From Minisyncoccia bacterium (lineage in GTDB: Bacteria; Patescibacteriota; Minisyncoccia; Phycocordibacterales; PALSA-1337): a stretch of DNA of 64,000 nt. A model generated the notes under the pieces. It ran no database searches and had not been told where the DNA came from. It saw only the letters and a list, made by a program, of their open reading frames with translations. The position numbers and the translations under genes were made by a program. This document shows, piece by piece, positions 1-64,000 of the stretch (within the stretch, counting starts at the first letter, position 1; the number at the start of each line of letters is the position of its first letter). The stretch lies in contig JBEKVT010000001.1 of NCBI GenBank assembly GCA_049997795.1, forward strand, positions 312,241-376,240, written 5' to 3'.

Positions 1-1108
1 CTGAGCCAAGACCCTCAAGGCGCTATCGTATCGCGAGCTCAAGGCATCGCCTATTACGTCCACCGGATTGTCGAATGCCGCCATTATAGGCAGGGCCTTT
101 CTCAAGGCCTCTTTTGTCTTTTCGGCCAGTTCGATAAGCGAAAGGGAACGCGACAGATCAATCAGATCAGCGGCGATGACCGCCGGCCCGCCGGCATTTG
201 TAAGCACGATCAGCCGTTGGATTGGCCTTTTCAAGCCGAGCTGGAAGAGCTTGGCCATGTTGAAGAATTCACGCACCGATTCCACGGCGATAATACCCGC
301 CTGGCGGCAAGCAGCCGAGAAGACGGCGTCTTCCGGGGCCAAGGAACCGGTATGCGACATGACCGCCCTTAAGCCGCGAGGGCTGCGGCCGGCCTTTAGG
401 AGGACGATCGGCTTTTCCTCGGCGATCTTCTTGGCCAGCTCCATGAATCCAGGGCCGTCCGACAGCTTCTCGAGATACATTAGGATAGCCCGCGTTTCCG
501 GGTCATTTCCGAGATATTCTAGGAATTCTATCTCCGTGAGGTCGGCCTCGTTGCCGAGGCTCACGAATTTCGAGAAGCCGACGCCTTCGGAGATCGCTTG
601 GTCCAGGACGGCCGCGCCGAGAGCGCCCGATTGAGAGATGAAACCGATATCGCCCTTCAAGGGCTTGTCGGAGGCGAATGAAGCATTAAAATCCGCATGA
701 GAATCGATGGCGCCAAGGCAGTTCGGGCCAAGGAGGGAGATGCTGTGGCGTTTGGCGGCCTCCGCGACCTTATTCTCCAGTTCGGCTCCTATCAGGCCGA
801 TCTCCTTGAATCCGGCGGCTATCACGATGGCCGCGGGGATCTTCTTCGCGCCGCAGTCTTCGAGTATCGAGGGCACGACATCCGCCCGCACGGAGATGAC
901 GGCCAGGTCGATCGGCCCGGCGATGTCCTTGACCGAAGCGTAAGCCTTCAGGCCCAAGACCTCTTTCTCGGAGATGGTCACCGGATAGATGTCGCGCTTG
1001 GCGCCTTTCAGGAGATTGGATATCAGGGCGTAGCCGACCTTATTCTTGTCGTTCGAAGCGCCGATCACGGCGACGGACTTCGGATCGAAGAAATTTTGAA
1101 GGGTCATT
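1..1108 (-). CDS. ADP-forming acetyl-CoA synthetase / CoA-binding domain protein (N-terminal part; gene runs off window start)
   Basis: Reverse-strand translation from ATG at 1108-1106 reads MTLQNFFDPKSVAVIGASNDKNKVGYALISNL..., the typical NDP-forming acyl-CoA synthetase alpha/CoA-binding N-terminus. The frame stays open to position 1. It is absent from the ORF track because no stop lies inside the window. Same strand and adjacent to korAB. Confidence 0.6.
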
Positions 1109-1883
1109 TTAATAGCTGTTCCTCGAACGTCGGTTTCTCTACGCTGTAGAAGACGCCGAGAGGTATCTTCTCGCCTTCTTTCCTGGAAAGCTTGATCGCT
1201 TCGTCCGGATTCGTCGCAGGGCCGCCCTCGCGCCAGAAGACGCGTTCCTTGAAATAGTCGCGGGTGTCGAAGAAAGTGATGCACGGCTGGACGATCTCGG
1301 TGAAAGAGAAGCCCTTATGCGCCACGGCCGTCTCGATGATCTTCTTCGTTCCGGCGATGTCGCCGGCGTAGGTGCGGGCAGCGAAGGTGGCGCCGGCCGA
1401 AAGGAGCAGGGAGAACGGATCGAAAGGCTCCTCGATGCTGCCCCCGGGCGTCGATCTCCCTTTGAAGCCCTTGGGGCTGACCGCCGAAGCCTGGCCGGTG
1501 GTGAGAGCGAACACTTGGTTGTCGTGGATGAAGATCTTGATGTCGGAATTCCGTCTGGCGGCGTGGATCAGATGCTCCAGCCCTTCCGAATACGAATCGG
1601 CATCGCCGCTCATGCCGATGACCGTAAGCGCAGGGTTGGCGCACTTCACGCCGGTCATGGCGGGCACCAGGCGGCCGTGCAGGGCCGTGAAGCTGTTCAC
1701 GTTCAGGTAGTCGGAGATCTTGCCGTGGCAGCCGATGCCGGCGCAAGCCACGATATTCTCCAGTTTGATCTTGCCAGTGCCGACCATTTCCTCGATAGCT
1801 TGTCTGAATGCGACTAAGATAGCCGAGTTCGGGCAGCCGGGGCACCAAGTGATCTTTGCGGTTGTCGATAGGTTGAGAGGCAT
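1104..1883 (-). CDS. korB: 2-oxoacid:ferredoxin oxidoreductase beta subunit (TPP-binding)
   Basis: 259 aa; CPGCGH/CPGCPN TPP-binding motif near the N-terminus; immediately follows the alpha subunit with a 1-nt overlap. Confidence 0.8.
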   Translation of the reverse strand: MPLNLSTTAKITWCPGCPNSAILVAFRQAIEEMVGTGKIKLENIVACAGIGCHGKISDYLNVNSFTALHGRLVPAMTGVKCANPALTVIGMSGDADSYSEGLEHLIHAARRNSDIKIFIHDNQVFALTTGQASAVSPKGFKGRSTPGGSIEEPFDPFSLLLSAGATFAARTYAGDIAGTKKIIETAVAHKGFSFTEIVQPCITFFDTRDYFKERVFWREGGPATNPDEAIKLSRKEGEKIPLGVFYSVEKPTFEEQLLK

Positions 1884-3589
1884 TATAGTTTATCGTTAAT
1901 TTCTTCCGCCAAGGCGATCGGCTCGAACGGCCGAGAATCGTATTTCAGAATTTTGTCTGTGACGGCGATGCCGGTCTTTTCGCGGATCAAGGCCGCCAGC
2001 TGGCCGTTATGGTTGCATTCCACGTCGATCACTTTCTTCGCGCCGGACAATTCTTCGGCGACTCTCTTGGCGTCAAATGGTTCCAGCCAGACGATCTGCA
2101 CGAATTTGACGGGCTTCTTCAGATAGCGCGCGGCTTCCAGGACCGGTCCTTTGGTCGAACCCCAGAAGACGACTACATTTCCGCTTGAATGATCGCCGTG
2201 GACCTTCACAGTCTCGTGATGGTTCAACGACTTGTTCAACGTCTCTGACTTGGCGAAGCGCTTGCTCAACATGGCCTTGGTCGGCCCTGGCTCGTCGACG
2301 GTTATGCCCGCCTCGTCATGCTCGTAGCTTGTCACCTTGACGACCGTGTTCGGCGTACCGGGGAAAGCCATGGGCGAGATGCCGTCTTTGGTGATCTCGT
2401 AACGGCCATACTTCTCGCCGGCTTTCGCGCTGATGAGGCCCCGCTCTATCTTGATCCCTTCCGTCTTGATGAGGCTGGTGGCCGAATGTTCGGAGATGAC
2501 CTTGTCTAGGAGGACGATCACGGGGATCTGATATCTCCAGGCTAGATTCAAGGCTTCTACGCCGGCGCGAAAGGCCTCTTCGGAGTCGCCCGGGGCCATG
2601 ACTATCCTCGGGAATTCGCCGTGACCCGCGTGGATGACGAATCTCATATCCGTCTGGCTCGAATATGTGGGAAGGCCGGTGGCTGGCGCCTGCCTTTGGG
2701 AGACCGCGACGACCAGCGGCAATTCGGCCATGCCGGCGCAACTGAAAGCTTCTTGCATCAGGGCAAATCCGCCGCTTGCCGTGCCTATGGCCACGCGCTT
2801 GCCGGCGTACGACATGCCGAGGGCCATGTTGATGACCGAGAGCTCGCTTTCCGGCTGGATCACCCGCAAGCCGGTTTCTTTCTGTCTGTCGGCAAAGAAA
2901 GTCAGGATAGAAGTGGCCGGCGTCATCGGATAAGCCACGTAAAAATCCAGGCCGGCGGCCATAAGGCCCTTGGCAAAAGCGGTGTTGCCGTCTATAAGCT
3001 GCTTTTTTTCCGGGGCTGGATGGATCTTCTTGGTATGCCGGAAACCCGTCCCTTTCATGCGTTGATAGCCGATGTCAGCCAACTTGATGTTGAGTTCCGG
3101 ATTCTTATCCTTGAAGACGCGGCCTAAGAGGCTCTGCATCGAATCGAAAGGCAGATCCAGGAGGTAGCAGACGGCGCCCAGAGCCATCGAGTTGCGGGTG
3201 ATGGCCGGCGCGTTCATTTCCTTGACCGTGGCGGCTATGGGCATGGTCACGGCATTGCCTTTAAGGACTTCAATGTCTTGCGGTTCGAAACTGTCGGCAA
3301 AAACGACCGAATCGTGCGCCAGCTCATGCCGATGGAGCGTTATAGTCTCCTCATTCAGGGCGATAAGGACGTCCAGAGCCTCATGGTCGCACCACATCTT
3401 CTCCTTGCTGAACGACAGCCGGGCGAAATTATGCCCGCCGCGGATCAAGGACGGGTAGTCGAAAGACAGGAAGACCTCATAGCCGAGGTCGGCCAGGATC
3501 GTGCCCATCGTCGCGCCCGATTCGCGGATGCCGTCGCCGGCCGCTCCGCCGATGCCGATGGTGAAGACACTTTCGTGGGACTTTCTCAC
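1883..3589 (-). CDS. korA: 2-oxoacid:ferredoxin oxidoreductase alpha subunit (gamma-alpha fusion)
   Basis: 568 aa; N-terminal IGGAAGDGI gamma-domain signature followed by an alpha domain (YPMTPATSI...); GTG start at 3589. Confidence 0.8.
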   Translation of the reverse strand: MRKSHESVFTIGIGGAAGDGIRESGATMGTILADLGYEVFLSFDYPSLIRGGHNFARLSFSKEKMWCDHEALDVLIALNEETITLHRHELAHDSVVFADSFEPQDIEVLKGNAVTMPIAATVKEMNAPAITRNSMALGAVCYLLDLPFDSMQSLLGRVFKDKNPELNIKLADIGYQRMKGTGFRHTKKIHPAPEKKQLIDGNTAFAKGLMAAGLDFYVAYPMTPATSILTFFADRQKETGLRVIQPESELSVINMALGMSYAGKRVAIGTASGGFALMQEAFSCAGMAELPLVVAVSQRQAPATGLPTYSSQTDMRFVIHAGHGEFPRIVMAPGDSEEAFRAGVEALNLAWRYQIPVIVLLDKVISEHSATSLIKTEGIKIERGLISAKAGEKYGRYEITKDGISPMAFPGTPNTVVKVTSYEHDEAGITVDEPGPTKAMLSKRFAKSETLNKSLNHHETVKVHGDHSSGNVVVFWGSTKGPVLEAARYLKKPVKFVQIVWLEPFDAKRVAEELSGAKKVIDVECNHNGQLAALIREKTGIAVTDKILKYDSRPFEPIALAEEINDKL

Positions 3590-3594
3590 GGCGA

Positions 3595-3604
3595 AATTAT
3601 ATCA
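3595..3604 (-). promoter_or_regulatory. extended -10 box (TGATATAAT) about 8 nt upstream of the korA GTG; leaderless-type promoter
   Basis: Minus-strand reading gives TGATATAAT immediately before the korA start. Divergent from the hydrogenase promoter in a 39-bp intergenic gap. Confidence 0.4.
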
Positions 3605-3610
3605 CGATAA

Positions 3611-3619
3611 TGGTATAAT
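3611..3619 (+). promoter_or_regulatory. extended -10 box (TGGTATAAT) 10 nt upstream of the hydrogenase small-subunit ATG
   Basis: TGnTATAAT match; ATG at 3629 leaves no room for an SD, suggesting a leaderless or near-leaderless mRNA. Confidence 0.4.
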
Positions 3620-3628
3620 CACTTCCAC

Positions 3629-4111
3629 ATGGCATCGTCCCCGAAGATAAAGATCGGCTGGTTCTCGTTCTCATGCTGCGAGGACAACACCATCGTCATG
3701 ACCGAGGTCATGAATGACCATTGGCAGGAGTGGAAGGAGCTCTTCGACTTCCGCCATGCCCGGGTCTTGAAGACGGATAACGTCATGGACGATTTCGACA
3801 TCGCCTTCATAGAGGGCGCCTTGGCATCGCCGGAGCATGTCGCCAAAATCAAGGATATACGCGGCCGCTCGAAGAAGCTGGTGGCTGTCGGGTCCTGCGC
3901 TGTGATTGGCTTGCCTGCCGGCCAGCGCAACACATTCACGCTGGAGCAGAAAGCCAGCATCGATTATCTGGTCGCGCGTTTCGGCGCCCTGCCGGAAGTC
4001 AAAAAAGTCTCGGACGTCGTCAAGGTGGACGTCGAGATCCCCGGTTGTCCGATGGACCCGAAGGTCTTTCTGGAGAAAGTGAACGGATTAGTCGCGGAAC
4101 TAAGGAGTTAG
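3629..4111 (+). CDS. NiFe hydrogenase small subunit (group 3-like, NuoB/HydD-type Fe-S subunit)
   Basis: 160 aa; Cys ligand pattern (FSCCEDN ... GSCAVIG ... GCPM) typical of short group-3 small subunits; directly upstream of the large subunit. Confidence 0.7.
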   Translation: MASSPKIKIGWFSFSCCEDNTIVMTEVMNDHWQEWKELFDFRHARVLKTDNVMDDFDIAFIEGALASPEHVAKIKDIRGRSKKLVAVGSCAVIGLPAGQRNTFTLEQKASIDYLVARFGALPEVKKVSDVVKVDVEIPGCPMDPKVFLEKVNGLVAELRS

Positions 4112-4142
4112 TTGCCATCGATCGATAATCATTGACACCACC

Positions 4143-5438
4143 ATGCACCGCATAGATCTGAGACTGGACCACATAACGAAAGTCGAAGGCGACGCCTCGA
4201 TGGACGTCGTCGTGGAGGACGGCAAGGTCACCGACGTCAGGTTCGCCATCGTTGAGTACAAGCGCTTCTTCACCACCGCCATGAAGGGAAAATCGATCGC
4301 CGCCATCCCTCAGCATCTGGCCCGGATCTGCGGCACGTGCTCGAACGCCCATGTCATGGCCGCGATCACCGCTTGCGAGGACGCCCTCGGCATAGAACCC
4401 ACGCCGCAAACTAAGCTCCTCCGCAGGCTCGTCATGCACAGCCTGATGATACGCGACCACGCCCTGCATCTCTATCTCTTCGTCATGCCGGATCTCTTCG
4501 GCAAAGACGCCTTCCTGGACTTCGACGAGAATAATCCGGAGCAGCACCAGCTTCTCCATGACGGCTTCGATATCAAATCGGCCGGCAATCATCTGGCAGA
4601 GCTCGTGGCCGGCCGGAGCGTCCACGCCAACTTCCCGGTCATAGGCGGATTCTTGAAATTCCCATCTGCCGAAGGCGCGGCCGAATCGGTCCAGGAATTG
4701 AAAGCCGCCAGGCCGGCCGTCTTGCGCTTGATAGAAATCTTCAGAAAGGCGCCGTTCCACTTCGACAGAAAGACGAAATACATGGCCCTTGTCCAGAACG
4801 ACACATTCGGATATCTGGGCGACAAGATCGTGACCAGCCGTGGAGAAACTTACGAACGCAAGGATTTCCGCTCGCATCTCGAGCATGTGGCTCTGCCGTA
4901 TTCGCAGGCTTCGGCTTACACCTACAAAGGCGAAAGCTATATGGTCGGCGCTTTAGCGAGATTGAATCTTGCCAAGGATAAATTACATCCTGGTACGAAA
5001 AAATCAGCCGCCGAGACACTGAAGCTATTTCCATCCACGGACATTTTCCATAACAATCTGGCGCAAGCCATCGAGATCCTCCACTCCATAGACGAATCGA
5101 TCGACATCCTCTCTAAGAACTCATTCAAGCCGGAACCTGTAGTAAAAGTCCCGATGCGCGCGGGGACCGGTGTCGGCGTCATCGAAGCGCCGCGCGGCAC
5201 GCTCTATCATAAGGTCGTCATCGACAAAGACGGCATCGTAGAGAATGGGGAAGTCATCGTGCCGACCGGCCAGAATCAGGTCAACATCGAGCGCGACGTC
5301 GGCACTTTAGTCGAAGAGCTTTTGCCAGATGCCCCGAAGGAGAAGATCAATTTCGAGATAGAGAAGCTCATCCGCGCCTACGACCCCTGCATGAGCTGCG
5401 GGGCGCACTTCCTCAAGGTCAAGTGGCAAGAAAGGTGA
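4143..5438 (+). CDS. NiFe hydrogenase large (catalytic) subunit
   Basis: 431 aa; N-terminal L1 motif RICGTCSNAH and C-terminal L2 motif DPCMSCGAH, the two Ni-Fe ligating CxxC pairs. Confidence 0.85.
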   Translation: MHRIDLRLDHITKVEGDASMDVVVEDGKVTDVRFAIVEYKRFFTTAMKGKSIAAIPQHLARICGTCSNAHVMAAITACEDALGIEPTPQTKLLRRLVMHSLMIRDHALHLYLFVMPDLFGKDAFLDFDENNPEQHQLLHDGFDIKSAGNHLAELVAGRSVHANFPVIGGFLKFPSAEGAAESVQELKAARPAVLRLIEIFRKAPFHFDRKTKYMALVQNDTFGYLGDKIVTSRGETYERKDFRSHLEHVALPYSQASAYTYKGESYMVGALARLNLAKDKLHPGTKKSAAETLKLFPSTDIFHNNLAQAIEILHSIDESIDILSKNSFKPEPVVKVPMRAGTGVGVIEAPRGTLYHKVVIDKDGIVENGEVIVPTGQNQVNIERDVGTLVEELLPDAPKEKINFEIEKLIRAYDPCMSCGAHFLKVKWQER

Positions 5439-5508
5439 TTGCAAATCAGCGGACTTCGGCTATACTGCCGGAAACGTTCGTTGAACAATTTTTCGAAAGG
5501 AGTGTCCG

Positions 5509-5970
5509 ATGAATCATGAAAACCTGACCGGTCCGCAGCTGTTCCTGCGGTTCGCTTGGCCGTGTGCTAGCTACAGACTGATGATGGGGAAGATCACACA
5601 AGCGCAATATGATGAGCTGGAAAAGCTGGTCAAATCCGAGACCGAGCCGGATATCGCATTGCTGATGGCTTGTTTTCCGAACGCCGTGGCTGATCTGCGC
5701 GAGTACGCCATCAATGAACGCCGGCTCCATGATCTGTGGTCTCTGACTACCGTTCTCGGATATTGGCGAGTCCATAAAGGCATGGAGGCGGGATGCGAGA
5801 CGGTCAAATGCACGGTCTCCAGATGTCCGCAGAACGGTCTCGATGTGACGGCGAGCTCCGGCGGTGAGAGCTTCAGGGCCTTGAACCCATACAAGCTGCG
5901 GTTATATCAAGACGACAAGGTGCTGGTGCATCAGCGCTGCGTCATCATAAAAGACATGTCGCCGGTGTGA
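5509..5970 (+). CDS. hypothetical small protein with a C-x4-C-x4-C cluster (CETVKCTVSRC), inside the hydrogenase cluster
   Basis: 153-aa ORF between the hydrogenase large subunit and the maturation protease. No family recognised. Cys spacing suggests metal binding. Confidence 0.35.
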   Translation: MNHENLTGPQLFLRFAWPCASYRLMMGKITQAQYDELEKLVKSETEPDIALLMACFPNAVADLREYAINERRLHDLWSLTTVLGYWRVHKGMEAGCETVKCTVSRCPQNGLDVTASSGGESFRALNPYKLRLYQDDKVLVHQRCVIIKDMSPV

Positions 5971-5991
5971 CCGAGCTTTCGGCCGATGTCG

Positions 5992-6381
5992 TTATGAGCG
6001 ATCCGCGAGGATCGCTTTTTTTATCGCTTCTATCGCCGACCGTTCGCTGAGATCCGGTGGTATGCCGATGACCGTCACTCTTTTGATCTTCTCGAGCTTC
6101 TGCAGGTACCGTAAGTTCGCCAAGGCGTCGAAATCATGCAAGGAAAAGCGCGGCGCGGCGGTAAATGATCCTAAATCGTCGAAAACGACGGCCTCCTTCG
6201 GACCGATCACGGTATCGATAACGGTCAATTCCTCCGGCGAGTCCCATTCTTCGTTCGGGTCTTTTGCCTCGAATGCGACGCCGGGAAGCGCCCGGCGAAG
6301 CTCCGGGAGGATCTTCAAGGGCAGCGAATCCTTGTCCAACACCTCGTTCCCGAAGACGAAGACTCTTTTCGTTTCCTTCAT
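5992..6381 (-). CDS. hydrogenase maturation endopeptidase (HycI/HybD-like)
   Basis: 129 aa; VFVFGNEVLDKD... N-terminus, HDFDALANLRYL and VIGIPPD segments align with the HycI family pattern (VGN...D, His, IGIQP). Confidence 0.55.
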   Translation of the reverse strand: MKETKRVFVFGNEVLDKDSLPLKILPELRRALPGVAFEAKDPNEEWDSPEELTVIDTVIGPKEAVVFDDLGSFTAAPRFSLHDFDALANLRYLQKLEKIKRVTVIGIPPDLSERSAIEAIKKAILADRS

Positions 6382-8777
6382 TTTTCCAACCTCTTCTCCT
6401 CCTCCGCCACGGCGATGGTCGTCTTGATGACGGTGTCCGGATTCAGGGACATGCTCTCGATGCCGGCTTCGACCAGGAAACGGGCGAATTCGGGGTGGTC
6501 GGACGGCGCCTGGCCGCAGATGCCGATGTATTTCGATTTGGCGCGGCAGATGCCGATGATCTCCTTGACCATCTTCATGACCGCCGGATTCAATTCGTTC
6601 CCCACATGGCTCACTATGCCTGAGTCGCGGTCGAGACCGAGGACGAGCTGTGTCAGGTCGTTCGAGCCGATGGACATGCCGTCGAAGACGGACAGGAATT
6701 CATCGGCCAGCAGGACGTTCGACGGGATCTCGCACATGACGTAGGTGGTGCAGTCGAGGCCGCAGGACTTCATGATGTCGCGGGTCTTCCGGCCTTCCTC
6801 CGGCGTGCGGCAGAAGGGGACCATCGGGATGACGTTCCCGAGGCCCATCTCGTCCCTGACCTTCTTCATGGCCCGGCACTCGAGCTTGAAAGCTTCGGCG
6901 AACTTCGGGTCGTAATAGCGGGAAGCGCCGCGCCAGCCTATCATCGGGTTCTCTTCTTCCGGCTCATAGGCCTCGCCGCCCAGGAGCGTCCGGTATTCGT
7001 TGGTCTTGAAGTCGGAGAAGCGCACGATGACGGGATTCGGGTGGAAGGCCGCGCCGATCTTCGCTATGCCATAGGCCAGGTTATCCACGTAGAATTGCGC
7101 GCGGTCGGTCCAGCCGGCCGTCTTCTTGTCGATCTTCTTCTTGATGGACGCTGCGAGCTTGCCGTAATCCAGAAGAGCCATGGGATGGATGCCGATCGAG
7201 CCGGCGATGATGAATTCCTCGCGGGCCAGGCCGACGCCGGAATTCGGCAGGAAAGACTTCTCCCAGGCCATGTCCGGCGTAGCGATATTGACCATGATAT
7301 GGGTCTTCGGCTTCGGGATGGTCGTGACGTCGTGCTCTATGACCTCGAATCCGAGCTTGCCGTCATAGACCATGCCTTCGGCGCCGCTCGTGTCCACGGT
7401 CACGATCTGTCCGGTCTTCAATTTCTTGGTGGCATTCTCGCAGCCGACAACGGCCGGGATGCCGAGCTCGCGGCTGACGATCGCGGCATGAGAAGTGCGG
7501 CCGCCTTTGTCCGTCACGATGGCCGAGGCGATCTTCATGATCGGCTCCCAGTCAGGATCGGTCATGTCGGTGACCAGGACTTCGCCGGCCTTGAATTCGT
7601 GCATATTCTTGGCGTCCAGGATGACCCGGGCGGTGCCGACGGCGATCTTCGAGCCGACGGAGGCGCCTTTGGTGAGGAGCTCGCCCTTCCCTTTGAGCTG
7701 GTATTCCTTGAGCTTGTTGTAATCGCGTCCGGCATGGATGGTCTCCGGCCTGGCCTGGACGATGTAGAGTTCGCCGGAGACGCCGTCCTTGGCCCATTCC
7801 ATGTCCATAGGCGTCCACTTGCCGCCGTTCTTCTCGGTGTAATGTTCCTCGATGATGAGGCCCCATTTGGCCAAGGCACGAGCTTCGTCATCGGAAAGGA
7901 TGAACGAGTCTCTCTCTTTAGCCGTGGCAGGGATGATCTTGGTGGCCTTGAGGCCGGTAGAGACGCCATAGATCATCTTGCGGTTCTTGACGCCTAGCTT
8001 CTTCGACAGAAGCGAGCTCGGGGCGGTGTTCAAGGTCTTCTTGAAGACGATGAATTCGTCCGGCGTGACCTCGCCCTGGACGATCATCTCGCCTAAGCCC
8101 CAGGAGCCGTTGATGACCACGATATCTTTGAAGCCCGATTCGGTGTCGAGGGTGAACATCACGCCGGAGCAGCCCTTGTCCGAACGGACCATCTTCTCCA
8201 CGCCGACCGACAGGGCCACGGCGAGATGGTCGAAGCCCTTGTCATGGCGGTATGAGATGGCGCGGTCGTTGAAGAGGGAAGCCATGGCCCATTTGACGGC
8301 CAGGACGACGTGCTCTTTGCCGCGCACGCCGAGATAGGTCTCGTGCTCGCCGGCGAAGCTGGCCCCCGGCAAGTCTTCGGCCGTGGCGCTCGAACGGCAA
8401 GCCACGTCGCATTTGGCGCCGTATTTTTTCTCCATATTCTCATAGCCAGCAAAGATCTCTTTTTGCAGATCAGCCGGCATCTCGGCTTTTTCGATAGCTT
8501 TCCTGACGATCTCGCCGCGCTTGGCCAAATCGTCGAGATCCTTGGTATTCAAACCCTCGAGCGTTTTTGCGATGAATTTATCCAAGCCGGTCTGCTTCAG
8601 AAAGTGGCGATAGGCGGTAGCGGTCACGATGAAGCCGGAAGGCACGCGGACTCCCTTGGGCGTGAGAGCGGCGATCATCTCGCCGAGCGACGCATTCTTG
8701 CCGCCGACTTCGCCGACGTCCTTGATGCCGACTTCTTCCATCTTCACGGTCAATCTCTTGGCTTGGTCAGTGCTCAT
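6378..8777 (-). CDS. ppsA: phosphoenolpyruvate synthase (pyruvate, water dikinase)
   Basis: 799 aa; ATP-grasp N-domain, phosphohistidine region GGRTSHAAIVSRELGIPAVVG, C-terminal PEP-utilising TIM barrel. Confidence 0.9.
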   Translation of the reverse strand: MSTDQAKRLTVKMEEVGIKDVGEVGGKNASLGEMIAALTPKGVRVPSGFIVTATAYRHFLKQTGLDKFIAKTLEGLNTKDLDDLAKRGEIVRKAIEKAEMPADLQKEIFAGYENMEKKYGAKCDVACRSSATAEDLPGASFAGEHETYLGVRGKEHVVLAVKWAMASLFNDRAISYRHDKGFDHLAVALSVGVEKMVRSDKGCSGVMFTLDTESGFKDIVVINGSWGLGEMIVQGEVTPDEFIVFKKTLNTAPSSLLSKKLGVKNRKMIYGVSTGLKATKIIPATAKERDSFILSDDEARALAKWGLIIEEHYTEKNGGKWTPMDMEWAKDGVSGELYIVQARPETIHAGRDYNKLKEYQLKGKGELLTKGASVGSKIAVGTARVILDAKNMHEFKAGEVLVTDMTDPDWEPIMKIASAIVTDKGGRTSHAAIVSRELGIPAVVGCENATKKLKTGQIVTVDTSGAEGMVYDGKLGFEVIEHDVTTIPKPKTHIMVNIATPDMAWEKSFLPNSGVGLAREEFIIAGSIGIHPMALLDYGKLAASIKKKIDKKTAGWTDRAQFYVDNLAYGIAKIGAAFHPNPVIVRFSDFKTNEYRTLLGGEAYEPEEENPMIGWRGASRYYDPKFAEAFKLECRAMKKVRDEMGLGNVIPMVPFCRTPEEGRKTRDIMKSCGLDCTTYVMCEIPSNVLLADEFLSVFDGMSIGSNDLTQLVLGLDRDSGIVSHVGNELNPAVMKMVKEIIGICRAKSKYIGICGQAPSDHPEFARFLVEAGIESMSLNPDTVIKTTIAVAEEEKRLEK

Positions 8778-8813
8778 TATGTTTTGTTTTTAATGCGAGT
8801 AATCGATTAAGGT

Positions 8814-10127
8814 CTATCCGGCGACGGCGATCATGAAGTCGGAGACGTTGGAACCAGTGTCGCCCGTCTCTATGAGGCCGCCGACGGCCTCGAAGAAAGC
8901 CGATGAATCGTTGTTCGCCAAGAATCTTTCCCGGTCGATGCCGTTTGCGGAAGCGGCATTCACGAGGGCCTTATCTGCGAGCGCTCCGGCATGCGGGCCG
9001 TTGTCTCGGCCATCGGAAGAGATCGACAGGACCACGCGCCCGGCACGGATCTCAGGAAGAGCTCCCATGGCTAACTCTTGATTCCTGCCGCCCCTCCCCG
9101 AGCCCTTCACGGTCACGGTCGTCTCGCCGCAATAGAGGAAGACGGTCTTTGATGCCGCCTCACTGATCTCCTCGGCAATGCCGGCGCCGACTTCACGGGC
9201 CTCACCCGTGATATGATCGTTCCTAACCTCCGTTTTGAAGTCGAGCGTCTCGGCGGTCCGTCTCATCTCTTCTAGAGCGGTCTCATTTGAAAGAGCCAGG
9301 ATATTATACACCCGTTCGAAAAGCCCGTCGTCTTTCGGCGTCTCTGTGAGGCATTCTGCCGGGAGCTCGAGGCCGTATTTCTTCATGACAGCCTCGGCGT
9401 CTTTCACGGTCGTAGTGTCTTTCACCGTCGGTCCCGAGGAGATGAATTCCAATTCGTTCCCCGGCACGTCGGAGAATATGATCGAAACGATTTGCGCCGG
9501 ATGAGCCGCGGCCGAGAGGAAGCCTCCTCGGGCGAGCGACATGTGCTTCCTCACGGTATTGATCTCCTGGATAGTGGCGCCGGCCTTGAAGAGGGCCGAG
9601 AGCATCTCTTTCTCCTTCACGACCGAATCCTTCATCTTTTCTGGAGCGCATGGCGGTTGGACCAGCAAAGTGGAGCCGCCGCCGGAGATAAGGAACAAAA
9701 CGGTATCATCGGCCGAAAGGCCGGACAACGAGTCCAGAATGGCGCGCGTACCGGCCAAGTTTGCCTCCGAAGGCATCGGGTGTGTGCCGGCGTAGTACTT
9801 TATCTTTCTAAGCAGCGGCTTGGTACCGTCTGATGCCTTATAATCTCCGACGCCTAAGGCCACGCCCGAAGCCAGCCGATTGCCGAGAGCCTTCTCGAAA
9901 GCGATGGCGCCGTCGGCCGCGCATTTGCCGACAAGGACGGCGGCGAGCTTGCCGTCCGGCGATAATTTGAAAGTCTGGCCGAAGACGAAAAGGGAATAGC
10001 CGTCGATCCGCAAGGACTTCTCCAAGACGGCTGCCGTGTCGATGGCCTTAAGCCCCGCCTCCGCTATCTCCAAGGCGGCGCGCCGCTCGGGCGTCGTAGC
10101 AAGCTCGGCCATATTCTTGATCTTCAT
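8814..10127 (-). CDS. glycerate kinase, MOFRL family (glycerate 2-kinase/hydroxypyruvate reductase-type)
   Basis: MOFRL-type sequence throughout. The longest ORF (to 10208) would end 13 nt from the tRNA and cover its putative promoter, so the internal start MKIKNMAEL at 10127 is preferred. Confidence 0.6.
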   Translation of the reverse strand: MKIKNMAELATTPERRAALEIAEAGLKAIDTAAVLEKSLRIDGYSLFVFGQTFKLSPDGKLAAVLVGKCAADGAIAFEKALGNRLASGVALGVGDYKASDGTKPLLRKIKYYAGTHPMPSEANLAGTRAILDSLSGLSADDTVLFLISGGGSTLLVQPPCAPEKMKDSVVKEKEMLSALFKAGATIQEINTVRKHMSLARGGFLSAAAHPAQIVSIIFSDVPGNELEFISSGPTVKDTTTVKDAEAVMKKYGLELPAECLTETPKDDGLFERVYNILALSNETALEEMRRTAETLDFKTEVRNDHITGEAREVGAGIAEEISEAASKTVFLYCGETTVTVKGSGRGGRNQELAMGALPEIRAGRVVLSISSDGRDNGPHAGALADKALVNAASANGIDRERFLANNDSSAFFEAVGGLIETGDTGSNVSDFMIAVAG

Positions 10128-10220
10128 CGGGTCAATTTTAGCAGATTTCCGGCTTTTGCGTCTGCGGTATAATTCTGGTAGTGTAAGAGCCGTTCCCCGC
10201 GGTTTCAAAATTCACATCGC

Positions 10221-10293
10221 GCGCGTATAGCTCAGTTGGTAGAGCACACCACTGATACTGGTGGGGTCCTTGGTTCGAATCCAAGTACGCGCA
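10221..10293 (+). tRNA. tRNA-Ile (anticodon GAT)
   Basis: Cloverleaf read by hand: acceptor GCGCGTA/TACGCGC, D-arm GCTC-AGTTGGTA-GAGC, anticodon stem CACCA/TGGTG with loop CTGATAC (GAT), T-arm CTTGG-TTCGAAT-CCAAG, discriminator A, CCA not encoded. Confidence 0.85.
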
Positions 10294-10329
10294 CCGTCGC
10301 CCTTATCAGCCTCGTTAACATATGATCAG

Positions 10330-11322
10330 ATGAACTCCAAAACCACTCCGAAGGATTTCTTCCTTCACCTCGGCGCCACCATAGCCCTCTATACCTCGGC
10401 TGTCGCCCTTATCAACCTGTGTTTCAGTGTCATCAATTATTACAATCCGGATGTCCTGGCCGGCTACTTCAGCTCCAACTCCATCGCTTGGCCAGTCTCC
10501 ATGCTCGTCGTCCTTGTGCCGGTCTTGTACGTCATCGAATGGTTCATCGGCCGCGACCTCGCGCGCATGCCGGAGAAGAAGGACCTCTGGATCCGCCGCT
10601 GGCGCATCTACCTCACCCTTTTCCTTGGCGGGGCGACCGTGGTCGGCGATCTGGTCGTGCTCATCAACTGGTACTTGAACGGCGAGATCACCGACCGTTT
10701 TGTCTATAAAATCCTGGTCGTGCTGGTCGTTGCCGGCGTCATCTTCGCTTATTATCTCTTGGCCCGCGCCGTTGATTCCGTCAGGGCGAAGAATTGGAGG
10801 AAGATCCTCGCCTGGTTCGGCATCGTCGTCGTTCTGGCGGGGGTCGTCGGCGGATTCCTGATCGTCGGCTCGCCGGCGAAGCAGCGCGCCATCCGTTTCG
10901 ACAGCCAGCGAGTGAGCGATCTCACGAATATCCAATGGCAGATCATCAGCTATTGGCAGCAGAGAGGGAAGCTGCCCGCGGCCCTAAGCGACCTCAACGA
11001 CCCCATCTCGAATTTCTCCGTTCCCAAGGATCCCGACACCTCTTCAAGCTACGGATATTCGACGAAATGGACCTCGGCGATGTCTTCCAATCCGGCCTTC
11101 GAACTGTGCGCCACATTCAGTCTGGCGTCACAGGATCTATCCGGCAAGGGAGCTTACGGCACGGGCGGAAGCGTGGGCGGCGCCATCCCCGTCGGCAATG
11201 TCTCATATCCCATCGGCTCCATATCGACGAACGATTCCTGGACTCATGATGCCGGCCATATCTGCTTCGAGCGCACCATCGACCCGGCCCGGTATCCGAT
11301 AAATCCAAAGATCAATCAGTAG
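10330..11322 (+). CDS. polytopic membrane protein with C-terminal type IV pilin-like domain
   Basis: About 5 predicted TM helices, then GFLIVGSPAKQRAIRFDSQRVSDLTNIQWQIISYWQQRGKLP ... YGYS ... FELCATFSLASQ. This resembles the pilin/pseudopilin globular-domain pattern, but there is no prepilin leader/cleavage motif. The track ORF starts inside the tRNA, so the start is reassigned to ATG 10330. Confidence 0.4.
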   Translation: MNSKTTPKDFFLHLGATIALYTSAVALINLCFSVINYYNPDVLAGYFSSNSIAWPVSMLVVLVPVLYVIEWFIGRDLARMPEKKDLWIRRWRIYLTLFLGGATVVGDLVVLINWYLNGEITDRFVYKILVVLVVAGVIFAYYLLARAVDSVRAKNWRKILAWFGIVVVLAGVVGGFLIVGSPAKQRAIRFDSQRVSDLTNIQWQIISYWQQRGKLPAALSDLNDPISNFSVPKDPDTSSSYGYSTKWTSAMSSNPAFELCATFSLASQDLSGKGAYGTGGSVGGAIPVGNVSYPIGSISTNDSWTHDAGHICFERTIDPARYPINPKINQ

Positions 11323-11328
11323 GGGATA

Positions 11329-11441
11329 GGCGGCAAGAGAACAAGGGTTTGAGAGACACGGGATTTTCCTGCTGGAAAATCCCTCGATGCTCGCGCCAGT
11401 CGCGCTCGCAAGGTCTCTCAAACCCTTGTTCTCTTGCCGCC
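11329..11441. repeat. structured palindromic element, copy 1: 29-bp perfect inverted repeat enclosing a 55-nt conserved core
   Basis: Arms ggcggcaagagaacaagggtttgagagac (11329-11357) and gtctctcaaacccttgttctcttgccgcc (11413-11441) are exact reverse complements. The core contains a perfect 10-bp hairpin GGGATTTTCC-TGCT-GGAAAATCCC and the segment tcgatgctcgcgccagtcgcgctcgcaag shared with copy 2. Confidence 0.8.
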
Positions 11442-11451
11442 TTCCCGTTCA

Positions 11452-11460
11452 TGCTATAAT
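11452..11460 (+). promoter_or_regulatory. extended -10 box TGCTATAAT with -35-like TTGCCG (15-nt spacer), 7 nt upstream of the radC ATG
   Basis: Motif identical to those at 12586-12594 and 25004-25012; implies leaderless radC mRNA. The -35 lies in the right arm of repeat copy 1. Confidence 0.4.
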
Positions 11461-11467
11461 CCCCGGC

Positions 11468-12205
11468 ATGCGGAAAAGCGCCTACGTCATCCCAGACACC
11501 ACGCTCATCCTCGACCGGCCCCGGCATGAATATCCGCTCATGCTCCGGGATCTGCCGCCGGCCGGAAAGCCGCGCGAGAAGCTCCTGGCCCACGGCCCGG
11601 AGGCTCTTTCCGTGCAGGAGCTCGCGGCTCTCCTCCTCATCACCGGTACGGTCTGGGAAGACGTGCTGGAGATGTCGAACCGCATCGTCCGCGATTACGG
11701 CGAGAAGAACGTCTTCGCCGAGCGCGACGCCATGAAGCTTTCCGAGGAAGCGGGCATCCCTCTCGTCAAGGCCTGCCAGATCGTGGCCGCCGGCGAACTG
11801 GGCCGCCGTTATTACGGCAAGGAGCAGTCTGGCTTCACCACCATCAGGAACGCCAAAGACGTCTATGACCATTTGACCGACATGCGGACCTTGCCCAAGG
11901 AGAATCTGCGCGGTCTGTACTTGAACGGTCACAGCCGCATCATCCGGGACGAGATCATATCGGTCGGGACGGTCAATGCCAATCTGATCCACGCCCGCGA
12001 AGTCTTCCGCACGGCCATCGAATGCAACGCCGTAGCCTTGGTCCTCGCCCACAACCATCCCTCCGGGGACTCGAGCCCCTCGACCGAAGACATCGAAGTG
12101 ACCCGCCGGCTCATCGAGGCCGGCAAGCTCCTCGGCATCCGCCTCTTAGACCACGTGATCATCACCAAAGATTCGTTCACCAGCGTGAACGCCGATTATA
12201 AATAG
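11468..12205 (+). CDS. radC: RadC-family JAB/MPN domain protein
   Basis: C-terminal JAMM motif region HNHPSGDSSPSTEDIEVTRRL. Start moved from track 11387 (which begins inside the repeat) to ATG 11468. Confidence 0.8.
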   Translation: MRKSAYVIPDTTLILDRPRHEYPLMLRDLPPAGKPREKLLAHGPEALSVQELAALLLITGTVWEDVLEMSNRIVRDYGEKNVFAERDAMKLSEEAGIPLVKACQIVAAGELGRRYYGKEQSGFTTIRNAKDVYDHLTDMRTLPKENLRGLYLNGHSRIIRDEIISVGTVNANLIHAREVFRTAIECNAVALVLAHNHPSGDSSPSTEDIEVTRRLIEAGKLLGIRLLDHVIITKDSFTSVNADYK

Positions 12206-12211
12206 CTATCC

Positions 12212-12526
12212 ATGTTCCGAGATTACACCGTTGTCTCGCCTTCCCTGGAAGGCGTCTTGAGCCATGAATCATTGATGTACGACGGCATCCGTCGGCCGGC
12301 GGAGATCCTGCGCGCCCTCGACGGCCCGGCCGCCGACCCGTCCCTCCCCAAGCCGCCGCACCAGGAGAAGATCCTGGAGCAGTATTTCTACGATCTCTAC
12401 GGAGTCTTCATGAAGAGATTGTCTTCTTTCGTCCTCGAATCGGAGCCGGCTGACCTCGAGACCGTCAAGCTCCAAGCCATGCTGCAGGAGATGATAAAGA
12501 TCAAAAAGCTGATGGGGAAGAAGTAG
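12212..12526 (+). CDS. hypothetical protein (104 aa)
   Basis: ORF 7 nt after radC, no recognisable motif; ends before an AT-rich promoter region. Confidence 0.35.
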   Translation: MFRDYTVVSPSLEGVLSHESLMYDGIRRPAEILRALDGPAADPSLPKPPHQEKILEQYFYDLYGVFMKRLSSFVLESEPADLETVKLQAMLQEMIKIKKLMGKK

Positions 12527-12564
12527 ATGGTGAAATAGGCCTAGGAATAAGGACATAAGCAGCA

Positions 12565-12594
12565 TTGACTTATGTAGTTTTGTCGTGCTATAAT
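12565..12594 (+). promoter_or_regulatory. near-consensus sigma70-type promoter: TTGACT -18- (TGC)TATAAT
   Basis: -35 TTGACT 12565-12570, extended -10 TGCTATAAT 12586-12594, in a locally AT-rich gap upstream of the 433-aa ORF. Confidence 0.6.
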
Positions 12595-12632
12595 TAAAGG
12601 TAGATCTGCACACCCTGTGCGGTCCGGGACAA

Positions 12633-13934
12633 TTGTCCCAAACTAGAACAGTCAGTAGCGAGCCTTGTGCTCGCGGAAAGGGTACGTTGAAAACTTGGAT
12701 AACTACGATAGTGACGGAATGGCTCTCACACCTGGACGAAATAACAGGCGTGCGGGAGCTGCAGCTCTTCGGGGAGAAGATCTTCCCGGGAGTCGGCACG
12801 GCGAAGATCGTGTTCAGCGACAAGGAGGTGCGGGGAGATCGCAAGGATTGCCTGTACGTCGGCGTCGGCAACGGCAAGAGCGAATTCGACGAGCATCGGC
12901 CGGACGGCCGGCTCCAGAACGAGTGCGCGGCCACTCTCGTGGCCAGACGACTCGGCATCCTCAACAAGCCGGGCCTCAAGGAGCTGCTCACCGAAGTCTT
13001 GCGGTGCGACACACAGCCCAAGACCTTCCCGACCCAGCTCGCCAACCTGGTCAAAGCCATGCATCGGGTCAAGAAAGGTACCGATCAGTATGGTACCTAT
13101 CTCTGGGTTTGTAAGGCTTTAGACGCCATCGTCTTTCGCGAGAGAAACGAAAGAATCGATCCACGCTGGCTCTGGCAGGAATTCTGCAGGGTCAGGGAAG
13201 TGCCGCAGGACGAAGCATTCGAAATCGTCAATCGACTTGTCAACGAATCATTCAGTCGACGGAATAGCCTAGTGACCGAGCTGGCGTCCATCGTCTCCAG
13301 AATGAGTGTCAAGGCCGGCTGGTTGTGGCTCGGTGAGACGTTCTCCATGTTGCTTCGGGACGCAGATATGTTCCTCGAGGCGGTCAAGGAGATGAACTCC
13401 GACAAGCTGGTCGCGTTCGATGTCCAGACTGCAGATGGTATCGAGCCGGCCTACTTCATCACGACCAACAACGAGCACGCCGGTCGAGCGGCAGTCTCCA
13501 GGCTCACGGGCAAGGCGACGATCTGCGTGGTCCGGAATACGAACGGCCACACCCAGATCTTCTCCAACCCCGACATGAAGCTCCCGATGGGGAACTTCAT
13601 CGCTCTCCTTCGGATGGCGGAGTTCAGGAAGTGGACGGGAAAGCGCCTTCCGGCCAAGAGGGCCTACGGAGCGGGGACGATCCCGGAATGCAAGCAGTGG
13701 CATCTCCCGAATCCGAACATGATCCTGAACGGGTCCTTGACCCATCCGTGGATACCGGCGTCAATACTCTCTCTCGAAGAGATCCAGGAGATCGCCCGCG
13801 TGGCCTTCACGGCGACCGGACGGGATCTGTGGATCAAGGAGTATTGCGGCGAGAAGCCCTTAGAAGCCATCTCGTCGGAAGACTCACTCGGCATCCTCGA
13901 GACTGCGATGGACCGCGCCAACGGTCGGAAATAG
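12633..13934 (+). CDS. hypothetical protein (~410-433 aa), own promoter and terminator
   Basis: Long ORF with no recognisable domain. Track start is TTG at 12633; a GTG at ~12711 is an alternative. Flanked by a consensus promoter and a double-hairpin terminator. Confidence 0.5.
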   Translation: MSQTRTVSSEPCARGKGTLKTWITTIVTEWLSHLDEITGVRELQLFGEKIFPGVGTAKIVFSDKEVRGDRKDCLYVGVGNGKSEFDEHRPDGRLQNECAATLVARRLGILNKPGLKELLTEVLRCDTQPKTFPTQLANLVKAMHRVKKGTDQYGTYLWVCKALDAIVFRERNERIDPRWLWQEFCRVREVPQDEAFEIVNRLVNESFSRRNSLVTELASIVSRMSVKAGWLWLGETFSMLLRDADMFLEAVKEMNSDKLVAFDVQTADGIEPAYFITTNNEHAGRAAVSRLTGKATICVVRNTNGHTQIFSNPDMKLPMGNFIALLRMAEFRKWTGKRLPAKRAYGAGTIPECKQWHLPNPNMILNGSLTHPWIPASILSLEEIQEIARVAFTATGRDLWIKEYCGEKPLEAISSEDSLGILETAMDRANGRK

Positions 13935-13944
13935 TCAGCGAACT

Positions 13945-14008
13945 TGCCACAAGCGCAGAGCGCTTGGCAAGCAAAGAGGGCAGGAAGCTTAGCTCCGCCC
14001 TCTTTTTT
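13945..14008 (+). terminator. tandem hairpins ending in T-tract (rho-independent terminator)
   Basis: Two hairpins, gccacaagcgc-agag-gcgcttggc and GAGGGC-aggaagcttagctcc-GCCCTC, the second followed by TTTTTT at 14003-14008. Confidence 0.65.
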
Positions 14009-14050
14009 ATACCCCGAACCTTTCAATACTGGTTTGAATGCCTTATAATT

Positions 14051-15379
14051 ATGCCCATGAGCGCCCGTGACTTCTTCCTGGGCAAAAGGATCGCCGTCAT
14101 CGGTTTGGGGGTGAACGGAGAGATGGCGGCGGACGTCAGATTCTTGGTCAAAGCCAATGCTCTGGTCTCGGTTTACGATCTCAAGGCCGAGGCGAAGGTG
14201 AGCGGCCACGCGGCCTCGCTGCGCTCTCTCGGCCTGGCCAATTTCCTGTGCGGCTCGGTGCCGGCCGACGATCTCCTCGACATGGATCTTATCATCCTGT
14301 CGCATGAATATCCCCGCAATTCGTCTTTCTTGTCGGAGGCTCGCAAGAAAGGCGTCGAGATAGAATATCCGGAGACCCTGTTCCTCCGGCTCGCCCCGCC
14401 TATAACCGTCGTCGGCATCATGGGCGCCTGCGGCAAGGCCACCGTCCTGTCCATGCTCTCTCCCATGATGGAAGCGGCCTGCGCGGAGAAAAAAGCCAAG
14501 GAGAAGTGCTTCACCGCCGACCCGGAGTCGGACAGCGGCATCCTCGCCCATCTCGGTCGGATGAAAAACGGCGACATCCTCGTCTTGCGCATCGCCGAAC
14601 AGATGATGCCGGAAATAACCGCCCTCGACTGGAGCCCGCACATCGCCGTCTTCGCCACCATGCCATCTTTGCCGTCGTCCCTGGAGTCGCCCTTCGGGAT
14701 CCTCGTCCATCAGACCTACAACAATCATGTGATCGGAAGCGACAAGGTCATCGATGCCGTCCGGGCCTCCGGCCTTCCCTTGAAAGGGAAGATGCTGCGC
14801 ACCAAAGCATCGCTCGTGCCCGAAGACTGGCTTCGGAACGGTCGCGCGCCGTATGATCAGGATAACGCCGCCCTGGCCCTCCAAGCGGCCAAGCTCTTCG
14901 GCGTTTCCAATGAGACGGCCAAAGCGGTCCTGTCGAAATGGAAGCCGCTCAAGGGCCGGCTCGAGCCGGTCAAGAAGCTGAAGAGCGTCGAATTCTGGAA
15001 TGACACGGCCTCCGTCTCGCCCGAGGCCACGGTCGCAGGCATGGAAGCCTTGGCCGGAGACAAGAATCTGGTGCTCATCATGGGCGGGTCCGACCGAGGC
15101 GCCGATTATCATGACTTATACGCGGCGGCGTCGCGATACGCCCATGCCCTGGTCGTTTTGCCGGGAAGCGGGACCTTGAAGGAAAGGCAGGCCATCCGCG
15201 GGCTCGACGGCCTGACCGTCCTTTCGGTGCCGTCCGTCGAAGAAGCGGTGCGTTCGGCCATGGATCAGGCCCATAAGGGAGATAAGGTGCTGTTCAGCCC
15301 CGGTTTCGGCGCCGGCGGCATATACGGCTCGCGCGCCGAACGCGGCGACCATTTTATACGGGCAGTCAGAGCCTTGTGA
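14051..15379 (+). CDS. murD: UDP-N-acetylmuramoylalanine--D-glutamate ligase
   Basis: N-terminal FFLGKRIAVIGLGVNG Rossmann segment, Mur-ligase central domain (GIMGACGKAT), C-terminal FSPGFGAGGIY...RG..F. Start re-set to ATG 14051, after the terminator and a TTTCAA-17-TATAAT promoter-like sequence. Confidence 0.65.
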   Translation: MPMSARDFFLGKRIAVIGLGVNGEMAADVRFLVKANALVSVYDLKAEAKVSGHAASLRSLGLANFLCGSVPADDLLDMDLIILSHEYPRNSSFLSEARKKGVEIEYPETLFLRLAPPITVVGIMGACGKATVLSMLSPMMEAACAEKKAKEKCFTADPESDSGILAHLGRMKNGDILVLRIAEQMMPEITALDWSPHIAVFATMPSLPSSLESPFGILVHQTYNNHVIGSDKVIDAVRASGLPLKGKMLRTKASLVPEDWLRNGRAPYDQDNAALALQAAKLFGVSNETAKAVLSKWKPLKGRLEPVKKLKSVEFWNDTASVSPEATVAGMEALAGDKNLVLIMGGSDRGADYHDLYAAASRYAHALVVLPGSGTLKERQAIRGLDGLTVLSVPSVEEAVRSAMDQAHKGDKVLFSPGFGAGGIYGSRAERGDHFIRAVRAL

Positions 15380-15393
15380 TCACGCTTTGATTA

Positions 15394-15510
15394 TAGGTAG
15401 CGAGAGAAGGAGATATTGAAAGACACGGAATTTCCCTGCTGGGAAATTCCTCGGTGCTCGCGCCAGTCGCGCTCGCAAGGTCTTTCAATGTCTCCTTCTC
15501 TCGCTACCTA
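15394..15510. repeat. structured palindromic element, copy 2: 31-bp inverted repeat (1 G-T mismatch) enclosing the same 55-nt core
   Basis: Arms taggtagcgagagaaggagatattgaaagac / gtctttcaatgtctccttctctcgctaccta. Core hairpin GGAATTTCCC-TGCT-GGGAAATTCC carries compensatory changes relative to copy 1; tcggtgctcgcgccagtcgcgctcgcaag is near-identical. Lies between convergent murD and the PLP-enzyme gene. Confidence 0.8.
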
Positions 15511-16401
15511 TCATTCGCCGCAGATCATACAAACAACGGCGCCGGGGAATTTCCAGCCGATGGATGTTGCTTTCATGACTCCTGCTACAGAGAGAGCGCT
15601 ATTCGCGGAGATCTCAAGGCCCGCATGCTTTTCGGTCAATTCCTGCGCAGCTCTGATATCGTCGTTCGTCGCCACCCAGCCGCGGCCGCCGGTCTTCTCG
15701 ATGAGAGGGATGAGGACGTCTTTCCTGTGAGCCGTTTTGTCCACGATCGCGTCGGCGGTCGACGTCTCATCCGGGCCGTCGTATGATTCGAAGCTCTCGG
15801 ATAGGGGATGACAGGATGATGTCTGCACGATATGGACCTGGATCGACAGTTTCTTTTTTGTAAAATAAGCGGCCAAGGCCTGGGCCGTCGTGCCTGAAGA
15901 GGTGCCGATCATGACCGCGCCGGCGCCTTTTATCTCTCCGAGCTCCGCGGCCAATGGTTCATAGCCGATCAAGGCGACATCATCAGTCGATTGTCGGAGG
16001 CTTCTCGCGCCTTCTTTTACGGCTTCATTCAGAGCCTGGAGCGGCCGCTCCTTTACCATAACGCGGATGTGGTCATCCGCCAGCTCTTTCAACCGGATCG
16101 CCTTGTGCGGTGAAGCATGCTGTCCGATGAAGATGTCCAAGCCGATGGGTTTTTCTTTGCCGCCGGCTCCTTCCCGCCGGTCGTTCGATTCACGGACAAA
16201 AAGCGCCGCTGCCAGAGCCGCGTTCCCGGACGAAGAGATGGCGAACCGGCTGTCGCCGCCTTTCAAATAGTGCTTGATCATGATCGGAATGGAACGGCCC
16301 TTGTGCGAGCCGTAGGGATGCAGGTCTTCGCGCTTGAAATAGATGCCCGGGACGCCGATCGCCCCGGCGAGCTTCGGGTATCGTTCGAGAGGAGTCGACA
16401 T
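15511..16401 (-). CDS. PLP-dependent enzyme, fold-type II (cysteine synthase/threonine dehydratase-like superfamily)
   Basis: 296 aa; GSHKGRS lysine motif near the N-terminus, glycine-rich GTSSGTTAQALAAYF PLP-phosphate loop. Confidence 0.5.
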   Translation of the reverse strand: MSTPLERYPKLAGAIGVPGIYFKREDLHPYGSHKGRSIPIMIKHYLKGGDSRFAISSSGNAALAAALFVRESNDRREGAGGKEKPIGLDIFIGQHASPHKAIRLKELADDHIRVMVKERPLQALNEAVKEGARSLRQSTDDVALIGYEPLAAELGEIKGAGAVMIGTSSGTTAQALAAYFTKKKLSIQVHIVQTSSCHPLSESFESYDGPDETSTADAIVDKTAHRKDVLIPLIEKTGGRGWVATNDDIRAAQELTEKHAGLEISANSALSVAGVMKATSIGWKFPGAVVCMICGE

Positions 16402-16441
16402 ATTGCCATACTAACCCATTTCTTATATCATTGAAAGCATT

Positions 16442-16636
16442 ATGATCCAGCGAAGAACCGAATCGGCCAGCGCTCTGTGCGTCTGTCCCGAATGCAAGAA
16501 CGTGATCGACCTTTCCCGATACCCGAACCTGGTGCCCGGCATGGTCATCGAGTGCAATCACTGCGGCATGACGCTCCTCGTGAAAGAGATAGCAGGAAGC
16601 GACGTCAAGACCGAGGTCGTGGACGAGGGAAAGTGA
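16442..16636 (+). CDS. small zinc-ribbon protein, LysW-like pattern
   Basis: 64 aa; CPECKNVIDL...PGMVIECNHCGMTLLV matches the CPxCx2[IL]xL...GExVxCxxCGxxLxV arrangement of LysW-type carriers but lacks the C-terminal EDWGE tail. Confidence 0.4.
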   Translation: MIQRRTESASALCVCPECKNVIDLSRYPNLVPGMVIECNHCGMTLLVKEIAGSDVKTEVVDEGK

Positions 16637-16652
16637 GCGGATTTCCTTCCGC

Positions 16653-18062
16653 TCACTGCAGCCTTTTCACAGTCTCTTCTATCATCCCGCGGAAGCCGTG
16701 AGAGCCGAGGAAGGCGATGACGTCTCCCGGCTCGCGTTTTTCCGTGATATGGCTGACCAGAGCCTCATCGTCTTCGAGATAGACGGCGTTCTTGTGGCTC
16801 TTTCCGATGACTGATGTCAGCTCTTCGCCGTCGAAAGTCTTCTCCGGCTCGTTCGAGTCGACCTTCAATCTGGTCAGCTTCGGGATGACGACCATGTCTG
16901 CATCCCGGAAAGCATTCTTATAAGAGGGCACCGATTCCGGCGTCCGGTTCCCCGTGTTCGGCTCGTAGACGGCGATCACCTTGCCGGAATATATCTCCCG
17001 TAGGTTCTTCAGGACGGACCTGGCCTTTTCCGGCGAATGGGCGATGTCGTCTATGACCGTCGTCCCGCCGGAGAGCGGAGCCTCGAGGCGCTTCTCTAAT
17101 CTCCTCTTCATCCCCCTGAATCCGCGGATAGCCTCGAGTATCTCCTCCGGAGCGATGCCGATCTCCCTGGCCAAGGCGAAGCAGCCGGTCGCGTTCTCGG
17201 CGTTGTATTTGCCGAGGAGCGGGCTTTCGATGTCGTAGCGGAGGTCGCCGTGGATCACGCTCCACGCCAGGCCTCTCTCCGACTGGAAGACGTCTTCATA
17301 TCTGTACTTCGCGCGGGAAGATGTGCCGTAGCTTATGAAGTCCCGGCCGGCTTCGGCGAGCATCTTCGGCGCTTGGTCATCGTCGATACAGGCGACGATC
17401 ATGCCTTCTTTCGGCACTGACCTGATGAGGCCGCGGAACGCCTCGAAGTAGCTCTCTTCCGTCTTGTATATGTCGGCATGATCCCATTTGACGGCCGTAA
17501 GGAGGAGGTGCGTCGGCTTGTAATGGGCGAACTTCGGCCGCTGGTCCCACTTGGCGCTCGTGTATTCGTCTCCTTCGACCACGCTCCATTCGCCGGAATC
17601 GATGGCCGCCGACGGCAGGCCGTCCTGAGTGAGGCCGCCGATCATGTACGAAGGCTCCCGGCCGGCACGGCGGAGGATGTGCGTCAAAAGAGCGCTCGAA
17701 GTCGTCTTGCCGTAAGTGCCGGCCGCCACGATCGAGTTCTTCTTTATTATGAACTCGCCGACGGCCTCGGGATATGATTTGAAAGGGACCCCGTGCTCTT
17801 CCACGTAGGCAAGCTCCGGATTTTGGGTGGCGATCGCGTTGCCGACGACGACGAAATCCGGCGTGCCGTCCGCGATCATCTTCTCGGGATGCCAGCCGGC
17901 GTAATAGGGGATGCCGAGCTTGTCCAAATGGGTCGAGACCGGAGGGAAGAAGCCGGCATCGCTTCCGGTCACTTTATAGCCTTTCTCCCGGAGGGCGGTG
18001 GCCACAGCCGACATGGCCACGCCGCAGATGCCGATGAAATGGACTTTTTGAGGTTTGGCCAT
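16653..18062 (-). CDS. Mur ligase family protein, Mpl/MurC-like (UDP-N-acetylmuramate--peptide/L-alanine ligase)
   Basis: 469 aa; N-terminal HFIGICGVAMSAVATAL...VTGSD signature of the Mpl/MurC N-domain, central GTYGKTT P-loop. Confidence 0.65.
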   Translation of the reverse strand: MAKPQKVHFIGICGVAMSAVATALREKGYKVTGSDAGFFPPVSTHLDKLGIPYYAGWHPEKMIADGTPDFVVVGNAIATQNPELAYVEEHGVPFKSYPEAVGEFIIKKNSIVAAGTYGKTTSSALLTHILRRAGREPSYMIGGLTQDGLPSAAIDSGEWSVVEGDEYTSAKWDQRPKFAHYKPTHLLLTAVKWDHADIYKTEESYFEAFRGLIRSVPKEGMIVACIDDDQAPKMLAEAGRDFISYGTSSRAKYRYEDVFQSERGLAWSVIHGDLRYDIESPLLGKYNAENATGCFALAREIGIAPEEILEAIRGFRGMKRRLEKRLEAPLSGGTTVIDDIAHSPEKARSVLKNLREIYSGKVIAVYEPNTGNRTPESVPSYKNAFRDADMVVIPKLTRLKVDSNEPEKTFDGEELTSVIGKSHKNAVYLEDDEALVSHITEKREPGDVIAFLGSHGFRGMIEETVKRLQ

Positions 18063-18106
18063 GATAAGGCTCTATTTTAAGCCATTTTTCGAACCGTTGG
18101 AAGCTA

Positions 18107-18135
18107 TTGACATACATACTTTTATGATGTATACT
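18107..18135 (+). promoter_or_regulatory. consensus sigma70-type promoter TTGACA -17- TATACT
   Basis: -35 TTGACA 18107-18112, -10 TATACT 18130-18135, about 20 nt upstream of a 43-codon ORF. Confidence 0.6.
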
Positions 18136-18155
18136 TAAAGAGAATTTGAGACACC

Positions 18156-18287
18156 ATGAAAATCAAGCTATTCCTTCTGACGGCAGTGGTCATCGTCGCG
18201 GCAGCCATCACCCTTGGTGCGGCGAGAGTCGTGTCCAATGGTACGGCTGCCAGGAACGCCGCTGTCGATGAGATCATGTCACAGTGA
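18156..18287 (+). CDS. small ORF, 43 aa, hydrophobic N-terminal segment (MKIKLFLLTAVVIVAAAITLGAARVVSNGTAARNAAVDEIMSQ)
   Basis: Below the ORF-track size cut-off and read by hand. Bracketed by a consensus promoter and an intrinsic terminator. Predicted signal-peptide/TM-like helix. Confidence 0.45.
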   Translation: MKIKLFLLTAVVIVAAAITLGAARVVSNGTAARNAAVDEIMSQ

Positions 18288-18305
18288 TCTCCGATCCTTC
18301 TTGCG

Positions 18306-18337
18306 AGCCCGCGCCTCACCGTGCGGGCTTTTCATTT
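18306..18337 (+). terminator. rho-independent terminator AGCCCGC-(10-nt loop)-GCGGGCT + TTTTCATTT
   Basis: 7-bp GC stem followed by a T-rich tract. The stop codon of the convergent minus-strand gene (18316-18318) lies in the loop. Confidence 0.6.
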
Positions 18338-18984
18338 AATATCTCTTTCAATGGTTCGACATCGGTCTGCCACTTCTCGCCGTCGAACCATTCGAGACCC
18401 TCGAACTGGAGCTTGTAAGTATCTGTCGGCCGCTGGAGCGAACCGAGATAGACGTACTTCATTCCGGCACCTTTAGCATATTGGACGGCCCGGATCATCA
18501 TGCCGAGGCCCATGTCTTTCGGCGCGGCGTTCAGGTCGTAGAACGGATAGGAATAGTGCAGGAAAGACGGATCCTGATGACAGATGGCATAGCCGACGAC
18601 GGAGCCTTGTTTGGAGTAGGTCAATAAGACATTGAAATTGCTTTTGGCATGGTCGGTCAAAAGCTCCTTGATCTTGTTGGCGCTCATCACGTCCGGGCCG
18701 AACTTGGCGGCATAGAAATCTTTCGCCATCTTGCCGATGGACCAATCGTACTCTTCCCGCAAGGGGAGCGTGACCGCTTCGATCTCGAGGCCCTCGGTCT
18801 TCTTCAATATCCGCCGGTTCTCGCTCGAGAGCTCGAACTTCGAGATGTCGATCCTGGCCGAGCGCGTTTGGTGCATGACTCCGCCGCCCTTGCGATTGAA
18901 AAGGAAGCCCCGGCCATACATGGCCGCGACCGGCTTCTCGGAAAGGTCGGAGATCGTTTCCTCTTTCCAGTGCAGGTATTCCAT
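18316..18984 (-). CDS. putative aminoacyl-tRNA--protein transferase-like protein (ATE_C/Bpt-like GNAT fold)
   Basis: 222 aa; C-terminal KYVYLGSLQRPTDTYKLQF...W resembles the Ate1/Bpt C-domain motif (YLGY.I..S.KM.YK). A FemAB-like GNAT is an alternative. Confidence 0.35.
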   Translation of the reverse strand: MEYLHWKEETISDLSEKPVAAMYGRGFLFNRKGGGVMHQTRSARIDISKFELSSENRRILKKTEGLEIEAVTLPLREEYDWSIGKMAKDFYAAKFGPDVMSANKIKELLTDHAKSNFNVLLTYSKQGSVVGYAICHQDPSFLHYSYPFYDLNAAPKDMGLGMMIRAVQYAKGAGMKYVYLGSLQRPTDTYKLQFEGLEWFDGEKWQTDVEPLKEILNEKPAR

Positions 18985-20112
18985 TTAATGCAGGGCCAGC
19001 CAGAAGCCGAAGACCACGAAGATGAAGTGGATGACCCAGAAGCGCATGACCGTCCTCTCCTCGCTCCATCCGGAAAGCTCGAAGTGATGGTGGAGAGGCG
19101 CCATCCGGAAGACCTTCCGGCCGAGGATGTAGCGCGACAGCACCTGGATGATGACGGACAAAGCCTCGATGTAGAACATGAAGCCCAGGAAGAAGAGCGA
19201 GCTCAATTCGCCTATGGCCATGGCATTCACTGCCAGAAGCGCGCCCAAGCCCAGAGAGCCGATGTCTCCCATCATGAATCGGGCCGGCTTGATATTGAAA
19301 TAGGTATAGGCCGCGAGCGAACCGGCGGCTATGGCGTTCATGACGGCGATCTCGCCGAAGCCGTTGATCCACGACAGCATGGTCAGGGCGGTGAAGGTGA
19401 TTATGAGCATGCCTCCAGCCAGGCCGTCCATGCCGTCGGCGATGTTGACGGCGTTGGCCGTGAACATGACGACCAGGACGATGATCGGCACGATGAACCA
19501 GCCGGCGTTCCAGGTCAGGTTCCAGGGGAAATAGACGAAATGCCAGGCCGGTCCGAGCTTGTCATATATCCACCAGGCGGTGATGGAGCCGGCGATGAAT
19601 TGGAGGATGAGCTTCTCGTGGACGAAGACGCCCTTGCCGGGCCGCGAGCCGAACCAGACCGACATTCGCTTGAAGGCCGTCCACGGCAGGGTGGCGGCGT
19701 ACCACAGGCGCATCTTCCAGTCATGATGGACTCGGATCAAAGTGAGGACGTGGTCTAGCTTTCTGGACCGCCGCTCGGCGCCATAGACGTTCATGATGTC
19801 GTCGATCATGCCCAGGGCCGCGGCCATGAGCATGATGCCGACCGGCACGTAGGTGAAGCTCCTGGACCAGTCGAAGAGATAAGTGAGCAGGGCGACGGTG
19901 AAGATGACCAGAAGCCCGCCCATGACGGGGGTAGTCGCCTTGTAAGCGTGTGAGCCTAGGGCGGCCAGCTCGACCTTGGCACCCTTCACGACGTGGAAAC
20001 GGGAGAGGAAGCGTATGAGAAGGGGCGCGAGGAGGAAGGCCACGAACGCGCCGAGGATGGAAAAACCGAAGATGTAGGCCAAATCGGCCGTGCCAGTGAG
20101 GAAAGTTATCAT
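18985..20112 (-). CDS. mraY: phospho-N-acetylmuramoyl-pentapeptide transferase
   Basis: 375 aa, 10-TM profile; conserved DD and NAVN motifs and the MAPLHHHFE signature. Confidence 0.9.
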   Translation of the reverse strand: MITFLTGTADLAYIFGFSILGAFVAFLLAPLLIRFLSRFHVVKGAKVELAALGSHAYKATTPVMGGLLVIFTVALLTYLFDWSRSFTYVPVGIMLMAAALGMIDDIMNVYGAERRSRKLDHVLTLIRVHHDWKMRLWYAATLPWTAFKRMSVWFGSRPGKGVFVHEKLILQFIAGSITAWWIYDKLGPAWHFVYFPWNLTWNAGWFIVPIIVLVVMFTANAVNIADGMDGLAGGMLIITFTALTMLSWINGFGEIAVMNAIAAGSLAAYTYFNIKPARFMMGDIGSLGLGALLAVNAMAIGELSSLFFLGFMFYIEALSVIIQVLSRYILGRKVFRMAPLHHHFELSGWSEERTVMRFWVIHFIFVVFGFWLALH

Positions 20113-20133
20113 CCGCTCCAGAATATCACGAGA

Positions 20134-20916
20134 CTACAGCCACTTCAATCGGCGGAGCTCGGTTTTGGACGCCTTGGCTCTGGCCAGGAGGCGGTTGTCG
20201 ATGCCCTCTTTGCCCTCCTCGATCCAACGCTCCTCGATGATCGGCTTGTCCGGATCGGTTATCTCTATCGACCCCTGCTTCACGCCATTCCCGTATAAGC
20301 CGTCTTCCGGATAAGCCACCGCGTGGGAATAATTCATCTCGACCGGGGTTTGGTCGCGGTATTCGACCTGATGGACGACCAGGATATGATTGCGCCTGCC
20401 ATTGTCTTGTCCGGTCGTCATGGCAACGAAGTCGCCTGGCCGCGCGTCTCGAAGGGCGACAATGCGGCTGTTCTCGTCATGTGTGAGCGTATCTACATCG
20501 CAATTCTCGGCCGGCTGCATGGAACAGCGCATCTTGCCGAAAAGCCCCTTGCAGTTGACGAAAGAGATCTTGCCGTCGAGCGGGCCCTTACCTTGCTCCT
20601 CGTTCTCCGCCGAAAGGACGTAGTAGACGAAGGCGGAACAGTCTATGCCGATGTCGTTATCGACCAGGAGCTTCTTCAAGGATTCGTCGGCCAAGGCTTC
20701 GGTCGAGACGTGATGCTTGACCATGAAAGACTGGGTCTCATCCAAGATGTCTTCCGGGCTGCCCTTGCCGATCTTGGCGCGGAGGGTCATGCGGGCCCCG
20801 ACGGTTTTGTTATTGAAATAGGGGACAGAGCAGATGGCCGAGCCGACCTTGAAATGGAGATACTGGTCGATCACGGCGAGAGCGGCTGGCGAGAGGGTCT
20901 TGGTATTCATGGTCAT
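20134..20916 (-). CDS. hypothetical protein with possible papain-like Cys-peptidase core (NlpC/P60-like)
   Basis: 260 aa; GIDCSAFVYYVL resembles the NlpC/P60 catalytic-Cys motif (G.DCSG.V) with a downstream His (NHILVVHQV). Assignment is tentative. Confidence 0.3.
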   Translation of the reverse strand: MTMNTKTLSPAALAVIDQYLHFKVGSAICSVPYFNNKTVGARMTLRAKIGKGSPEDILDETQSFMVKHHVSTEALADESLKKLLVDNDIGIDCSAFVYYVLSAENEEQGKGPLDGKISFVNCKGLFGKMRCSMQPAENCDVDTLTHDENSRIVALRDARPGDFVAMTTGQDNGRRNHILVVHQVEYRDQTPVEMNYSHAVAYPEDGLYGNGVKQGSIEITDPDKPIIEERWIEEGKEGIDNRLLARAKASKTELRRLKWL

Positions 20917-20921
20917 ACGTC

Positions 20922-22145
20922 CTACGCGACGTCCTGTTTCAGGGCATCCATGATCTCCTTGCCGCTTCCATTGAATTCGCCGTGCTTCTCCATGATGCCC
21001 TCCGTGCTCTGGATGCGGATGAGGTCGGCGTTCTCCTCGGTGTTAGGGTAAGTCACGACGTTGTAACCGGCGAGTTCGAGCGACCCGGCGGCGTCTTCAG
21101 GCACAGACTTCACGGTCTTGGTGACGCGCTGGACGATCTGGGCTCCGTCGGTCACTTCGATGATCGGCTTCGTAAGCGGCTGGCCGAGGAGAGCGGCGAT
21201 GTGAGCCTCGAAAGTCGTCAGGCCTTCGGCGCTCTTGGTGCGCCTCGCTTCTTCCTGCAAGGCCGATTCGAAAGTGACGGAGGCCGGCTGGCGGGCGTTG
21301 ACTTCGACGAGGAACAGCTTGCCGCTTGCGGCATCTTTGATGAGGTCGATGCCGAAGAGGCCGCGCCAGTATTCTTTCTGCATCTTCGCGCCGAGGTCGC
21401 GGACCAGATCCTTGATGAGCTGCATGTCCTCGGCCGAAAGGATGGCCTTAGCCAGAGCCCAATCGTTGCCGACCGTAGCGAATGGGCCGTCGGTGAACGG
21501 CGGAAGGCCGGTTATCTGATAGCTCGGGCTCGCGGCGTAGACGCCGTCGGGCGTCACGACCGCATTCACGGTGAATGATGGGCCCTTCACGTAAGCGGTG
21601 ATGCGGCTCCTGCGCTCGGGGAACTTCTCTTTCAGCGAATTAAGCTCAGCTTCGGAATTTACCAGGATGGTGCCGGCGCCGGTGTGGCCGTGGGCCCATT
21701 GGACGACGAAGGGCTCGCCGTTCCAGGCCACGCTCTTCATGAACTGGATGCGGTGCGATGGCAGGCAATGCTCCAGCTCGGCGAGCCAGGAGACCTGGCT
21801 TATCTTGTTCTCTATCTTCTCGGCCGTCATGGCCGGTGGATTGAGGAGCCGCCAGGCGTGCTCGCGGATGATCGGTTCGATGCGAGCGGTATTCTTGAAG
21901 ATGAGGAGATACGAGTTCGGGACAGCCAGGGCGGCCGCGGCCTTCTCATGTCGCAAGAGGTCGGCGGTGCCGAGGAGATCGCCATGGTCAGGCTCGACCA
22001 GGATGACTGAATCTCGGTACTCGTCCCTGATCTTTTCGCCGTAAGGCGTGCGGTTCGTGACTATGAGGTAATCCTCATTCGGGGCCATACCCAGGGCCCT
22101 TTCGATGTCCCGAGTCACATAGACTATCTTCTCTTTGACGGCCAT
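20922..22145 (-). CDS. ATP-grasp family ligase
   Basis: LFGIDLIKDAASGKLFLVEVNARQ, the ATP-grasp E..N.R Mg/ATP-binding signature. Start chosen at MAVKEKIVYV (22145) rather than the longer track ORF. Confidence 0.5.
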   Translation of the reverse strand: MAVKEKIVYVTRDIERALGMAPNEDYLIVTNRTPYGEKIRDEYRDSVILVEPDHGDLLGTADLLRHEKAAAALAVPNSYLLIFKNTARIEPIIREHAWRLLNPPAMTAEKIENKISQVSWLAELEHCLPSHRIQFMKSVAWNGEPFVVQWAHGHTGAGTILVNSEAELNSLKEKFPERRSRITAYVKGPSFTVNAVVTPDGVYAASPSYQITGLPPFTDGPFATVGNDWALAKAILSAEDMQLIKDLVRDLGAKMQKEYWRGLFGIDLIKDAASGKLFLVEVNARQPASVTFESALQEEARRTKSAEGLTTFEAHIAALLGQPLTKPIIEVTDGAQIVQRVTKTVKSVPEDAAGSLELAGYNVVTYPNTEENADLIRIQSTEGIMEKHGEFNGSGKEIMDALKQDVA

Positions 22146-22199
22146 GGACTGAAGTGTAGAGCGCGGGCGGCAAGCGCGCAAGTATGATATGTTAGGCCC

Positions 22200-22904
22200 A
22201 TGGCAACCCTTTATGTCGTCGGCACGCCCATAGGCAACCTCGAAGACGTCACTCTGAGGGCTCTCAAGGTCCTGGCCTCCGTTGACCTAATCCTCTGCGA
22301 GGATACGAGGGTGACCCGGCGGCTCCTCGAAAGGCACAGCATCAAGACCAAGACTCTCTCATACCACGCGCACAGCAAGCTCTCCCGCGTCGACGAGATC
22401 ATCGGGCTTCTCAAGGAAGGGAAGACATTGGCCCTTGTCTCCGATGCCGGCACGCCTGGAATTTCCGATCCTGGAACGGAATTGGTGGCGCGCATCAGGG
22501 AAAGTCTCTCCGGCGAGATATCACAAGGCCGTCTGAAGATAGAATCCGTGCCCGGACCGTCGGGCCTTACGGCGGCCCTCTCGGTCGCCGGGGTCCCATG
22601 CGCCGATTTCACCTTCCTGGGATTCCTGCCGCACAAGAAGGGCAGGGAGACCTTATTCCGCGAGATAGCGGCTTCGGAGCGCACGGTCGTCTTCTACGAA
22701 TCGCCGCACCGGATCATGAAGACGCTCGGATCACTCACGTCCCATTTGAAGGACGCGCCGGACAAGCGAGTGACCGTCTGTCGAGAGCTTTCGAAAGTCT
22801 TCGAGGAGGTCGTAGGCGGCACGGCTTCGGAAGTCCTGGCCTGTTTCAAGTCGGATCCCGGAACCGTGAGAGGCGAGTTCGTCGTGATTGTGAGCCTCCT
22901 CTAA
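22200..22904 (+). CDS. rsmI: 16S rRNA (cytidine1402-2'-O)-methyltransferase
   Basis: 234 aa; tetrapyrrole-methylase fold N-terminus LYVVGTPIGNLEDVTLRAL...ILCEDTR; conserved GFLP and YESPHR segments. Confidence 0.85.
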   Translation: MATLYVVGTPIGNLEDVTLRALKVLASVDLILCEDTRVTRRLLERHSIKTKTLSYHAHSKLSRVDEIIGLLKEGKTLALVSDAGTPGISDPGTELVARIRESLSGEISQGRLKIESVPGPSGLTAALSVAGVPCADFTFLGFLPHKKGRETLFREIAASERTVVFYESPHRIMKTLGSLTSHLKDAPDKRVTVCRELSKVFEEVVGGTASEVLACFKSDPGTVRGEFVVIVSLL

Positions 22905-22925
22905 GGTGCGCTATAATCAGACATC

Positions 22926-23240
22926 ATGTCCAAAAGGCAGGCACTGATGCTCCTCGGCGTCTGGGTGATGCTCATCCCCGTGTTCTTCGGCTTTCCGGGA
23001 AGCTGGAACGAGCCTATCCTGATCGTCTCGGGCATCCTCATCGTCTTCATCGCTTATCGTTCTGAGCCGAGATCGCCCCAAGAACCGGCCGCTCCGGCTG
23101 ATGCGCCATATGTCGAACACCGCTCTGAACCGGCCGAGGCTTCACCCAACCCGCCCGTTCAGGACATGATCCCCCCAGCTGCTCCCCCCGCTCCATCTGA
23201 TACTCAGATTATCGACGATAACGCGGAGACGGCCTCATGA
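22926..23240 (+). CDS. small membrane protein with Pro-rich C-terminus
   Basis: 104 aa; two predicted TM helices then P/A-rich tail. Overlaps the start of the next gene by 4 nt. Confidence 0.35.
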   Translation: MSKRQALMLLGVWVMLIPVFFGFPGSWNEPILIVSGILIVFIAYRSEPRSPQEPAAPADAPYVEHRSEPAEASPNPPVQDMIPPAAPPAPSDTQIIDDNAETAS

Positions 23241-24454
23241 AGGGGATATGGTTCGCGGTCGCCTTCGCCGGCTGTATCGTCGTCATCCTGGCCTGTTATG
23301 CCTTTTTCGCATTCTCGCCGACGGCCCTGATCTTTTACCTTGACCAAGGAGCGCAGACGGCGACCGAAACCGGCGCGGCGGCCGTGAAGGCGCCGGTAGT
23401 CGCTCATCTCCCGACACCCATGCCGGTCAAGGCCGTATACATAACGGCATGCACGACCAGCTCGAAGCCACTGCGCGAAGCAGTCCTGTCGACTGTCGCC
23501 GGCACGGAGATAAATTCTCTGGCTATAGATCTCAAGGATTATACCGGCACGCTTTCGTACGCTTCGACCTCGGTATCCGAGCCGTACGGCCTCTCGACAT
23601 CCGGAAGACAGACCGGCTGCCGCATAAGCGACCTGCCGCAGTTCGTCACCGAGCTCCACGGGAAAGGCATATACGCGATCGGCCGCATCACGGTCTTCCA
23701 AGACCCGCTCTATGCCTCCGCCCATCCAGATCTGGCGGTGCAGAGCATCTCCCGGCCGGGAAGGCCGTGGACCGACAAGAACGGCCTGGCTTACATCGAC
23801 CCGGATTTCGCTCCGTACTGGGATCGCGTAGCCCAGATCGCCCTGGAGGCCCACTCCATCGGCTTTGACGAGATAAATTTCGATTACATCCGCTTCCCGT
23901 CAGACGGAGTCATGACCGACGCGGAGTTCGCTCTGCCGGCCTCGACGACCAAGGCGGCGGTCATCGCCGATTTCTTCGCATATCTCCAATCCAGGCTCAA
24001 GCCGGAAGGCGTCGTCATGTCGGCCGATCTCTTCGGCCAGACTACGGTCAATCGGGACGACCTCGGCATCGGCCAGATCCTGGAAGACGCCTTGCCTTAT
24101 TTCGATTACGTCTCGCCGATGGTCTATCCGTCGCACTTCGCGGACAATTTCGACGGTTATGCAAATCCGGCGGCTTACCCTTACGAGGTCGTGAGAAGCA
24201 CGATGATATCGGCCGTGGAGCGGGCGGCCGCCGCTTCGTCAACGCCCGACAAGCTCCGGCCATGGCTGCAGGCTTTCGACCTCGGCGCCGTCTATACTCC
24301 GGCTATGGTCCAAGCGGAGAAGCGGGCCGTCTACGATGCAGGCCTTTCCGGCTGGATGCTCTGGAATGCCGGCAGCCGTTACAACAAGGAAGAGCTCATG
24401 CCCGTCTCAGGCTCTGGAACGGAGGGAACCGCTACCGGCACGCCCGTCCGTTAA
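23237..24454 (+). CDS. putative glycoside hydrolase-like TIM-barrel protein (DUF4015/GHL10-like), N-terminal membrane anchor
   Basis: 405 aa; N-terminal TM helix; YIDPDFAPYWDRVAQIALEAHSIGFDEINFDYIRFP segment typical of the DUF4015 putative glycosyl-hydrolase family. Confidence 0.45.
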   Translation: MKGIWFAVAFAGCIVVILACYAFFAFSPTALIFYLDQGAQTATETGAAAVKAPVVAHLPTPMPVKAVYITACTTSSKPLREAVLSTVAGTEINSLAIDLKDYTGTLSYASTSVSEPYGLSTSGRQTGCRISDLPQFVTELHGKGIYAIGRITVFQDPLYASAHPDLAVQSISRPGRPWTDKNGLAYIDPDFAPYWDRVAQIALEAHSIGFDEINFDYIRFPSDGVMTDAEFALPASTTKAAVIADFFAYLQSRLKPEGVVMSADLFGQTTVNRDDLGIGQILEDALPYFDYVSPMVYPSHFADNFDGYANPAAYPYEVVRSTMISAVERAAAASSTPDKLRPWLQAFDLGAVYTPAMVQAEKRAVYDAGLSGWMLWNAGSRYNKEELMPVSGSGTEGTATGTPVR

Positions 24455-24660
24455 GGCTGTCCACACCCCCTTGCTTTTTTCGCAAAAAGTGTTATCATTC
24501 TGCCCCGGATGAATGTATGTGCGTTTTTAGCGCTTGTCCGGCTCTAAACCGCCGGAACACCCCTGTCAGGCGTCCCGCTTGAGAGGGGCGCGTCAATTGT
24601 AGTGACGAAGCGTGTTAACGAACGTACATGCATGCATGTCAGGAAATCGTCCTTACTACC

Positions 24661-24903
24661 ATGATTAAAGGGAAGTCATCGTCGGTTCCCGCCAGTAGCG
24701 GGAAGTCCATTCAAGCCGCACCGAGCGTCTCTGAAGGCTCTAGCGGTGTACCAAATACCGCCGGTCCCAAAGATGATGATGAATACGTGCCTCTCGATGA
24801 GGTACAAGCTCTCCAGAGCTTGGGCAGAGACCGCCGGGGATTCCTCCGTGCCGATCTCAGCCGTGCAGTCTTCATCTCACCGCGTTTCCGTGCCGGAGCT
24901 TGA
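24661..24903 (+). CDS. questionable small ORF (80 aa from MIKGKSS), low-complexity Ser/Gly-rich
   Basis: Only ORF in the 580-bp gap 24455-25033; no motif; may be non-coding regulatory DNA instead. Confidence 0.15.
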   Translation: MIKGKSSSVPASSGKSIQAAPSVSEGSSGVPNTAGPKDDDEYVPLDEVQALQSLGRDRRGFLRADLSRAVFISPRFRAGA

Positions 24904-25003
24904 AAAACTTCTCTGAACCTCGAACGGGCGATTCCAAGGAGGAAATCGCTCAAGACCGTCTAGTCCAGACCCCCGTCCAGCCAAGGAGGGGGTTTGTCTT
25001 TTA

Positions 25004-25012
25004 TGCTATAAT
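25004..25012 (+). promoter_or_regulatory. extended -10 box TGCTATAAT 21 nt upstream of the TraD-like gene
   Basis: Same 9-mer as upstream of radC and the 433-aa ORF; no SD between it and ATG 25034. Confidence 0.4.
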
Positions 25013-25033
25013 CTCAAAAACCGCCCTCTTTCT

Positions 25034-26917
25034 ATGGACGACGACAAGATCACATATTTCGCCGAAACCGACGCCCGGAACAAGCGGGTGAAATTCGGCA
25101 TCAAGGCCAAAGACCGCACTCGCCATGTCTATGTCCTGGGGAAGACCGGCATGGGCAAATCCACCCTGCTCGAGAATATGGCCGTCCAGGACATCAAGAG
25201 CGGGGAAGGCATATGCTTCATAGACCCGCACGGCAAGACGGCCGATCTCCTCATGGAATACGTGCCGAAGGAGCGTGTGAACGACGTCATATACATCGCT
25301 CCGTTCGACACCGAATATCCCATCTCATTCAACGTGCTCGAGAGCGTGGATCAGGACAAGCGGCACCTGGTCGTCTCGGGCTTGATGAGCACTTTCAAGA
25401 AGATCTGGGAGGACGCCTGGTCGGCCCGGATGGAATACATCCTGACCAACACCCTTTTGGCCCTCCTTGAAGCGCCCGGCTCGACCCTTTTGGGCGTTAA
25501 CCGCATGCTCTCCGACAAGGATTACCGCCGGGAGATCGTCTCCCACATCAAGGATCCGTCGGTCAAAGCCTTCTGGACCAAGGAATTCGCCAGCTACACC
25601 GAGCGCATGGCCGCCGAAGCGGTGCCGGCCATCCAGAACAAAGTCGGCCAGTTCACGGCAAACCCCCTGATCAGGAACATGATCGGCCAGCCCCATTCCT
25701 CTTTCGATTTCCGCGAGGCCATGGACAGGCGCAAGATCATCCTCATCAACCTTTCGAAGGGCAAGATCGGCGACGAGAACATGAAGCTTCTGGGAGGCCT
25801 TCTGGTCACCAAGATATATCTTGCCGCCATGTCGAGGTCCGACGTCCACGACAGGGCCATGAAGCTCCTGCCGAATTTCTACCTCTTCGTGGACGAATTC
25901 CAGAACTTCGCCAACGCCTCCTTCGCCGACATCCTCTCCGAGGCCCGAAAATACAAGCTCAATCTGACCATCGCTCACCAGTACGTCGAGCAGATGGACG
26001 AATTGGTGCGTCCAGCCGTCTTCGGCAACGTCGGCACCATGATCATCTTCCGGGTCGGCGCCACGGACGCCGAAGCCCTGGAGAACGAATTCACGCCGCA
26101 ATTCACCATAGAAGATCTGGTCAACCTCGGCTTCGCCCAGATATACCTGAAGCTCATGATCGACGGCCTGACTTCGCCGCCGTTCTCGGCCGTGACTCTG
26201 CCGCCCATCCCGCACCCTGACAGCTCTTACGTCCAGGAGATCATCGCCGCCTCGCGCAAACAGTTCTCCAGGCCTCGTGCTGATGTAGAAGCGGAAGTCA
26301 TCAAGTTCCACGAGCCGATTCCCAAGCCGCCGCCCGCGGCCGTAACGGCAACAGCGAAGCCTTCCTCCACAGCTAAGACTCCCTCGCCGAAGACTCCGGC
26401 GGCCGCCCAACCTATGCCGCCCAAACAGCCGGCACCAGCGCCGACCCATAAGCCTTTCGCCGTTTTGAAGCAGGTAGTCGTGCCGACGCCCTCGGCCGCG
26501 AAGCCGTCAGCCCAACCGGTCTCACCAGCATCGTCGGCATCGACGCCGGTACCGCAAGCGTCAACACCAGTCCCCGTTCAACCCGCGCCCGCTCCGGTCA
26601 AACCAGTTCCATTGTCCTTTCTCGCCCCGAAGCCCGCTCCGCGCGTCGATCCGAAGGTCCCGGTCAAGAAGAATGTCGATGATCTCCGGAGCGCTCTCTC
26701 GGCCGCCTTAGGCGGCAAGCTCCCGACTCCCGTTCCGGCGCAGGAACCCTTGAGGGAGACGTCTCTCGCCAAACCCATCGAAAAAACGCAACCAGCGCGA
26801 CCGCCCCAAGAAACCGCCTCAGCCGAGCCTGCCGCCCCGAAACGGGAAGCGCCGAAAGGGCCGCCCAAAGAGGTCCCGGAAGAGATCTTGAAGAAGCTCC
26901 TCAAGATGGAAGAATGA
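25034..26917 (+). CDS. TraD/VirD4-like coupling-protein-type AAA ATPase (TrwB_AAD_bind-like) with ~230-aa Pro/Ala/Lys-rich C-terminal tail
   Basis: Walker A GKTGMGKST and Walker B LFVDEFQNF. No N-terminal TM helices. Residues ~400-627 are low-complexity (PKPPPAAVTATAKP...). Confidence 0.6.
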   Translation: MDDDKITYFAETDARNKRVKFGIKAKDRTRHVYVLGKTGMGKSTLLENMAVQDIKSGEGICFIDPHGKTADLLMEYVPKERVNDVIYIAPFDTEYPISFNVLESVDQDKRHLVVSGLMSTFKKIWEDAWSARMEYILTNTLLALLEAPGSTLLGVNRMLSDKDYRREIVSHIKDPSVKAFWTKEFASYTERMAAEAVPAIQNKVGQFTANPLIRNMIGQPHSSFDFREAMDRRKIILINLSKGKIGDENMKLLGGLLVTKIYLAAMSRSDVHDRAMKLLPNFYLFVDEFQNFANASFADILSEARKYKLNLTIAHQYVEQMDELVRPAVFGNVGTMIIFRVGATDAEALENEFTPQFTIEDLVNLGFAQIYLKLMIDGLTSPPFSAVTLPPIPHPDSSYVQEIIAASRKQFSRPRADVEAEVIKFHEPIPKPPPAAVTATAKPSSTAKTPSPKTPAAAQPMPPKQPAPAPTHKPFAVLKQVVVPTPSAAKPSAQPVSPASSASTPVPQASTPVPVQPAPAPVKPVPLSFLAPKPAPRVDPKVPVKKNVDDLRSALSAALGGKLPTPVPAQEPLRETSLAKPIEKTQPARPPQETASAEPAAPKREAPKGPPKEVPEEILKKLLKMEE

Positions 26918-26918
26918 C

Positions 26919-28082
26919 ATGGAGACATTGAAGTACGAAAACCTGAGGCAGCGCCGCATCCTCATATTCTCGCTCGTATACTATCCGAACATGATCGGCG
27001 GGGCGGAGGTGGCCGTCAAGGAGATCACCGACCGCATCTTCACCAGGAAGATCATCTTCGACATGATCACCTTGGGCGAAGGCCGGCAGATGACGGAAGA
27101 AGTTGTAGGCAACGTCAACGTCTTCCGCATCTTCAAGAAGATCGGCACTGTCCAAAAGATGCTCTTCCCGTTCGCCGCCTTCTATCTTGCGACCAAGCTC
27201 AACAGCGAGCGTCCCTATGATGCCGTCTGGTCCATCATGGCAAGCTACGCCGGCCTCTCCGGAGTCTTGTTCAAAAAGGCCCATAAGGACGTCCCGTTCA
27301 TCCTGACCGTCCAAGAAGGCGACCATTTCGAACGGCGCGAAGGGCTGTTCGGCCCGATGTTCCGGATGATCTTCAAGGCTGCCGACCGCATCCAGGCCAT
27401 CTCCGCATTCCTAGCGGATTGGTCGAAAAAGATGGGGGCCAAATGCCCGATCACGGTCATCCCGAACGGCGTCGATTACGAGGCCTTCTCGAAGCCCATC
27501 GACGAAGCGACCAGGCATAGGCTCCGGTCCGATGACGGCTTCGCCGACTCGGACAAGGTCATCCTGACGACGGGCCGCTTGGTCGACAAGAACGCCGTCG
27601 ATGACATCATCAAGTCCCTCCAATATCTGGACGGATCGTACAAGCTGGCCATCTATGGGGCAGGCGAGAACGAGACCGAGCTCCGGGACCTCGCCGCCGA
27701 GCTCCAGGTCTCCGAGCGCGTCTTCTTCATGGGCTTCGTGCCGCACTCGGCTCTTCCCGACTGCCTTAAGGCCGCCGACGTCTTCGTCAGGCCCTCCCGC
27801 ACCGAGGGCCTCGGCAACTCTTTCCTCGAGGCCATGGCCGCCGGCACTCCCGTCGTCGGCACGCCCGTGGGCGGCATCCCGGATTTCTTGACTGACGGCG
27901 AGACCGGCCTCCTTTGCGAAGCCGACAACCCGAGATCGATAGCCCAAAAGATCGAGAAGTTCGTCAAAGACGGCGAGTCCCGCGGATACATCGTGAGGAA
28001 AGCGCGGGAGATGGTGGCCGAAAGATACCGATGGGAAGGCATCGCCGCCAGGATGGAAGCCATCCTCGAAATGCGCGGCTAG
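26919..28082 (+). CDS. glycosyltransferase family 4
   Basis: GT-B fold, C-terminal EGLGNSFLEAMAAGTPVVGTPVGGIPDF motif (E-x7-E region). Confidence 0.75.
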   Translation: METLKYENLRQRRILIFSLVYYPNMIGGAEVAVKEITDRIFTRKIIFDMITLGEGRQMTEEVVGNVNVFRIFKKIGTVQKMLFPFAAFYLATKLNSERPYDAVWSIMASYAGLSGVLFKKAHKDVPFILTVQEGDHFERREGLFGPMFRMIFKAADRIQAISAFLADWSKKMGAKCPITVIPNGVDYEAFSKPIDEATRHRLRSDDGFADSDKVILTTGRLVDKNAVDDIIKSLQYLDGSYKLAIYGAGENETELRDLAAELQVSERVFFMGFVPHSALPDCLKAADVFVRPSRTEGLGNSFLEAMAAGTPVVGTPVGGIPDFLTDGETGLLCEADNPRSIAQKIEKFVKDGESRGYIVRKAREMVAERYRWEGIAARMEAILEMRG

Positions 28083-28105
28083 CGGAATGTGGTAGACTCT
28101 CTTCC

Positions 28106-29149
28106 ATGAGGATCCTAATCGCCTCCGGCATATACCCGCCAGACATCGGCGGATCCGCCCAATACGCTTATAACCTATATGAGACCTGGAAACGGCAGGG
28201 CCACCAGGTCAAGGTCGCCGCATACCGCTGGGAGAGGGCCGTGCCGTCGCCCTTGAGCAATCTCCTCTATCTCACCAAGGTCCTGAGGAAGGCCTGGCGG
28301 GCCGACCTTGTGCTCGTCCTAGACACATGGAGCGCCGCGGTGCCGGCCATGATGGCCTGTGCCATCCTGAGGAAAAGATATATCCTCCGGACCGGCGGCG
28401 ACAGGCTGTGGGAGGCATACGCGGAACGGACCGGCGAACCGGTCCTATTCAAGGATTTTTACGCCTCGAAGATCGACCCGGCGCTCAGCCGATTGTCATC
28501 CAAGGAAAGGATGATATGGAAATACGGCGGCATGGCCTTGCGCAAGGCGGCTGCCGTCATCTTCAGCACCGAGTGGCAGAGGCAGACTTTCGAGAAGGCC
28601 TACGGCCTCTCTCCCAAGAAGACATCCATCGTCGAGAATTTCTACGGCCGGAAAGAGAAGCCTTCGGAACCGGCCGGCCGGGCCTTCGTCTCCGGCGCGC
28701 GCGAGATCAAGTTGAAGAACGCCGATCGGCTGAAGAGCGCTTTCAAGACGGCCAGGGCCGAAGCCGCGAGGAAGGGCTTCGCCGACATCGACCTCGATAC
28801 CGGCAAGGCCGTATACGATAATTTCGTCGAGAAGATACGCCGGGCTTACGCGGTCGTCGTGCCGTCGCTCTCGGAGATGAGCCCGAACATGGCGCTGGAC
28901 GCTATCCGCACCGGCACCCCATTCATCCTGACCAAGGAGACCGGCATCGCCGATAGGGTCAAGGATGTCGCCGTCTTCATCGATCCCTTGGATGAGCGCG
29001 ACATAGCGGACAAGATCCTCTGGATGGCCGATCCCCTCAATCGGGCGGCGCAAGCCGAGAAGATCGAGCGCTTCTCCTTCGAGCATTCCTGGGAGGAGAT
29101 CGCGAGGGAGATAATCAAAGTCGCCAAGAGGACTGCCTATAGATCATGA
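28106..29149 (+). CDS. glycosyltransferase (GT4-like)
   Basis: Start moved to MRILIASGIYPPDIGGSAQYA (28106); the track ORF extends upstream into the previous gene. GT-B architecture. Confidence 0.6.
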   Translation: MRILIASGIYPPDIGGSAQYAYNLYETWKRQGHQVKVAAYRWERAVPSPLSNLLYLTKVLRKAWRADLVLVLDTWSAAVPAMMACAILRKRYILRTGGDRLWEAYAERTGEPVLFKDFYASKIDPALSRLSSKERMIWKYGGMALRKAAAVIFSTEWQRQTFEKAYGLSPKKTSIVENFYGRKEKPSEPAGRAFVSGAREIKLKNADRLKSAFKTARAEAARKGFADIDLDTGKAVYDNFVEKIRRAYAVVVPSLSEMSPNMALDAIRTGTPFILTKETGIADRVKDVAVFIDPLDERDIADKILWMADPLNRAAQAEKIERFSFEHSWEEIAREIIKVAKRTAYRS

Positions 29150-30168
29150 CGGACGCCGCGGACCAAAGGCCGAGAAGGCTCCTTTCGATCGGCACCGACC
29201 GGTCGATATTCGAGGAAGGCAGCGCCGTCCGCCTGAGGCAGATCGAATACGCCAAGAAGTGGGACGAGGTCCATATCGTCGTCTTCGCCGGCCGGGACTT
29301 CACGGAACAGCAGATCTCTGCGGATTGCTTCATCTATCCGACGCGCTCCGGATCCAAGCCGCTCTATCCCTTAGGCGCCATGAAGCTCGGCCGCTCCATC
29401 ATAAGGAGCCGCGGCATCACGGACATAACCTGTCAGGACGCTTCGTTCACGGCCATGGCCGGCGCCTATCTTGCGAAACGGTTCGGCCTGCCGTTCGAGA
29501 TCCAGGTGCACGAGGACATCGGCAGCCCGCGCTACGCTTTCAATATGAAGAACAGGATCCGCAAGGCCCTGGCCGCGAGGTACGTGCGCAGGGCCGATAC
29601 GATCCGAGTCGTCTCCGAGCGCATCAAGAGATATCTCGTCGGGGCCCTGGGCGTCGAAGAGCGGAAGATAACGGTCAGGCCGATCGTTGTCGATACGGGC
29701 CTCATCAGGGCCGCGCCGGTCATCCCGTCGGCCGACCTCCGCAAGAAGTACCCGCAGTTCCAGAAGATCGTCCTCATGGCCTCGCGGCTGGAGCCTGAGA
29801 AGAATATTTTGCTTGCGATCGCTTCATGGCCGGAAGTCATGAAGCGCTTCCCGGGAGCGGGCTTGGTGATCGTCGGCAGGGGAAGCGAGCGGCCGGAGCT
29901 CGAGGCCGCCGTCTCTAGGTCCGACCTCGCCCTTGCGATCGTCTTCGAGGACTGGGCCGACAAGGCGACGCTCTACTCGTACTACAAGACCGCCGACCTC
30001 TTCCTGAACACTTCCATCTTCGAGGGCTACGGCATGGCTTTGGTCGAAGCGCTTGCAGCCGGTTGCAAGGCCGTTTCGACCGACGTCGGCGCCGCCCGGG
30101 AATCCGGAGCGATCATGACCGAACCGGACCCCCAAGATGTTGCTAAAACGCTAATCAGAGCGTTATAA
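29146..30168 (+). CDS. glycosyltransferase family 4
   Basis: FEGYGMALVEALAAGCKAVSTDVG GT4 C-terminal motif. Confidence 0.7.
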   Translation: MTDAADQRPRRLLSIGTDRSIFEEGSAVRLRQIEYAKKWDEVHIVVFAGRDFTEQQISADCFIYPTRSGSKPLYPLGAMKLGRSIIRSRGITDITCQDASFTAMAGAYLAKRFGLPFEIQVHEDIGSPRYAFNMKNRIRKALAARYVRRADTIRVVSERIKRYLVGALGVEERKITVRPIVVDTGLIRAAPVIPSADLRKKYPQFQKIVLMASRLEPEKNILLAIASWPEVMKRFPGAGLVIVGRGSERPELEAAVSRSDLALAIVFEDWADKATLYSYYKTADLFLNTSIFEGYGMALVEALAAGCKAVSTDVGAARESGAIMTEPDPQDVAKTLIRAL

Positions 30169-30177
30169 TGCCCGACT

Positions 30178-31062
30178 ATGAAAAAACCCGGAAAATCGGG
30201 AAAACCGCTCATCGGCTTCATCGGCCAGGGCTGGGTAGGCAGGAGCTATGCCGATGATTTCGAGGCTCGCGGCCACGCCATAGTGCGCTACGGCCTGGAA
30301 GCGCCTCACAAGGATAATAAGGCGAAGATCGCCCTCTGTGACATCGTCTTCATCGCCGTACCGACCCCGACCACGCCGCAAGGCTTCGATGACAGCGCCA
30401 TCCGCGCCGTCCTGCCGCTAGTCGGGAAAGGCAGGATCGCCGTCATCAAATCGACCCTGGTCATGGGCCGGACCAAGCTGCTCCAGAAGGCTCACCCCGA
30501 CATACTCCTCCTCCATTCCCCCGAATTCCTGAGCGAATCGACGGCCGCCCATGACGCCGCCAATCCCCACAGGAACATCATCGGCATACCGCGAAAGACG
30601 GAAGCCCACAGGAAGGCGGCGGAGATCGTCCTTGCCGTCCTGCCCAAGTCTCCCTATGAGATGATATGCTCTTCCGACGAAGCCGAATTCATCAAATACT
30701 CGCATAACGTGCACGGCTACATCCAGGTTGTCTTTTCGAACATCCTCTATGACCTGGCTAAGCCGTTCGGCCTCGACTGGGAAACGCTTTCCGAGGCCAT
30801 CAAGGCCGACCCGATGATGTCGCACCACCGGTATATGAATCCGGTCCACAAGAAGGGCCGAGGCGCCGGCGGCCACTGCTTCATCAAGGACTTCGAAGCC
30901 TTCGTCGCCCTGACGCGCGCCGCCCTGCCTGACAAGAAGACCATCGCCATGCTCGAAGCCATCCGCGACAAGAATATCGATCTTTTGCTCGGCTCCGGCA
31001 AGGATGTCGACCTCCTGGAAGGCGTCTACGGCAAGGCCGTCACGGCCCGTCGCCTTAAATAA
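30178..31062 (+). CDS. UDP-glucose/GDP-mannose dehydrogenase family protein, short form lacking the C-terminal UDP-binding domain
   Basis: 294 aa; N-terminal IGFIGQGWVG Rossmann, NPEFL-type segment HSPEFLSEST, catalytic-Cys segment GAGGHCFIKD. The family is normally ~400-450 aa. Confidence 0.55.
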   Translation: MKKPGKSGKPLIGFIGQGWVGRSYADDFEARGHAIVRYGLEAPHKDNKAKIALCDIVFIAVPTPTTPQGFDDSAIRAVLPLVGKGRIAVIKSTLVMGRTKLLQKAHPDILLLHSPEFLSESTAAHDAANPHRNIIGIPRKTEAHRKAAEIVLAVLPKSPYEMICSSDEAEFIKYSHNVHGYIQVVFSNILYDLAKPFGLDWETLSEAIKADPMMSHHRYMNPVHKKGRGAGGHCFIKDFEAFVALTRAALPDKKTIAMLEAIRDKNIDLLLGSGKDVDLLEGVYGKAVTARRLK

Positions 31063-31065
31063 GCC

Positions 31066-31512
31066 ATGCCGGGCCGGTTCGCCATAACTTATTCCGCCCT
31101 CGACGAACGCTACCCGGCCCAGATGAGATTCCTGCGCTTCCTCATATCGGGAGGCACGGCCGCCGTCGTCGATCTCCTCTTCCTGTATGTCCTCACGGAC
31201 GGCATCCATATGTGGTATCTGCTCTCGAGCGTCCTGGCCTTCCTGGCGGCCTTCTCGGTGAGCTTCACTCTGCAGAAGCGCTGGACCTTCCGCGACCGCT
31301 CGAACGACCGCCTGCATGTCCAAGCTCCGGTCTACTTCGCCATAACGGCCGTCAACCTCGGCCTCAACACCCTGCTCATGTACGCCTTCGTCCATTACTT
31401 CGGGATCCAGTATATGGTCTCGCAGATCATAGTCGGAGCCCTGATCGCCGTCGAGAGCTATTTCGCCTATAAGATGCTCGTGTTCAGGGCCCCGTCGCTA
31501 CCGCCGTCATGA
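31066..31512 (+). CDS. GtrA-family membrane protein
   Basis: 148 aa, 4 TM; RFLRFLISGGTAAVVDLLFLY typical GtrA N-terminus. Confidence 0.7.
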   Translation: MPGRFAITYSALDERYPAQMRFLRFLISGGTAAVVDLLFLYVLTDGIHMWYLLSSVLAFLAAFSVSFTLQKRWTFRDRSNDRLHVQAPVYFAITAVNLGLNTLLMYAFVHYFGIQYMVSQIIVGALIAVESYFAYKMLVFRAPSLPPS

Positions 31513-32561
31513 AGATACTCATAGTCACCCAAAAGATCGACAAGAATGACGGCTATTTCGGCTTTTTCCATGACTGGCTCATAGAGTTCGCCAAAAGATG
31601 CGAGCGGGTGACAGCGATAGGCCTAGAAGTCGGCGCCTACGATCTGCCGGGAAACGTCAAAGTCTATTCGCTCGGCAAGGAAGCCGGCCGGTCGCGTTTG
31701 AAATACGCCTATCGTCTCCTGGCTTATTCGTGGCGAGAGAGGAAAGATTACGACGCGGTCTTCGTGCATATGAACCCGCCTTACCTCATCGTCGGCGGCT
31801 GGCTCTGGAGGCTGCTCGGCAAGAAGATCGGCTTTTGGTACTTGCACCGCAACGTCGACCTGAAGCTCCGTATCGCCGCCGTCCTGGCCGACGATATCTT
31901 CTCGGCCGCGCCCGAGAGCTTCCGCCTGAAGAGCAAGAAGATCCATTTCATGGGCCAGGCCGTGCCGCTTCCAAGATACGCCAGGCCGGCCGGATTCAAA
32001 AGATCGTCCGGAGAGCCGTTCACGATCGTCTCGGTCGGGCGCATCACGCCCATCAAGAATCTCGATACGCTCATCGAGGCCGCGTCTATTTTGAGAGGCC
32101 GGGGCGTGGCCGTACGCGTCGATCTCGTCGGCGAACCGGTGACGCCGGCCGACCAGGAATATAAGGAGGGATTGGTCGAGCTCATAGATAAGAAAAGCCT
32201 CGGCCCGACCATGAATTTTGTCGGCAGCGTGCCGAACAAGGACATCCCATCCTGGTATTGGAAGAGCGACTTGTCGGTCAATCTCTGCCCGACGGGCGGG
32301 CTCGACAAGGCGGTGCTCGAGTCCATGGCCGCCGGCACGCCTGTCATGGCGTCGAACGAAGCTTTCAGGGAATACTTCGGCGGATATGGAGGCCGGATGA
32401 TGTTCAAGGAACGCGACCCGGCCGACCTGGTCGCCAAGCTGGAAGCCTTCATGAGAGCCGGCGACAAAGCCGCCATCGCGTCCAAACTGCTCGCGGAAGC
32501 CCAAAAAAGGTCCAGCCTCTCGGCGCTCGTAGGGAAGATAGTGGAGATATTAGGCAAATGA
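31509..32561 (+). CDS. glycosyltransferase family 4
   Basis: GGLDKAVLESMAAGTPVMAS GT4 motif. Confidence 0.7.
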   Translation: MKILIVTQKIDKNDGYFGFFHDWLIEFAKRCERVTAIGLEVGAYDLPGNVKVYSLGKEAGRSRLKYAYRLLAYSWRERKDYDAVFVHMNPPYLIVGGWLWRLLGKKIGFWYLHRNVDLKLRIAAVLADDIFSAAPESFRLKSKKIHFMGQAVPLPRYARPAGFKRSSGEPFTIVSVGRITPIKNLDTLIEAASILRGRGVAVRVDLVGEPVTPADQEYKEGLVELIDKKSLGPTMNFVGSVPNKDIPSWYWKSDLSVNLCPTGGLDKAVLESMAAGTPVMASNEAFREYFGGYGGRMMFKERDPADLVAKLEAFMRAGDKAAIASKLLAEAQKRSSLSALVGKIVEILGK

Positions 32562-32640
32562 AGGCCAGCCGACTGGCGATCGCCGAGAATATCGTCCGCG
32601 TGCTCTCCGAGGCCTAACCTGCTACATTAATAGTGCGCTT

Positions 32641-33258
32641 ATGGCCCAAGTCGACAAGAAAAGCTATAGTCTTCGCGGTTATTCCCAGCCGGAGCGTTGG
32701 GTAAGCTACGGCTCCCAGCTCCGGACGGCCCTCGACCTCGAGCCCGAAAGCGTCCTGGAAGTCGGGGTCGGAGACAAGGTGTTCGGCAGCTATATAAAGA
32801 ACAATACAAATATCTCTTACAAGAGCGTCGACATCGCCCTCGATCTCGCTCCGGATATCGTAGGCGACGTCCTCAAGCTCCCGTGCGCCGACCGGTCATT
32901 CGACGTCGTCTGCGCCTTCGAGGTCCTGGAGCATGTGCCATTCGCCGATCTCGACCGGGCCTTGGGCGAGCTCGACCGGGTCTCGCGCCGCCATGCCGTC
33001 ATAAGCCTGCCGCATTTCGGGCCGCCGGTCCGATTCCTCCTCAAGCTGCCGTTCTTGCCTTACTTCCGTCTGGCTTTCAAGCTGCCGTATCCGAAGGAGC
33101 ATGCCTTCAACGGCCAGCACTACTGGGAGATGGGGAAGCGGGGCTATCCGGCACGGAAGGTGAGAGAGATCATCCGCCGCCATTTCCAGATCCGCCGGGA
33201 ATTCGTGCCGTTCGGGAGCCCGTACCATCATTTTTTCGTGCTCGATAAGAGATCATGA
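32641..33258 (+). CDS. class I SAM-dependent methyltransferase
   Basis: Motif I VLEVGVGDK and post-I DVVCAFEVLEHV (Methyltransf_11-like). Confidence 0.65.
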   Translation: MAQVDKKSYSLRGYSQPERWVSYGSQLRTALDLEPESVLEVGVGDKVFGSYIKNNTNISYKSVDIALDLAPDIVGDVLKLPCADRSFDVVCAFEVLEHVPFADLDRALGELDRVSRRHAVISLPHFGPPVRFLLKLPFLPYFRLAFKLPYPKEHAFNGQHYWEMGKRGYPARKVREIIRRHFQIRREFVPFGSPYHHFFVLDKRS

Positions 33259-34025
33259 AGCGATTCATCAAAGACGGCCTGTTCACCCTGCTCAACGCCT
33301 TTTCCGGCGGCCTGGACGGCCGGGCCAGCATCCTCATGTACCATGCCGTGGCGAAAGACGACAGATTCTTCACTGTGGAGCCGGAGGCCTTCGAGCGACA
33401 GCTCTCATATCTCAAAAAGAACGGCCTCGAGATCGTGAAGCTCTCTCGGCTCTTGGACAAGATGGCGAAAGGACAAGCTGTCTCCCGCTCCGTCGTGCTC
33501 TCGTTCGACGACGGATATCGTGACAACTATGCGACCGTCTTCCCGCTCCTCAAGAAGTACGGCTTCCAGGCCACGATCTTCGTCGTGACCGGCTCTTTGG
33601 GCAAGAAGCCCGGGATGATGTCCGAATCCCAGATCCGCGAGATGCAGACGAGCGGTCTGGTCGAATTCATGCCGCATAGCAGGAGCCATCACGATCTCGA
33701 CCGTCTGCCTTTGGCCGAAGCGGCCCGCGAGATCGAGGCGTCCAGAGACGATCTGGAGATGCTTTTGGGCGGCCCGGCCGATATCTTTGCTTATCCCCGC
33801 GGGCGCTTCACGCCGGAGCTGGAACAGTATCTCCGATCCCATTCCTTCCGCGCGGCCGTGACCGTGGAAGAAGGGCTGGTGACCCTGAAGACGGATCCTT
33901 TCCGTCTGCCGAGGAATTCTATCGACAGCACTACCACCGATATACAATTCAGAGGCAAGGTCTCCGGCGCTATCTCGCTGTATGTCCGCTTCAAGGCCTT
34001 TTTCAAACCAAAGCGCCATGTCTGA
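33255..34025 (+). CDS. polysaccharide deacetylase (NodB homology domain)
   Basis: SFDDGY catalytic motif, HSRSHHDL His motif. Confidence 0.7.
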   Translation: MKRFIKDGLFTLLNAFSGGLDGRASILMYHAVAKDDRFFTVEPEAFERQLSYLKKNGLEIVKLSRLLDKMAKGQAVSRSVVLSFDDGYRDNYATVFPLLKKYGFQATIFVVTGSLGKKPGMMSESQIREMQTSGLVEFMPHSRSHHDLDRLPLAEAAREIEASRDDLEMLLGGPADIFAYPRGRFTPELEQYLRSHSFRAAVTVEEGLVTLKTDPFRLPRNSIDSTTTDIQFRGKVSGAISLYVRFKAFFKPKRHV

Positions 34026-34656
34026 TTTCATCCGACAGGTATTCGCAGGGAAGACGATCGGGCGCATCCTCTTCAACCGGCAGGCGGCCCTCCGGTGCAA
34101 GGATTTGAAGGGCGAGGTCCTCGATGCCGCCGGAGGCGGCGGGGGAAGCTATCTCCGCTATATCCCGAATGATGCGGCCGTGACCCGCGTCGACGCCAAG
34201 GGTGGCCCGGGCGTCGACAAGGTCATAGATCTCAACAAGAAGCTGCCTTTCGTCGACCGCTCGTTCGATGCCATCCTATTTTTCAATGCCATCTATATCA
34301 TTCGCGATCGCAAACAGCTTTTTCAGGAATTCAGGCGCATCCTCAAAGATGCCGGTGCTTTGTTCCTCTCTTCGTCCTTCATATATAATGAGATGCCCGA
34401 GCCCCACGATTACTGCCGTTTGACCAAAGAAGGCCTGGAGGAAGAGCTCCACAGCGCGGGCTTCGCCGATGTAAGCGTATGGCGCTACGGCGAGCGCTTC
34501 ACCGCCGCGGCCTCTCTCTTGTCTCCGTTCTTTGTTTTCAATACTATCCGTTTGTTCGCCTATTCTTTGGCCGTCTTGGCCGACCGCTGCATACCCGGGT
34601 CTCTCAAAGAAAGGCATCCCGCTCCGCTCGGATACTTCTCGATAGCCCGCAAATGA
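34018..34656 (+). CDS. class I SAM-dependent methyltransferase
   Basis: VLDAAGGGGGSY motif I, FDAILFFNAIYII motif; start set to MSDFIRQVF (34018). Confidence 0.55.
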   Translation: MSDFIRQVFAGKTIGRILFNRQAALRCKDLKGEVLDAAGGGGGSYLRYIPNDAAVTRVDAKGGPGVDKVIDLNKKLPFVDRSFDAILFFNAIYIIRDRKQLFQEFRRILKDAGALFLSSSFIYNEMPEPHDYCRLTKEGLEEELHSAGFADVSVWRYGERFTAAASLLSPFFVFNTIRLFAYSLAVLADRCIPGSLKERHPAPLGYFSIARK

Positions 34657-34672
34657 CCAGCCATCCGATCGC

Positions 34673-35815
34673 ATGAAAATAATCTACCTAGCCAATGCCA
34701 GGATCCCGACCGAGAAAGCGCACGGCGTGCAGATCATGAAGATGTGCGAGGCCTTCGCGGCCGAGGGCCACGCGGTCGAGCTCGTCCTGCCTCGGCGGTT
34801 CAACCAGGTCGCCGACGACCCGTTCGCCTATTACGGCGTTCCGCGCTCTTTTTCCATACGCAAGATCGGCAACGTCGACCTCGTCTCTCTGGGCAAGATC
34901 GGCTTCGCCATACAGGCGGTGACCTTTTCCATCCGCGCCCTTTTCGATGTCTGTGGCAAGAAAGAAGCGATCGTCTATTCCAGGGACGCCGTGCCGCTAT
35001 TCTTCCTGAGCTTCTTCCGGATGCCGTTCTATTGGGAAGCCCATGTGAGCCACTATAACTTCATGGTCCGGCGAGTCCTCCGGAAGGCCAAGGGCGTCAT
35101 CGCCATAAGCGGCGGCCTTCGGGACCTCTTCGTGGGGAAGGGCGCCGATCTAGGCAAGTTCCTTCTCGCTCCCGACAGCATCGACGGGAATATCCTCCTG
35201 GACCCTACGGACAAGCGCGAGCTCCGCGCCAAACTAGGCCTGCCGCAAGACCGCACGATCGTCGGCTACGTGGGCAAGTACCGGACGATGGGGAAGGAAA
35301 AGGGCGTCGGGGAGCTCATCAAAGTCTTTGGCGAGATCGCTTCTCATTTCCCCAAGGCGCACCTGCTCTTGGTCGGCATCAATCCCTCCGAGATGGCCGA
35401 AGTGAAGGATGTCCTCGCGGAGAATGCCGTCGCGCCGGAACGATTCGAAATAGTCGGCCACGTCAAACAGGAGCAGGCCATGAGATACATAAAAGCTGCG
35501 GACGTCCTCGTCATGAATTATCCGGATACGCCGCATTACGCGCTCTATATGTCTCCGCTCAAGCTGTTCGAGTACATGGCCTCAGGGAATCCGATCGTCA
35601 CGACCGATCTCCCCAGCGTGCGCGAGATCCTCGATGAGAAGAGCGCCTTCTTCGCGCCGGCGGACGATCACCGCGCCTTACGCGAAGCCATCGAGAAGGC
35701 CATCCTGCATCCTGAAGAAGGCGCTATCCTGGCAAGGCGGGCTCTTGAAGAGGTCAAGAAGTACACCTGGCAGAAGCGAGCGGCCGCGATCACGAGTTTT
35801 ATTTCCGGCCGATAA
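34673..35815 (+). CDS. glycosyltransferase family 4
   Basis: GT-B fold; EYMASGNPIVTTDLPSVREI C-terminal motif. Confidence 0.7.
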   Translation: MKIIYLANARIPTEKAHGVQIMKMCEAFAAEGHAVELVLPRRFNQVADDPFAYYGVPRSFSIRKIGNVDLVSLGKIGFAIQAVTFSIRALFDVCGKKEAIVYSRDAVPLFFLSFFRMPFYWEAHVSHYNFMVRRVLRKAKGVIAISGGLRDLFVGKGADLGKFLLAPDSIDGNILLDPTDKRELRAKLGLPQDRTIVGYVGKYRTMGKEKGVGELIKVFGEIASHFPKAHLLLVGINPSEMAEVKDVLAENAVAPERFEIVGHVKQEQAMRYIKAADVLVMNYPDTPHYALYMSPLKLFEYMASGNPIVTTDLPSVREILDEKSAFFAPADDHRALREAIEKAILHPEEGAILARRALEEVKKYTWQKRAAAITSFISGR

Positions 35816-35834
35816 ACTGATAAGCTGATAGACC

Positions 35835-36548
35835 ATGGATAACGCAAGCCGCACGATGGTCGTGATACCTACCTATAACGAGGCGGCGAACGTAGGCCCG
35901 CTCATCGACAGGATATTCGAATTGGTGCCGGACGTAAGAGTCATGGTCGTCGACGACAATTCGCCCGACGGCACCGGTTCGATAGTCGCCGGCCTCTCGA
36001 AGCGGGATAAGCGAGTTAAGCTCTTTTCGAGGAAAGGCAAGGAAGGCCTCGGCAAGGCTTATATCGCGGCATTCGAGGCGATCTTGAAGGATCAGTCAGT
36101 CGGGTCGGTCTTGATGATGGACGCCGATTTCTCCCATGATCCTGAATATATTCCTCCGATGCTCGCGCGCGGCCTTGAAGCCAGCCTGGTCGTGGGGTCG
36201 CGATACGTCTCCCAAGGCCGCACGGAGGGCTGGGAGCTATGGCGCCGAGCCCTGTCCCGCTGGGGCAATCGATATGCCCGTCTGGTCACCGGCCTCCCAA
36301 TACGCGATTGCACGGGCGGTTTCAATCTCATAAGCCTGGATCTGTTGAGGAAGATAGACCTGAAGGCGATAGACATGTCCGGCTATGCTTTCATAATCGA
36401 GCTGAAATACTTGCTTTTCCGGGCCGGAGCCTCGGTCGCTGAAGTCCCCATCGTCTTCCGGAATCGCAGGGAAGGAGAGTCGAAGATATCCGGGCACATA
36501 GTGAGCGAAGGGGTGATCGCACCATGGAAAATGAGGCTAAAAAAGTGA
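35835..36548 (+). CDS. glycosyltransferase family 2, polyprenol-phosphate hexosyltransferase (Dpm1/PpgS-like)
   Basis: VVIPTYNEAANV, DDNSPDGT (DxD), MDADFSHDP motifs characteristic of Dpm1-like GT2. Confidence 0.75.
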   Translation: MDNASRTMVVIPTYNEAANVGPLIDRIFELVPDVRVMVVDDNSPDGTGSIVAGLSKRDKRVKLFSRKGKEGLGKAYIAAFEAILKDQSVGSVLMMDADFSHDPEYIPPMLARGLEASLVVGSRYVSQGRTEGWELWRRALSRWGNRYARLVTGLPIRDCTGGFNLISLDLLRKIDLKAIDMSGYAFIIELKYLLFRAGASVAEVPIVFRNRREGESKISGHIVSEGVIAPWKMRLKK

Positions 36549-37417
36549 ATCCGGGGGCGAAACCGGCCTGTCCGATCTGTTTTCTCTTGGGCGCTGATCT
36601 CTATACGGAGAAGAACGGCCGGCTCTTGTATCGTTGCCGCGGCTGCCGGCTCATCTTCATGCACCCGGTGCCCGCCGACGTCTCGGAGATATATTCCGAA
36701 GATTACTTCGGGGGCGCGCGCAAGGGCTTCGGCTATGTCGATTACGACGCGGACAAGATCCCCATGATACCGACCTTCGAGCGATATCTCGGATTGATCG
36801 AGGATAGGCGCCCAGGAAAAGGGCGGCTGCTCGATGTAGGAGCGGCGACCGGCTTCTTCATGCAGATCGCAGAGAAGCGCGGCTGGCGGACATCTGGCGT
36901 GGAGATCTCGCCGCATGCCACGGCCGTAGGCGTCCGCAAGGGCCTCCATATCGAGACGGGGACGCTTTCCGCCCTCGATCTCCCGAAGGGATCTTTCGAC
37001 GCGATCACCATGTTCGACGTCATAGAGCATTTCACTGATCCCTTGGCGGAAGTCGCTGCTGCCGCGCGCCTTCTCAAGCCGGGCGGCCTTCTGGTCGTGA
37101 ATACGCCGGATGCCGGCAGCGTCTGGGCGCGCCTTCTCGGCCGGCGCTGGCACCTTCTGGTCCCTCCGGAGCACATCCATTATTTCACGGCGGATAATCT
37201 CGGCCGCGTATTGAGAGCCAACGGCTTCTCCGTCGATCTCCGCACGAAGATCGGCAAGCGGTTCACCCTGCCGTATGTCTTCAAGATGCTTTACAGCTGG
37301 CAAGGCTGGCCCTTATGGCGCCGCATATATGAGAGCTCGAAAGGGAGCCGGATCGGCTCGTTGTCGATGCCGATCGATCTGCGCGACAATCTCTTCATGA
37401 TCGCCGTGAAAGCATGA
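36524..37417 (+). CDS. SAM-dependent methyltransferase with N-terminal Cys4 zinc ribbon
   Basis: CPIC...CRGC ribbon; LLDVGAATG motif I; FDAITMFDVIEH. Confidence 0.6.
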   Translation: MENEAKKVNPGAKPACPICFLLGADLYTEKNGRLLYRCRGCRLIFMHPVPADVSEIYSEDYFGGARKGFGYVDYDADKIPMIPTFERYLGLIEDRRPGKGRLLDVGAATGFFMQIAEKRGWRTSGVEISPHATAVGVRKGLHIETGTLSALDLPKGSFDAITMFDVIEHFTDPLAEVAAAARLLKPGGLLVVNTPDAGSVWARLLGRRWHLLVPPEHIHYFTADNLGRVLRANGFSVDLRTKIGKRFTLPYVFKMLYSWQGWPLWRRIYESSKGSRIGSLSMPIDLRDNLFMIAVKA

Positions 37418-39129
37418 AGGCGCTCGTCCTACAACTGAAGCTGCATTATCTGGCCATCGTCCTCGCGGTTTTGCTCGGTCTCGCGAGCTCTCTGCCGCAG
37501 ATCCTTTCGGCCCGGGCGGTGCCGGGCTTCCAGGGGATATACCACGGAGTCGTCGATGATCAGGTCTATTACGAGGCCCGCACCAAGGATGTCCTGGACG
37601 GCCACGCGTTCCTCTCCAACCCTTACATATACGAGTATAAAAGCGGCCCGCCGATGCAGGTCTGGCTGCCGGACTATCTTCGCGCCCTGCTCCCCCTGGC
37701 GTCGGGCCTCTCGATATGGCGGAGCACGTTCATATACGACTTCTTCTTCCCGGCTCTCTTGTTCATCCTATGTTACGGCATAGTCTTCCTGCTTACGAGC
37801 TCCAGGCTCACCGGCCTCTTGGCTGCCTCCGTCCTAAACGGGGGATTCTTCGTGGCCGAATTCATACGCTCGCCGAGCCCGCAGTTCAATTTCGTCTTCT
37901 GGCTGGCAACTCTGCTTTTCCTCCTGCTCTTCATGAAAGGTGGCAAGAAACGCTACGCGGTCCTTGCCGCGGTGTCCCTGGGTTTTTTGTTCAATCTGTA
38001 TCCTTATTACTGGACTTTTTACATTGTCGCGCTCACGGTATTCCTTTTCATAAAGTTCGTCATGCGGCAGAGGCAAGCCATTTGGACCTATGTTAGCGCC
38101 GCTGTCGGCGGGTTCATCATAGGCATCCCATATTTCATCTCCCTCATCCAATCGAGCCGATTGCCCTGGAATGCCGAATCGCTGGCCCGGCTCGGCCTCA
38201 TCCCGACCCATTTTCCGTCGGGATCATCCATCGTCGCGATCGGTCTCCTGACGCTTGTCTTCCTCACTATCCTGCACAGGAAAGGGCTGATCGGGACAGA
38301 TGATACGAGCCTCCTTCTCTTAGCCGGCGTCGCGGCGGCGATGATCGTTGTCAATCAGCATCTCGTCACCGGCAAGAACCTGGAATTTTCCAGCCACTAC
38401 TTCATGGAGAGCGTCTACTGGTGCGCTTTTGCCGTCTGCTACGGGTTAACACGTCTCCGCCATCTGACCCTTGTCTCGCGATACAAAAAAGCGATCGCTG
38501 CTGCGGCGATCATCGCAGTTGTCATTGTAGTAATCCGCGGCATGACGGGTTTCGTCAATGCGCAGGTGACTTACACTGCCGATGAGGTCTACGCCCAGAA
38601 TTATGCTCCGGTCTTCGCTTGGCTTAACGCCCACACCCAGAAAGACGACGTAGTGTTCGCCGATGAAGATATGAGCGACCTCATCCCGGTCTATACGGCC
38701 GACAACGTCTTCTACGCCCAATCCGCCGAGCTGTTCCTCATGCCGGACATGGAAGTCGAGACGCGCTTCATCATCGAGAATTTTTGGGACAAGATCGACG
38801 CTCCGTTCCTCGTCACGCACGAGCGGGCCGTCTGGGGCACCTATTACGTGAATATAGACGGCCACTATCGGAGCGAGAATGGCGTGCGCAAACTGCTAGG
38901 CCTGCCTCCGATCGCCTACCAGCGCATTCCCGCCCAAAAGATCAATGAGGCCCTGGCCCTATCGGCGGCTCTGCATCAAAAGAGCTTCGCGGACGATCTC
39001 AAGCCCTTCAGGGTCGATTATCTCGTCTGGGACCGCACAAAGGAGCCTGACTGGCCAGTCGCTCGATTTGATTTCTTGAAGCCGGTCTTCTCGGCGGGGA
39101 ATATAAGCGTATATAAGATTCTACGATAG
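37414..39129 (+). CDS. large polytopic membrane protein, possible GT-C-fold glycosyltransferase or polymerase
   Basis: 571 aa, ~11 predicted TM helices plus a C-terminal soluble domain; no specific motif recognised. Confidence 0.3.
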   Translation: MKALVLQLKLHYLAIVLAVLLGLASSLPQILSARAVPGFQGIYHGVVDDQVYYEARTKDVLDGHAFLSNPYIYEYKSGPPMQVWLPDYLRALLPLASGLSIWRSTFIYDFFFPALLFILCYGIVFLLTSSRLTGLLAASVLNGGFFVAEFIRSPSPQFNFVFWLATLLFLLLFMKGGKKRYAVLAAVSLGFLFNLYPYYWTFYIVALTVFLFIKFVMRQRQAIWTYVSAAVGGFIIGIPYFISLIQSSRLPWNAESLARLGLIPTHFPSGSSIVAIGLLTLVFLTILHRKGLIGTDDTSLLLLAGVAAAMIVVNQHLVTGKNLEFSSHYFMESVYWCAFAVCYGLTRLRHLTLVSRYKKAIAAAAIIAVVIVVIRGMTGFVNAQVTYTADEVYAQNYAPVFAWLNAHTQKDDVVFADEDMSDLIPVYTADNVFYAQSAELFLMPDMEVETRFIIENFWDKIDAPFLVTHERAVWGTYYVNIDGHYRSENGVRKLLGLPPIAYQRIPAQKINEALALSAALHQKSFADDLKPFRVDYLVWDRTKEPDWPVARFDFLKPVFSAGNISVYKILR

Positions 39130-39137
39130 CAAAAATA

Positions 39138-39854
39138 TCAGTTATCGACCTTAAGTGGCTTGATAGCATCTATAACCAGATACTCCACACTCTGGGTTCT
39201 CCTCTCGTAGGTTCTCCGGTACAGCTCAATGGAAATTTCGCTGAAACCCGCATGCCGCAAGTAATCTAAGGCGGTGTGAGGATTCAAAAAACAGGTAACT
39301 CCATTATTATTGAGCGGCATCTTCTTGTTGGATATGTTTTCTACAGTCAAGGCGTCGACCTTCTTGTCTCTTGATGTCGTATAAGAGCTGCTTTTGTCGG
39401 ACAGATGAAACTGGAATAATCGTCCGCCGCTCTTGAGACATCTATATATTTCCGCGTAGCTTTTCTTGTGCTCGCGGAGATTTACGTGTTGCATTGACAC
39501 AATATCGACGATACAGTCGAAAAAACCGTCTGGGAAATCCAACCTTCTCATATCTCCGAGAGAGATATGGGCTTTCACACCCCAGCTGTTCAAGGCCTTC
39601 TTTCCGATCTTGATGCCTGTTGGAGAGGTATCAATGCCGTAGGCCTCAAGGCCTTCTTTAGCGATCATCCACAGGTTGGCGCACGAGCCGGCGCCCAACT
39701 CTAATATCTTTGTCTTTTTCTTGAGAGAAGGAGGGATCCTGAAATAATTTCGGGCAAGGAATTGAATGAGTTGCTCGTTCGGATATCTCCTTTGAGAGTA
39801 GAGGCCGTCTTTTCGATACTTGAGTTCGAAACTATGCCCTTGTTTATTTTTCAT
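39138..39854 (-). CDS. class I SAM-dependent methyltransferase (AT-rich, compositionally atypical gene)
   Basis: ILELGAGSCANL motif I, FDCIVDIVSMQHV. Coding DNA is visibly lower in GC (roughly mid-40s %) than its neighbours. Confidence 0.6.
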   Translation of the reverse strand: MKNKQGHSFELKYRKDGLYSQRRYPNEQLIQFLARNYFRIPPSLKKKTKILELGAGSCANLWMIAKEGLEAYGIDTSPTGIKIGKKALNSWGVKAHISLGDMRRLDFPDGFFDCIVDIVSMQHVNLREHKKSYAEIYRCLKSGGRLFQFHLSDKSSSYTTSRDKKVDALTVENISNKKMPLNNNGVTCFLNPHTALDYLRHAGFSEISIELYRRTYERRTQSVEYLVIDAIKPLKVDN

Positions 39855-40581
39855 GATGAGGTTTATTTGTCTCTACCAATGAATATAAACGGTCGCTGAT
39901 TTTCTTCAGTTCGGAGAGGTCCAAGTCATTCTTCGGCCCGGCATCCTTTTTGCGCTCCGCGATTATGAAAGCTTGGCGATTGAGCGACCGTGACGACTGC
40001 GTGACGTACTCCGTTCTGCTCAAGAGCCAGGCCAAGAGACGGAAGGGCCGCGAACCGGCCACCGGATGCGAGCCGAGATAGCCGCGCTCGTCCATGAAGA
40101 TATTCTCGTAAAATCGGCTCACCGGATTGCGGTAATAGACGACCTTGACGGAGCTGAAATGCACCCGAGCCGCGGAAAGACAGCCGGAAAGCCCGTCGTC
40201 GATCGGGACTTCGAACAATAGCCGGCCCTTGGGCGCGGTGATGCGGCAGAGCTTGTCCACCGTCCTCACCCTGGCCGCGACGGGCAGGCAATAGAGCGTA
40301 TTGGTAGAGGCGATGACGTCTATCGAATCCGATGGCAGACCGTAGAGATTGTTGAGATCGGCGACAAGTCCCAAGGTCCGCTCGTCAGGATATCTTTTAA
40401 GGCCGGTCTCTACCCTCTGTTTGTCTATATCCAAGCCGATGTACGTCCCGGTCTTGAACATGGGGCGGTTCTTGAAGGTGGCCGAACCGGCGTCGAGCCC
40501 GACGCCCGTCTTTGTCTTCCCGAGCTCTTTCTCGAGCCTGTCGAACAGGAATGATTTCGACGGCCTGACCATGAAGTTCAT
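39844..40581 (-). CDS. class I SAM-dependent methyltransferase
   Basis: GLDAGSATF motif I, IDVIASTNTLYCL. The 3' ~100 nt of the gene lie in the AT-rich patch. Confidence 0.5.
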   Translation of the reverse strand: MNFMVRPSKSFLFDRLEKELGKTKTGVGLDAGSATFKNRPMFKTGTYIGLDIDKQRVETGLKRYPDERTLGLVADLNNLYGLPSDSIDVIASTNTLYCLPVAARVRTVDKLCRITAPKGRLLFEVPIDDGLSGCLSAARVHFSSVKVVYYRNPVSRFYENIFMDERGYLGSHPVAGSRPFRLLAWLLSRTEYVTQSSRSLNRQAFIIAERKKDAGPKNDLDLSELKKISDRLYSLVETNKPHHEK

Positions 40582-41714
40582 AGCGGTTGTGTCGGTTTAC
40601 TCGCCTTGTAAGCTTCGAGCAGGATCCGGACGATCCTTTCTGCCGCGTGCCCGTCGCCGTACGGCTCGCCGGAAGGAAGCGGCTTTGCCAGGATCGACTT
40701 CACGCCGGCGAGCACGCTCTCCGGCTCGAGCCCGGCTAGGATATTCGTCCCGAGCTCGACCGTCTCCGGCCGCTCGGTATTCTCGCGCATGGTCACGCAA
40801 GGCACTCCGAGGATGCAGGCCTCTTCCTGGATGCCGCCGGAATCCGTCAAGATAAGGGCCGCCTGGGACTCGAGCTGCAAGAAGTCGAAATACCCGAGCG
40901 GGGCGACCAGCTTTATCTCCTTGGGGATGGTATGCACCCAATTCTCGATGTGCTTCCAGGTTCGGGGATGGACAGGGTATACGACCGGCATCTTCATATA
41001 GTGCGAAGCCAGGATGAGGCTCTTGAATATCTTCTTGCGGGTCTCCTTGGTGTCGACTTTCTCAGCGCGATGCGCCGTGGCTAGGATGTACTTATTCTTT
41101 TCCACACCCATCCTAGTGAAGATGTCCGAAGCCGTCCTGCCCGAGAGCGGAAGGCTGTGGTTCACGGCGTCGACCACGGTATTGCCGGTCAGATGGATCT
41201 TCCCGGCCGGGATATTCTCCGCCAAGAGATTGGCGCGGGCATGTTCCGACGGCACGAATAGATAATCGGATATGGAATCGGCGATGATGCGATTCACTTC
41301 CTCGGGCATGGAAAGGTCATTGCTGCGCAGCCCCGCTTCGATGTGGCCGATCGGGATGCCGAGCTTAGCGGCCGACAAGACGCCGGCCAGGACCGTGTAG
41401 GTGTCGCCCTGCACCAGGACCGCGTCGGGCTTTTCTTTCTTCAGGATCTCTTGGATGCCGAAAACCATCGCGCTCATCTGCTTCCGGAATTCCTGCCCGC
41501 CGCTATGCAGGTTGTACTGCGGATAGGGGATGCCGAGATCCCCGAATATCTTCTTGTCCATTTCGGGGCTGTAATGCTGGCCGGAATGCAGGATGAAATA
41601 GTCGCAGCCCTCCTTGTCGCAGGCGCGGATCAAGGGCGACATCTTGATGATCTCGGGGCGAGTGCCCAGGATGATGGCGATCTTCGGCCCTTTCTTTTTC
41701 TCTGCAGGTTTCAT
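40578..41714 (-). CDS. wecB: UDP-N-acetylglucosamine 2-epimerase
   Basis: 378 aa; IILGTRPEIIKMSPL, HIEAGLRS, GNTVVDA family segments. Hydrolysing versus non-hydrolysing cannot be told from sequence by eye. Confidence 0.8.
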   Translation of the reverse strand: MKPAEKKKGPKIAIILGTRPEIIKMSPLIRACDKEGCDYFILHSGQHYSPEMDKKIFGDLGIPYPQYNLHSGGQEFRKQMSAMVFGIQEILKKEKPDAVLVQGDTYTVLAGVLSAAKLGIPIGHIEAGLRSNDLSMPEEVNRIIADSISDYLFVPSEHARANLLAENIPAGKIHLTGNTVVDAVNHSLPLSGRTASDIFTRMGVEKNKYILATAHRAEKVDTKETRKKIFKSLILASHYMKMPVVYPVHPRTWKHIENWVHTIPKEIKLVAPLGYFDFLQLESQAALILTDSGGIQEEACILGVPCVTMRENTERPETVELGTNILAGLEPESVLAGVKSILAKPLPSGEPYGDGHAAERIVRILLEAYKASKPTQPL

Positions 41715-41717
41715 GGT

Positions 41718-42908
41718 CTATAGTTCTTTGAATATGCCCAAAAGCTTGGCTGTCGTATTTCTGACGTGGAACTGCTCCAGGAATGCTGTATCGATCTTTC
41801 GGGATGTCTTGCCATTAATCAAATCCTTCAAATATGCGGCAGCTTCGGCGACCTCGTCATAACCGAAAGATCTTTCGCCTAGCCGGTCCAGGAATCCCGA
41901 GACTGTGCTGCCATGCGGAGTGATGCCGACCACGGGCTTGCCGCTTCCAGCGTAGTCTATCACCTTCGAAGGCAGGAACGGGCTTGTGCCGAAATTCGCA
42001 TCGATCGTCACCAGACAGTCGGAGCTTTTCATGAGGCGCAGGCTCTCCCGGAAGGGAACAGTCGAGATCATCTCCGTTCGGTCTTTGAGGCCATACTGTT
42101 CGAGCAGCGACTCGATCTTCTCTTGGGTATAGCCGGCATAAGGATTGGCGCCGCCGACCAAGCGGATCTTCAGCTTCGAAGCGAGAGCGGCATCGTCCGA
42201 GATCGCTTTCTTCAGGATCTTGAAAAGGATCTCCGGATTGCGTTCCTTATAGAAGACGCCGATGTAGCTTATGATGAAATCGCTATCAGTTCTCCTCGCG
42301 TCGGCCGGATAATCCTTCGGGTCGTAGCAATGGGGGATGACCCGGCATTTTTCCTTATAAGCGGCCGGGTATTTCTTCATGACCATGTCCCGGAGCTGCT
42401 CGCTCACGAACACGATGCGGTCGGCCGCCTCGACGACGCCCGTTTCCTGACGCAAAACGTCGTCCGCGGCTCTCTTCGAGAACGGCTTATATCCGCTGTC
42501 GTACCAGGGATCGCTGAAATTCGCTACGAATCTGACGCCGAAGCGCTTCTTCACCCCGGCGCCTATCACGTTGCTGAATTGGGGATTTGCGAAGGAGAAG
42601 ACTAGCCCGATCTGGTGTTCCTTGATGATCGGTCCGAAAAAATCCATAAGTCGGTCGAGATATTTGCGGTCGCGCGAGCGCCGGAGTGCCGGCACCCTGT
42701 CGAAGACCCGGTTATGTTTCCTTTGGGGTATGCGGTAGCGTGGCAGATCGATGTCCCAATCCTCGCCGCCGTAGCTCACTATGACGGGCTTCACGCCCTG
42801 TCGCACCCATTCCGGGACCATCTTACCGATCAGGATGGCCTGCGGCCTGATCTCCGGCGGAGTGCGGAGGCTCAAACAAAGCACGTTAATATCTTTATTT
42901 GGCATCAA
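41718..42908 (-). CDS. glycosyltransferase family 4
   Basis: GT-B; VIDYAGSGKPVVGITPHGSTVSGF motif. Confidence 0.6.
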   Translation of the reverse strand: MMPNKDINVLCLSLRTPPEIRPQAILIGKMVPEWVRQGVKPVIVSYGGEDWDIDLPRYRIPQRKHNRVFDRVPALRRSRDRKYLDRLMDFFGPIIKEHQIGLVFSFANPQFSNVIGAGVKKRFGVRFVANFSDPWYDSGYKPFSKRAADDVLRQETGVVEAADRIVFVSEQLRDMVMKKYPAAYKEKCRVIPHCYDPKDYPADARRTDSDFIISYIGVFYKERNPEILFKILKKAISDDAALASKLKIRLVGGANPYAGYTQEKIESLLEQYGLKDRTEMISTVPFRESLRLMKSSDCLVTIDANFGTSPFLPSKVIDYAGSGKPVVGITPHGSTVSGFLDRLGERSFGYDEVAEAAAYLKDLINGKTSRKIDTAFLEQFHVRNTTAKLLGIFKEL

Positions 42909-42914
42909 ATGTTC

Positions 42915-43463
42915 CTAGCGTTTCGGTCTGTGTGCCCTCGGAGAGAAGACGACCCCTTGCAATTCCAAGGCGCCGACGCCAAGCCGCGTGCACTTCGCGC
43001 GTACCGACTCGACCAGGCGTTCGAACTCTCTCGAATCCTTCTTGACGTCGAGGTACAAATCTTCCTTATCGAGCATGATATATCGCGCTCCGATCTTCTT
43101 GATGATGGCCTCGAGCTCTTGTACGCCTTTCCGCGTCTCGATCTTCGGGACCAGGCCTATGCGATCAGGGAGCTGGATGCGGATGGCGTGGATCGCAGCG
43201 GGATCCTCGACGTTCGAGACGGCGAAATGCTTCACATTCTTGAACTTGCGGGCGGTCTTGATGGCGTCCGAGAGCTTGGTGACCGGCCTGGGAGGCTTGG
43301 TCCGGCCTTGGGGGTAATCGAGATAGACGTCATGGGTAAGGCTTCCAAGCAGATTCAAGAGGTCTTTTTTGCTGTCGAGCCAGGCGATATTGACGCGCAC
43401 GACCACGTCCTTGGGGATCTTGATGTGGGTCGTGACGAGCAGATGATTAGAGGCGATGATCAT
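42915..43463 (-). CDS. HpcH/HpaI-aldolase or pyruvate-kinase-barrel-like protein
   Basis: LVPKIETRKGVQELEAII...YIMLDKEDLYLDV resembles the KIE..G..N..EI...DGIM.ARGDLG PEP/pyruvate-binding barrel motif. Start set to MIIASNHLL. Confidence 0.3.
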   Translation of the reverse strand: MIIASNHLLVTTHIKIPKDVVVRVNIAWLDSKKDLLNLLGSLTHDVYLDYPQGRTKPPRPVTKLSDAIKTARKFKNVKHFAVSNVEDPAAIHAIRIQLPDRIGLVPKIETRKGVQELEAIIKKIGARYIMLDKEDLYLDVKKDSREFERLVESVRAKCTRLGVGALELQGVVFSPRAHRPKR

Positions 43464-43476
43464 GTTTTGGTTTGCG

Positions 43477-43929
43477 TCACTCGCCCTTGATCTTCTTGAT
43501 GATGCCGCTCGTCGATATGCCGTCATGATAGCCCAAGACCACGATCTTGCAGTCGATCTCTTTCGCGGTCTTTGCGCCGGGGATGTTCCCGCTCTCGTTC
43601 CAGCCGGCCCCAGGGCCTTTGGCCAGGATATGGGGCTTCAGCCTGATGAGGTTCTCGTCCGGCGCCAGGTCATGTTGCGGCACGACCTCGTCGACCGACC
43701 TGCAGTGCTCGAGGACCAGTTTCCGGTGCTCAAAAGGGATGACCGGCTCGCGCTTGTAGGCAGATACCACGTCGTCAGTGAAAAGGCCGACCACCAATCT
43801 GTCTCCTAGCGCCCGGGCCTCGTTCAGGAGCTCGACGTGGCCGCTATGGAAAAGGTCGAAGGCGCCGTATGTGTAGACGATCGTTTGCCGAGCCTTCTTT
43901 TTCGCCTTTCTTGCCTTTGTTTTTTTCAT
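43477..43929 (-). CDS. cytidylyltransferase, glycerol-3-phosphate cytidylyltransferase (TagD)-like
   Basis: YGAFDLFHSGHVELL HxGH nucleotidyltransferase motif; 150 aa, the size of TagD. Confidence 0.65.
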   Translation of the reverse strand: MKKTKARKAKKKARQTIVYTYGAFDLFHSGHVELLNEARALGDRLVVGLFTDDVVSAYKREPVIPFEHRKLVLEHCRSVDEVVPQHDLAPDENLIRLKPHILAKGPGAGWNESGNIPGAKTAKEIDCKIVVLGYHDGISTSGIIKKIKGE

Positions 43930-43943
43930 GATGGATATTCAGA

Positions 43944-45191
43944 TTAGCTTTTTTCGCACCCTCTGGCAATCTGTCCGCGCATCTCATGCAATTTCGCCAC
44001 GGCGGCCGCAGTCGCCTTGCCCCGGTTATACAGCAATCTGTCGTCGATCGACGGCGCATTATCCGGCCGCGCCTCGCGAGGTACGGTCAAACTGCGGGCG
44101 ATGGCCGCGTAGAACTCTTTTGGCGTCTTCACCAGAGAGCCGTAGATCGGCCGGAAATCTCCCAGCGAGTTCATCTCATGATCCTCGAAGAACCTCGGTA
44201 TATCCAGGAAGATCATCGGCTTGCGCAGGAAATAGAACTCGATCCATATGGTGCTGATATCGGTCACGGCAAGGTCGCTTCCCATGATGAATTCCGGCGA
44301 GTCGACCTCGTAGGCGTTGTATATCCTGTGGCCAGCGATGTCGCTATTGTCGAAGAAGGATCTCCAATCGACCCCGCCGCTGCCTTTCTTGCTGGTCGGA
44401 TCTATATATGATCCGGGATGGATCTTCACGATCAAATTGGCCTTGAAGCGCTCGGGGATCTCAAGGATCCGGTCGAGCCAAGTGAAGACGCTGGTGTTCT
44501 GGTTCCAGGTGGCTGCGTAGAAGACCGTAGGCAGGGAAGGATCGAGCCCGAGCCCTTTTATGAAGGCCTTGCGATCGATGCCCCTGTCGCGCAGCTCGAA
44601 AAGAATGTCATATTTCGGACAGCCGATCTCGTGGAGCTTCGGGATCTTGGCGATGCGGTGGTCGGCGCAGAACGTCAGCATGTCTTTTTTGAACGCTTCG
44701 CCAGTGAGGAAGACGTCGGTCATCTTGTCGATCGCCGGCGAGAAGACGTCATATTTCGTTTTGGAAGTCACCGTGTGGGGGAAGTGGATCTTATAATGAG
44801 CCCGCTTCGGCACTTTGATGTCGTATGACAGCGTGGCGTTCAGATAAAAATCTACCCAAGGGAAATGATCGAAGAATCGGGAATCGACCAGATCCGGCCG
44901 GCCTTCCTTCCAGGATGATCCGATGAGTTTCCTGAGGTTTCCCATGAGCTTGTCGTGAGTGATGACTACGACGCAAGCCCCGTCTCCGATGAGCTCGGCC
45001 AGCACCGACTGCAGATAGAAGAATTCGTTCGTCGTGGTTATCTCCGCGATGACGGTCATAAAGCCGCGCCGCTTCGCCCGGACGATATCCACGCGCGCCC
45101 GGCACAGCCAGAAGATCCCCACCAGGGCGCTTCCCAGCCGGACAAGCTTGTTCTTCAGTTTATGCAGCACGGCTTTCATGTCCTTCCTCAT
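43944..45191 (-). CDS. CDP-glycerol glycerophosphotransferase family protein (TagB/TagF-like)
   Basis: 415 aa; Glyphos_transf-type C-terminal region (YNAYEVDSPEFIMGSDLAVTDISTIWIEFYFLRKPMIF). Confidence 0.6.
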   Translation of the reverse strand: MRKDMKAVLHKLKNKLVRLGSALVGIFWLCRARVDIVRAKRRGFMTVIAEITTTNEFFYLQSVLAELIGDGACVVVITHDKLMGNLRKLIGSSWKEGRPDLVDSRFFDHFPWVDFYLNATLSYDIKVPKRAHYKIHFPHTVTSKTKYDVFSPAIDKMTDVFLTGEAFKKDMLTFCADHRIAKIPKLHEIGCPKYDILFELRDRGIDRKAFIKGLGLDPSLPTVFYAATWNQNTSVFTWLDRILEIPERFKANLIVKIHPGSYIDPTSKKGSGGVDWRSFFDNSDIAGHRIYNAYEVDSPEFIMGSDLAVTDISTIWIEFYFLRKPMIFLDIPRFFEDHEMNSLGDFRPIYGSLVKTPKEFYAAIARSLTVPREARPDNAPSIDDRLLYNRGKATAAAVAKLHEMRGQIARGCEKS

Positions 45192-45877
45192 GGGATCAGC
45201 CTGAAAAGGGCCCGCTTCTTATCCTTCTTGTATGAATCGACTTCGGCGATCTTCTCGACCACGGAAAATCCGCATGACTTAAGGAAGCTCTCTATCCATT
45301 CATGGGGCCGATCTCCCATATCCGGCAGACGCTTCGCCCACGAAAGCTCGCTTTCATCCGACTGGCCCATCTCGAAGATCATCTCCTTCTTAGTCCTCTT
45401 TCGCAGCAGGCTCATGAATCCTCGCGCATATTCCTCCCCGCGGGCGGACATGATGTGGTGCAAGACCGACATGCAGATGACGAGGTCTGAAGCGGGCAGG
45501 CGCGGGATCATCTCCGTATCGGCAGCGCCGAAGATGAATCTGGCATTCCGTATCTTTTCTTTTATGATCTGATCTTCCGCCACAGCAAACCTGCGCGCGT
45601 CCATCTCGACGCCTATCGCGGTGCATGAGCATTCCCGAGCGGCTTGGATCACATAAAAGCCCTCCGCGGAGCCGATATCGAGAACGGACGAGCCGCCGCT
45701 CGTTTCGATCTCCTTGCGGATCACTTCCCAACGGTCAAAGCAGTTGCGCTCGTTGCCGCCGACGAATCTGCCTCGGATCAAGACTGGCTGGTAGCGCGGA
45801 TATGAATAGAGCGCAGACCTGAGGCATATCTTCTGCCTGATCGTCTGGAACAATGTTCTTTTCTCCTCCTGCTGCAT
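45188..45877 (-). CDS. class I SAM-dependent methyltransferase
   Basis: VLDIGSAEGFYV motif I, LVICMSVLHHI; start set to MQQEEK (45877), 2 nt from the upstream stop. Confidence 0.55.
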   Translation of the reverse strand: MQQEEKRTLFQTIRQKICLRSALYSYPRYQPVLIRGRFVGGNERNCFDRWEVIRKEIETSGGSSVLDIGSAEGFYVIQAARECSCTAIGVEMDARRFAVAEDQIIKEKIRNARFIFGAADTEMIPRLPASDLVICMSVLHHIMSARGEEYARGFMSLLRKRTKKEMIFEMGQSDESELSWAKRLPDMGDRPHEWIESFLKSCGFSVVEKIAEVDSYKKDKKRALFRLIP

Positions 45878-45878
45878 G

Positions 45879-48086
45879 TTATTTTTCTTTATGCGGGATC
45901 GAGCTCGACTCGATGAGCACGTCGGCAAAATATTTCACCGCCCAATTCAAGGCTTGGTATTGACCATACTCGCCGGATATCGGGGAGCTTCCCCAGACGG
46001 CGCCGCTTAAAACCGGATCAGAGCCATTGTATTGGCATGATTTCAAGAAGTCCTTGAGCTTCCTCGCGGCTTCCATGTATGCGCTATCGTGCGTGCCGAC
46101 GTACGCCTTCATGCATGTCACTGCGATCTGCGCGATGCCCGTCAAGCACGCCCAATCGACGGTGCCGTCCCATTTCTCGTCGAATCTTCCCGGTATCTTG
46201 CCGGTCGCGCCCATCCGATCGATGATCTGATCGAGCGCCTTCCGCGCGGCGTCCGTGAACCTCCGTTCCTTGAGATGGATGCCGATATCCCACAGGCCGT
46301 CGATCGTATAAGCGATCGTATGAAGGAGCGCGTCGGGCCGTTGTTCGAAGTCTGCGTCGCGGAACCAGCCGTTCGGGTCTTGCATCGACAGGGTGTGTTC
46401 CGCCGATCTCCGCGCCGCCTCGGTCAAGTCCTTATCTTTCGCCAGCGCGCCCAATTCGGCGAGAGGCGCCAGGGCATACACGTTATATGTAGTGACCCTC
46501 TGATCGACTGACGAGGCATTATCAGAATTCCACCAGCCTTGTTTGCCAAGATCATCGGCGTATTCATGCTCCAATATCCAGGCAGCCGATCTTTTCGCCG
46601 CCTTCAAGTACTTCTCCTTTTTGGTCAGCTGCCACATAGCGATCATGCCCCGGATGACCTGGCCGGTATCGAAGACGGCCGGAGCCGGCGGAACGGAGAT
46701 GTTCCCTCCCTGTACGGCCCCGCCTGGCAGCATGACGTTGATCTCCCACTCTGCCATGAGCCGCGCCCGCCGGATGAGGTCCGCGTCGCCCAAGAGCCGT
46801 CCGGCCTTGATCATGGTCGGGATGATGTAGCCGGTCGTCTCAGGGTAAGACGGCTGCCAGCCGAAGCGATTAGACTTGCTTCCCGGAATGAGATCGAAGC
46901 CTCGGCTCACTCCTCCGTCCGGCGTGGCATCCTGCGCCCGTTTGAGCCAATCGAGACATCTCATCAGATGGTCGCGGTCGCTCCCGACCAAGGCGTGATC
47001 GTATCGGGCGAGTTCCTTCTCGAACCGCGCCAGAGTTCTTTTATTCGCTTGCCATTTTAATATCTTGCCGGCCCTTTTAAAAACTGATTTAAGAGCGGAG
47101 TCCTTTTTCGTCGGCCCCTGTATGCTGCCGATCCAGGAGATCTTTTCCATGGTCTTCGAGAATACCGGCCACTCTGATACCGCCGATTCGACGGCCAGGG
47201 CCAGATCATAGATCTTAGTCGCCAGCCAGTCTGGGGCCCAGCCGCGGAACTTCATCGGCTCGAAGAGGTAGAAGAAGAATCCCCAACCTGCCCCCGCGTA
47301 TGATATCGGTTTGACGAAACAGTCCGCCGCCCATTTATTTATCTCTCGATATGAATAGTAACGATCGTATGTGAGGCCCCAGGGCTTCAGGCGGTCGATC
47401 GCTGGCAGCATCCTGAATCGTTTGTATAGCTCCTTCGGGTTCAGCTTATTATAAAGTTCTAATGCGACGAAGCCGCTCGGTTTGGTGATGCGGACCATCT
47501 CGGCGAAGGCCGCTTCCGGCCGTCTGATGTGCTGGAAGACCCTGATGCTCACGGAGAGATCGGCCACCGCGCCTTTGATGGGCATATCCTCGAGCTGGCA
47601 ACAGACGAGCCATGCTTCCGGCATCCTTTCCTTGGCCGCCTTGAGGAGATGCAGGGAAGAGTCGGTACCTATCTTTCTTCCGATCTTCGGATAATATGAC
47701 AGAAGCCTGCCGTTGCCGCAGCCGCAGTCGATGACGGTCCGGCCGCTCAAGCCGGCATTCGCCGACGCGAGCAGCCGGTCTATCGCCCTCATCTCGGAGA
47801 CGTGCGTATATAACCCCCATGTTGAGCCCTGTTTCTTCAGGTAGCTGTCGTATTTCTTGGCGTAATTCTTCGCCTGCTCTTCCTGATCCCAATGCCTTTT
47901 GTGCATGTCCGGAGAATGGGCCGCGTCCGGGAAGATGATAGGGATCCCATGGTCGACAGGGTAGACGTCGCCGCATTCGGCGCACACGAGAGAATCCGCC
48001 GAGTCCTGCCTCAAATCGCCGCGGCAATGCCGTTTCGGACAGCAAAGGATATCCATGAACTCCTGGGGAAGCTTGTCGGCGGTCAT
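45879..48086 (-). CDS. three-domain fusion: Trm112-like zinc ribbon + class I SAM methyltransferase + ~450-aa C-terminal alpha-helical domain, possibly (alpha/alpha)6-toroid-like
   Basis: CCPKRHC...CAECG ribbon; VIDCGCGNGRLL motif I and FVALELYN; long Trp/Ala-rich helical C-terminal region with no motif I can name. Confidence 0.5.
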   Translation of the reverse strand: MTADKLPQEFMDILCCPKRHCRGDLRQDSADSLVCAECGDVYPVDHGIPIIFPDAAHSPDMHKRHWDQEEQAKNYAKKYDSYLKKQGSTWGLYTHVSEMRAIDRLLASANAGLSGRTVIDCGCGNGRLLSYYPKIGRKIGTDSSLHLLKAAKERMPEAWLVCCQLEDMPIKGAVADLSVSIRVFQHIRRPEAAFAEMVRITKPSGFVALELYNKLNPKELYKRFRMLPAIDRLKPWGLTYDRYYSYREINKWAADCFVKPISYAGAGWGFFFYLFEPMKFRGWAPDWLATKIYDLALAVESAVSEWPVFSKTMEKISWIGSIQGPTKKDSALKSVFKRAGKILKWQANKRTLARFEKELARYDHALVGSDRDHLMRCLDWLKRAQDATPDGGVSRGFDLIPGSKSNRFGWQPSYPETTGYIIPTMIKAGRLLGDADLIRRARLMAEWEINVMLPGGAVQGGNISVPPAPAVFDTGQVIRGMIAMWQLTKKEKYLKAAKRSAAWILEHEYADDLGKQGWWNSDNASSVDQRVTTYNVYALAPLAELGALAKDKDLTEAARRSAEHTLSMQDPNGWFRDADFEQRPDALLHTIAYTIDGLWDIGIHLKERRFTDAARKALDQIIDRMGATGKIPGRFDEKWDGTVDWACLTGIAQIAVTCMKAYVGTHDSAYMEAARKLKDFLKSCQYNGSDPVLSGAVWGSSPISGEYGQYQALNWAVKYFADVLIESSSIPHKEK

Positions 48087-49618
48087 GACCTTTTTGCGCC
48101 AGACGCCTTTTTACCGAGCGCCGACTCGATCTCTTTCTTATATATGCTCCATATGGGGCTTGTGTCGCCGCCCCTCTCCCAGAGGGAGAAATAATTCACG
48201 TCGAAACCGGTGTCATAAGCGGCCGCCACGTAGTTTTCCAGGCGCCGTTCGTATTGAGGGGTATGAAGATCGACCTTAAGCACCTCTTTTATCTTATGGA
48301 CCAGGGTGGTCATGTCGGTGTGTTTGCTCACGTTCGGCAACTTAAGCGTCGTCCCAAGATCGCCAAGCTGGATCGCGGGTATTCGTAGGAACGCAGCCTC
48401 GACGAGAACGCTGCTGTTCTGGCTGATCACCAGGCTCGCTCTTTTCAGGATGTCGTATGACGGGATGCGGTAATCTATGAGCTTGATGTTCACTGTCCTG
48501 GCCAGCTTCTCGAGATACGAGGGCGGACGGTATCCGAGCATGGCCGGGTGGTCCTTGACGACCAGGGTGTAATCGTCTGGCAGGGACATGGCCGCCTGTC
48601 GGGCCGTCTCGATCTGGTTGCTGAAGAACGGGGAAGCCACGTCTATATTGGCCTCCGGCTGGAATTGCAAAGGCAGGTACACGAACTTGCTGATTTTCTC
48701 GAAAGGATGGTATGGAAAAGCCTTAGCCCTCCCCGCGTAACGGTCATGGCAGTAATGGTCCCGAAGGATTATGCGCGGCGGCCGGTAGTCGATGGTGATG
48801 CCGGTGCTGTCCAATCGATTCTCGGATGGTCTTATGTACCAGCGCAAGATGTGGTAATAAGGCGAACCAAGATGGCGGATCTTCTGCCACAAGGTCTTCG
48901 GGATCTCTTTTTGCGTGTATGTCGGAGCGATGAACCTCTCCCTGAACTCTTTGATGTATGCCCGCGCCTTGTCGAGATTCTCGCTCTCCGCCTCGCCCCG
49001 GTTCAATAGATCGACGCGGTCATGGAACGGCCCGGAACCGTCGGTGTGATCATAAGAGAATATGTAATTGCCGCTGACCTTCGAATCGGTCACGCCGAAC
49101 ATCGGCACGCCGCGCTTCTTCCCGTACAGGCTGAACATGATGTGGGGCAAGGCTACGAAATTCGGCGCGATGATGAGATCGGGCTTGAACTCGTCGAACA
49201 CGCGCCGTACGCATTTATAGAGCGCCATGACGTAGTCGATGATGCCCTCGTCGGAGACGTTCTGCCGGAAGGCGTAGTAATACTTGTCCTTATAGCTCCG
49301 GACGTGGTTGCGCAGGGACATGACGATCGGCCAGATGGAGTCGACGCCGATCTCCTTATTGATCAGAGCAAGAGGGAAGACGTCGCCTTTCAAGTAGTCT
49401 TTCGGCCGGCCCATGATCTCGTCGTTGTTGACGACGAGATCATAGCGCACCTCCCTTTGGGAAGCTATGAACTGGTGAGTCGTCCGTTTGAGGGTGAACG
49501 CGGCCAGGATGGCGCCCTCTTCCTGCAGGGACTTTGCCAGCGGGTGGCCGACATTCACGGCCCAGCTCCTCTGTTGGAATATGAGTATGCGTTTTCCGCG
49601 TATGGGTGAATGAGACAT
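48083..49618 (-). CDS. capsule polysaccharide biosynthesis protein family (KpsS/KpsC-like glycosyltransferase)
   Basis: 511 aa; VVKDHPAMLG ... ISQNSSVLVEAAFLRIPAIQLG resembles the Capsule_synth HP...S..E..G.P motif. Confidence 0.45.
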   Translation of the reverse strand: MSHSPIRGKRILIFQQRSWAVNVGHPLAKSLQEEGAILAAFTLKRTTHQFIASQREVRYDLVVNNDEIMGRPKDYLKGDVFPLALINKEIGVDSIWPIVMSLRNHVRSYKDKYYYAFRQNVSDEGIIDYVMALYKCVRRVFDEFKPDLIIAPNFVALPHIMFSLYGKKRGVPMFGVTDSKVSGNYIFSYDHTDGSGPFHDRVDLLNRGEAESENLDKARAYIKEFRERFIAPTYTQKEIPKTLWQKIRHLGSPYYHILRWYIRPSENRLDSTGITIDYRPPRIILRDHYCHDRYAGRAKAFPYHPFEKISKFVYLPLQFQPEANIDVASPFFSNQIETARQAAMSLPDDYTLVVKDHPAMLGYRPPSYLEKLARTVNIKLIDYRIPSYDILKRASLVISQNSSVLVEAAFLRIPAIQLGDLGTTLKLPNVSKHTDMTTLVHKIKEVLKVDLHTPQYERRLENYVAAAYDTGFDVNYFSLWERGGDTSPIWSIYKKEIESALGKKASGAKRS

Positions 49619-49678
49619 ATAGGCAGTTCCAGGCGTTCTAAGCTTATCAGACTCCCTAGATAACCGTCAAGACACCTA

Positions 49679-49706
49679 TTGACACCTTATGACGCCTTGC
49701 TATACT
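49679..49706 (+). promoter_or_regulatory. sigma70-type promoter TTGACA -16- (TGC)TATACT
   Basis: -35 TTGACA 49679-49684, extended -10 TGCTATACT 49698-49706, 42 nt upstream of the HTH gene. Confidence 0.55.
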
Positions 49707-49748
49707 TATAACCATCGCACCCGGTCCGATGTCATCACCAATTAAAAC

Positions 49749-50000
49749 ATGACCAATAAAGAGATCCAACCCCACACCGTGTACACTACCGGCGAAACCG
49801 AGGCCTTGCTGAAGATAAGCAGGAGCACCATGAAGCGCCTGCTCAAAAAAGGCCTCATCCGCGCCAACAAAGTCGGCCGCCAATACCGCATCCTCGGTTT
49901 GGAGATCCTGCGCATGGTCTCTCCGGAGACGGAACAGAAGGCAGTGAAGTCATACCTCAAGGTCAAGGAGAAGGCGGTCAGCAAGATAAATAGATGGTGA
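49749..50000 (+). CDS. excisionase-family helix-turn-helix DNA-binding protein
   Basis: 83 aa; YTTGETEALLKISRSTMKRLLKKGLIRANKVGRQYRI matches HTH_17/excisionase-type DNA-binding domains. Confidence 0.6.
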   Translation: MTNKEIQPHTVYTTGETEALLKISRSTMKRLLKKGLIRANKVGRQYRILGLEILRMVSPETEQKAVKSYLKVKEKAVSKINRW

Positions 50001-51787
50001 TCAAGGCGTTCATCAGAAAGACGACCGATGCTCTGCGGTTGCTCGACCGCGCCTTCAGGCAATACAGGAAGAAGATCGCCGTCCTGGCTTTTCTGGGCTT
50101 CTTGTCCGGCCTGTTCGAAGCGGTCGGCGTCAACGCTCTGGTGCCTCTTTTTTCGTTCTTGACCGGCAGCAATGACTTCGGCGACGACCTCGTCTCGAAG
50201 GCCATCAAGAGCCTGTTTGCCATCGTCCACGTCACGTTCTCGATAAAATATCTGCTTGTCTTCATCTGCATCCTATTCATTCTGAAGGCCCTGGCGCTCA
50301 TGTGGGCGAGCTACGTGAAGATCCAGATCATCGGCAACTATTCGAAATCCGCCCGCACCGCGCTCTTCCGGAAGACTTTGGCGGCCAGCTGGCCGTATCT
50401 CTTGAAGCAGAAGCTGGGCCACCTGGAGACGGTCATCTTGACCAACGTGCAATACGGCGAGCTCATGCTCGACCACCTGAGCAGCATCATCACCATCATG
50501 AGCATGCTCTTCATCTATACCGCCGTCGCCGTCGACATGTCGCCCATAACTAGCATCCTGGCCGTCGCTCTCGGTGCCGTCCTGTTCTTCATCTTCAAGC
50601 CGCTCATCACCCGGACCCGGCTGGCCTCGAACGATATCGAGGCCATCAACCGCCAGACTTCCCACCACGTCAACGAGAACGTCATGGGCATGAAGACCGT
50701 CAAGGCCATGGGCGTCTATCAGGCGGTCGTGGCCCGGGGCGAATCGTTCTTCGAGAGCCTGCGCCGGCTCAAGGTCAGGATCACTGTCCTCAAGATGGTC
50801 CCGGAGAACCTGATGCCGTCGATAGGCATAGTCTTCGTCATGATCGTCCTGGCCATTTCCTACAAGCTGCCGCATTTCAACCTGGCGGTCCTGGCGGCGG
50901 TGGTCTACCTGATCCAGCAGATCTTCCTCTATATACAGCAATTGCAGAGGCATGTGCAGATGGTCTATGAATGCGCGCCATACGTCAGGGCCATCACGGA
51001 ATTCGACGACGGAGCGGAGAGAGAGCTCGAACGCGACCGAGGCACGGCGGATTTCTCTCTCCGGTCGGAGTTCAAATTCTCAGACGTCTCGTTCGCTTAT
51101 GAGAATCGCAAGTCCGTCCTTGAGCACGTCGATTTCAGGATACGGCAGGGCGAGGTCGTGGGCCTCATAGGCCCGTCCGGCGCCGGCAAGACCACCATCG
51201 TCGACATATTGCTCCGCCTCTTCGATCCGTCGAAGGGCACCATCTCAGTCGACGGAGTCGACATCGCCTCCATCAAGCTCAGCGCCTGGCGCGAACACGT
51301 AGGTTATGTCTCGCAAGACGTCTTCCTGATGAACGACACGGTCGAGAATAATATACGTTTCTACAACCAGTCGTTATCGAAACAAGACCTGGTCAAGGCG
51401 GCCAAGATGGCCAACATATACGACGTCATCGAAAATCTGCCGCAAGGCTTCGACACGGTGATCGGCGAGCGCGGCGTCCTCTTGTCAGCCGGGCAACGCC
51501 AGCGCATCATCATCGCCCGCGTCCTGGCCAGGAAGCCGGAGCTCCTCATCCTTGACGAGGCCACCAGCGCTCTCGATAACCAGTCCGAGATGGAGATCCA
51601 GAAGGTCATCGACGGCCTCAAGGGCAAGCTGACCGTGTTCGTCATCGCTCACCGGTTGTCGACCGTGGTCAATGCCGACCAGCTCCTTGTCCTCGAAAAG
51701 GGCAGGATAGTCGAGCGCGGCAAGCCGCAGGACCTTCTGGCCGATAAGAGCTCCTATTTCCACAGGTTATATAATCTCAAGCAATAA
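49994..51787 (+). CDS. ABC transporter, fused permease/ATP-binding exporter (MsbA/type I exporter-like)
   Basis: 6-TM N-domain; Walker A GPSGAGKTT, signature LSAGQRQRIIIARVL, Walker B ILDEATSALD. Confidence 0.85.
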   Translation: MVIKAFIRKTTDALRLLDRAFRQYRKKIAVLAFLGFLSGLFEAVGVNALVPLFSFLTGSNDFGDDLVSKAIKSLFAIVHVTFSIKYLLVFICILFILKALALMWASYVKIQIIGNYSKSARTALFRKTLAASWPYLLKQKLGHLETVILTNVQYGELMLDHLSSIITIMSMLFIYTAVAVDMSPITSILAVALGAVLFFIFKPLITRTRLASNDIEAINRQTSHHVNENVMGMKTVKAMGVYQAVVARGESFFESLRRLKVRITVLKMVPENLMPSIGIVFVMIVLAISYKLPHFNLAVLAAVVYLIQQIFLYIQQLQRHVQMVYECAPYVRAITEFDDGAERELERDRGTADFSLRSEFKFSDVSFAYENRKSVLEHVDFRIRQGEVVGLIGPSGAGKTTIVDILLRLFDPSKGTISVDGVDIASIKLSAWREHVGYVSQDVFLMNDTVENNIRFYNQSLSKQDLVKAAKMANIYDVIENLPQGFDTVIGERGVLLSAGQRQRIIIARVLARKPELLILDEATSALDNQSEMEIQKVIDGLKGKLTVFVIAHRLSTVVNADQLLVLEKGRIVERGKPQDLLADKSSYFHRLYNLKQ

Positions 51788-51801
51788 GACCCGATAATCG
51801 C

Positions 51802-52884
51802 ATGTCAACCGATTTCATCTATAAAAAAGACGACCCCGCGGCTTTCTGGAAGTACTGGGAGGAATATATCAAGAATGCCGATGTAGGACCCAGGTATACA
51901 AGGCTGTCTCAGGAGAACTTCCTGGAGATGTCGGCGACCATGGGATTGCTTCAGGCCGATCGCAGTTTCGTCTATGTTCCGGACGGCCACCCTGCCGGCA
52001 TAGCTTTCGTGCCGATCGAGAAGAAAGGCAGCCTTGTCACAATAAGCTTCTACGGCACTTATACCATCGCGCCGCTCTTTGCGAATGACAACGCCGCCAA
52101 GAAGATCTTCTCGGCCATCGACCTGGTCGCTCGCGAGGAGAAGGTCGACAAGATAATGTTCTACGTCGACCCGTTGAACACCGACGTCTCCAAATATGAT
52201 CTTTTCCAACGTTTCGGATACCTGAATGCATCGATCCTCGGCTATTTGATCGATCTTACTCTTCCCGGCGACCTTCTCCGTCATTGCCGGAAAGGCCACG
52301 TCTCCAATATCAAAGACATCCTTAAGAACAAAGATTATGAGATATTCTATACGGACAAGGCAGCGCCATCATATGAATTGCATGAGGAGTATCGTCTGAT
52401 GCACCATAAGGCCGCCGGACGTGCGACCAGATCCAAGCAGTCATTCGATTCGCAGTTCGAGAAGCTCAAGGCCGGCCAGGCGGTTTTGTTCGGCGTCAGA
52501 TTCAAGGGTGCGGCTGTAGTATATTCATATTTCGAGATGTACGGCGCCAAGGGATTGTATGCTTCGTCGGCGGATGATCCTGATTATAAAGGCCTGCCGG
52601 TCTCTCATGCGCTCATGCTGCGCGCCATGGAATATCTGAGGGATCTCGGAGTGAAGAGCTTAGACGTCGACAGGCCGGCGAGCCCAAGCGCGCAATTCGA
52701 TTATTATCCGGACGAGAAACAGCTCGCCATTGGCCGGTTCAAGAGGGGATTCGGCGGCACGCTGGTCGACTGTTATCGCGGCGTCAAATATCTGAGCAAG
52801 GAAGCGTTTGAGGCCGATGTGGAAACCTTTCGGAAGGAATATTGGAAGCTTCAGGCAGGAAATGATCCGACCGGGCAAGAATGA
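51802..52884 (+). CDS. FemAB-like/Acetyltransf_6-type GNAT-fold protein
   Basis: 360 aa; size and secondary-structure pattern of the FemAB/BioF2-like acyl/aminoacyl transferase family. No diagnostic motif, so the call is tentative. Confidence 0.3.
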   Translation: MSTDFIYKKDDPAAFWKYWEEYIKNADVGPRYTRLSQENFLEMSATMGLLQADRSFVYVPDGHPAGIAFVPIEKKGSLVTISFYGTYTIAPLFANDNAAKKIFSAIDLVAREEKVDKIMFYVDPLNTDVSKYDLFQRFGYLNASILGYLIDLTLPGDLLRHCRKGHVSNIKDILKNKDYEIFYTDKAAPSYELHEEYRLMHHKAAGRATRSKQSFDSQFEKLKAGQAVLFGVRFKGAAVVYSYFEMYGAKGLYASSADDPDYKGLPVSHALMLRAMEYLRDLGVKSLDVDRPASPSAQFDYYPDEKQLAIGRFKRGFGGTLVDCYRGVKYLSKEAFEADVETFRKEYWKLQAGNDPTGQE

Positions 52885-52891
52885 TATCACC

Positions 52892-53656
52892 ATGTATAAG
52901 GATTCTCGCCAAAAGATCGTCGCCATCATCGAAGCCCGCATGACATCGAGCCGCCTGCCGGGCAAGGTCGTCATGCCGCTTGCCGGCAAGCCTGCGATCG
53001 GCTGGATCATCGAGCGCCTGAAAAGGAGCCGATATGTCGATGAAGTCATCGTAGCCACGACGACGAATAAAACGGATGACGCTCTTGTGGAAGCCGCGCG
53101 GAATCTCAAAGCAAAAAGCTTCCGGGGCAGCGAGGATGACGTGCTCGCGCGCGTCCTCGGAGCCGCCCATGAGACTAAAGCCGATGTGATCGTGGAGATA
53201 ACCGGCGACTGCCCGTTAGTCGATCATCGTCTGGTCGACCGCGCGATCGAGCTTCTCTCCGAGAAGAAGGCGGACTTCGTCTCCAACAATACCTCGGCGA
53301 CCCCGACGTTCCCGGACGGCTTCGACGTCCGGGTCTTCCCGACGGCCGTGCTCGAGCAGGTCGACAGACTGACTAAGGACCCCATCGACCGCGTGCACGT
53401 CTCTTACTATATCTGGACGCACCCCGATAAGTTCAAAGTCGTCGAATGGAAAGCTCCTCCTGAGATGCACGGGCCCGATCTGCGCGTGACATTGGACGAG
53501 CGCAATGACTATGAATTGCTCGATGCCATCTTCAAGAAGCTGTTGCCGAAGGATGAGGATTTCTCTGCGGCCGATGTCGTGGCTCTTTTACGGGGTGATC
53601 CGTCGCTCCGGTCGATGAACCAAGAAGTCAAGGCCAAGACCCCGGAACAAGGCTGA
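52892..53656 (+). CDS. cytidylyltransferase, CMP-nonulosonate/SpsF-PseF-like (CTP_transf_3)
   Basis: VAIIEARMTSSRLPGKV N-terminal signature, ITGDCPLVD. Start moved to MYKDSR (52892). Confidence 0.65.
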   Translation: MYKDSRQKIVAIIEARMTSSRLPGKVVMPLAGKPAIGWIIERLKRSRYVDEVIVATTTNKTDDALVEAARNLKAKSFRGSEDDVLARVLGAAHETKADVIVEITGDCPLVDHRLVDRAIELLSEKKADFVSNNTSATPTFPDGFDVRVFPTAVLEQVDRLTKDPIDRVHVSYYIWTHPDKFKVVEWKAPPEMHGPDLRVTLDERNDYELLDAIFKKLLPKDEDFSAADVVALLRGDPSLRSMNQEVKAKTPEQG

Positions 53657-53677
53657 TAGTTGTAATATTATCCATAT

Positions 53678-54688
53678 ATGAAGAACGAACCGCATCCAAA
53701 AAGGGATAAGAACGCCAAGGCATACACAGCCGTCGTGATCGGCGCCGGACGCATCGCCGCCGGTTTTGATACCCCGGAAAGCAAGGCCGTCTTGACTCAC
53801 GCCCACGCCCTTTCGCTTGACCACAAAATAAAACTGGCCGGCTTTTACGATATCGATCTTAATAAAGCCAGAGAAGCAGGGAAGACCTGGTCCGTGAAGG
53901 CATTTGAAAGCCTTGATGGCATGATGAAAGAAGTCCGACCCGATATCGTCGTCATCTGCACGCCAGATCCGACGCACGCCGAAATGTTGAAAAGAGCCCT
54001 GGATCACAAGCCAAGATTGGTCATATGCGAGAAGCCGCTGACAATACGGACCGATGATTCAAAGGATATCGTCAGTCAGTACAAAAAAGCCGGGATTCCC
54101 TTGATAGTCAACTATTCTCGGCGATTCGACGAGACCACGCGGAGGCTTCAAGACGATCTCAGAAAAGGGAAGTACGGCAAAGTCATCTCTGCCGTCGGCG
54201 CCTATTCGAGAGGCATCCTGCATAACGGTTCGCACATGATCGACTGGGCGCGCTTCCTATTCGGCGAATCGAGACAAATCAAGGCCCTTGGCGGTTATAA
54301 CGATTATGACAGCGCGGATATCACAGTCTCCGGATTTCTGGTCTTCGAACGCTGTCCGGAATTCCACCTGATCGCCGCCGACGGGCGATGCTACAGCCTC
54401 TTCGAACTTGAGGTGATCGCCGAGAAGGGAAGGATACGCCTTATTGATTCCGGTTCGATGATCGAAGCCCAGGACAGGATCGATGACCCGGCCTATAAAG
54501 GCTTCACTACCTTGAGCCAGGCGAAGCAGAGCCCCACTCATCTGTCCCAAGCGCTCGTGCGATTGTATGGACATGTAGCCGCGCATCTCGAGAGCGGAGA
54601 AGCTCTCATCTCTTCCGGAGAGGAAGCTCTCCGGACGCAAGAGATTTGCCAGACATTATTGGATCAGTACCGGGCGCTCGATAAATAA
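53678..54688 (+). CDS. Gfo/Idh/MocA-family NAD(P)-dependent oxidoreductase
   Basis: VVIGAGRIAAG Rossmann N-terminus, ICTPDPTHAEM, EKPL catalytic-region motif. Confidence 0.7.
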   Translation: MKNEPHPKRDKNAKAYTAVVIGAGRIAAGFDTPESKAVLTHAHALSLDHKIKLAGFYDIDLNKAREAGKTWSVKAFESLDGMMKEVRPDIVVICTPDPTHAEMLKRALDHKPRLVICEKPLTIRTDDSKDIVSQYKKAGIPLIVNYSRRFDETTRRLQDDLRKGKYGKVISAVGAYSRGILHNGSHMIDWARFLFGESRQIKALGGYNDYDSADITVSGFLVFERCPEFHLIAADGRCYSLFELEVIAEKGRIRLIDSGSMIEAQDRIDDPAYKGFTTLSQAKQSPTHLSQALVRLYGHVAAHLESGEALISSGEEALRTQEICQTLLDQYRALDK

Positions 54689-54697
54689 GATATCTCT

Positions 54698-56023
54698 ATG
54701 GCTAATCCAAAAAATCCGAACAAGAAGTCCGTTCTGGCGATACGCGGCGGCAAGCCCGTGCGGACCGAGCTCTTCCCGTCGTGCCGGGTCATCGGCAAGG
54801 AGGAGAAAGAAGCGGCCTGCCGCGTCATAGACTCCGGGGTGCTTTCTCGTTACCTAGGCTGTTGGGATCCGGATTTCATGGGCGGGCCGGAAGTCCAGAT
54901 CCTGGAAAAGGAATGGGCTGAGCATTTCGGCGTGAAGCACGCCATCGCCGTCAATTCTGCCACGTCCGGATTGATCTCGGCCGTCGGGGCCATCGGCACG
55001 GAGCCGGGCGACGAGTTCATCGTCACCCCGTGGAGCATGTCCATCTCTGCCACAGCCCCGCTCTTTTACGGAGGCATACCCGTCTTCGCCGACATCGAGC
55101 CCGAGCATTTCTGCCTCGACCCGGAAGATGTCAGGCGCAAGATAACCCCGCGCACCAAGGCCATCATCGCCGTCGACTTATTCGGTCAGCCCTATGACGC
55201 CGATGCTATCAACCAGATCGCCAAAGAACATAATCTCATCGTCATCGAAGATGCCGCCCAGGCGCCCGGCGCCAAGTACAAGGGCCGCTATGCCGGCACG
55301 CTCGGAAACATAGGCGTATACTCGCTCAATTATCACAAGCATATACACACCGGCGAAGGAGGCGTGATAGTCACGAACGACGACGGGCTGGCCGACAGGC
55401 TGCGCCTCATCCGCAACCATGCCGAGGCCGTGGTCGGCGACAAGGGGAACAAAGACTTGGTCAACATGATCGGCTACAACTTCCGTCTCACGGAATTGAA
55501 CGCCGCTATCGCCAGAGAACAACTGAAGAAGCTGGAAAAGCTGAACGCCGAGCGCCAGAAGAACTGCGCGCATGTCGCAAAGCGCCTGGCGAAGCTTCCT
55601 GGGATCAAGCCGGCGCCGACAAGGAAAGGCGCGGATCACGTCTACTATTTCCAACCGTTCCTTTTCGACGAGAAGGTCGTCGGAGTCAGCCGAAAGAGCT
55701 TCCTCGAAGCGGTAAAAGCCGAGCTCAAGCCTTCTGAATTGCGCGAACAGGAAGGAGTGCTTCTCAATTATCCCTACGTCAAACCGCTCTACATGCTGCC
55801 GATATTCCAAAAGAGGATCGCCTTCGGAAAAGGCGGTTACCCATTCAACTTGGCCGGCAACCCGTTGAATTACGCCAAAGGCTTGTGCCCAAATGCCGAA
55901 CGATTGGACGAGAAGAGCTTCTTCTCCCACCAGCTCATGCGGCCCGGCTCGAGCCAGAAAGACCTCGATGACGTCTGCAAAGCATTCGAGAAAGTTTACG
56001 AGCACAGGCATGAATTATCATAA
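54698..56023 (+). CDS. pseC: DegT/DnrJ/EryC1/StrS-family sugar aminotransferase (PseC/PglE-like)
   Basis: 441 aa; PLP-lysine region YSLNYHKHIHTGEGG, DAAQAPGA. Symbol is by pathway context and is tentative. Confidence 0.6.
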   Translation: MANPKNPNKKSVLAIRGGKPVRTELFPSCRVIGKEEKEAACRVIDSGVLSRYLGCWDPDFMGGPEVQILEKEWAEHFGVKHAIAVNSATSGLISAVGAIGTEPGDEFIVTPWSMSISATAPLFYGGIPVFADIEPEHFCLDPEDVRRKITPRTKAIIAVDLFGQPYDADAINQIAKEHNLIVIEDAAQAPGAKYKGRYAGTLGNIGVYSLNYHKHIHTGEGGVIVTNDDGLADRLRLIRNHAEAVVGDKGNKDLVNMIGYNFRLTELNAAIAREQLKKLEKLNAERQKNCAHVAKRLAKLPGIKPAPTRKGADHVYYFQPFLFDEKVVGVSRKSFLEAVKAELKPSELREQEGVLLNYPYVKPLYMLPIFQKRIAFGKGGYPFNLAGNPLNYAKGLCPNAERLDEKSFFSHQLMRPGSSQKDLDDVCKAFEKVYEHRHELS

Positions 56024-56065
56024 GCGCGCATTATCAAAAGCATAACCAGCCATAATCTCATCATC

Positions 56066-56608
56066 ATGAAACAACCATTCTTAGTCGGCGAGCACGTCTA
56101 TCTCCGCGGCATCGAAGCCTCGGATGTCAATGAGGATTACCAGAGCTGGTTCAACGACGCCGAAGTCTGCCAATATAATTCGCATCACCGCTTCCCGAAC
56201 TATCGCCAAGACATGGAGGAATATTACAAGACGGTCATCAAGTCCAAGCATCATCTGATCCTGGCCATCATCGACAAGTCGAATGACAAGCACGTCGGCA
56301 ACATAAGCCTCCAGGAGATCGATCCCATCGACCGCTCGGCCGAATACGCCATCGTGATCGGCGACAAGAGCGTCTGGGGCAAGGGGCTGGGGAAAGAAGC
56401 GAGCAGGCTCATCCTCGCTCACGGCTTCGACGCCCTCGATCTGCACCGCATATACTGCGGCACGTCCTCGGAGAACGTCGGCATGCAGAAGCTCGCCGAC
56501 AACCTCGGCTTCAAGAAGGAAGGAGTCTCTAGGGAAGCCATGTTCAAGAACGGCGCCTTCCGCGACATCATCCATTACGGCATGCTAAAAGATGACTTCA
56601 AGAGATAA
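56066..56608 (+). CDS. GNAT-family N-acetyltransferase (PseH-like by context)
   Basis: 180 aa; GNAT motif A region VWGKGLGKEA. Confidence 0.6.
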   Translation: MKQPFLVGEHVYLRGIEASDVNEDYQSWFNDAEVCQYNSHHRFPNYRQDMEEYYKTVIKSKHHLILAIIDKSNDKHVGNISLQEIDPIDRSAEYAIVIGDKSVWGKGLGKEASRLILAHGFDALDLHRIYCGTSSENVGMQKLADNLGFKKEGVSREAMFKNGAFRDIIHYGMLKDDFKR

Positions 56609-57515
56609 AAAAAAGATACTGACGGTCTGCCACGACACCGGCAGCGCCGAGGTCGTTTCGGCTTACGCGGCGAAGAATCGCGGCCGCTTCAGCTTCGCCT
56701 CATACGCGGCCGGCCCGGCCGTGCCCGTCTTCGAGAGAAGGAAGCTCCGGTTCGCCGCCATAAGAGACATAAAGCATGCTCGAAACGAGGCGCGAGGAAT
56801 CCTTGAAAAGCACGCCGATGCCGTATTGCTCCTCTCCGGCACGAGCGGCGGCGGTTCCCCGCTCGAGACAGCTTTCATAAGAGAAGCCAAGCGGCGAGGC
56901 ATGCGGACGGCGAGCTTTCTAGAGCACTGGGTGAGCTACAGAGAGCGCTTTAGCTACCCGGCCGCCGGCTGGAGGAAGAATCTTCCCGACGAGATCTGGG
57001 TCGGCGACCGAGCCGCGGAGAGGATCGCCTGCCGGCTCTTTCCGATGAAGATCGTCAAGGTCAAGTTCGTGCCGAATCCTTATTTTGCCGAGATCAAGGA
57101 GCGCTTCAGGGCCTTGCACAAAAGGAAAGGCAGTCCGCGCGACATCCTTTATCTTTCTGATCCGGTAGGCTATGAGCGCGCCGTGCTGGAGGATCTGCTC
57201 CGCCTGCTCGTAAAGACCAAGTCCAGACGCGAGTTGATCATAAGGCTCCATCCGGTCGAACCGCGAGACAAATACATCGGCCTTGTGAAGAGATTCGGCG
57301 ACAAGCTCCGTATCAGGGAATCGAAAGGCGGAGATCTCCTTCAGGACATCGCCAAAAGCTCGCTCGTCGTGGGCGGCCGCTCGAATGCCCTCGTCCTGGC
57401 ATTCCTCTGCGGGAAAAAGGTGATCGGCGTCATCCCGTCGGGAGCCAAAGACAAGCCGTTGCCGTTCGAAGGCATCAAGAACGTGAAGAGGCTCTCCGCA
57501 AAGGATCTATCTTGA
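56592..57515 (+). CDS. hypothetical protein, possibly PseG-like UDP-sugar hydrolase (GT-B-like)
   Basis: 307 aa, positioned between the pseH-like and pseB genes. No motif recognised; the assignment rests on gene order only. Confidence 0.25.
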   Translation: MTSRDKKKILTVCHDTGSAEVVSAYAAKNRGRFSFASYAAGPAVPVFERRKLRFAAIRDIKHARNEARGILEKHADAVLLLSGTSGGGSPLETAFIREAKRRGMRTASFLEHWVSYRERFSYPAAGWRKNLPDEIWVGDRAAERIACRLFPMKIVKVKFVPNPYFAEIKERFRALHKRKGSPRDILYLSDPVGYERAVLEDLLRLLVKTKSRRELIIRLHPVEPRDKYIGLVKRFGDKLRIRESKGGDLLQDIAKSSLVVGGRSNALVLAFLCGKKVIGVIPSGAKDKPLPFEGIKNVKRLSAKDLS

Positions 57516-57549
57516 CGGATGTGATATTTTAATGTTAATTTATTAAACT

Positions 57550-58563
57550 ATGAAAACAGATTTCCTCAAAGGCAAGACAGTCCTCATAACCGGCGGCACG
57601 GGCTCGTTCGGCTCGAGCTTCAGCCGCTTCCTCCTAGAGAATTCCAAGATAAAGAAGCTCATCATCTTCTCCCGGGACGAATTCAAGCAGTTCCATCTCC
57701 AGAAGGAATTCGCCGAAGACGGCCGGGCCCGCTTCTTCCTGGGCGACGTGCGCGATCTACAAAGGCTCGAGAGGGCCTTCCACGGCGTCGACATCGTCGT
57801 CCACGCCGCGGCCCTGAAACAGGTCCCCATGCTCGAATACAACCCGTTCGAAGCGGTCAAGACCAACATCCTCGGCACCCAGAACGTCATCGACGCGGCC
57901 ATCGACTGTGGCGTGGACAAGGTCCTCCTCATCTCGACCGACAAGGCCGCTCAGCCGGTCAACCTGTACGGCTCGACCAAGCTCTGCGCCGAGAAGCTCG
58001 TCACCAACGGGAACTTCTTCGGGCGCGGCGCCACGAAGCTGAGCTGCGTCCGCTACGGCAATGTAATGGGGAGCCGCGGCAGCGTCGTCGAGATGCTCCT
58101 CAAGGAACCAAACCGGAAGATCGTAGAGATCACCGACATCGAGATGACCCGTTTCTGGATCACCCTGGAGCAGAGCTTCGAGCTCGTCCTCTTCGCCCTT
58201 TCGAACATGGAAGGCGGCGAGATCTTCGTGCCGCGCATCCCGAGCATGAAGCTTGTCGACCTGTTCTCGGCCTTGGCGCCCAAGGCCAAGAGGGAAGTCA
58301 TCGGCGTCCGGGCCGGCGAGAAAGTCCACGAGGTCCTCCTCACCCGCGAAGAGTCGCGCCATTCCATCGAATTGCCGGACTATTACGTCATCCTGCCGCA
58401 TTATGACGAAGAGATCTTCTCGATGAAAGACCGCTACAAGAAGCTCCTCGCCATGGGCGAGAAGCTCGAGGCCGGTTTCCATTACGCAAGCGATACCAAC
58501 TCCATGTGGCTTACCAAGAAAGATTTCGCGGCTCTGCTCAAGAAGAGCAAGGCTCTCAACTAA
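57550..58563 (+). CDS. pseB: UDP-N-acetylglucosamine 4,6-dehydratase (inverting), PseB/FlaA1 family
   Basis: GKTVLITGGTGSFG, DKAAQPVNLYGSTKLCAEKL (Polysacc_synt_2 / PseB signatures), ~330 aa. Confidence 0.8.
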   Translation: MKTDFLKGKTVLITGGTGSFGSSFSRFLLENSKIKKLIIFSRDEFKQFHLQKEFAEDGRARFFLGDVRDLQRLERAFHGVDIVVHAAALKQVPMLEYNPFEAVKTNILGTQNVIDAAIDCGVDKVLLISTDKAAQPVNLYGSTKLCAEKLVTNGNFFGRGATKLSCVRYGNVMGSRGSVVEMLLKEPNRKIVEITDIEMTRFWITLEQSFELVLFALSNMEGGEIFVPRIPSMKLVDLFSALAPKAKREVIGVRAGEKVHEVLLTREESRHSIELPDYYVILPHYDEEIFSMKDRYKKLLAMGEKLEAGFHYASDTNSMWLTKKDFAALLKKSKALN

Positions 58564-58564
58564 C

Positions 58565-59644
58565 ATGCCAAATAGTAGACAAGAGCGCTTCCCGAAGAGG
58601 ATCAAGATCGGCAACCGCTGGATCGGCGAAGGCGAGCCGGCTCTCATCATGGCCGACCTGGGCGCGAACTTCGATGGCAGCCTGGAAAAGGCCAAAAAGC
58701 TCGCCCTGGCGGTCAAGGAAGCCGGCGGCGACGTGGTCAAGATCCAGAGCTTCCTGGCGGACAAGATAGTCTCAGGCAAGGCCTTCGCCTCGATGAAATT
58801 GAAGGGCATCCACGGCTCCTGGGGCCGGCCGATCGAAGAGATCTTCAAGGAAGCCGAGTTCCCGAGGAAGTGGCACAAGGAATTCTTCGATTATTGCAGG
58901 AAGATCGGCATCGCCGTGTCGTCTTCGCCTTATGATTTCGAAGCCGTTGACCTCATGGAAGAGGCCGGCGTCGATTTCTACAAGATCGGCTCAGGCGACA
59001 TCACTTGGCACGAGATGCTCGAATACATCGCCAAGAAGGGCAAGCCGATGATCCTGGCGACGGGCGCCGCCACGCTCGCCGAGGTCGACGAGGCCGTCAA
59101 GGTCATCGAGTCGACCGGCAACAACGACCTGGTCCTCCTCCAGTGCATCACCAACTATCCTTCGAAGATCGAGAGCGCCAACATCAAGGTCATGGATATG
59201 TACGCCGAGGCCTTCGGCACCATCATCGGATATTCCGACCATACGCCGGGCGATACGGTCGTCCTGGGCGCCATAGCGAGAGGCGCCAAGGTCATCGAGA
59301 AGCATTTCACCCTGAACAAGAAGGACAAGGGTCCGGACCATCCTCACTCGATGGAGCCCAAGGAGTTCGCTCTCATGATGAAGCGCATCCGCGACATGGA
59401 GATAGCCCTCGGCACCGGCCGCAAAGAGGTGGTGGCCGAAGAGTTCGAGACGGTCATCGTCCAGCGCCGCGGCCTGTGCGCCCGCAAGGATCTTTCCAAG
59501 GATACCGTGCTTAAAATCTCCGATATCGTCGAGCTGCGTCCGGCCCTCGGCATACCGCCCAAGTGGAAGACCGTCGTCGCCGGCAAGAAGCTCAAGAGAT
59601 CCAGGAAGGCCGGCGAGCCGATAAGATGGGAAGATCTAGCGTAA
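58565..59644 (+). CDS. pseI: N-acetylneuraminate synthase-family nonulosonic acid synthase (PseI/NeuB/LegI) with C-terminal SAF domain
   Basis: IGEGEPALIMADLGANFDGSLEKAK, KIGSGD, GYSDHTPG motifs of NeuB family. Which nonulosonic acid it makes cannot be told by eye; the symbol is by context. Confidence 0.75.
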   Translation: MPNSRQERFPKRIKIGNRWIGEGEPALIMADLGANFDGSLEKAKKLALAVKEAGGDVVKIQSFLADKIVSGKAFASMKLKGIHGSWGRPIEEIFKEAEFPRKWHKEFFDYCRKIGIAVSSSPYDFEAVDLMEEAGVDFYKIGSGDITWHEMLEYIAKKGKPMILATGAATLAEVDEAVKVIESTGNNDLVLLQCITNYPSKIESANIKVMDMYAEAFGTIIGYSDHTPGDTVVLGAIARGAKVIEKHFTLNKKDKGPDHPHSMEPKEFALMMKRIRDMEIALGTGRKEVVAEEFETVIVQRRGLCARKDLSKDTVLKISDIVELRPALGIPPKWKTVVAGKKLKRSRKAGEPIRWEDLA

Positions 59645-59655
59645 AAGCCCGTTCC

Positions 59656-60243
59656 ATGACGGATCGCGAAAAATTCTTCGTGCTCCTATCTAACCTCCCG
59701 CTCAAGAAAGGGGAGGCCATCTTCCTCTTGGAAGGCGACGGTTACAATCGGGTGGCGCATGCCGCGAAGCTATACAAGCAAGGCCACGCCCCGAAGATAG
59801 TCATAACCGGCGGGGCCGTGAAGAGGGAATACGGCAGCTACCCCGCCTCGGAGCTCGAGATAGAGCTCCTCAAGCTCGGCATCCCCAAGGCAGACATAAT
59901 GCTCGAAGAGACCGCCGCGCACACGAGAGCGGAAGCGGACCGGGCCATGGAGATCGCGCGGGAGAACGGCTGGAAGATCATACTTGTGGCCACCTCGGCG
60001 CATCACCAATATCGCGCTTTCCTCACCTTCCTCAAGGCTATGCACGCGGCGGACATGGATATAATGATAATCAACGCGCCGGCTCGAGACCTTCCTTGGT
60101 TCAGCCTGAATCCGTGGGGAAAAAGGGCCGATCTCTTGGCCGAGGAGATGGAGCGCATCTTCGCTTACCAGGAAAAGGGCGACGTGGCAGGCTTCTCCGA
60201 AGGCATCAGATACCTGGAGCGGCTCGAAAAGGCGTCAAAATAA
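59656..60243 (+). CDS. DUF218/YdcF-like (SanA/ElyC-type) protein
   Basis: GDGYNRVAHAAKLYKQGHAPKIVITGG and VATSAHHQYRA segments typical of DUF218. Start set to MTDREKFF. Confidence 0.45.
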   Translation: MTDREKFFVLLSNLPLKKGEAIFLLEGDGYNRVAHAAKLYKQGHAPKIVITGGAVKREYGSYPASELEIELLKLGIPKADIMLEETAAHTRAEADRAMEIARENGWKIILVATSAHHQYRAFLTFLKAMHAADMDIMIINAPARDLPWFSLNPWGKRADLLAEEMERIFAYQEKGDVAGFSEGIRYLERLEKASK

Positions 60244-60891
60244 ATGGATATAAAGGAAGCGAAAAAGCTGTTCGGCAAGAACTTCGTCGGCCCGGAAGAG
60301 CTCGGGACTATCTCGAGCCGGCTCGGCATTCCTTCACCAGCAAGCCTCGGTCCGACTCCGAAGGTGTCTTTTTCGTCGACAGTCCTTAAAAAAGCCGCCG
60401 CCGATCACATCCTCATCCTGGGAATCCCGACCGATGCTAAGGGCGGAAGGCTCACCCTCGGTGCGATGCGCGCGTTCCTAGGCGTCGATCCGTCGAAGTC
60501 GGAGCCCTGTTTCTATAACCAGGACTGGTATCTGAAAGAGCCGTTCGCTTCGGAGCGGACGCTCGACTACAAGTGGTATTTGATCAAAAGAAACGTGGCC
60601 GACGAGACGCGCGCCATGGATCCTCTCGATCTCGAGAAAGACCTCGATAAGAGCGCCAGGTTCCCCTCGGCCATCCTGACCGCCTTCACTTTCTTCGCCT
60701 ATCATTTTGTGAACGGCGGCGAGACGCTCTGGAAGAACGATTTCATCTGGTGCGACGACAAGGATTTGAACGGCGATCGCATCTATACGGGTCGCTATGT
60801 CGACCCCAAGGGCATAAACAAGAACGGCTTCAATGTCCACCGGCACCTGTCGCTCAAGGAGAATTATGGAGCCGCTCCGGAGGTGGTATAG
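60244..60891 (+). CDS. hypothetical protein (215 aa)
   Basis: ORF in operon context, no motif recognised. Confidence 0.35.
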   Translation: MDIKEAKKLFGKNFVGPEELGTISSRLGIPSPASLGPTPKVSFSSTVLKKAAADHILILGIPTDAKGGRLTLGAMRAFLGVDPSKSEPCFYNQDWYLKEPFASERTLDYKWYLIKRNVADETRAMDPLDLEKDLDKSARFPSAILTAFTFFAYHFVNGGETLWKNDFIWCDDKDLNGDRIYTGRYVDPKGINKNGFNVHRHLSLKENYGAAPEVV

Positions 60892-60904
60892 TTCGATCAT
60901 CATC

Positions 60905-62224
60905 ATGGATAATAAGAAAACAGGAAAATCACAACAGCTCTGGCGCAAAGCCAAGAAGCTCATCCCGGGCGGCAGCCAGTTATTGAGCAAGCGGGCGGAG
61001 ATGTTCCTGCCGGAGCAGTGGCCGGCCTATTACAAGAAAGCCAAAGGCGCGGAGGTGACCGATCTCGACGGCAAGAAATACATAGACATGTCGCTCATGG
61101 GCGTGGGCGCCTGCGTCCTCGGATATGCCGACCCGGACGTGGACAAGGCCGTGAAGAAAGCCATAGACGCCGGTTCGATGTCGACGCTCAACGTCCCCGA
61201 GGAAGTCGAATTGGCCGAGCTCCTCATCTCCCTACATCCATGGATCGAGATGGTCCGCTACGCCCGGACCGGCGGGGAAGCCATGGCCGTGGCCGTGCGC
61301 ATCGCCCGGGCTTACTCGAAGAAGTCGAAGGTCGCCTTCTCCGGCTATCACGGCTGGCACGACTGGTACCTCTCGACCAACATCGGCGCCAAGGACAATC
61401 TGGCCGGCATCCATCTCGCCGGCCTAGAGCCTAGCGGCGTGCCCAAGGAGCTCAAGGATACTTCGATCCCTTTCCATTACAACGACATCGAGAGATTGCG
61501 CGCCATCGTCAAGGAGCACGACATCGGCGCGATCGTCCTCGAGCCGATGCGCCACCAGGAGCCTAAGGACGGTTTCTTGCAGGAAGTCAGGAAGATCGCC
61601 GACCGGATCGGGGCGGTCTTGGTCTTCGACGAGATCTCTTCCGGTTTCAGGATGCAGGTTGGCGGCATCCACGCGAAGTTCGGAGTGACGCCCGACATCG
61701 CCGTCTTCGGCAAGGCCATGAGCAACGGCTATCCCATGGCGGTCATCACCGGCAAGAAGCGCTTCATGGAAGCGGCCCAAGGAACGTTCATAAGCAGCAC
61801 ATACTGGACGGAGAAGATCGGACCGGCGGCCGCTCTCGCCACCATAAAGAAGATGCAAGAGAAAGATGTCCCGGCGCATATCGACAAGATCGGCAAGATG
61901 ATATGGAAGGGCTGGGAACAAGCGGCCAAGAAGCACGGGCTCGGCATCGTCGTCGAAGGGCCGACCGCCTTGGTCAATTTCGCTTTCAAATACAAGAATG
62001 TCCTGGAATTGAAGACCCTCTTCACCCAGGAGATGCTCCGGCTCGGCTTCCTGGCGGTCCCGATCGTCTACGTGAGCTACGCCCACACCGAAGAGCACGT
62101 CAAGAAGTATCTCGCGGCCGTAGACGAAGTCTTCGGGATCCTGGTTAAGGCTATAAAAGACGGGAACGTCCGCGGGAAGATCGACGGCCCGGTCTGCCAC
62201 GGCGGCTTCGAGCGCCTGACATGA
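60905..62224 (+). CDS. class III (glutamate-1-semialdehyde 2,1-aminomutase-like) PLP aminotransferase
   Basis: GGSQLLSKRAEMF..., YARTGGEAMAVAVRIARAY, FDEISSGFR, FGKAMSNGYPMAVI (PLP-lysine) HemL-like signatures. Start at MDNKKTG. Confidence 0.7.
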   Translation: MDNKKTGKSQQLWRKAKKLIPGGSQLLSKRAEMFLPEQWPAYYKKAKGAEVTDLDGKKYIDMSLMGVGACVLGYADPDVDKAVKKAIDAGSMSTLNVPEEVELAELLISLHPWIEMVRYARTGGEAMAVAVRIARAYSKKSKVAFSGYHGWHDWYLSTNIGAKDNLAGIHLAGLEPSGVPKELKDTSIPFHYNDIERLRAIVKEHDIGAIVLEPMRHQEPKDGFLQEVRKIADRIGAVLVFDEISSGFRMQVGGIHAKFGVTPDIAVFGKAMSNGYPMAVITGKKRFMEAAQGTFISSTYWTEKIGPAAALATIKKMQEKDVPAHIDKIGKMIWKGWEQAAKKHGLGIVVEGPTALVNFAFKYKNVLELKTLFTQEMLRLGFLAVPIVYVSYAHTEEHVKKYLAAVDEVFGILVKAIKDGNVRGKIDGPVCHGGFERLT

Positions 62225-62958
62225 AGACCGTCGCCGTCATCCAGGCCCGCATGGGCTCGACGCGCCTCCCCGGGAAGGCGATGATGGAGATCCTCGGCAA
62301 GCCGGTCGTCCATTACGTATTCGAACGCGCCAAACAAGCGAAAGCCCTCGACGGAGTCTGGCTGGCGACGACCGTCGATCCGTCCGACGATGTGCTGGCG
62401 GCCTGGGCGGATAAGCAAAAGATCCCTTGTTATCGCGGCTCAGTCGAAGACGTGCTCGACCGTTATTATCAGGCGGCAAAAAAAGCCGGAGCCGATATCG
62501 TGGTCCGGCTGACGGGTGATTGTCCCTTGCTCGACCCCGGAGTGATAGACAGGGCAGTCAGCGAATACAAGAAGAGAGGCTGCGATTATCTCTCCACCGG
62601 CAGGCTGACCTCGACATTTCCGGACGGCCTCGATACGGAAGTCTTTTCTTTCGGCATCCTTGAAAGGGCCTGGAAAGAAGCCAAGATTAAGTCAGAACGC
62701 GAGCACGTCACCCCGTACGTCTGGAAGCACCCGGAGCTCTTCGAGGTCGCCGCCATCGACAACGACACCGACCTATCCAAGGAGCGTTGGACCATAGATA
62801 CCGCCCAGGACTTCGGATTGATAAAGAAGATCATCGAGTGGAGCGACGAGCACGGATCGGCGACCGACATGGCTTCGGTCATGAAGACTCTGGCCTCTCA
62901 TCCCGAATGGCGGGAGATGAACAGCGGGATCAAGAGGAACGAGGGCTATATTGAGTAA
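62221..62958 (+). CDS. cytidylyltransferase, SpsF/PseF-like (second paralog)
   Basis: VAVIQARMGSTRLPGKA, LTGDCPLLD; paralogous to 52892-53656. Confidence 0.65.
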   Translation: MKTVAVIQARMGSTRLPGKAMMEILGKPVVHYVFERAKQAKALDGVWLATTVDPSDDVLAAWADKQKIPCYRGSVEDVLDRYYQAAKKAGADIVVRLTGDCPLLDPGVIDRAVSEYKKRGCDYLSTGRLTSTFPDGLDTEVFSFGILERAWKEAKIKSEREHVTPYVWKHPELFEVAAIDNDTDLSKERWTIDTAQDFGLIKKIIEWSDEHGSATDMASVMKTLASHPEWREMNSGIKRNEGYIE

Positions 62959-62982
62959 TCGGCGCATATAAGATACTATGAT

Positions 62983-63008
62983 GGGCGCTTCCGATTAACA
63001 GAGCGCCC
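62983..63008 (+). terminator. 7-bp GC hairpin (GGGCGCT...AGCGCCC) without a clear T-tract
   Basis: Hairpin directly after the cytidylyltransferase stop; weak as an intrinsic terminator. Confidence 0.25.
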
Positions 63009-63026
63009 TCTGAACATCATACATAC

Positions 63027-64000
63027 ATGTCAAAAATAGCCCGCTACGTCTCTTTGGCCTCGCTCTTCCTCATCCCGATCTTCCCGCTCATCGTCATCGA
63101 CCAGCTGTTCTTCCCGTTCATCACCGGCAAGGCCTTCTATTTCCGCCTGCTCGTCGAGGCCGCCTTCGCCGGCTGGCTCGTCCTCTGTTTCCTTGACGCT
63201 AAGTACCGCCCGAAATGGAATGCCCTCACGATCGGCGTCTCGGTCTTCGCCTTGGTCACTCTGGCCGCCGACCTCCTCGGCGTCAATCCCTTGCGTAGCC
63301 TCTGGTCGAACTTCGAGCGCATGGAGGGCTGGATCACCGTCATCCACCTGTGGGCCTTCTTCATGGTGGCCTTGAATGTCTTCGGTCCCGGCGAGGAGGG
63401 GAAGATCCTGTGGCGCCGCTGGTTGAACTTCGAGCTCTTGGTCGCCATTCTGGTCGGTTTCTATGGTCTTTTCCAGCTGTTCGGCTGGGCCGCCATCCAC
63501 CAAGGCTCCGTCCGCATCGACGCCTCTCTAGGGAACGCCGCATACATGGCCGTTTACATGCTCTTGAACGCCGGCATCGCAGCCTACCTATTCTTCTCCG
63601 CGCGCGCGCGAAAAGCCGCCCGGGCCGGATTCCTGAATTGGTATTATCCCATACTGGCCGTCTTCTTCTCGTTCCTCTTGATCGAGACCGCCACTCGTGG
63701 CACCATCCTCGGATTGGTCGGCGGCATCATGCTCGCTCTCCTCGTCTACGCCGTCTTCGGCAAGGGCCAGTCGATCGGATCGCGCCGCATCTCCGGCGGT
63801 GCGGTCAGCCTCCTCGTCATCCTGGGCGTCGCCTTCGTTCTCTTGCGGCACCAGCCTTTCATACAGAAAAACCCCATCCTCGGCCGCATGGCCAGCATCT
63901 CCCTGTCATCGGACGAGACTACCGCCAGGCTCTACGTCTGGTCCATGGCTTTGACCGGTTTCGTCGAACGCCCGGTCCTCGGCTGGGGGCAGGAGAACTT
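63027..64000 (+). CDS. polytopic membrane protein, possible O-antigen ligase/polymerase-like (partial, runs off window end)
   Basis: Hand translation MSKIARYVSLASLFLIPIFPLIVIDQLFFPFITGKAFYF... shows >8 hydrophobic helices and is open to 64000. Absent from the track for lack of a stop codon. Confidence 0.35.
   Translation, partial: MSKIARYVSLASLFLIPIFPLIVIDQLFFPFITGKAFYFRLLVEAAFAGWLVLCFLDAKYRPKWNALTIGVSVFALVTLAADLLGVNPLRSLWSNFERMEGWITVIHLWAFFMVALNVFGPGEEGKILWRRWLNFELLVAILVGFYGLFQLFGWAAIHQGSVRIDASLGNAAYMAVYMLLNAGIAAYLFFSARARKAARAGFLNWYYPILAVFFSFLLIETATRGTILGLVGGIMLALLVYAVFGKGQSIGSRRISGGAVSLLVILGVAFVLLRHQPFIQKNPILGRMASISLSSDETTARLYVWSMALTGFVERPVLGWGQEN

Follow-up and report, generated by a model that had tools for sequence, protein, structure and literature searches.

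Gene content of the locus and extent of the AT-rich tract

The window, a 64 kb stretch of DNA analysed at its full length, has an overall GC content of 0.576 and contains two conserved glycan modules that converge on a single intervening gene. The module on the reverse strand comprises genes for a GT4 glycosyltransferase (41718-42908), placed there by synteny, for the UDP-GlcNAc 2-epimerase WecB (40578-41714; TIGR00236, E 6e-116) and for a native methyltransferase-like protein, MT245 (39844..40581; Pfam Methyltransf_11), which is the last gene of the module. The module on the forward strand comprises genes for a GT2 glycosyltransferase (35835-36548) and the methyltransferase MT297 (36524-37417), both assigned by Pfam, and ends with MEM571 (37414..39129), a native gene encoding a presumed membrane protein of 571 residues without Pfam match. 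The intervening gene, MT238 (39138..39854, reverse strand), encodes an intact class I SAM-dependent methyltransferase of 238 residues. MEM571 is convergent on MT238, the two stop codons being separated by a spacer of 8 nt (39130..39137) in which a terminator scan detected no terminator-like hairpin. The promoter and terminator scan returned no excess over shuffled sequences, and nothing at the tract junctions.

Conservation of the two modules was assessed by synteny. The order GT4-WecB-MT245 was found in 6 loci (it is conserved in L013 and L020-L023), and the GT2-MT297-MEM571 module is conserved in L115; the order of GT2 and MT297 is kept in L115 and L116, with identities of 53% and 48%. An MT238 homolog followed the MT245 homolog in none of 15 genome loci, although these comparators are distant (37-54% identity). 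The slot after the MT245 homolog was variable among the same 15 loci, and GT2-MT297-MEM571 was conserved separately. Thus, MT238 lies exactly at the module boundary. Scanning of the genome collection revealed neither the host species nor a close relative, a relative with an empty site was not found in the collections searched, and clusters built at 90% identity contained neither an empty site nor alternative C-termini.

The GC content of positions 39130-39960 is 0.454. The lowest value for any 831-bp segment was 0.440, for the segment starting at 39101, about 5 standard deviations under the mean of all such segments (mean 0.5755, sd 0.0255), and this was the sole locus in the window with an 831-bp GC content below 0.50. 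The top AT-rich maximal-scoring segment spanned positions 39100 to 39911 or 39933 (score 29-32, GC about 0.45), as compared to a score of 15.5 for the runner-up and a maximum of 11.7 in 100 shuffles. In composition, no other part of the window is as anomalous as the tract, and the GC-poor patch of about 800 bp reported in the first-pass annotation is borne out by sliding 831-bp GC, by the segment scan and by the shuffles. The core of the anomaly (39100..39891) is delimited by the maximal-scoring segment and by change points in GC content at third codon positions (GC3) at about 39099 and 39891. By raw composition, the segment reaches about 39933, owing to the K, N and D richness of the conserved peptide next to it. 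The tract also covers the final 9 codons of MEM571, its convergent neighbour, a feature absent from the first-pass annotation.

The JGI, ENA and Logan assemblies together contain at least 24 contigs with the tract, at 99.98-100% identity. Both tract junctions are crossed by contigs 14-657 kb in length that come from many samples and three assembly sources, and in each neighbour the reading frame passes cleanly through the junction. The sampled population is clonal. Chimerism, for which inspection of read mapping had been advised, is ruled out by these concordant, independently assembled contigs. One short contig (L005) stops at position 39101, which is the left edge of the tract, as might be expected if low-GC reads had been joined into a high-GC contig during assembly or binning. 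Against the long contigs spanning both junctions and the clean frames of the neighbours, the probability of such an artefact is negligible.

Edges of the tract in the flanking genes

MT245 has a composition matching that of the host (|z| < 2), and its homologs were found in Patescibacteria MAGs, with no relative between 54% and 100% identity. Within the gene, GC3 falls from 0.77 to 0.13 at about 39891, the position of the maximum-likelihood change point for synonymous sites, located after codon 230 (support 39870-39894). The last 15 codons (39847..39891, reverse strand; L-Y-S-L-V-E-T-N-K-P-H-H-E-K region), which coincide with the 5' leader and start region of MT238, have a GC3 of 2/15. Only two of 17,280 windows of 14 codons in 52 genes had a GC3 of 2/14 or less, and both were in the MT245 tail. 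No other coding stretch of the window is as AT-biased at third positions as these last 15 codons. The null distribution for log-likelihood ratios (LLR) of GC3 change points was limited to 3' ends since unrestricted LLRs were inflated by open reading frames called too long at the 5' end; the 3'-terminal LLR of MT245 (11.4) was the highest of the 52 genes, the next one being 7.1. AT enrichment is observed genome-wide in the 45 nt preceding start codons and in the last 10 codons of genes (mean GC about 0.50 versus 0.576), and the tails of coupled genes have a mean GC3 of 0.66 (sd 0.13). The third-position tests rule out AT-richness of gene ends and initiation regions as the full cause of the MT245 tail.

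The upstream junction thus lies about 15 codons inside MT245. A composition switch within the 3' end of this gene had been proposed in the first-pass annotation, correctly as to its existence, but its extent is 15 rather than about 35 codons. Residues 205 to 238, approximately, align with all 20 homologs, K211 is invariant, and the motifs D-L-S and R-[IL]-Y-x-L are present. The AT-richness of codons 210 to 230, approximately, comes from conserved residues rich in K, N, D, E and I, and codons 217 to 230, approximately, have native-like third positions (GC3 10/14). Conservation in 20 of 20 homologs argues against a C-terminus that is foreign over about 35 residues. What stands of the proposed mosaic is the last 7 residues (at most about 15), which are lineage-specific or atypically encoded. 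The final 7 residues form an extension into the start of MT238 that is lacking in all 20 homologs and, as judged from this alignment, is lineage-specific. The extension ends in an 11-nt overlap, ATGAAAAATAA (39844..39854, reverse strand), containing the start codon of MT238 and the stop codon of MT245. The Leu residue following R-L-Y-S in the AT-rich tail still fits the family consensus, a match that is equally expected if the donor also had an MT245-like gene.

At the opposite edge, the C-terminus of MEM571, a family with 1,336 cluster representatives, is family-typical to the last residue: the alignment continues to the end of the protein, and Y567 is invariant in it; no relative of MEM571 was found between 44% and 100% identity. 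The tail of MEM571 has a GC3 of 2/9 and an LLR of 5.0, which ranks fourth among 52 genes, and is indistinguishable from an ordinary gene-end effect.

Both tract edges carry a copy of an 11-nt direct repeat (repeat family D13, forward strand): GAATATAAGCG at 39099..39109 on the left and GAATATAAACG at 39881..39891 on the right, identical at 10 of 11 positions. The repeat has a chance probability of about 0.006-0.012 and was noticed post hoc. Its presence at both edges resembles homology-facilitated or microhomology-mediated illegitimate recombination, but repeat-to-repeat deletion would break the ends of MEM571 and MT245: it would remove the motif containing the invariant Tyr567 of MEM571, and MT245 would meet no stop codon for 37 codons. 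Since excision would destroy the conserved C-termini of the flanking genes, the repeat was rejected as a target-site duplication, and simple insertion with target duplication is excluded. The tract contains neither a transposase or integrase gene nor convincing terminal inverted repeats, and neither mobility genes nor repeats of the insertion-sequence kind were detected beside MT238. With no clean excision, recombinase or terminal inverted repeats, a mobile cassette of the transposon or insertion type was likewise rejected. Searches of plasmid, phage and viral contigs yielded no close relative and hence no candidate vector.

The MT238 methyltransferase and its relatives

MT238 has a GC content of 0.455, with 0.438-0.44 at first (GC1), 0.36-0.371 at second (GC2) and 0.56-0.576 at third codon positions, as compared to a GC3 of about 0.70-0.83 for native genes. 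Its codon choice deviates from the host usage expected given its own amino acids (z -6.6 to -7.1). The encoded protein scored above the curated Pfam cut-offs for Methyltransf_25 (63.7 bits, cut-off 27), Methyltransf_11 (61.4, cut-off 21.2) and Methyltransf_23 (38.7, cut-off 27), with E values of 1e-17 to 1e-9; matches to NCBIfam were all sub-threshold. The AlphaFold2 model (pLDDT 94.4, pTM 0.91) has a Rossmann-like alpha/beta fold, and the top Foldseek matches were all class I methyltransferases (E to 3e-15). All 22 family-invariant residues are retained, and departure from the consensus at 5 of 65 highly conserved columns is inside the family range. Motif I reads L-E-L-G54-A-G56-S-C58. The family-invariant G54 and G56 are present, but the third glycine of the class I motif E/D-x-G-x-G-x-G, conserved in at least 90% of the family, is replaced by Cys58. 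D75 (in G-I-D), invariant in the 34-sequence alignment, is also present; we take it to be the acidic residue at the end of strand beta-2 that contacts the SAM ribose.

Sequence and fold searches against solved structures returned generic methyltransferases only. The nearest ones, the uncharacterised proteins 2P8J, 3SM3 and 1VE3 and METTL6, were recovered by both Foldseek and profile search. They share the Rossmann-type fold of MT238 (TM 0.70-0.77 query-normalised, up to 0.84 target-normalised; E 1e-13 to 1e-15), but sequence identity is 16-22%, and the top matches include no characterised sugar methyltransferase. The gene neighbourhood suggests that the substrate of MT238 is a sugar.

The closest homologs of MT238, 52-58% identical, are metagenomic proteins encoded on contigs with a GC content of 0.31-0.54. 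No donor was found, and none can be named because the nearest relatives are so distant. In the locus of one of these closest homologs (L032), the gene is located near a GT4-WecB pair, so a donor inside the same radiation is as plausible as one outside it, such as the different phylum expected in the first-pass annotation. Members of the family occur in aminosugar and nonulosonic-acid clusters beside DegT, NeuB and CMP-sugar synthetase genes, and some are composition outliers in their own contigs (gene minus flank -0.13 in L053 and L074, and -0.09 in L050). In another locus (L034, GC 0.54), an MT245 homolog is directly followed by an MT238 homolog, both somewhat below the GC content of the neighbouring gene, and the convergent gene encodes a GT1 rather than MEM571. 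This adjacency indicates that the MT245-MT238 pairing could predate a single insertion, or may recur.

Origin of the tract

The composition of MT238 was evaluated by a regression of codon-position GC on host GC specific to the family (57 homolog loci). For a host of 0.576 GC, GC1 of MT238 had a z score of -3.7 and GC2 of -2.2, corresponding to apparent host GC contents of 0.37 and 0.42, respectively. For GC3, the z score was -0.8 and the apparent host GC 0.54. Native genes of the window exceed the GC3 given by the family regression (about 0.75 versus 0.62), which makes the degree of amelioration uncertain. In the family, GC1 and GC2 follow host GC tightly (r 0.87 and 0.82), and the combined GC1 and GC2 of MT238 is 3.6 standard deviations too low. 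These values point to a gene that was horizontally acquired, although not recently. According to the model of Lawrence and Ochman, third positions reportedly equilibrate faster than first and second positions following transfer. MT238 follows this pattern, with GC3 near that of the host and GC1 and GC2 like those of hosts of about 37-42% GC. The regression used here is specific to one gene family and based on 57 loci, in contrast to the general bacterial regressions of the model, and the age of the transfer is not derivable without rate calibration for this lineage. The foreign composition attributed to the gene in the first-pass annotation is upheld by its codon usage and by the regression. 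Its recent arrival is not, given the largely ameliorated GC3, the low-GC-like GC1 and GC2, and the distance of the closest homologs.

We consider it probable that MT238 came by horizontal transfer from a lineage of lower GC content and was inserted at the glycan-module junction in the 57.6%-GC genome of this small, uncultivated member of the Minisyncoccia. According to this scheme, the accessory gene would have arrived alone between GT4-WecB-MT245 and GT2-MT297-MEM571. The incoming DNA would have brought about 37 nt of the MT238 5' leader, replacing the last few codons and the stop codon of MT245. Reading through the AT-rich leader, MT245 would have gained its 7-residue extension and a stop codon 11 nt inside MT238, an overlap compatible with translational coupling. 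The transfer would be old, as synonymous sites have come most of the distance to host composition and amino-acid-determining positions have not. MT238 may methylate a sugar or nucleotide-sugar intermediate of the surface polymer specified by the cluster, which would contain ManNAc and glycerol-phosphate, and thereby decorate it.

A recombination event involving both neighbours is a possible but unlikely alternative. About 0.8 kb (39099-39891) would have been swapped with a lower-GC locus of the same three-gene arrangement (MT245-like, MT238, convergent MEM571-like), with crossovers where the 3' ends of the two flanking genes are conserved, perhaps at the 11-nt repeat GAATATAA(G/A)CG, so that both genes would be true mosaics with family-typical C-termini. 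The change points coincide with the outer edges of the repeat (chance P about 0.01), and when 53 genes are ranked by the GC3 of their last 9 codons, the two lowest tails are those abutting MT238. The AT-rich part includes the conserved residues V-Y567-K-I-L (MEM571) and Leu (MT245), which is expected only with homologous donor genes, and the MT245-MT238 adjacency recurs in L034. However, the MEM571 tail is ordinary by its LLR, several native genes having AT3-rich tails of 5-11 codons, and the repeat was a post hoc observation. The full three-gene order was absent from 15 genome loci, 80 metagenome loci and the look-up loci, L034 having GT1 in place of MEM571, and homologs of 57% and about 40% GC would be too dissimilar in nucleotides for RecA-type recombination. 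We give little credence to another scheme, in which the tract is a recombinase-less decoration cassette. Methyltransferase genes of the family would be exchanged among the surface-glycan clusters of various bacteria, CPR members included, through recombination at short homologies located where module-terminal genes have conserved 3' ends (the 11-nt repeat in the present case); these ends would be recoded and the protein sequence kept. If true, it would explain the family's composition outliers in several unrelated contigs.

Vertical inheritance of MT238, with AT-richness resulting from amino-acid composition, low expression or relaxed codon selection, and with neighbour tails shaped by initiation and gene-end constraints, is unlikely. 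It would accord with the genome-wide AT enrichment before starts and in last codons, with GC3 of MT238 (0.576) inside the family regression, and with the pair in L034, where both genes are again somewhat GC-poor. A compositional relic is also conceivable since most recovered Patescibacteria loci are low-GC. In contrast, GC1 and GC2 track the host across the family and in the controls, MT245 and WecB, but not in MT238, and the codon choice of MT238 (z about -7) departs from host usage given its own amino acids. Initiation constraints lack the power to bring GC3 from the 0.66 typical of coupled-gene tails to 0.13, and none of the 15 genome loci has an MT238 homolog behind that of MT245. The account in the first-pass annotation, a recent insertion or replacement giving MT245 about 35 foreign residues at its C-terminus, is very improbable. 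Raw GC does fall over the last 35 codons or so, but the corresponding residues are conserved in 20 of 20 homologs, third positions remain native-like up to the change point after codon 230, comparison of the three codon positions indicates that much amelioration has occurred, and the best homolog is 58% identical.

Accessory genes of atypical GC content acquired by horizontal transfer are common in the O-antigen, capsule and teichoic-acid clusters of bacteria. The locus resembles these surface-polysaccharide clusters in having one low-GC glycan-modifying gene among glycosyltransferase and nucleotide-sugar genes, at a boundary between conserved modules; it differs in its host, which belongs to the Candidate Phyla Radiation and has a high GC content, and in that the deviation is confined to a single gene and does not extend to the entire locus. 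No relevant literature was found. The acquisition of MT238, as we read it, is genuine but unremarkable for genes of surface polysaccharides: an accessory gene of atypical GC content at such a place is a textbook pattern, MT238 is a generic class I methyltransferase, and the case opens no new question. It offers a clean example of amelioration, synonymous sites having shifted and amino-acid-determining sites not, and marks the junction after GT4-WecB-MT245 as a variable slot. It would also indicate that even a reduced CPR genome, such as that of a member of the Minisyncoccia, edits its surface-glycan cluster through the uptake of single modifying genes.

An AT-rich tract in a surface-glycan cluster

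MT238 (39138-39854, minus strand) encodes a class I SAM-dependent methyltransferase of 238 residues (Pfam Methyltransf_25/11/23, E values of 3e-17 to 1e-9; NCBIfam models gave sub-threshold matches only). The gene belongs to a surface-glycan, teichoic-acid-like cluster, whose proteins NCBI assigns to a Minisyncoccia MAG. Upstream, and overlapping it by 11 nt, is a second methyltransferase gene, MT245 (39844-40581, minus strand), which has a weaker Methyltransf_11 match and is preceded by genes for WecB (40578-41714, minus strand; TIGR00236, E value of 6e-116) and a GT4 glycosyltransferase (41718-42908, minus strand). MEM571 (37414-39129, plus strand), encoding 571 residues with no Pfam match, is convergent on MT238 across an 8-nt spacer; on this converging side it follows genes for a GT2 glycosyltransferase and the methyltransferase MT297 (36524-37417, plus strand). 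Other genes of the cluster encode a cytidylyltransferase, a CDP-glycerol glycerophosphotransferase-like protein, a polysaccharide deacetylase, GtrA, and a UDP-glucose dehydrogenase. SAM-methyltransferase genes are unusually numerous in the region 32600-48100 (approximate limits), where the gene calls include at least seven (205, 212, 297, 238, 245, 229, and 735 residues). A gene for an 83-residue HTH_17 protein (excisionase/MerR-type; about 49749-50000, or 582-833 of comparison locus L009) lies at the edge of the cluster and adjoins an ABC transporter gene. The sole tRNA gene in the window, specifying tRNA-Ile (GAT; 10221-10295), is about 29 kb from the AT-rich patch and is thus not its integration site.

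The GC content of the interval 39130-39960 is 0.454 versus 0.576 for the window. Over the full set of 831-bp windows (mean 0.5755, sd 0.0255), GC content reached its lowest value, 0.440, at start position 39101, and values below 0.50 were found at no other place; a 200-bp profile was also computed. A maximal-scoring-segment scan ranked 39100-39911/39933 first, with a score of 29-32, the second-best score being 15.5 and the highest of 100 shuffles 11.7. The GC minimum and the segment score therefore indicate that the anomaly is real and is the strongest compositional one in the 64 kb. This confirms the AT-rich patch described in the first-pass annotation, with limits corrected to about 39100-39891. 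The next AT-rich segments were short (scores of 10-15): by ORF coordinates only, 18034-18180 reaches from the final codons of ORF 16653-18062 into the spacer that precedes 18316-18984, 57500-57589 begins at the end of ORF 56592-57515, and 12489-12607 lies within ORF 12269-13072. GC content at the third codon position (GC3) was also reduced in 51802-52884 (0.65) and 53678-54688 (0.63), with codon-choice z values of -3.7 and -4.5 versus the window; both genes could be acquisitions that are older or have partly ameliorated.

Boundaries of the tract

In MT245, GC3 is 0.77 up to codon 230 versus 0.13 in the last 15 codons, with a change point at about 39891 (support 39870-39894; log-likelihood ratio [LLR] of 12.9). 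A GC3 of 2/14 or less was found in just two of 17,280 14-codon windows from 52 genes, both of them in this tail, and none of the windows of MT238 itself fell below 4/14. The tails of translationally coupled genes had a mean GC3 of 0.66 (sd 0.13), and MT245 came first of the 52 genes when change points were tested on 3' ends alone (LLR 11.4; next 7.1). Regions upstream from starts and gene ends are generally AT-enriched (mean GC of about 0.50); this enrichment is mostly a matter of amino-acid composition and cannot account for the tail. We therefore place the junction of the acquired DNA in the final 15 or so codons of MT245. A foreign leader would encode the extreme C-terminus of MT245 and supply its stop codon.

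When MT245 was aligned with 20 homologs (44-54% identity), conservation extended to about residue 238, with an invariant K211 and the motifs F/L-D-L-S and R-[IL]-Y-x-L. The part of MT245 that extends past every homolog is confined to the final 7 residues (T-N-K-P-H-H-E-K region), which run into the start codon of MT238. The proposal of a boundary inside the neighboring gene stands, but the mosaic C-terminus of about 35 residues proposed with it is refuted by this conservation. GC3 was 0.43 over the last 14 codons of the GT4 gene. Longest-ORF calls at 27914-29149, 13631-15379, and 42915-43526 probably have 5' ends that are too long and gave spurious internal GC3 change points (JGI products of 347 and 182 residues for the first and last).

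For the left boundary, the best position is the stop codon of MEM571 or its immediate vicinity. GC3 was 2/9 over the last 9 codons of this gene; its terminal change-point score was ordinary (LLR 5.0, rank 4/52), and AT3-rich tails of 5 to 11 codons also occur in several native genes. The C-terminus of MEM571, with the invariant Y567, could be aligned to the last residue across 1,336 cluster representatives, a large family without a Pfam model.

A direct repeat, GAATATAAGCG (39099-39109) and GAATATAAACG (39881-39891), coincides with both change points, a match with a chance of about 0.006-0.012 for two 41-nt windows of this composition. Excision of the tract with one repeat copy would cost MEM571 its V-Y567-K-I-L motif and leave MT245 open for 37 more codons; because both genes would be damaged, a simple insertion with the repeat as its target-site duplication is rejected. 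The repeat is either a coincidence or microhomology used in a replacement event. A rival model, in which the AT-rich tract was swapped in by such a replacement, thus keeps a low probability. Assembly chimerism, raised in the first-pass annotation, does not account for the arrangement. The exact MT238 and MT245 proteins co-occur, in unchanged arrangement, on at least 24 contigs from different samples (JGI, ENA, and Logan; the largest of 657 kb), and no alternative C-termini were found in 90%-identity clusters. Twelve fetched loci were 99.98-100% identical to the window over 30-50 kb; since the population is clonal, they carry no presence/absence information. One independent assembly (L005, JGI 3300038415) has a contig end at 39101, exactly the left edge of the tract. 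Many other contig ends also fall within the cluster, at 35947, 37323, 38215, 38413, 38790, and 43463-43947. Heterogeneity among strains or low coverage may be the cause.

Composition and probable origin of MT238

GC contents at the three codon positions of MT238 are 0.44, 0.36, and 0.56, the GC3 of native genes being about 0.70-0.83, and its overall GC content is 7 sd below that expected for its amino-acid sequence under host codon usage. For MT238-family genes from 80 metagenome loci and several look-up loci, each codon position was regressed on flank GC (57 distinct loci; r of 0.87, 0.82, and 0.93). First and second positions of MT238 fit hosts of about 0.37 and 0.42 GC (z of -3.7 and -2.2 versus expectation at 0.576, combined -3.6), and the third position matches a host of 0.54 GC (z of -0.8). 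The control genes MT245 and WecB fitted the host at all positions. The GT4 gene fell 3-4 sd under its family regression at all three positions, an uncertain value extrapolated from six points. The combination found in MT238, low-GC first and second positions with a near-host third position, is a classical amelioration signature. It points to a gain from a lower-GC lineage, early enough that synonymous sites have since shifted substantially. The nearest homologs are only 52-58% identical (contigs of 0.31-0.54 GC), so that no donor can be named; this distance and the ameliorated GC3 contradict the earlier description of the event as recent.

Among the fetched loci, family members differ from their flanks by a mean of -0.017 GC (sd 0.041), and the difference of -0.12 for MT238 is close to the family extreme. 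Strong low-GC outliers in unrelated metagenome contigs (L053, -0.13; L074, -0.13; L050, -0.09; L048, -0.075) suggest that the family is frequently transferred. Searches of plasmid, phage, and viral sequences found no close relative.

Genomic position and predicted role

Among 15 genome loci with MT245 homologs, mostly from Patescibacteria, the GT4-WecB-MT245 block recurs (L013, L020-L023). None of the 15 has an MT238 homolog after MT245; the slot is occupied by a protein of about 435 residues without a Pfam match, a convergent GT1 or GT2 gene, or others. The top MEM571 homolog, at 44% identity, is part of a GT2-MT297-MEM571 block of unchanged order (L115). As both blocks are conserved separately, MT238 sits exactly at their tail-to-tail meeting point. 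Both three-gene modules occur in distant Patescibacteria-type contigs, and the tail-to-tail arrangement was seen in the window. One exception to the lack of MT238 homologs behind MT245 is a 2.3-kb contig (L034, 0.54 GC). Here an MT238 homolog begins 22 nt after an MT245 homolog that ends in EDRLYDLMA, and a convergent GT1 gene comes next; the MT245-MT238 pairing therefore recurs at least once. Two loci (L019 and L024) bear record titles of 'uncultured Gammaproteobacteria' MAGs. In L019, WecB-MT245 is followed by ORFs of 969 and 710 residues (both minus strand), resembling the Patescibacteria locus L020 in length and orientation, and its label may be a binning error.

MT238 is intact. Its AlphaFold2 model (pLDDT of 94.4) matched class I methyltransferases in Foldseek (E values down to 3e-15), and the protein retains 22 of 22 family-invariant residues and departs from consensus at 5 of 65 highly conserved columns (family range 0-12). 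One departure, G58C (codon at 39681-39683), replaces the third glycine of motif I, now G-A-G-S-C, at a column that is at least 90% Gly in the family. MT238 and MT245 may be translationally coupled, as their 11-nt overlap would allow. Neighbors of family members include DegT aminotransferases, NAD-dependent sugar epimerases/dehydratases, NeuB, and CMP-sugar synthetases, and a GT4-WecB pair lies nearby in L032. We infer that the predicted activity of MT238 is most likely methylation of a sugar or nucleotide sugar of the surface polymer. The first-pass interpretation is partly supported: horizontal acquisition of MT238 and a junction within its neighbor MT245 are upheld, but a recent date and a mosaic of 35 residues are not. 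Such an acquisition is a well-known kind of event, of low general interest.

What the first reader, a model, noticed from the sequence alone, without database searches (positions are those of the whole stretch)
45879..48086. 735-aa three-domain fusion: Trm112-like Zn ribbon + SAM methyltransferase + large alpha-helical (possibly alpha/alpha-toroid) domain
The N-terminus has CCPKRHC...CAECG, the Trm112-type ribbon that normally acts as a separate activator subunit of methyltransferases. Here it is fused to a class I methyltransferase (VIDCGCGNGRLL).

The methyltransferase is followed by ~450 residues of Trp/Ala-rich helical sequence. This is reminiscent of (alpha/alpha)6 toroids such as N-acylglucosamine 2-epimerase, terpene cyclases and LanC.

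I have not seen this architecture described. Embedded in the glycan locus, it could couple sugar epimerisation or binding with methylation.
Basis: inference. Interest (0 to 1): 0.55.

Follow-up and report, generated by a model that had tools for sequence, protein, structure and literature searches.

The report
Methyltransferase fused to uncharacterised sugar-type helical barrel
This is a real, conserved three-part protein in a surface-sugar gene cluster of a tiny 'candidate phyla' bacterium: a zinc ribbon and a methyl-adding enzyme joined to a helical barrel from a widespread, unnamed, unstudied family that nature also fuses to many other sugar-building enzymes.

Summary

The specific 'epimerase' reading is untested, and AGE, GH88, LanC and terpene-cyclase membership all fail at sequence level. 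The Trm112-MTase fusion itself is already noted in the literature.

The new element is the barrel. It belongs to an unannotated family (487 representative clusters at E <= 1e-30) that is cytoplasmic and typical of exopolysaccharide loci, usually next to a GT4. It is also fused to GT4, GT2, sulfotransferase, N-acetyltransferase, FemAB-like, B12/radical-SAM and Wzx flippase domains, always keeping the same invariant residues.

Best reading: a cytoplasmic glycan-tailoring methyltransferase tethered to a conserved glycan-recognising or glycan-processing module. Substrate and barrel chemistry remain unknown. Interest is moderate; I class it as a new variant of a known kind.

The parts
45879..48086 (-). 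Whole 735-aa ORF (stop codon 45879-45881): Trm112-like ribbon + class I SAM methyltransferase + (alpha/alpha)6 barrel
   Evidence: ORF list and translation. Pfam. Full-length homologues.
47925..48065 (-). Residues 8-54: Trm112-type Zn ribbon (C16, C21, C35, C38)
   Evidence: Pfam Trm112p 23.4 bits against cutoff 22. NCBIfam Trm112_arch 31 bits, below its cutoff. The four Cys are invariant in 47 fusion proteins. The model shows one short helix and four strands. Sequence matches to solved bacterial Trm112-like proteins 2kpi, 2pk7 and 2hf1.
47112..47909 (-). Residues 60-325: class I SAM-dependent methyltransferase. Pfam core is 120-208, with a conserved insertion/lid at about 217-312.
   Evidence: Methyltransf_11 60 bits. 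D120, G122, G124, N125, R127 and D142 are invariant. Foldseek E 3e-12 to CmoM/SmtA 4htf, TT1324, Hvo_0019 and RebM.
46998..47096 (-). Residues 331-363: long basic helix joining the MTase to the barrel. The stand-alone barrel proteins also have it at their N-terminus.
   Evidence: DSSP of both models (H331-343; H2-34). Stand-alone homologues start at this helix.
45900..46979 (-). Residues 370-729: (alpha/alpha)6 barrel of an unannotated family. Motifs: WLKRAQDATPDGGVSRG, GWQPSYPETTGYIIPT, FDTGQV, QxxNGWF, LLHTIxYTIDG, WxCLTGxAQ, NWAxKYFxD.
48083..49618 (-). Upstream 511-aa gene with an ATGA overlap onto the fusion start. GT-B-like, a candidate (non)ulosonic-acid transferase.
   Evidence: Weak Capsule_synth hit (E 0.0028) and BFO_1060-family GT hit (E 1e-4). 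BFO_1060 is the putative Pse/Leg transferase of T. forsythia (PMC5420450). Orthologues at 53-62% identity lie within about 1.1 kb of the barrel gene in eight of nine non-redundant clade-A loci; the ninth is a 3.9-kb contig cut at the barrel gene.
45188..45877 (-). Downstream separate class I methyltransferase. Its ATG is 1 nt after the fusion stop.
   Evidence: Pfam Methyltransf_25/31. Junction sequence.
41718..42908 (-). GT4 glycosyltransferase in the same operon. Homologues of it are the most frequent neighbours of the barrel family.
   Evidence: Pfam. A GT4 lies within 3 kb of the barrel in 28 of 87 loci. A GT4-like cluster is present in 40 of 85 loci. Barrel-GT4 fusion proteins P0139 and P0257 exist.
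40578..41714 (-). WecB-type non-hydrolysing UDP-GlcNAc 2-epimerase, which travels with the GT4 and the barrel
   Evidence: TIGR00236 wecB 387 bits against cutoff 210. Detected in 8 of 9 non-redundant clade-A loci, missing only where the contig ends after the GT4 (L012), and in 22 of 87 loci overall.

Best explanation
The protein is a soluble, cytoplasmic, two-module glycan-tailoring enzyme.

Module 1 (residues 1-330) is an active class I SAM methyltransferase. Its N-terminal Trm112-type zinc ribbon is a built-in version of the Trm112 'activator' subunit and is likely to stabilise the MTase in cis.

Module 2 (residues 331-735) is an (alpha/alpha)6 barrel from a widespread, unnamed family that is an autonomous component of polysaccharide biosynthesis loci. 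Its invariant residues lie in the long loops and at the starts of the helices that follow them. In related enzymes that face forms the sugar-binding funnel.

I infer that the barrel binds, and possibly chemically processes, a feature of the nascent lipid-linked or soluble glycan made by the neighbouring GT4/WecB and nonulosonate enzymes. Tethering it to the MTase would then direct methylation to that same intermediate before export by the adjacent ABC transporter.

Shown: the domain identities, the folds, the conservation, the split and fused forms, and the genomic associations. Inferred: the cis activation by the ribbon, the location of the pocket, the glycan substrate, and whether the barrel is catalytic.
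For: Domains and folds.

The SAM motif and the four Cys are invariant in 47 fusions.

The fusion is conserved across phyla. It also exists as adjacent Trm112-MTase and barrel genes in both gene orders: L007 upstream with a 4-nt overlap, L057 and L076 directly downstream. This is a Rosetta-stone argument for a functional unit.

The window protein and the stand-alone barrels checked (P0091, P0113) have no hydrophobic segment. One relative is fused to the C-terminus of a Wzx flippase.

The barrel family is an EPS-locus component. Its neighbours are GT4-like (40 of 85 loci), other GT4 (31), AsnB-like (22), FemAB-like (20), Wzx (20), WecB (17) and polysaccharide deacetylase (15).

The barrel is fused to GT4, GT2, sulfotransferase, Antibiotic_NAT, FemAB-like and B12/radical-SAM domains, and the same Y414/E416/Y420/Q476/H589/Y593/C647/Q653 residues are kept throughout.

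The window operon is tightly packed (ATGA overlap upstream, 1-nt spacer downstream). It lies in a locus of at least 36 kb with PseB, PseC-like, NeuB, CMP-sugar synthetases, WecB, GTs and an ABC exporter.

Precedent: the intracellular (alpha/alpha)6 MmpH works with the GT4 ManT and SAM MTases in methylmannose polysaccharide synthesis (PMC9883506).
Against: - No substrate is identified. The nearest MTase structures are generic.
- The barrel matches no characterised family at sequence level, so catalysis versus binding is open.
- In two Magnetococcales contigs and one unnamed metagenome contig the fusion is not inside a glycan cluster, and the split pair in L007 is not either. A glycan role is therefore not proven for all members.
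- Only about 1% of the barrel family's clusters carry the MTase, so the coupling is lineage-specific.
The ribbon-MTase contact and the geometry of the pocket are inferred from pTM and topology only.
Confidence: 0.55

Rival explanations
1. The barrel is an enzyme in its own right. It could be a sugar or uronate epimerase/isomerase, or a glycan hydrolase that makes or trims primers as MmpH does. The MTase would then act on its product, so the fusion channels two consecutive steps.
Against: No AGE, GH88, GH105, GH127 or C5-epimerase Pfam model reaches its threshold. Only one His and one Cys are invariant, so neither the AGE two-His site nor the LanC/GH127 Zn sites is reproduced. E448 and D722 are replaced in some fusions. 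An enzyme that makes one specific product fits poorly with fusion to such varied partners as GT2, GT4, sulfotransferase, NAT, rSAM and Wzx.
Confidence: 0.3
2. The barrel is a non-catalytic adaptor. It docks tailoring enzymes, glycosyltransferases and the flippase onto a common ligand, for example the undecaprenyl-diphosphate-sugar head group, or onto the assembly complex.
For: It is fused promiscuously to seven or more unrelated catalytic or transport domains, in both N- and C-terminal positions. It is fused to Wzx. There is sequence-level similarity to QW repeats of polyprenyl-binding terpene cyclases (SQHop_cyclase_C hits).
Confidence: 0.12
3. The protein has nothing to do with glycans. It would be a Trm112-type RNA or protein methyltransferase, or a small-molecule (terpenoid or lanthipeptide-like) tailoring enzyme, that merely sits in a glycan locus here.
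For: Trm112 partners in eukaryotes and archaea modify tRNA, rRNA and release factors (PMC5372719, PMC6144793). Some fusion genes are isolated from glycan genes. There are weak LANC_like and SQHop_cyclase hits. GPP and FPP C-methyltransferases appear among the Foldseek hits.
Against: The gene is tightly packed in an operon with glycan genes. The gene order is conserved in Patescibacteria. The barrel family's neighbours and fusion partners are overwhelmingly polysaccharide enzymes. The LanC Zn ligands and a conserved terpene-cyclase DxDD motif are absent.
Confidence: 0.03

Closest known systems
Trm112-methyltransferase holoenzymes, and the Trm112-MTase fusion proteins noted in archaea and bacteria (PMC5372719, PMC6144793)
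   Same: An N-terminal Zn-knuckle with a CPx(n)C...CxxC signature precedes a class I SAM MTase. The Trm112-partnered MTase Hvo_0019 (6f5z) is among the top structural matches of the MTase domain. The ribbon and MTase model as one confident unit.
   Different: Known partners modify tRNA, rRNA or release factors. This protein sits in a glycan operon and carries a 400-aa six-hairpin barrel, which those papers do not mention for any Trm112-MTase fusion. NCBIfam Trm112_arch scores far below its cutoff (31 against 77 bits). Clade A has a CPxxxC spacing instead of CPxC.
Mycobacterial methylmannose-polysaccharide system: MmpH (alpha/alpha)6 endomannosidase + ManT (GT4) + MeT1/MeT3 SAM methyltransferases (PMC9883506)
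   Different: There is no specific sequence relationship. MmpH is not among the top structural hits. The MMP components are separate proteins and their product is an intracellular polymer, whereas this locus encodes an ABC exporter. Whether this barrel has hydrolase activity is untested.
Six-hairpin carbohydrate enzymes: GH88/GH105 unsaturated glucuronyl/rhamnogalacturonyl hydrolases, and the AGE superfamily (N-acylglucosamine 2-epimerase, cellobiose 2-epimerase, YihS)
   Different: Identity is 10-18%. The GH88 Pfam model stays below its threshold and no AGE model appears among the hits. The catalytic signatures (two His in AGE, paired Asp in GH88, recalled from memory) are not evident among the invariant residues. 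The context is biosynthetic and cytoplasmic rather than catabolic.
WbdD-type chain terminators of ABC-transporter-dependent O-antigen synthesis (methyltransferase-kinase with coiled-coil ruler)
   Same: A soluble MTase fused to a non-MTase module in an ABC-exporter-linked glycan locus. A long helix separates the modules.
   Different: There is no kinase domain. The exporter here is a fused TMD-NBD half-transporter, not Wzm/Wzt with a carbohydrate-binding module. No terminal-methyl evidence exists. The resemblance is recalled from general knowledge and was not tested.

Membership tests
Trm112p-like Zn ribbon (PF03966) | Pfam model at or above the gathering score | tested here: met
   23.4 bits against cutoff 22, residues 10-46. 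This is marginal. The split-gene relatives score higher: L007 34.9 bits, L057 26.4 bits.
Trm112p-like Zn ribbon (PF03966) | [C/D]PX[C/D]...CX2C zinc-knuckle signature (PMC5372719) | tested here: met
   C16-P17-x3-C21 ... C35-x2-C38. All four Cys are invariant in 47 fusions. Clade B has the canonical CPxC and clade A has a two-residue insertion.
Trm112p-like Zn ribbon (PF03966) | Small helix plus four-stranded antiparallel sheet that contacts the MTase | tested here: inconclusive
   The model has H8-13 and strands 24-29, 32-35, 41-45 and 48-50, and pTM is 0.89 for ribbon plus MTase. Coordinates and PAE were not available, so the contact surface could not be inspected.
Class I SAM-dependent methyltransferase (Methyltransf_11) | Pfam model above threshold, plus motif I (GxGxG) and the acidic residue after strand 2 | tested here: met
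   60 bits against cutoff 21.2. D120-x-G122-x-G124 and D142 are invariant. Foldseek E about 3e-12 to class I MTases.
Six-hairpin (alpha/alpha)6 barrel superfamily | Twelve helices in six hairpins forming a double barrel, with strong structural match to members | tested here: met
N-acylglucosamine 2-epimerase (AGE) superfamily | Sequence-level family match | tested here: not met
   No AGE family model among the Pfam or NCBIfam hits at E <= 1. The profile against PDB matches cellobiose 2-epimerase over only about 32 residues.
N-acylglucosamine 2-epimerase (AGE) superfamily | Pair of catalytic histidines (recalled from general knowledge) | tested here: inconclusive
   Only H589 is invariant and H373 is nearly so. 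No structure-based alignment was available to map them onto the AGE site.
GH88 / GH105 unsaturated uronyl hydrolases | Pfam Glyco_hydro_88 above threshold | tested here: not met
LanC-like (PF05147) | Pfam model above threshold, and the Cys-Cys-His zinc site | tested here: not met
   19.7 bits against cutoff 23.2. Only one invariant Cys (C647) and one invariant His (H589).
Class II terpene cyclase / prenyltransferase barrels (SQHop_cyclase) | Family-level match beyond QW repeats, and a conserved DxDD motif | tested here: not met
D-glucuronyl C5-epimerase (C5-epim_C) | Pfam model above threshold over the catalytic domain | tested here: not met
   21.2 bits against cutoff 23.3, residues 652-683 only. 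4pw2 gives E 0.36 in the profile search. The relative P0147 reaches 47 bits, but over about 50 residues only.
WbdD-like chain terminator | MTase plus kinase plus coiled coil, with Wzm/Wzt exporter carrying a CBM | tested here: not met
   No kinase domain is detected in the protein. The exporter at 49994-51787 shows ABC_membrane and ABC_tran domains in one polypeptide.

The most novel reading that the evidence does not exclude
The C-terminal barrel defines a new, widespread family of cytoplasmic glycan-assembly modules. It would be either a polymer- or lipid-intermediate-level sugar-modifying enzyme with a new active site (invariant Tyr/Glu/His/Cys/Gln), or a universal 'acceptor-presenting' domain for undecaprenyl-linked intermediates. 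Evolution would have wired it repeatedly to methyl-, sulfo-, acetyl- and glycosyl-transferases, a radical-SAM enzyme and the Wzx flippase. The Trm112-MTase fusion in this CPR bacterium would be one instance of a general, undescribed organising principle of polysaccharide tailoring.
Probability: 0.3. Interest if true: 0.75.

Novelty: new variant of a known kind. Interest (0 to 1): 0.5.

Why it matters
The methyltransferase fusion by itself is a modest curiosity. It does, however, point to an unnamed six-hairpin domain family that is a regular component of bacterial exopolysaccharide and surface-glycan loci. The family has 487 representative clusters at E <= 1e-30 and at least 569 hits among species-representative genomes. 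It is present in Nitrospira, Gemmatimonadota, Acidobacteriota, Desulfobacterota, floc-forming Betaproteobacteria and CPR bacteria. It has no specific Pfam or NCBIfam model, and I found no paper on it.

Its fusions to many different tailoring enzymes and to the flippase make it a concrete target. Working out what it binds or catalyses would fill a gap in how sugar modifications are coupled to repeat-unit assembly.

For CPR bacteria, a glycan locus of at least 36 kb with a nonulosonic acid pathway and seven methyltransferases is a large investment for a very small genome. It is a candidate determinant of attachment to host cells.

Tried and rejected
- Frameshift or chimeric ORF. Rejected: the alignment to full-length homologues is continuous and both halves model with confidence.
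- Membership of AGE, GH88, GH127, LanC, C5-epimerase, pectate lyase or terpene cyclase families. All sequence matches are sub-threshold or cover a single hairpin. The Pec_lyase hit formally passes its cutoff (25.3 against 22 bits) but spans 57 of 292 profile positions, so it is not membership.
- Periplasmic polymer-trimming hydrolase or lyase (BcsZ/AlgL-like). Rejected because there is no signal peptide or TM segment and the barrel is fused to cytoplasmic enzymes.
- Cross-phylum transfer of the locus into a proteobacterium. I suspected this from the 58% GC content. Rejected: the window's PEP synthase places the host in Patescibacteria.
- Link to polyprenyl synthase in L007. That gene sits in an rplU-rpmA-obg neighbourhood and looks like a housekeeping gene.
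- Phosphonate pathway in the locus, suggested by the weak HpcH/PK-like 203-aa ORF and a class III aminotransferase. The ORFs between NeuB and the aminotransferase are DUF218 and an unknown, not a phosphonopyruvate decarboxylase. Not pursued.
- Fold search of the MTase module for a substrate clue. It returned only generic class I MTases.
- Literature searches for the architecture.
Full report
**1. Observation**

Pfam gives Trm112p (residues 10-46, 23.4 bits, cutoff 22) and Methyltransf_11 (120-208, 60 bits). Between residues 470 and 690 it gives a scatter of weak hits to alpha/alpha-toroid families: Pec_lyase, C5-epim_C, LANC_like, GH88 and GH127. NCBIfam adds only generic MTase hits and a sub-threshold Trm112_arch hit.

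The start codon overlaps the stop of the upstream 511-aa gene (ATGA). The next gene's ATG lies 1 nt after the stop. The ORF therefore sits inside a tightly packed operon.

**2. It is a real, conserved protein, not a frameshift fusion**

A search of 5.8 billion proteins returned more than 60 clusters of full-length homologues of 700-770 aa.
- Clade A, 51-58% identical, comes from Patescibacteria (Falkowbacteria, Kuenenbacteria, Buchananbacteria, Magasanikbacteria).
- Clade B, 35-39% identical, comes from Nitrospira sp. KM1 and Magnetococcales, among others.

They align end to end. The four ribbon cysteines, the SAM motif (D120, G122, G124, N125, R127) and D142 are invariant in 47 fusions. One member, P0047, has a degenerate SAM motif.

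**3. Structures**

The C-terminal 406 residues, modelled with 49 stand-alone homologues, give pLDDT 89.3 and pTM 0.90, with 12 core helices in six hairpins.
- Foldseek agrees.

At sequence level the family profile matches solved structures only through repeat-like 'QW' segments (squalene-hopene cyclase, GH76, cellobiose 2-epimerase). It is a distinct family with no specific Pfam or NCBIfam model.

The N-terminal 345 residues model as one confident unit (pLDDT 89.1, pTM 0.89): one short helix and four strands for the ribbon, then a class I Rossmann-like MTase with an insertion between the last strands. The nearest solved structures are generic: CmoM/SmtA 4htf, TT1324, the Trm112-partnered Hvo_0019, RebM, and GPP C-MTase. 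They say nothing about the substrate.

**4. Host and locus**

The window's PEP synthase is 83-86% identical to proteins of 'Patescibacteria group bacterium' MAGs, and an identical copy lies on a 657-kb JGI contig. The host is a CPR bacterium, with an unusual GC content of 55-61%.

The gene lies in a glycan locus of at least 36 kb.
- On its own strand: a 511-aa GT-B-like protein, the fusion, a separate MTase, a TagF-like glycerophosphotransferase, a cytidylyltransferase, a 203-aa unknown, a GT4, WecB (387 bits against cutoff 210), and two more MTases.
- Divergently: a fused ABC exporter, a FemAB-like protein, a CMP-sugar synthetase, a GFO oxidoreductase, a PseC-like aminotransferase, a GNAT, PseB (436 bits against cutoff 408), NeuB/PseI, and others.
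- Further GTs, a deacetylase and three more MTases lie upstream.

The 511-aa neighbour weakly matches Capsule_synth and the BFO_1060 glycosyltransferase family. BFO_1060 is the putative pseudaminic/legionaminic-acid transferase of Tannerella forsythia (PMC5420450).

**5. Comparative context**

In a Falkowbacteria contig much of the neighbourhood is shared with the window. It has the 507-aa orthologue (58% identity) overlapping the fusion start, a divergent ABC exporter, Pse-type genes, and GT plus Epimerase_2 downstream.

Across the nine non-redundant clade-A loci, the 511-aa protein is detected in eight. The exception is a 3.9-kb contig that is cut at the barrel gene. The GT4 is detected in all nine, and WecB in eight, missing only where the contig ends. 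NeuB or PseB is detected in eight.

In Nitrospira the fusion sits between Epimerase_2 and a GT4 in a different, Wzy-type EPS locus. In two Magnetococcales contigs and one unnamed metagenome contig it is not inside a glycan cluster.

**6. The barrel is the general element; the MTase is one of many partners**

A scan of species-representative genomes found at least 569 relatives of the barrel. Most are stand-alone genes of about 400 aa in Gemmatimonadota, Nitrospira, Acidobacteriota, Desulfobacterota, and Beta- and Gammaproteobacteria.

An exhaustive HMMER search of 1.84 billion representatives gave 487 hits at E <= 1e-30. Of the listed representatives, four span the whole 735-aa query, and two shorter proteins (P0077, P0125) also carry MTase-like N-termini.

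Unbiased clustering of ORFs in 85 loci shows the barrel's commonest neighbours:

| Neighbour | Loci (of 85) |
|---|---|
| ~450-aa GT4-like protein (often directly downstream) | 40 |
| other GT4 | 31 |
| AsnB-like amidotransferase | 22 |
| FemAB-like protein | 20 |
| Wzx flippase | 20 |
| WecB | 17 |
| polysaccharide deacetylase | 15 |

Separate Trm112p+Methyltransf_11 genes flank the stand-alone barrel in L007 (upstream, 4-nt overlap), and in L057 and L076 (directly downstream). The fused and split forms therefore occur in both gene orders.

Other relatives fuse the barrel to:
- GT4 (P0139, P0257)
- GT2 (P0197)
- a sulfotransferase (P0148)
- an aminoglycoside-type N-acetyltransferase (P0162, P0243)
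- a FemAB-like domain (P0130)
- a B12-binding radical-SAM enzyme (P0122)
- a Wzx flippase (P0167)
- a ~420-aa unannotated family that also occurs as a separate gene in these loci

In all of these, Y414-P-E416, Y420, F472/T474/Q476, W574, H589/Y593, W639, C647/T649/Q653 and W715 are unchanged. By the model's topology these residues lie in the long loops and at the starts of the helices that follow them. In six-hairpin enzymes that face forms the substrate funnel; this is established knowledge of the fold, and the mapping here is an inference. Neither the window protein nor the stand-alone barrels checked (P0091, P0113) has a hydrophobic segment, so the module is cytoplasmic.

**7. Mechanism**

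Best reading (confidence 0.55): a cytoplasmic glycan-tailoring enzyme. An active SAM MTase, stabilised in cis by its Trm112-type ribbon, is tethered to a conserved module that recognises or processes the nascent glycan intermediate. Methylation is thereby directed to that intermediate before export.

The rivals differ mainly on the barrel:
- an enzyme in its own right, feeding the MTase (0.30)
- a non-catalytic adaptor for a common ligand such as the lipid-linked head group (0.12)
- a non-glycan role (0.03)

The intracellular MmpH/ManT/MeT system of mycobacteria is a documented precedent for an (alpha/alpha)6 barrel, a GT4 and SAM MTases working together (PMC9883506). There is no specific homology to it.

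**8. Comparison with known families, and novelty**

The Trm112-MTase fusion as such is already noted, but with unknown function (PMC5372719, PMC6144793). The fold of the third domain is known. Its family is unannotated, and my searches found no paper on it. Database names are generic or inconsistent: 'methyltransferase domain-containing protein', 'YyaL (SSP411 family)', 'beta-L-arabinofuranosidase domain-containing'.

I classify the finding as a new variant of a known kind, a modular glycan-tailoring enzyme. Interest is moderate (0.5). The more interesting lead is the barrel family itself.

Noticed in passing
window 6378-8777 (-), and the whole window: The host is a Patescibacteria (CPR) bacterium. 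Its PEP synthase is 83-86% identical to Patescibacteria MAG proteins, and an identical copy lies on a 657-kb JGI contig. The GC content of 55-61% is unusually high for this group.
   Followed up: partly
window about 26900-63000: A glycan locus of at least 36 kb in a small-genome organism carries seven SAM-methyltransferase genes (32641, 33982, 36524, 39138, 39844, 45188 and the fusion). It also has a Pse-type nonulosonic acid pathway, TagF/TagD-like genes and many GTs. The product is probably a heavily methylated surface polymer.
   Followed up: partly
window 48083-49618 (-): A 511-aa protein with no Pfam family above threshold. It has weak Capsule_synth and BFO_1060-family (putative Pse/Leg transferase) hits and a KDHPA 'HP' motif. 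Its stop overlaps the fusion's start (ATGA). Orthologues at 53-62% identity lie near the barrel gene in eight of nine clade-A loci. It is a candidate nonulosonate transferase.
   Followed up: partly
window 42915-45191 (-); L010: A TagF-like glycerophosphotransferase, a small cytidylyltransferase and a 203-aa unknown (weak HpcH/pyruvate-kinase-barrel similarity) are conserved together only in the Magasanikbacteria locus L010.
   Followed up: no
P0122 (887 aa), from the representative search: A B12-binding radical-SAM enzyme is fused to the same barrel. This is a second, mechanistically different SAM-dependent enzyme wired to the module.
   Followed up: no
P0047 (673 aa): A fusion homologue whose SAM-binding motif is degenerate (VIDSCCVDSRLL) and whose middle region is deleted. 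It is possibly a pseudo-methyltransferase that keeps an intact barrel.
   Followed up: no
L011 and L014: Contigs labelled 'uncultured Gammaproteobacteria' carry clade-A-type genes (47-55% identity, with the same 511-aa, GT4 and WecB neighbours) that are otherwise typical of Patescibacteria. This is either horizontal transfer or mis-binning.
   Followed up: no
window 30178-31062 (+): A UDP-glucose/GDP-mannose dehydrogenase-like ORF of only 294 aa. Its match starts at profile position 69 of the N-terminal domain, so it may be truncated or have a mis-called start.
   Followed up: no
window 37414-39129 (+), 56592-57515 (+), 60244-60891 (+): Three ORFs in the glycan locus (571, 307 and 215 aa) have no Pfam family. 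The 307-aa one has a faint 'surface carbohydrate biosynthesis protein' NCBIfam hit.
   Followed up: no
window 23237-26917 (+): Just upstream of the glycan locus lie a DUF4015 putative glycosyl hydrolase and a 627-aa TrwB/VirD4/HerA-like ATPase.
   Followed up: no
window 49679-49706 (+): A near-consensus sigma-70-like promoter match (TTGACA, 16-nt spacer, TATACT, with TG) lies in the divergent intergenic region upstream of the ABC exporter operon. The total number of promoter-like sites in the region is no higher than in shuffled sequence.
   Followed up: no
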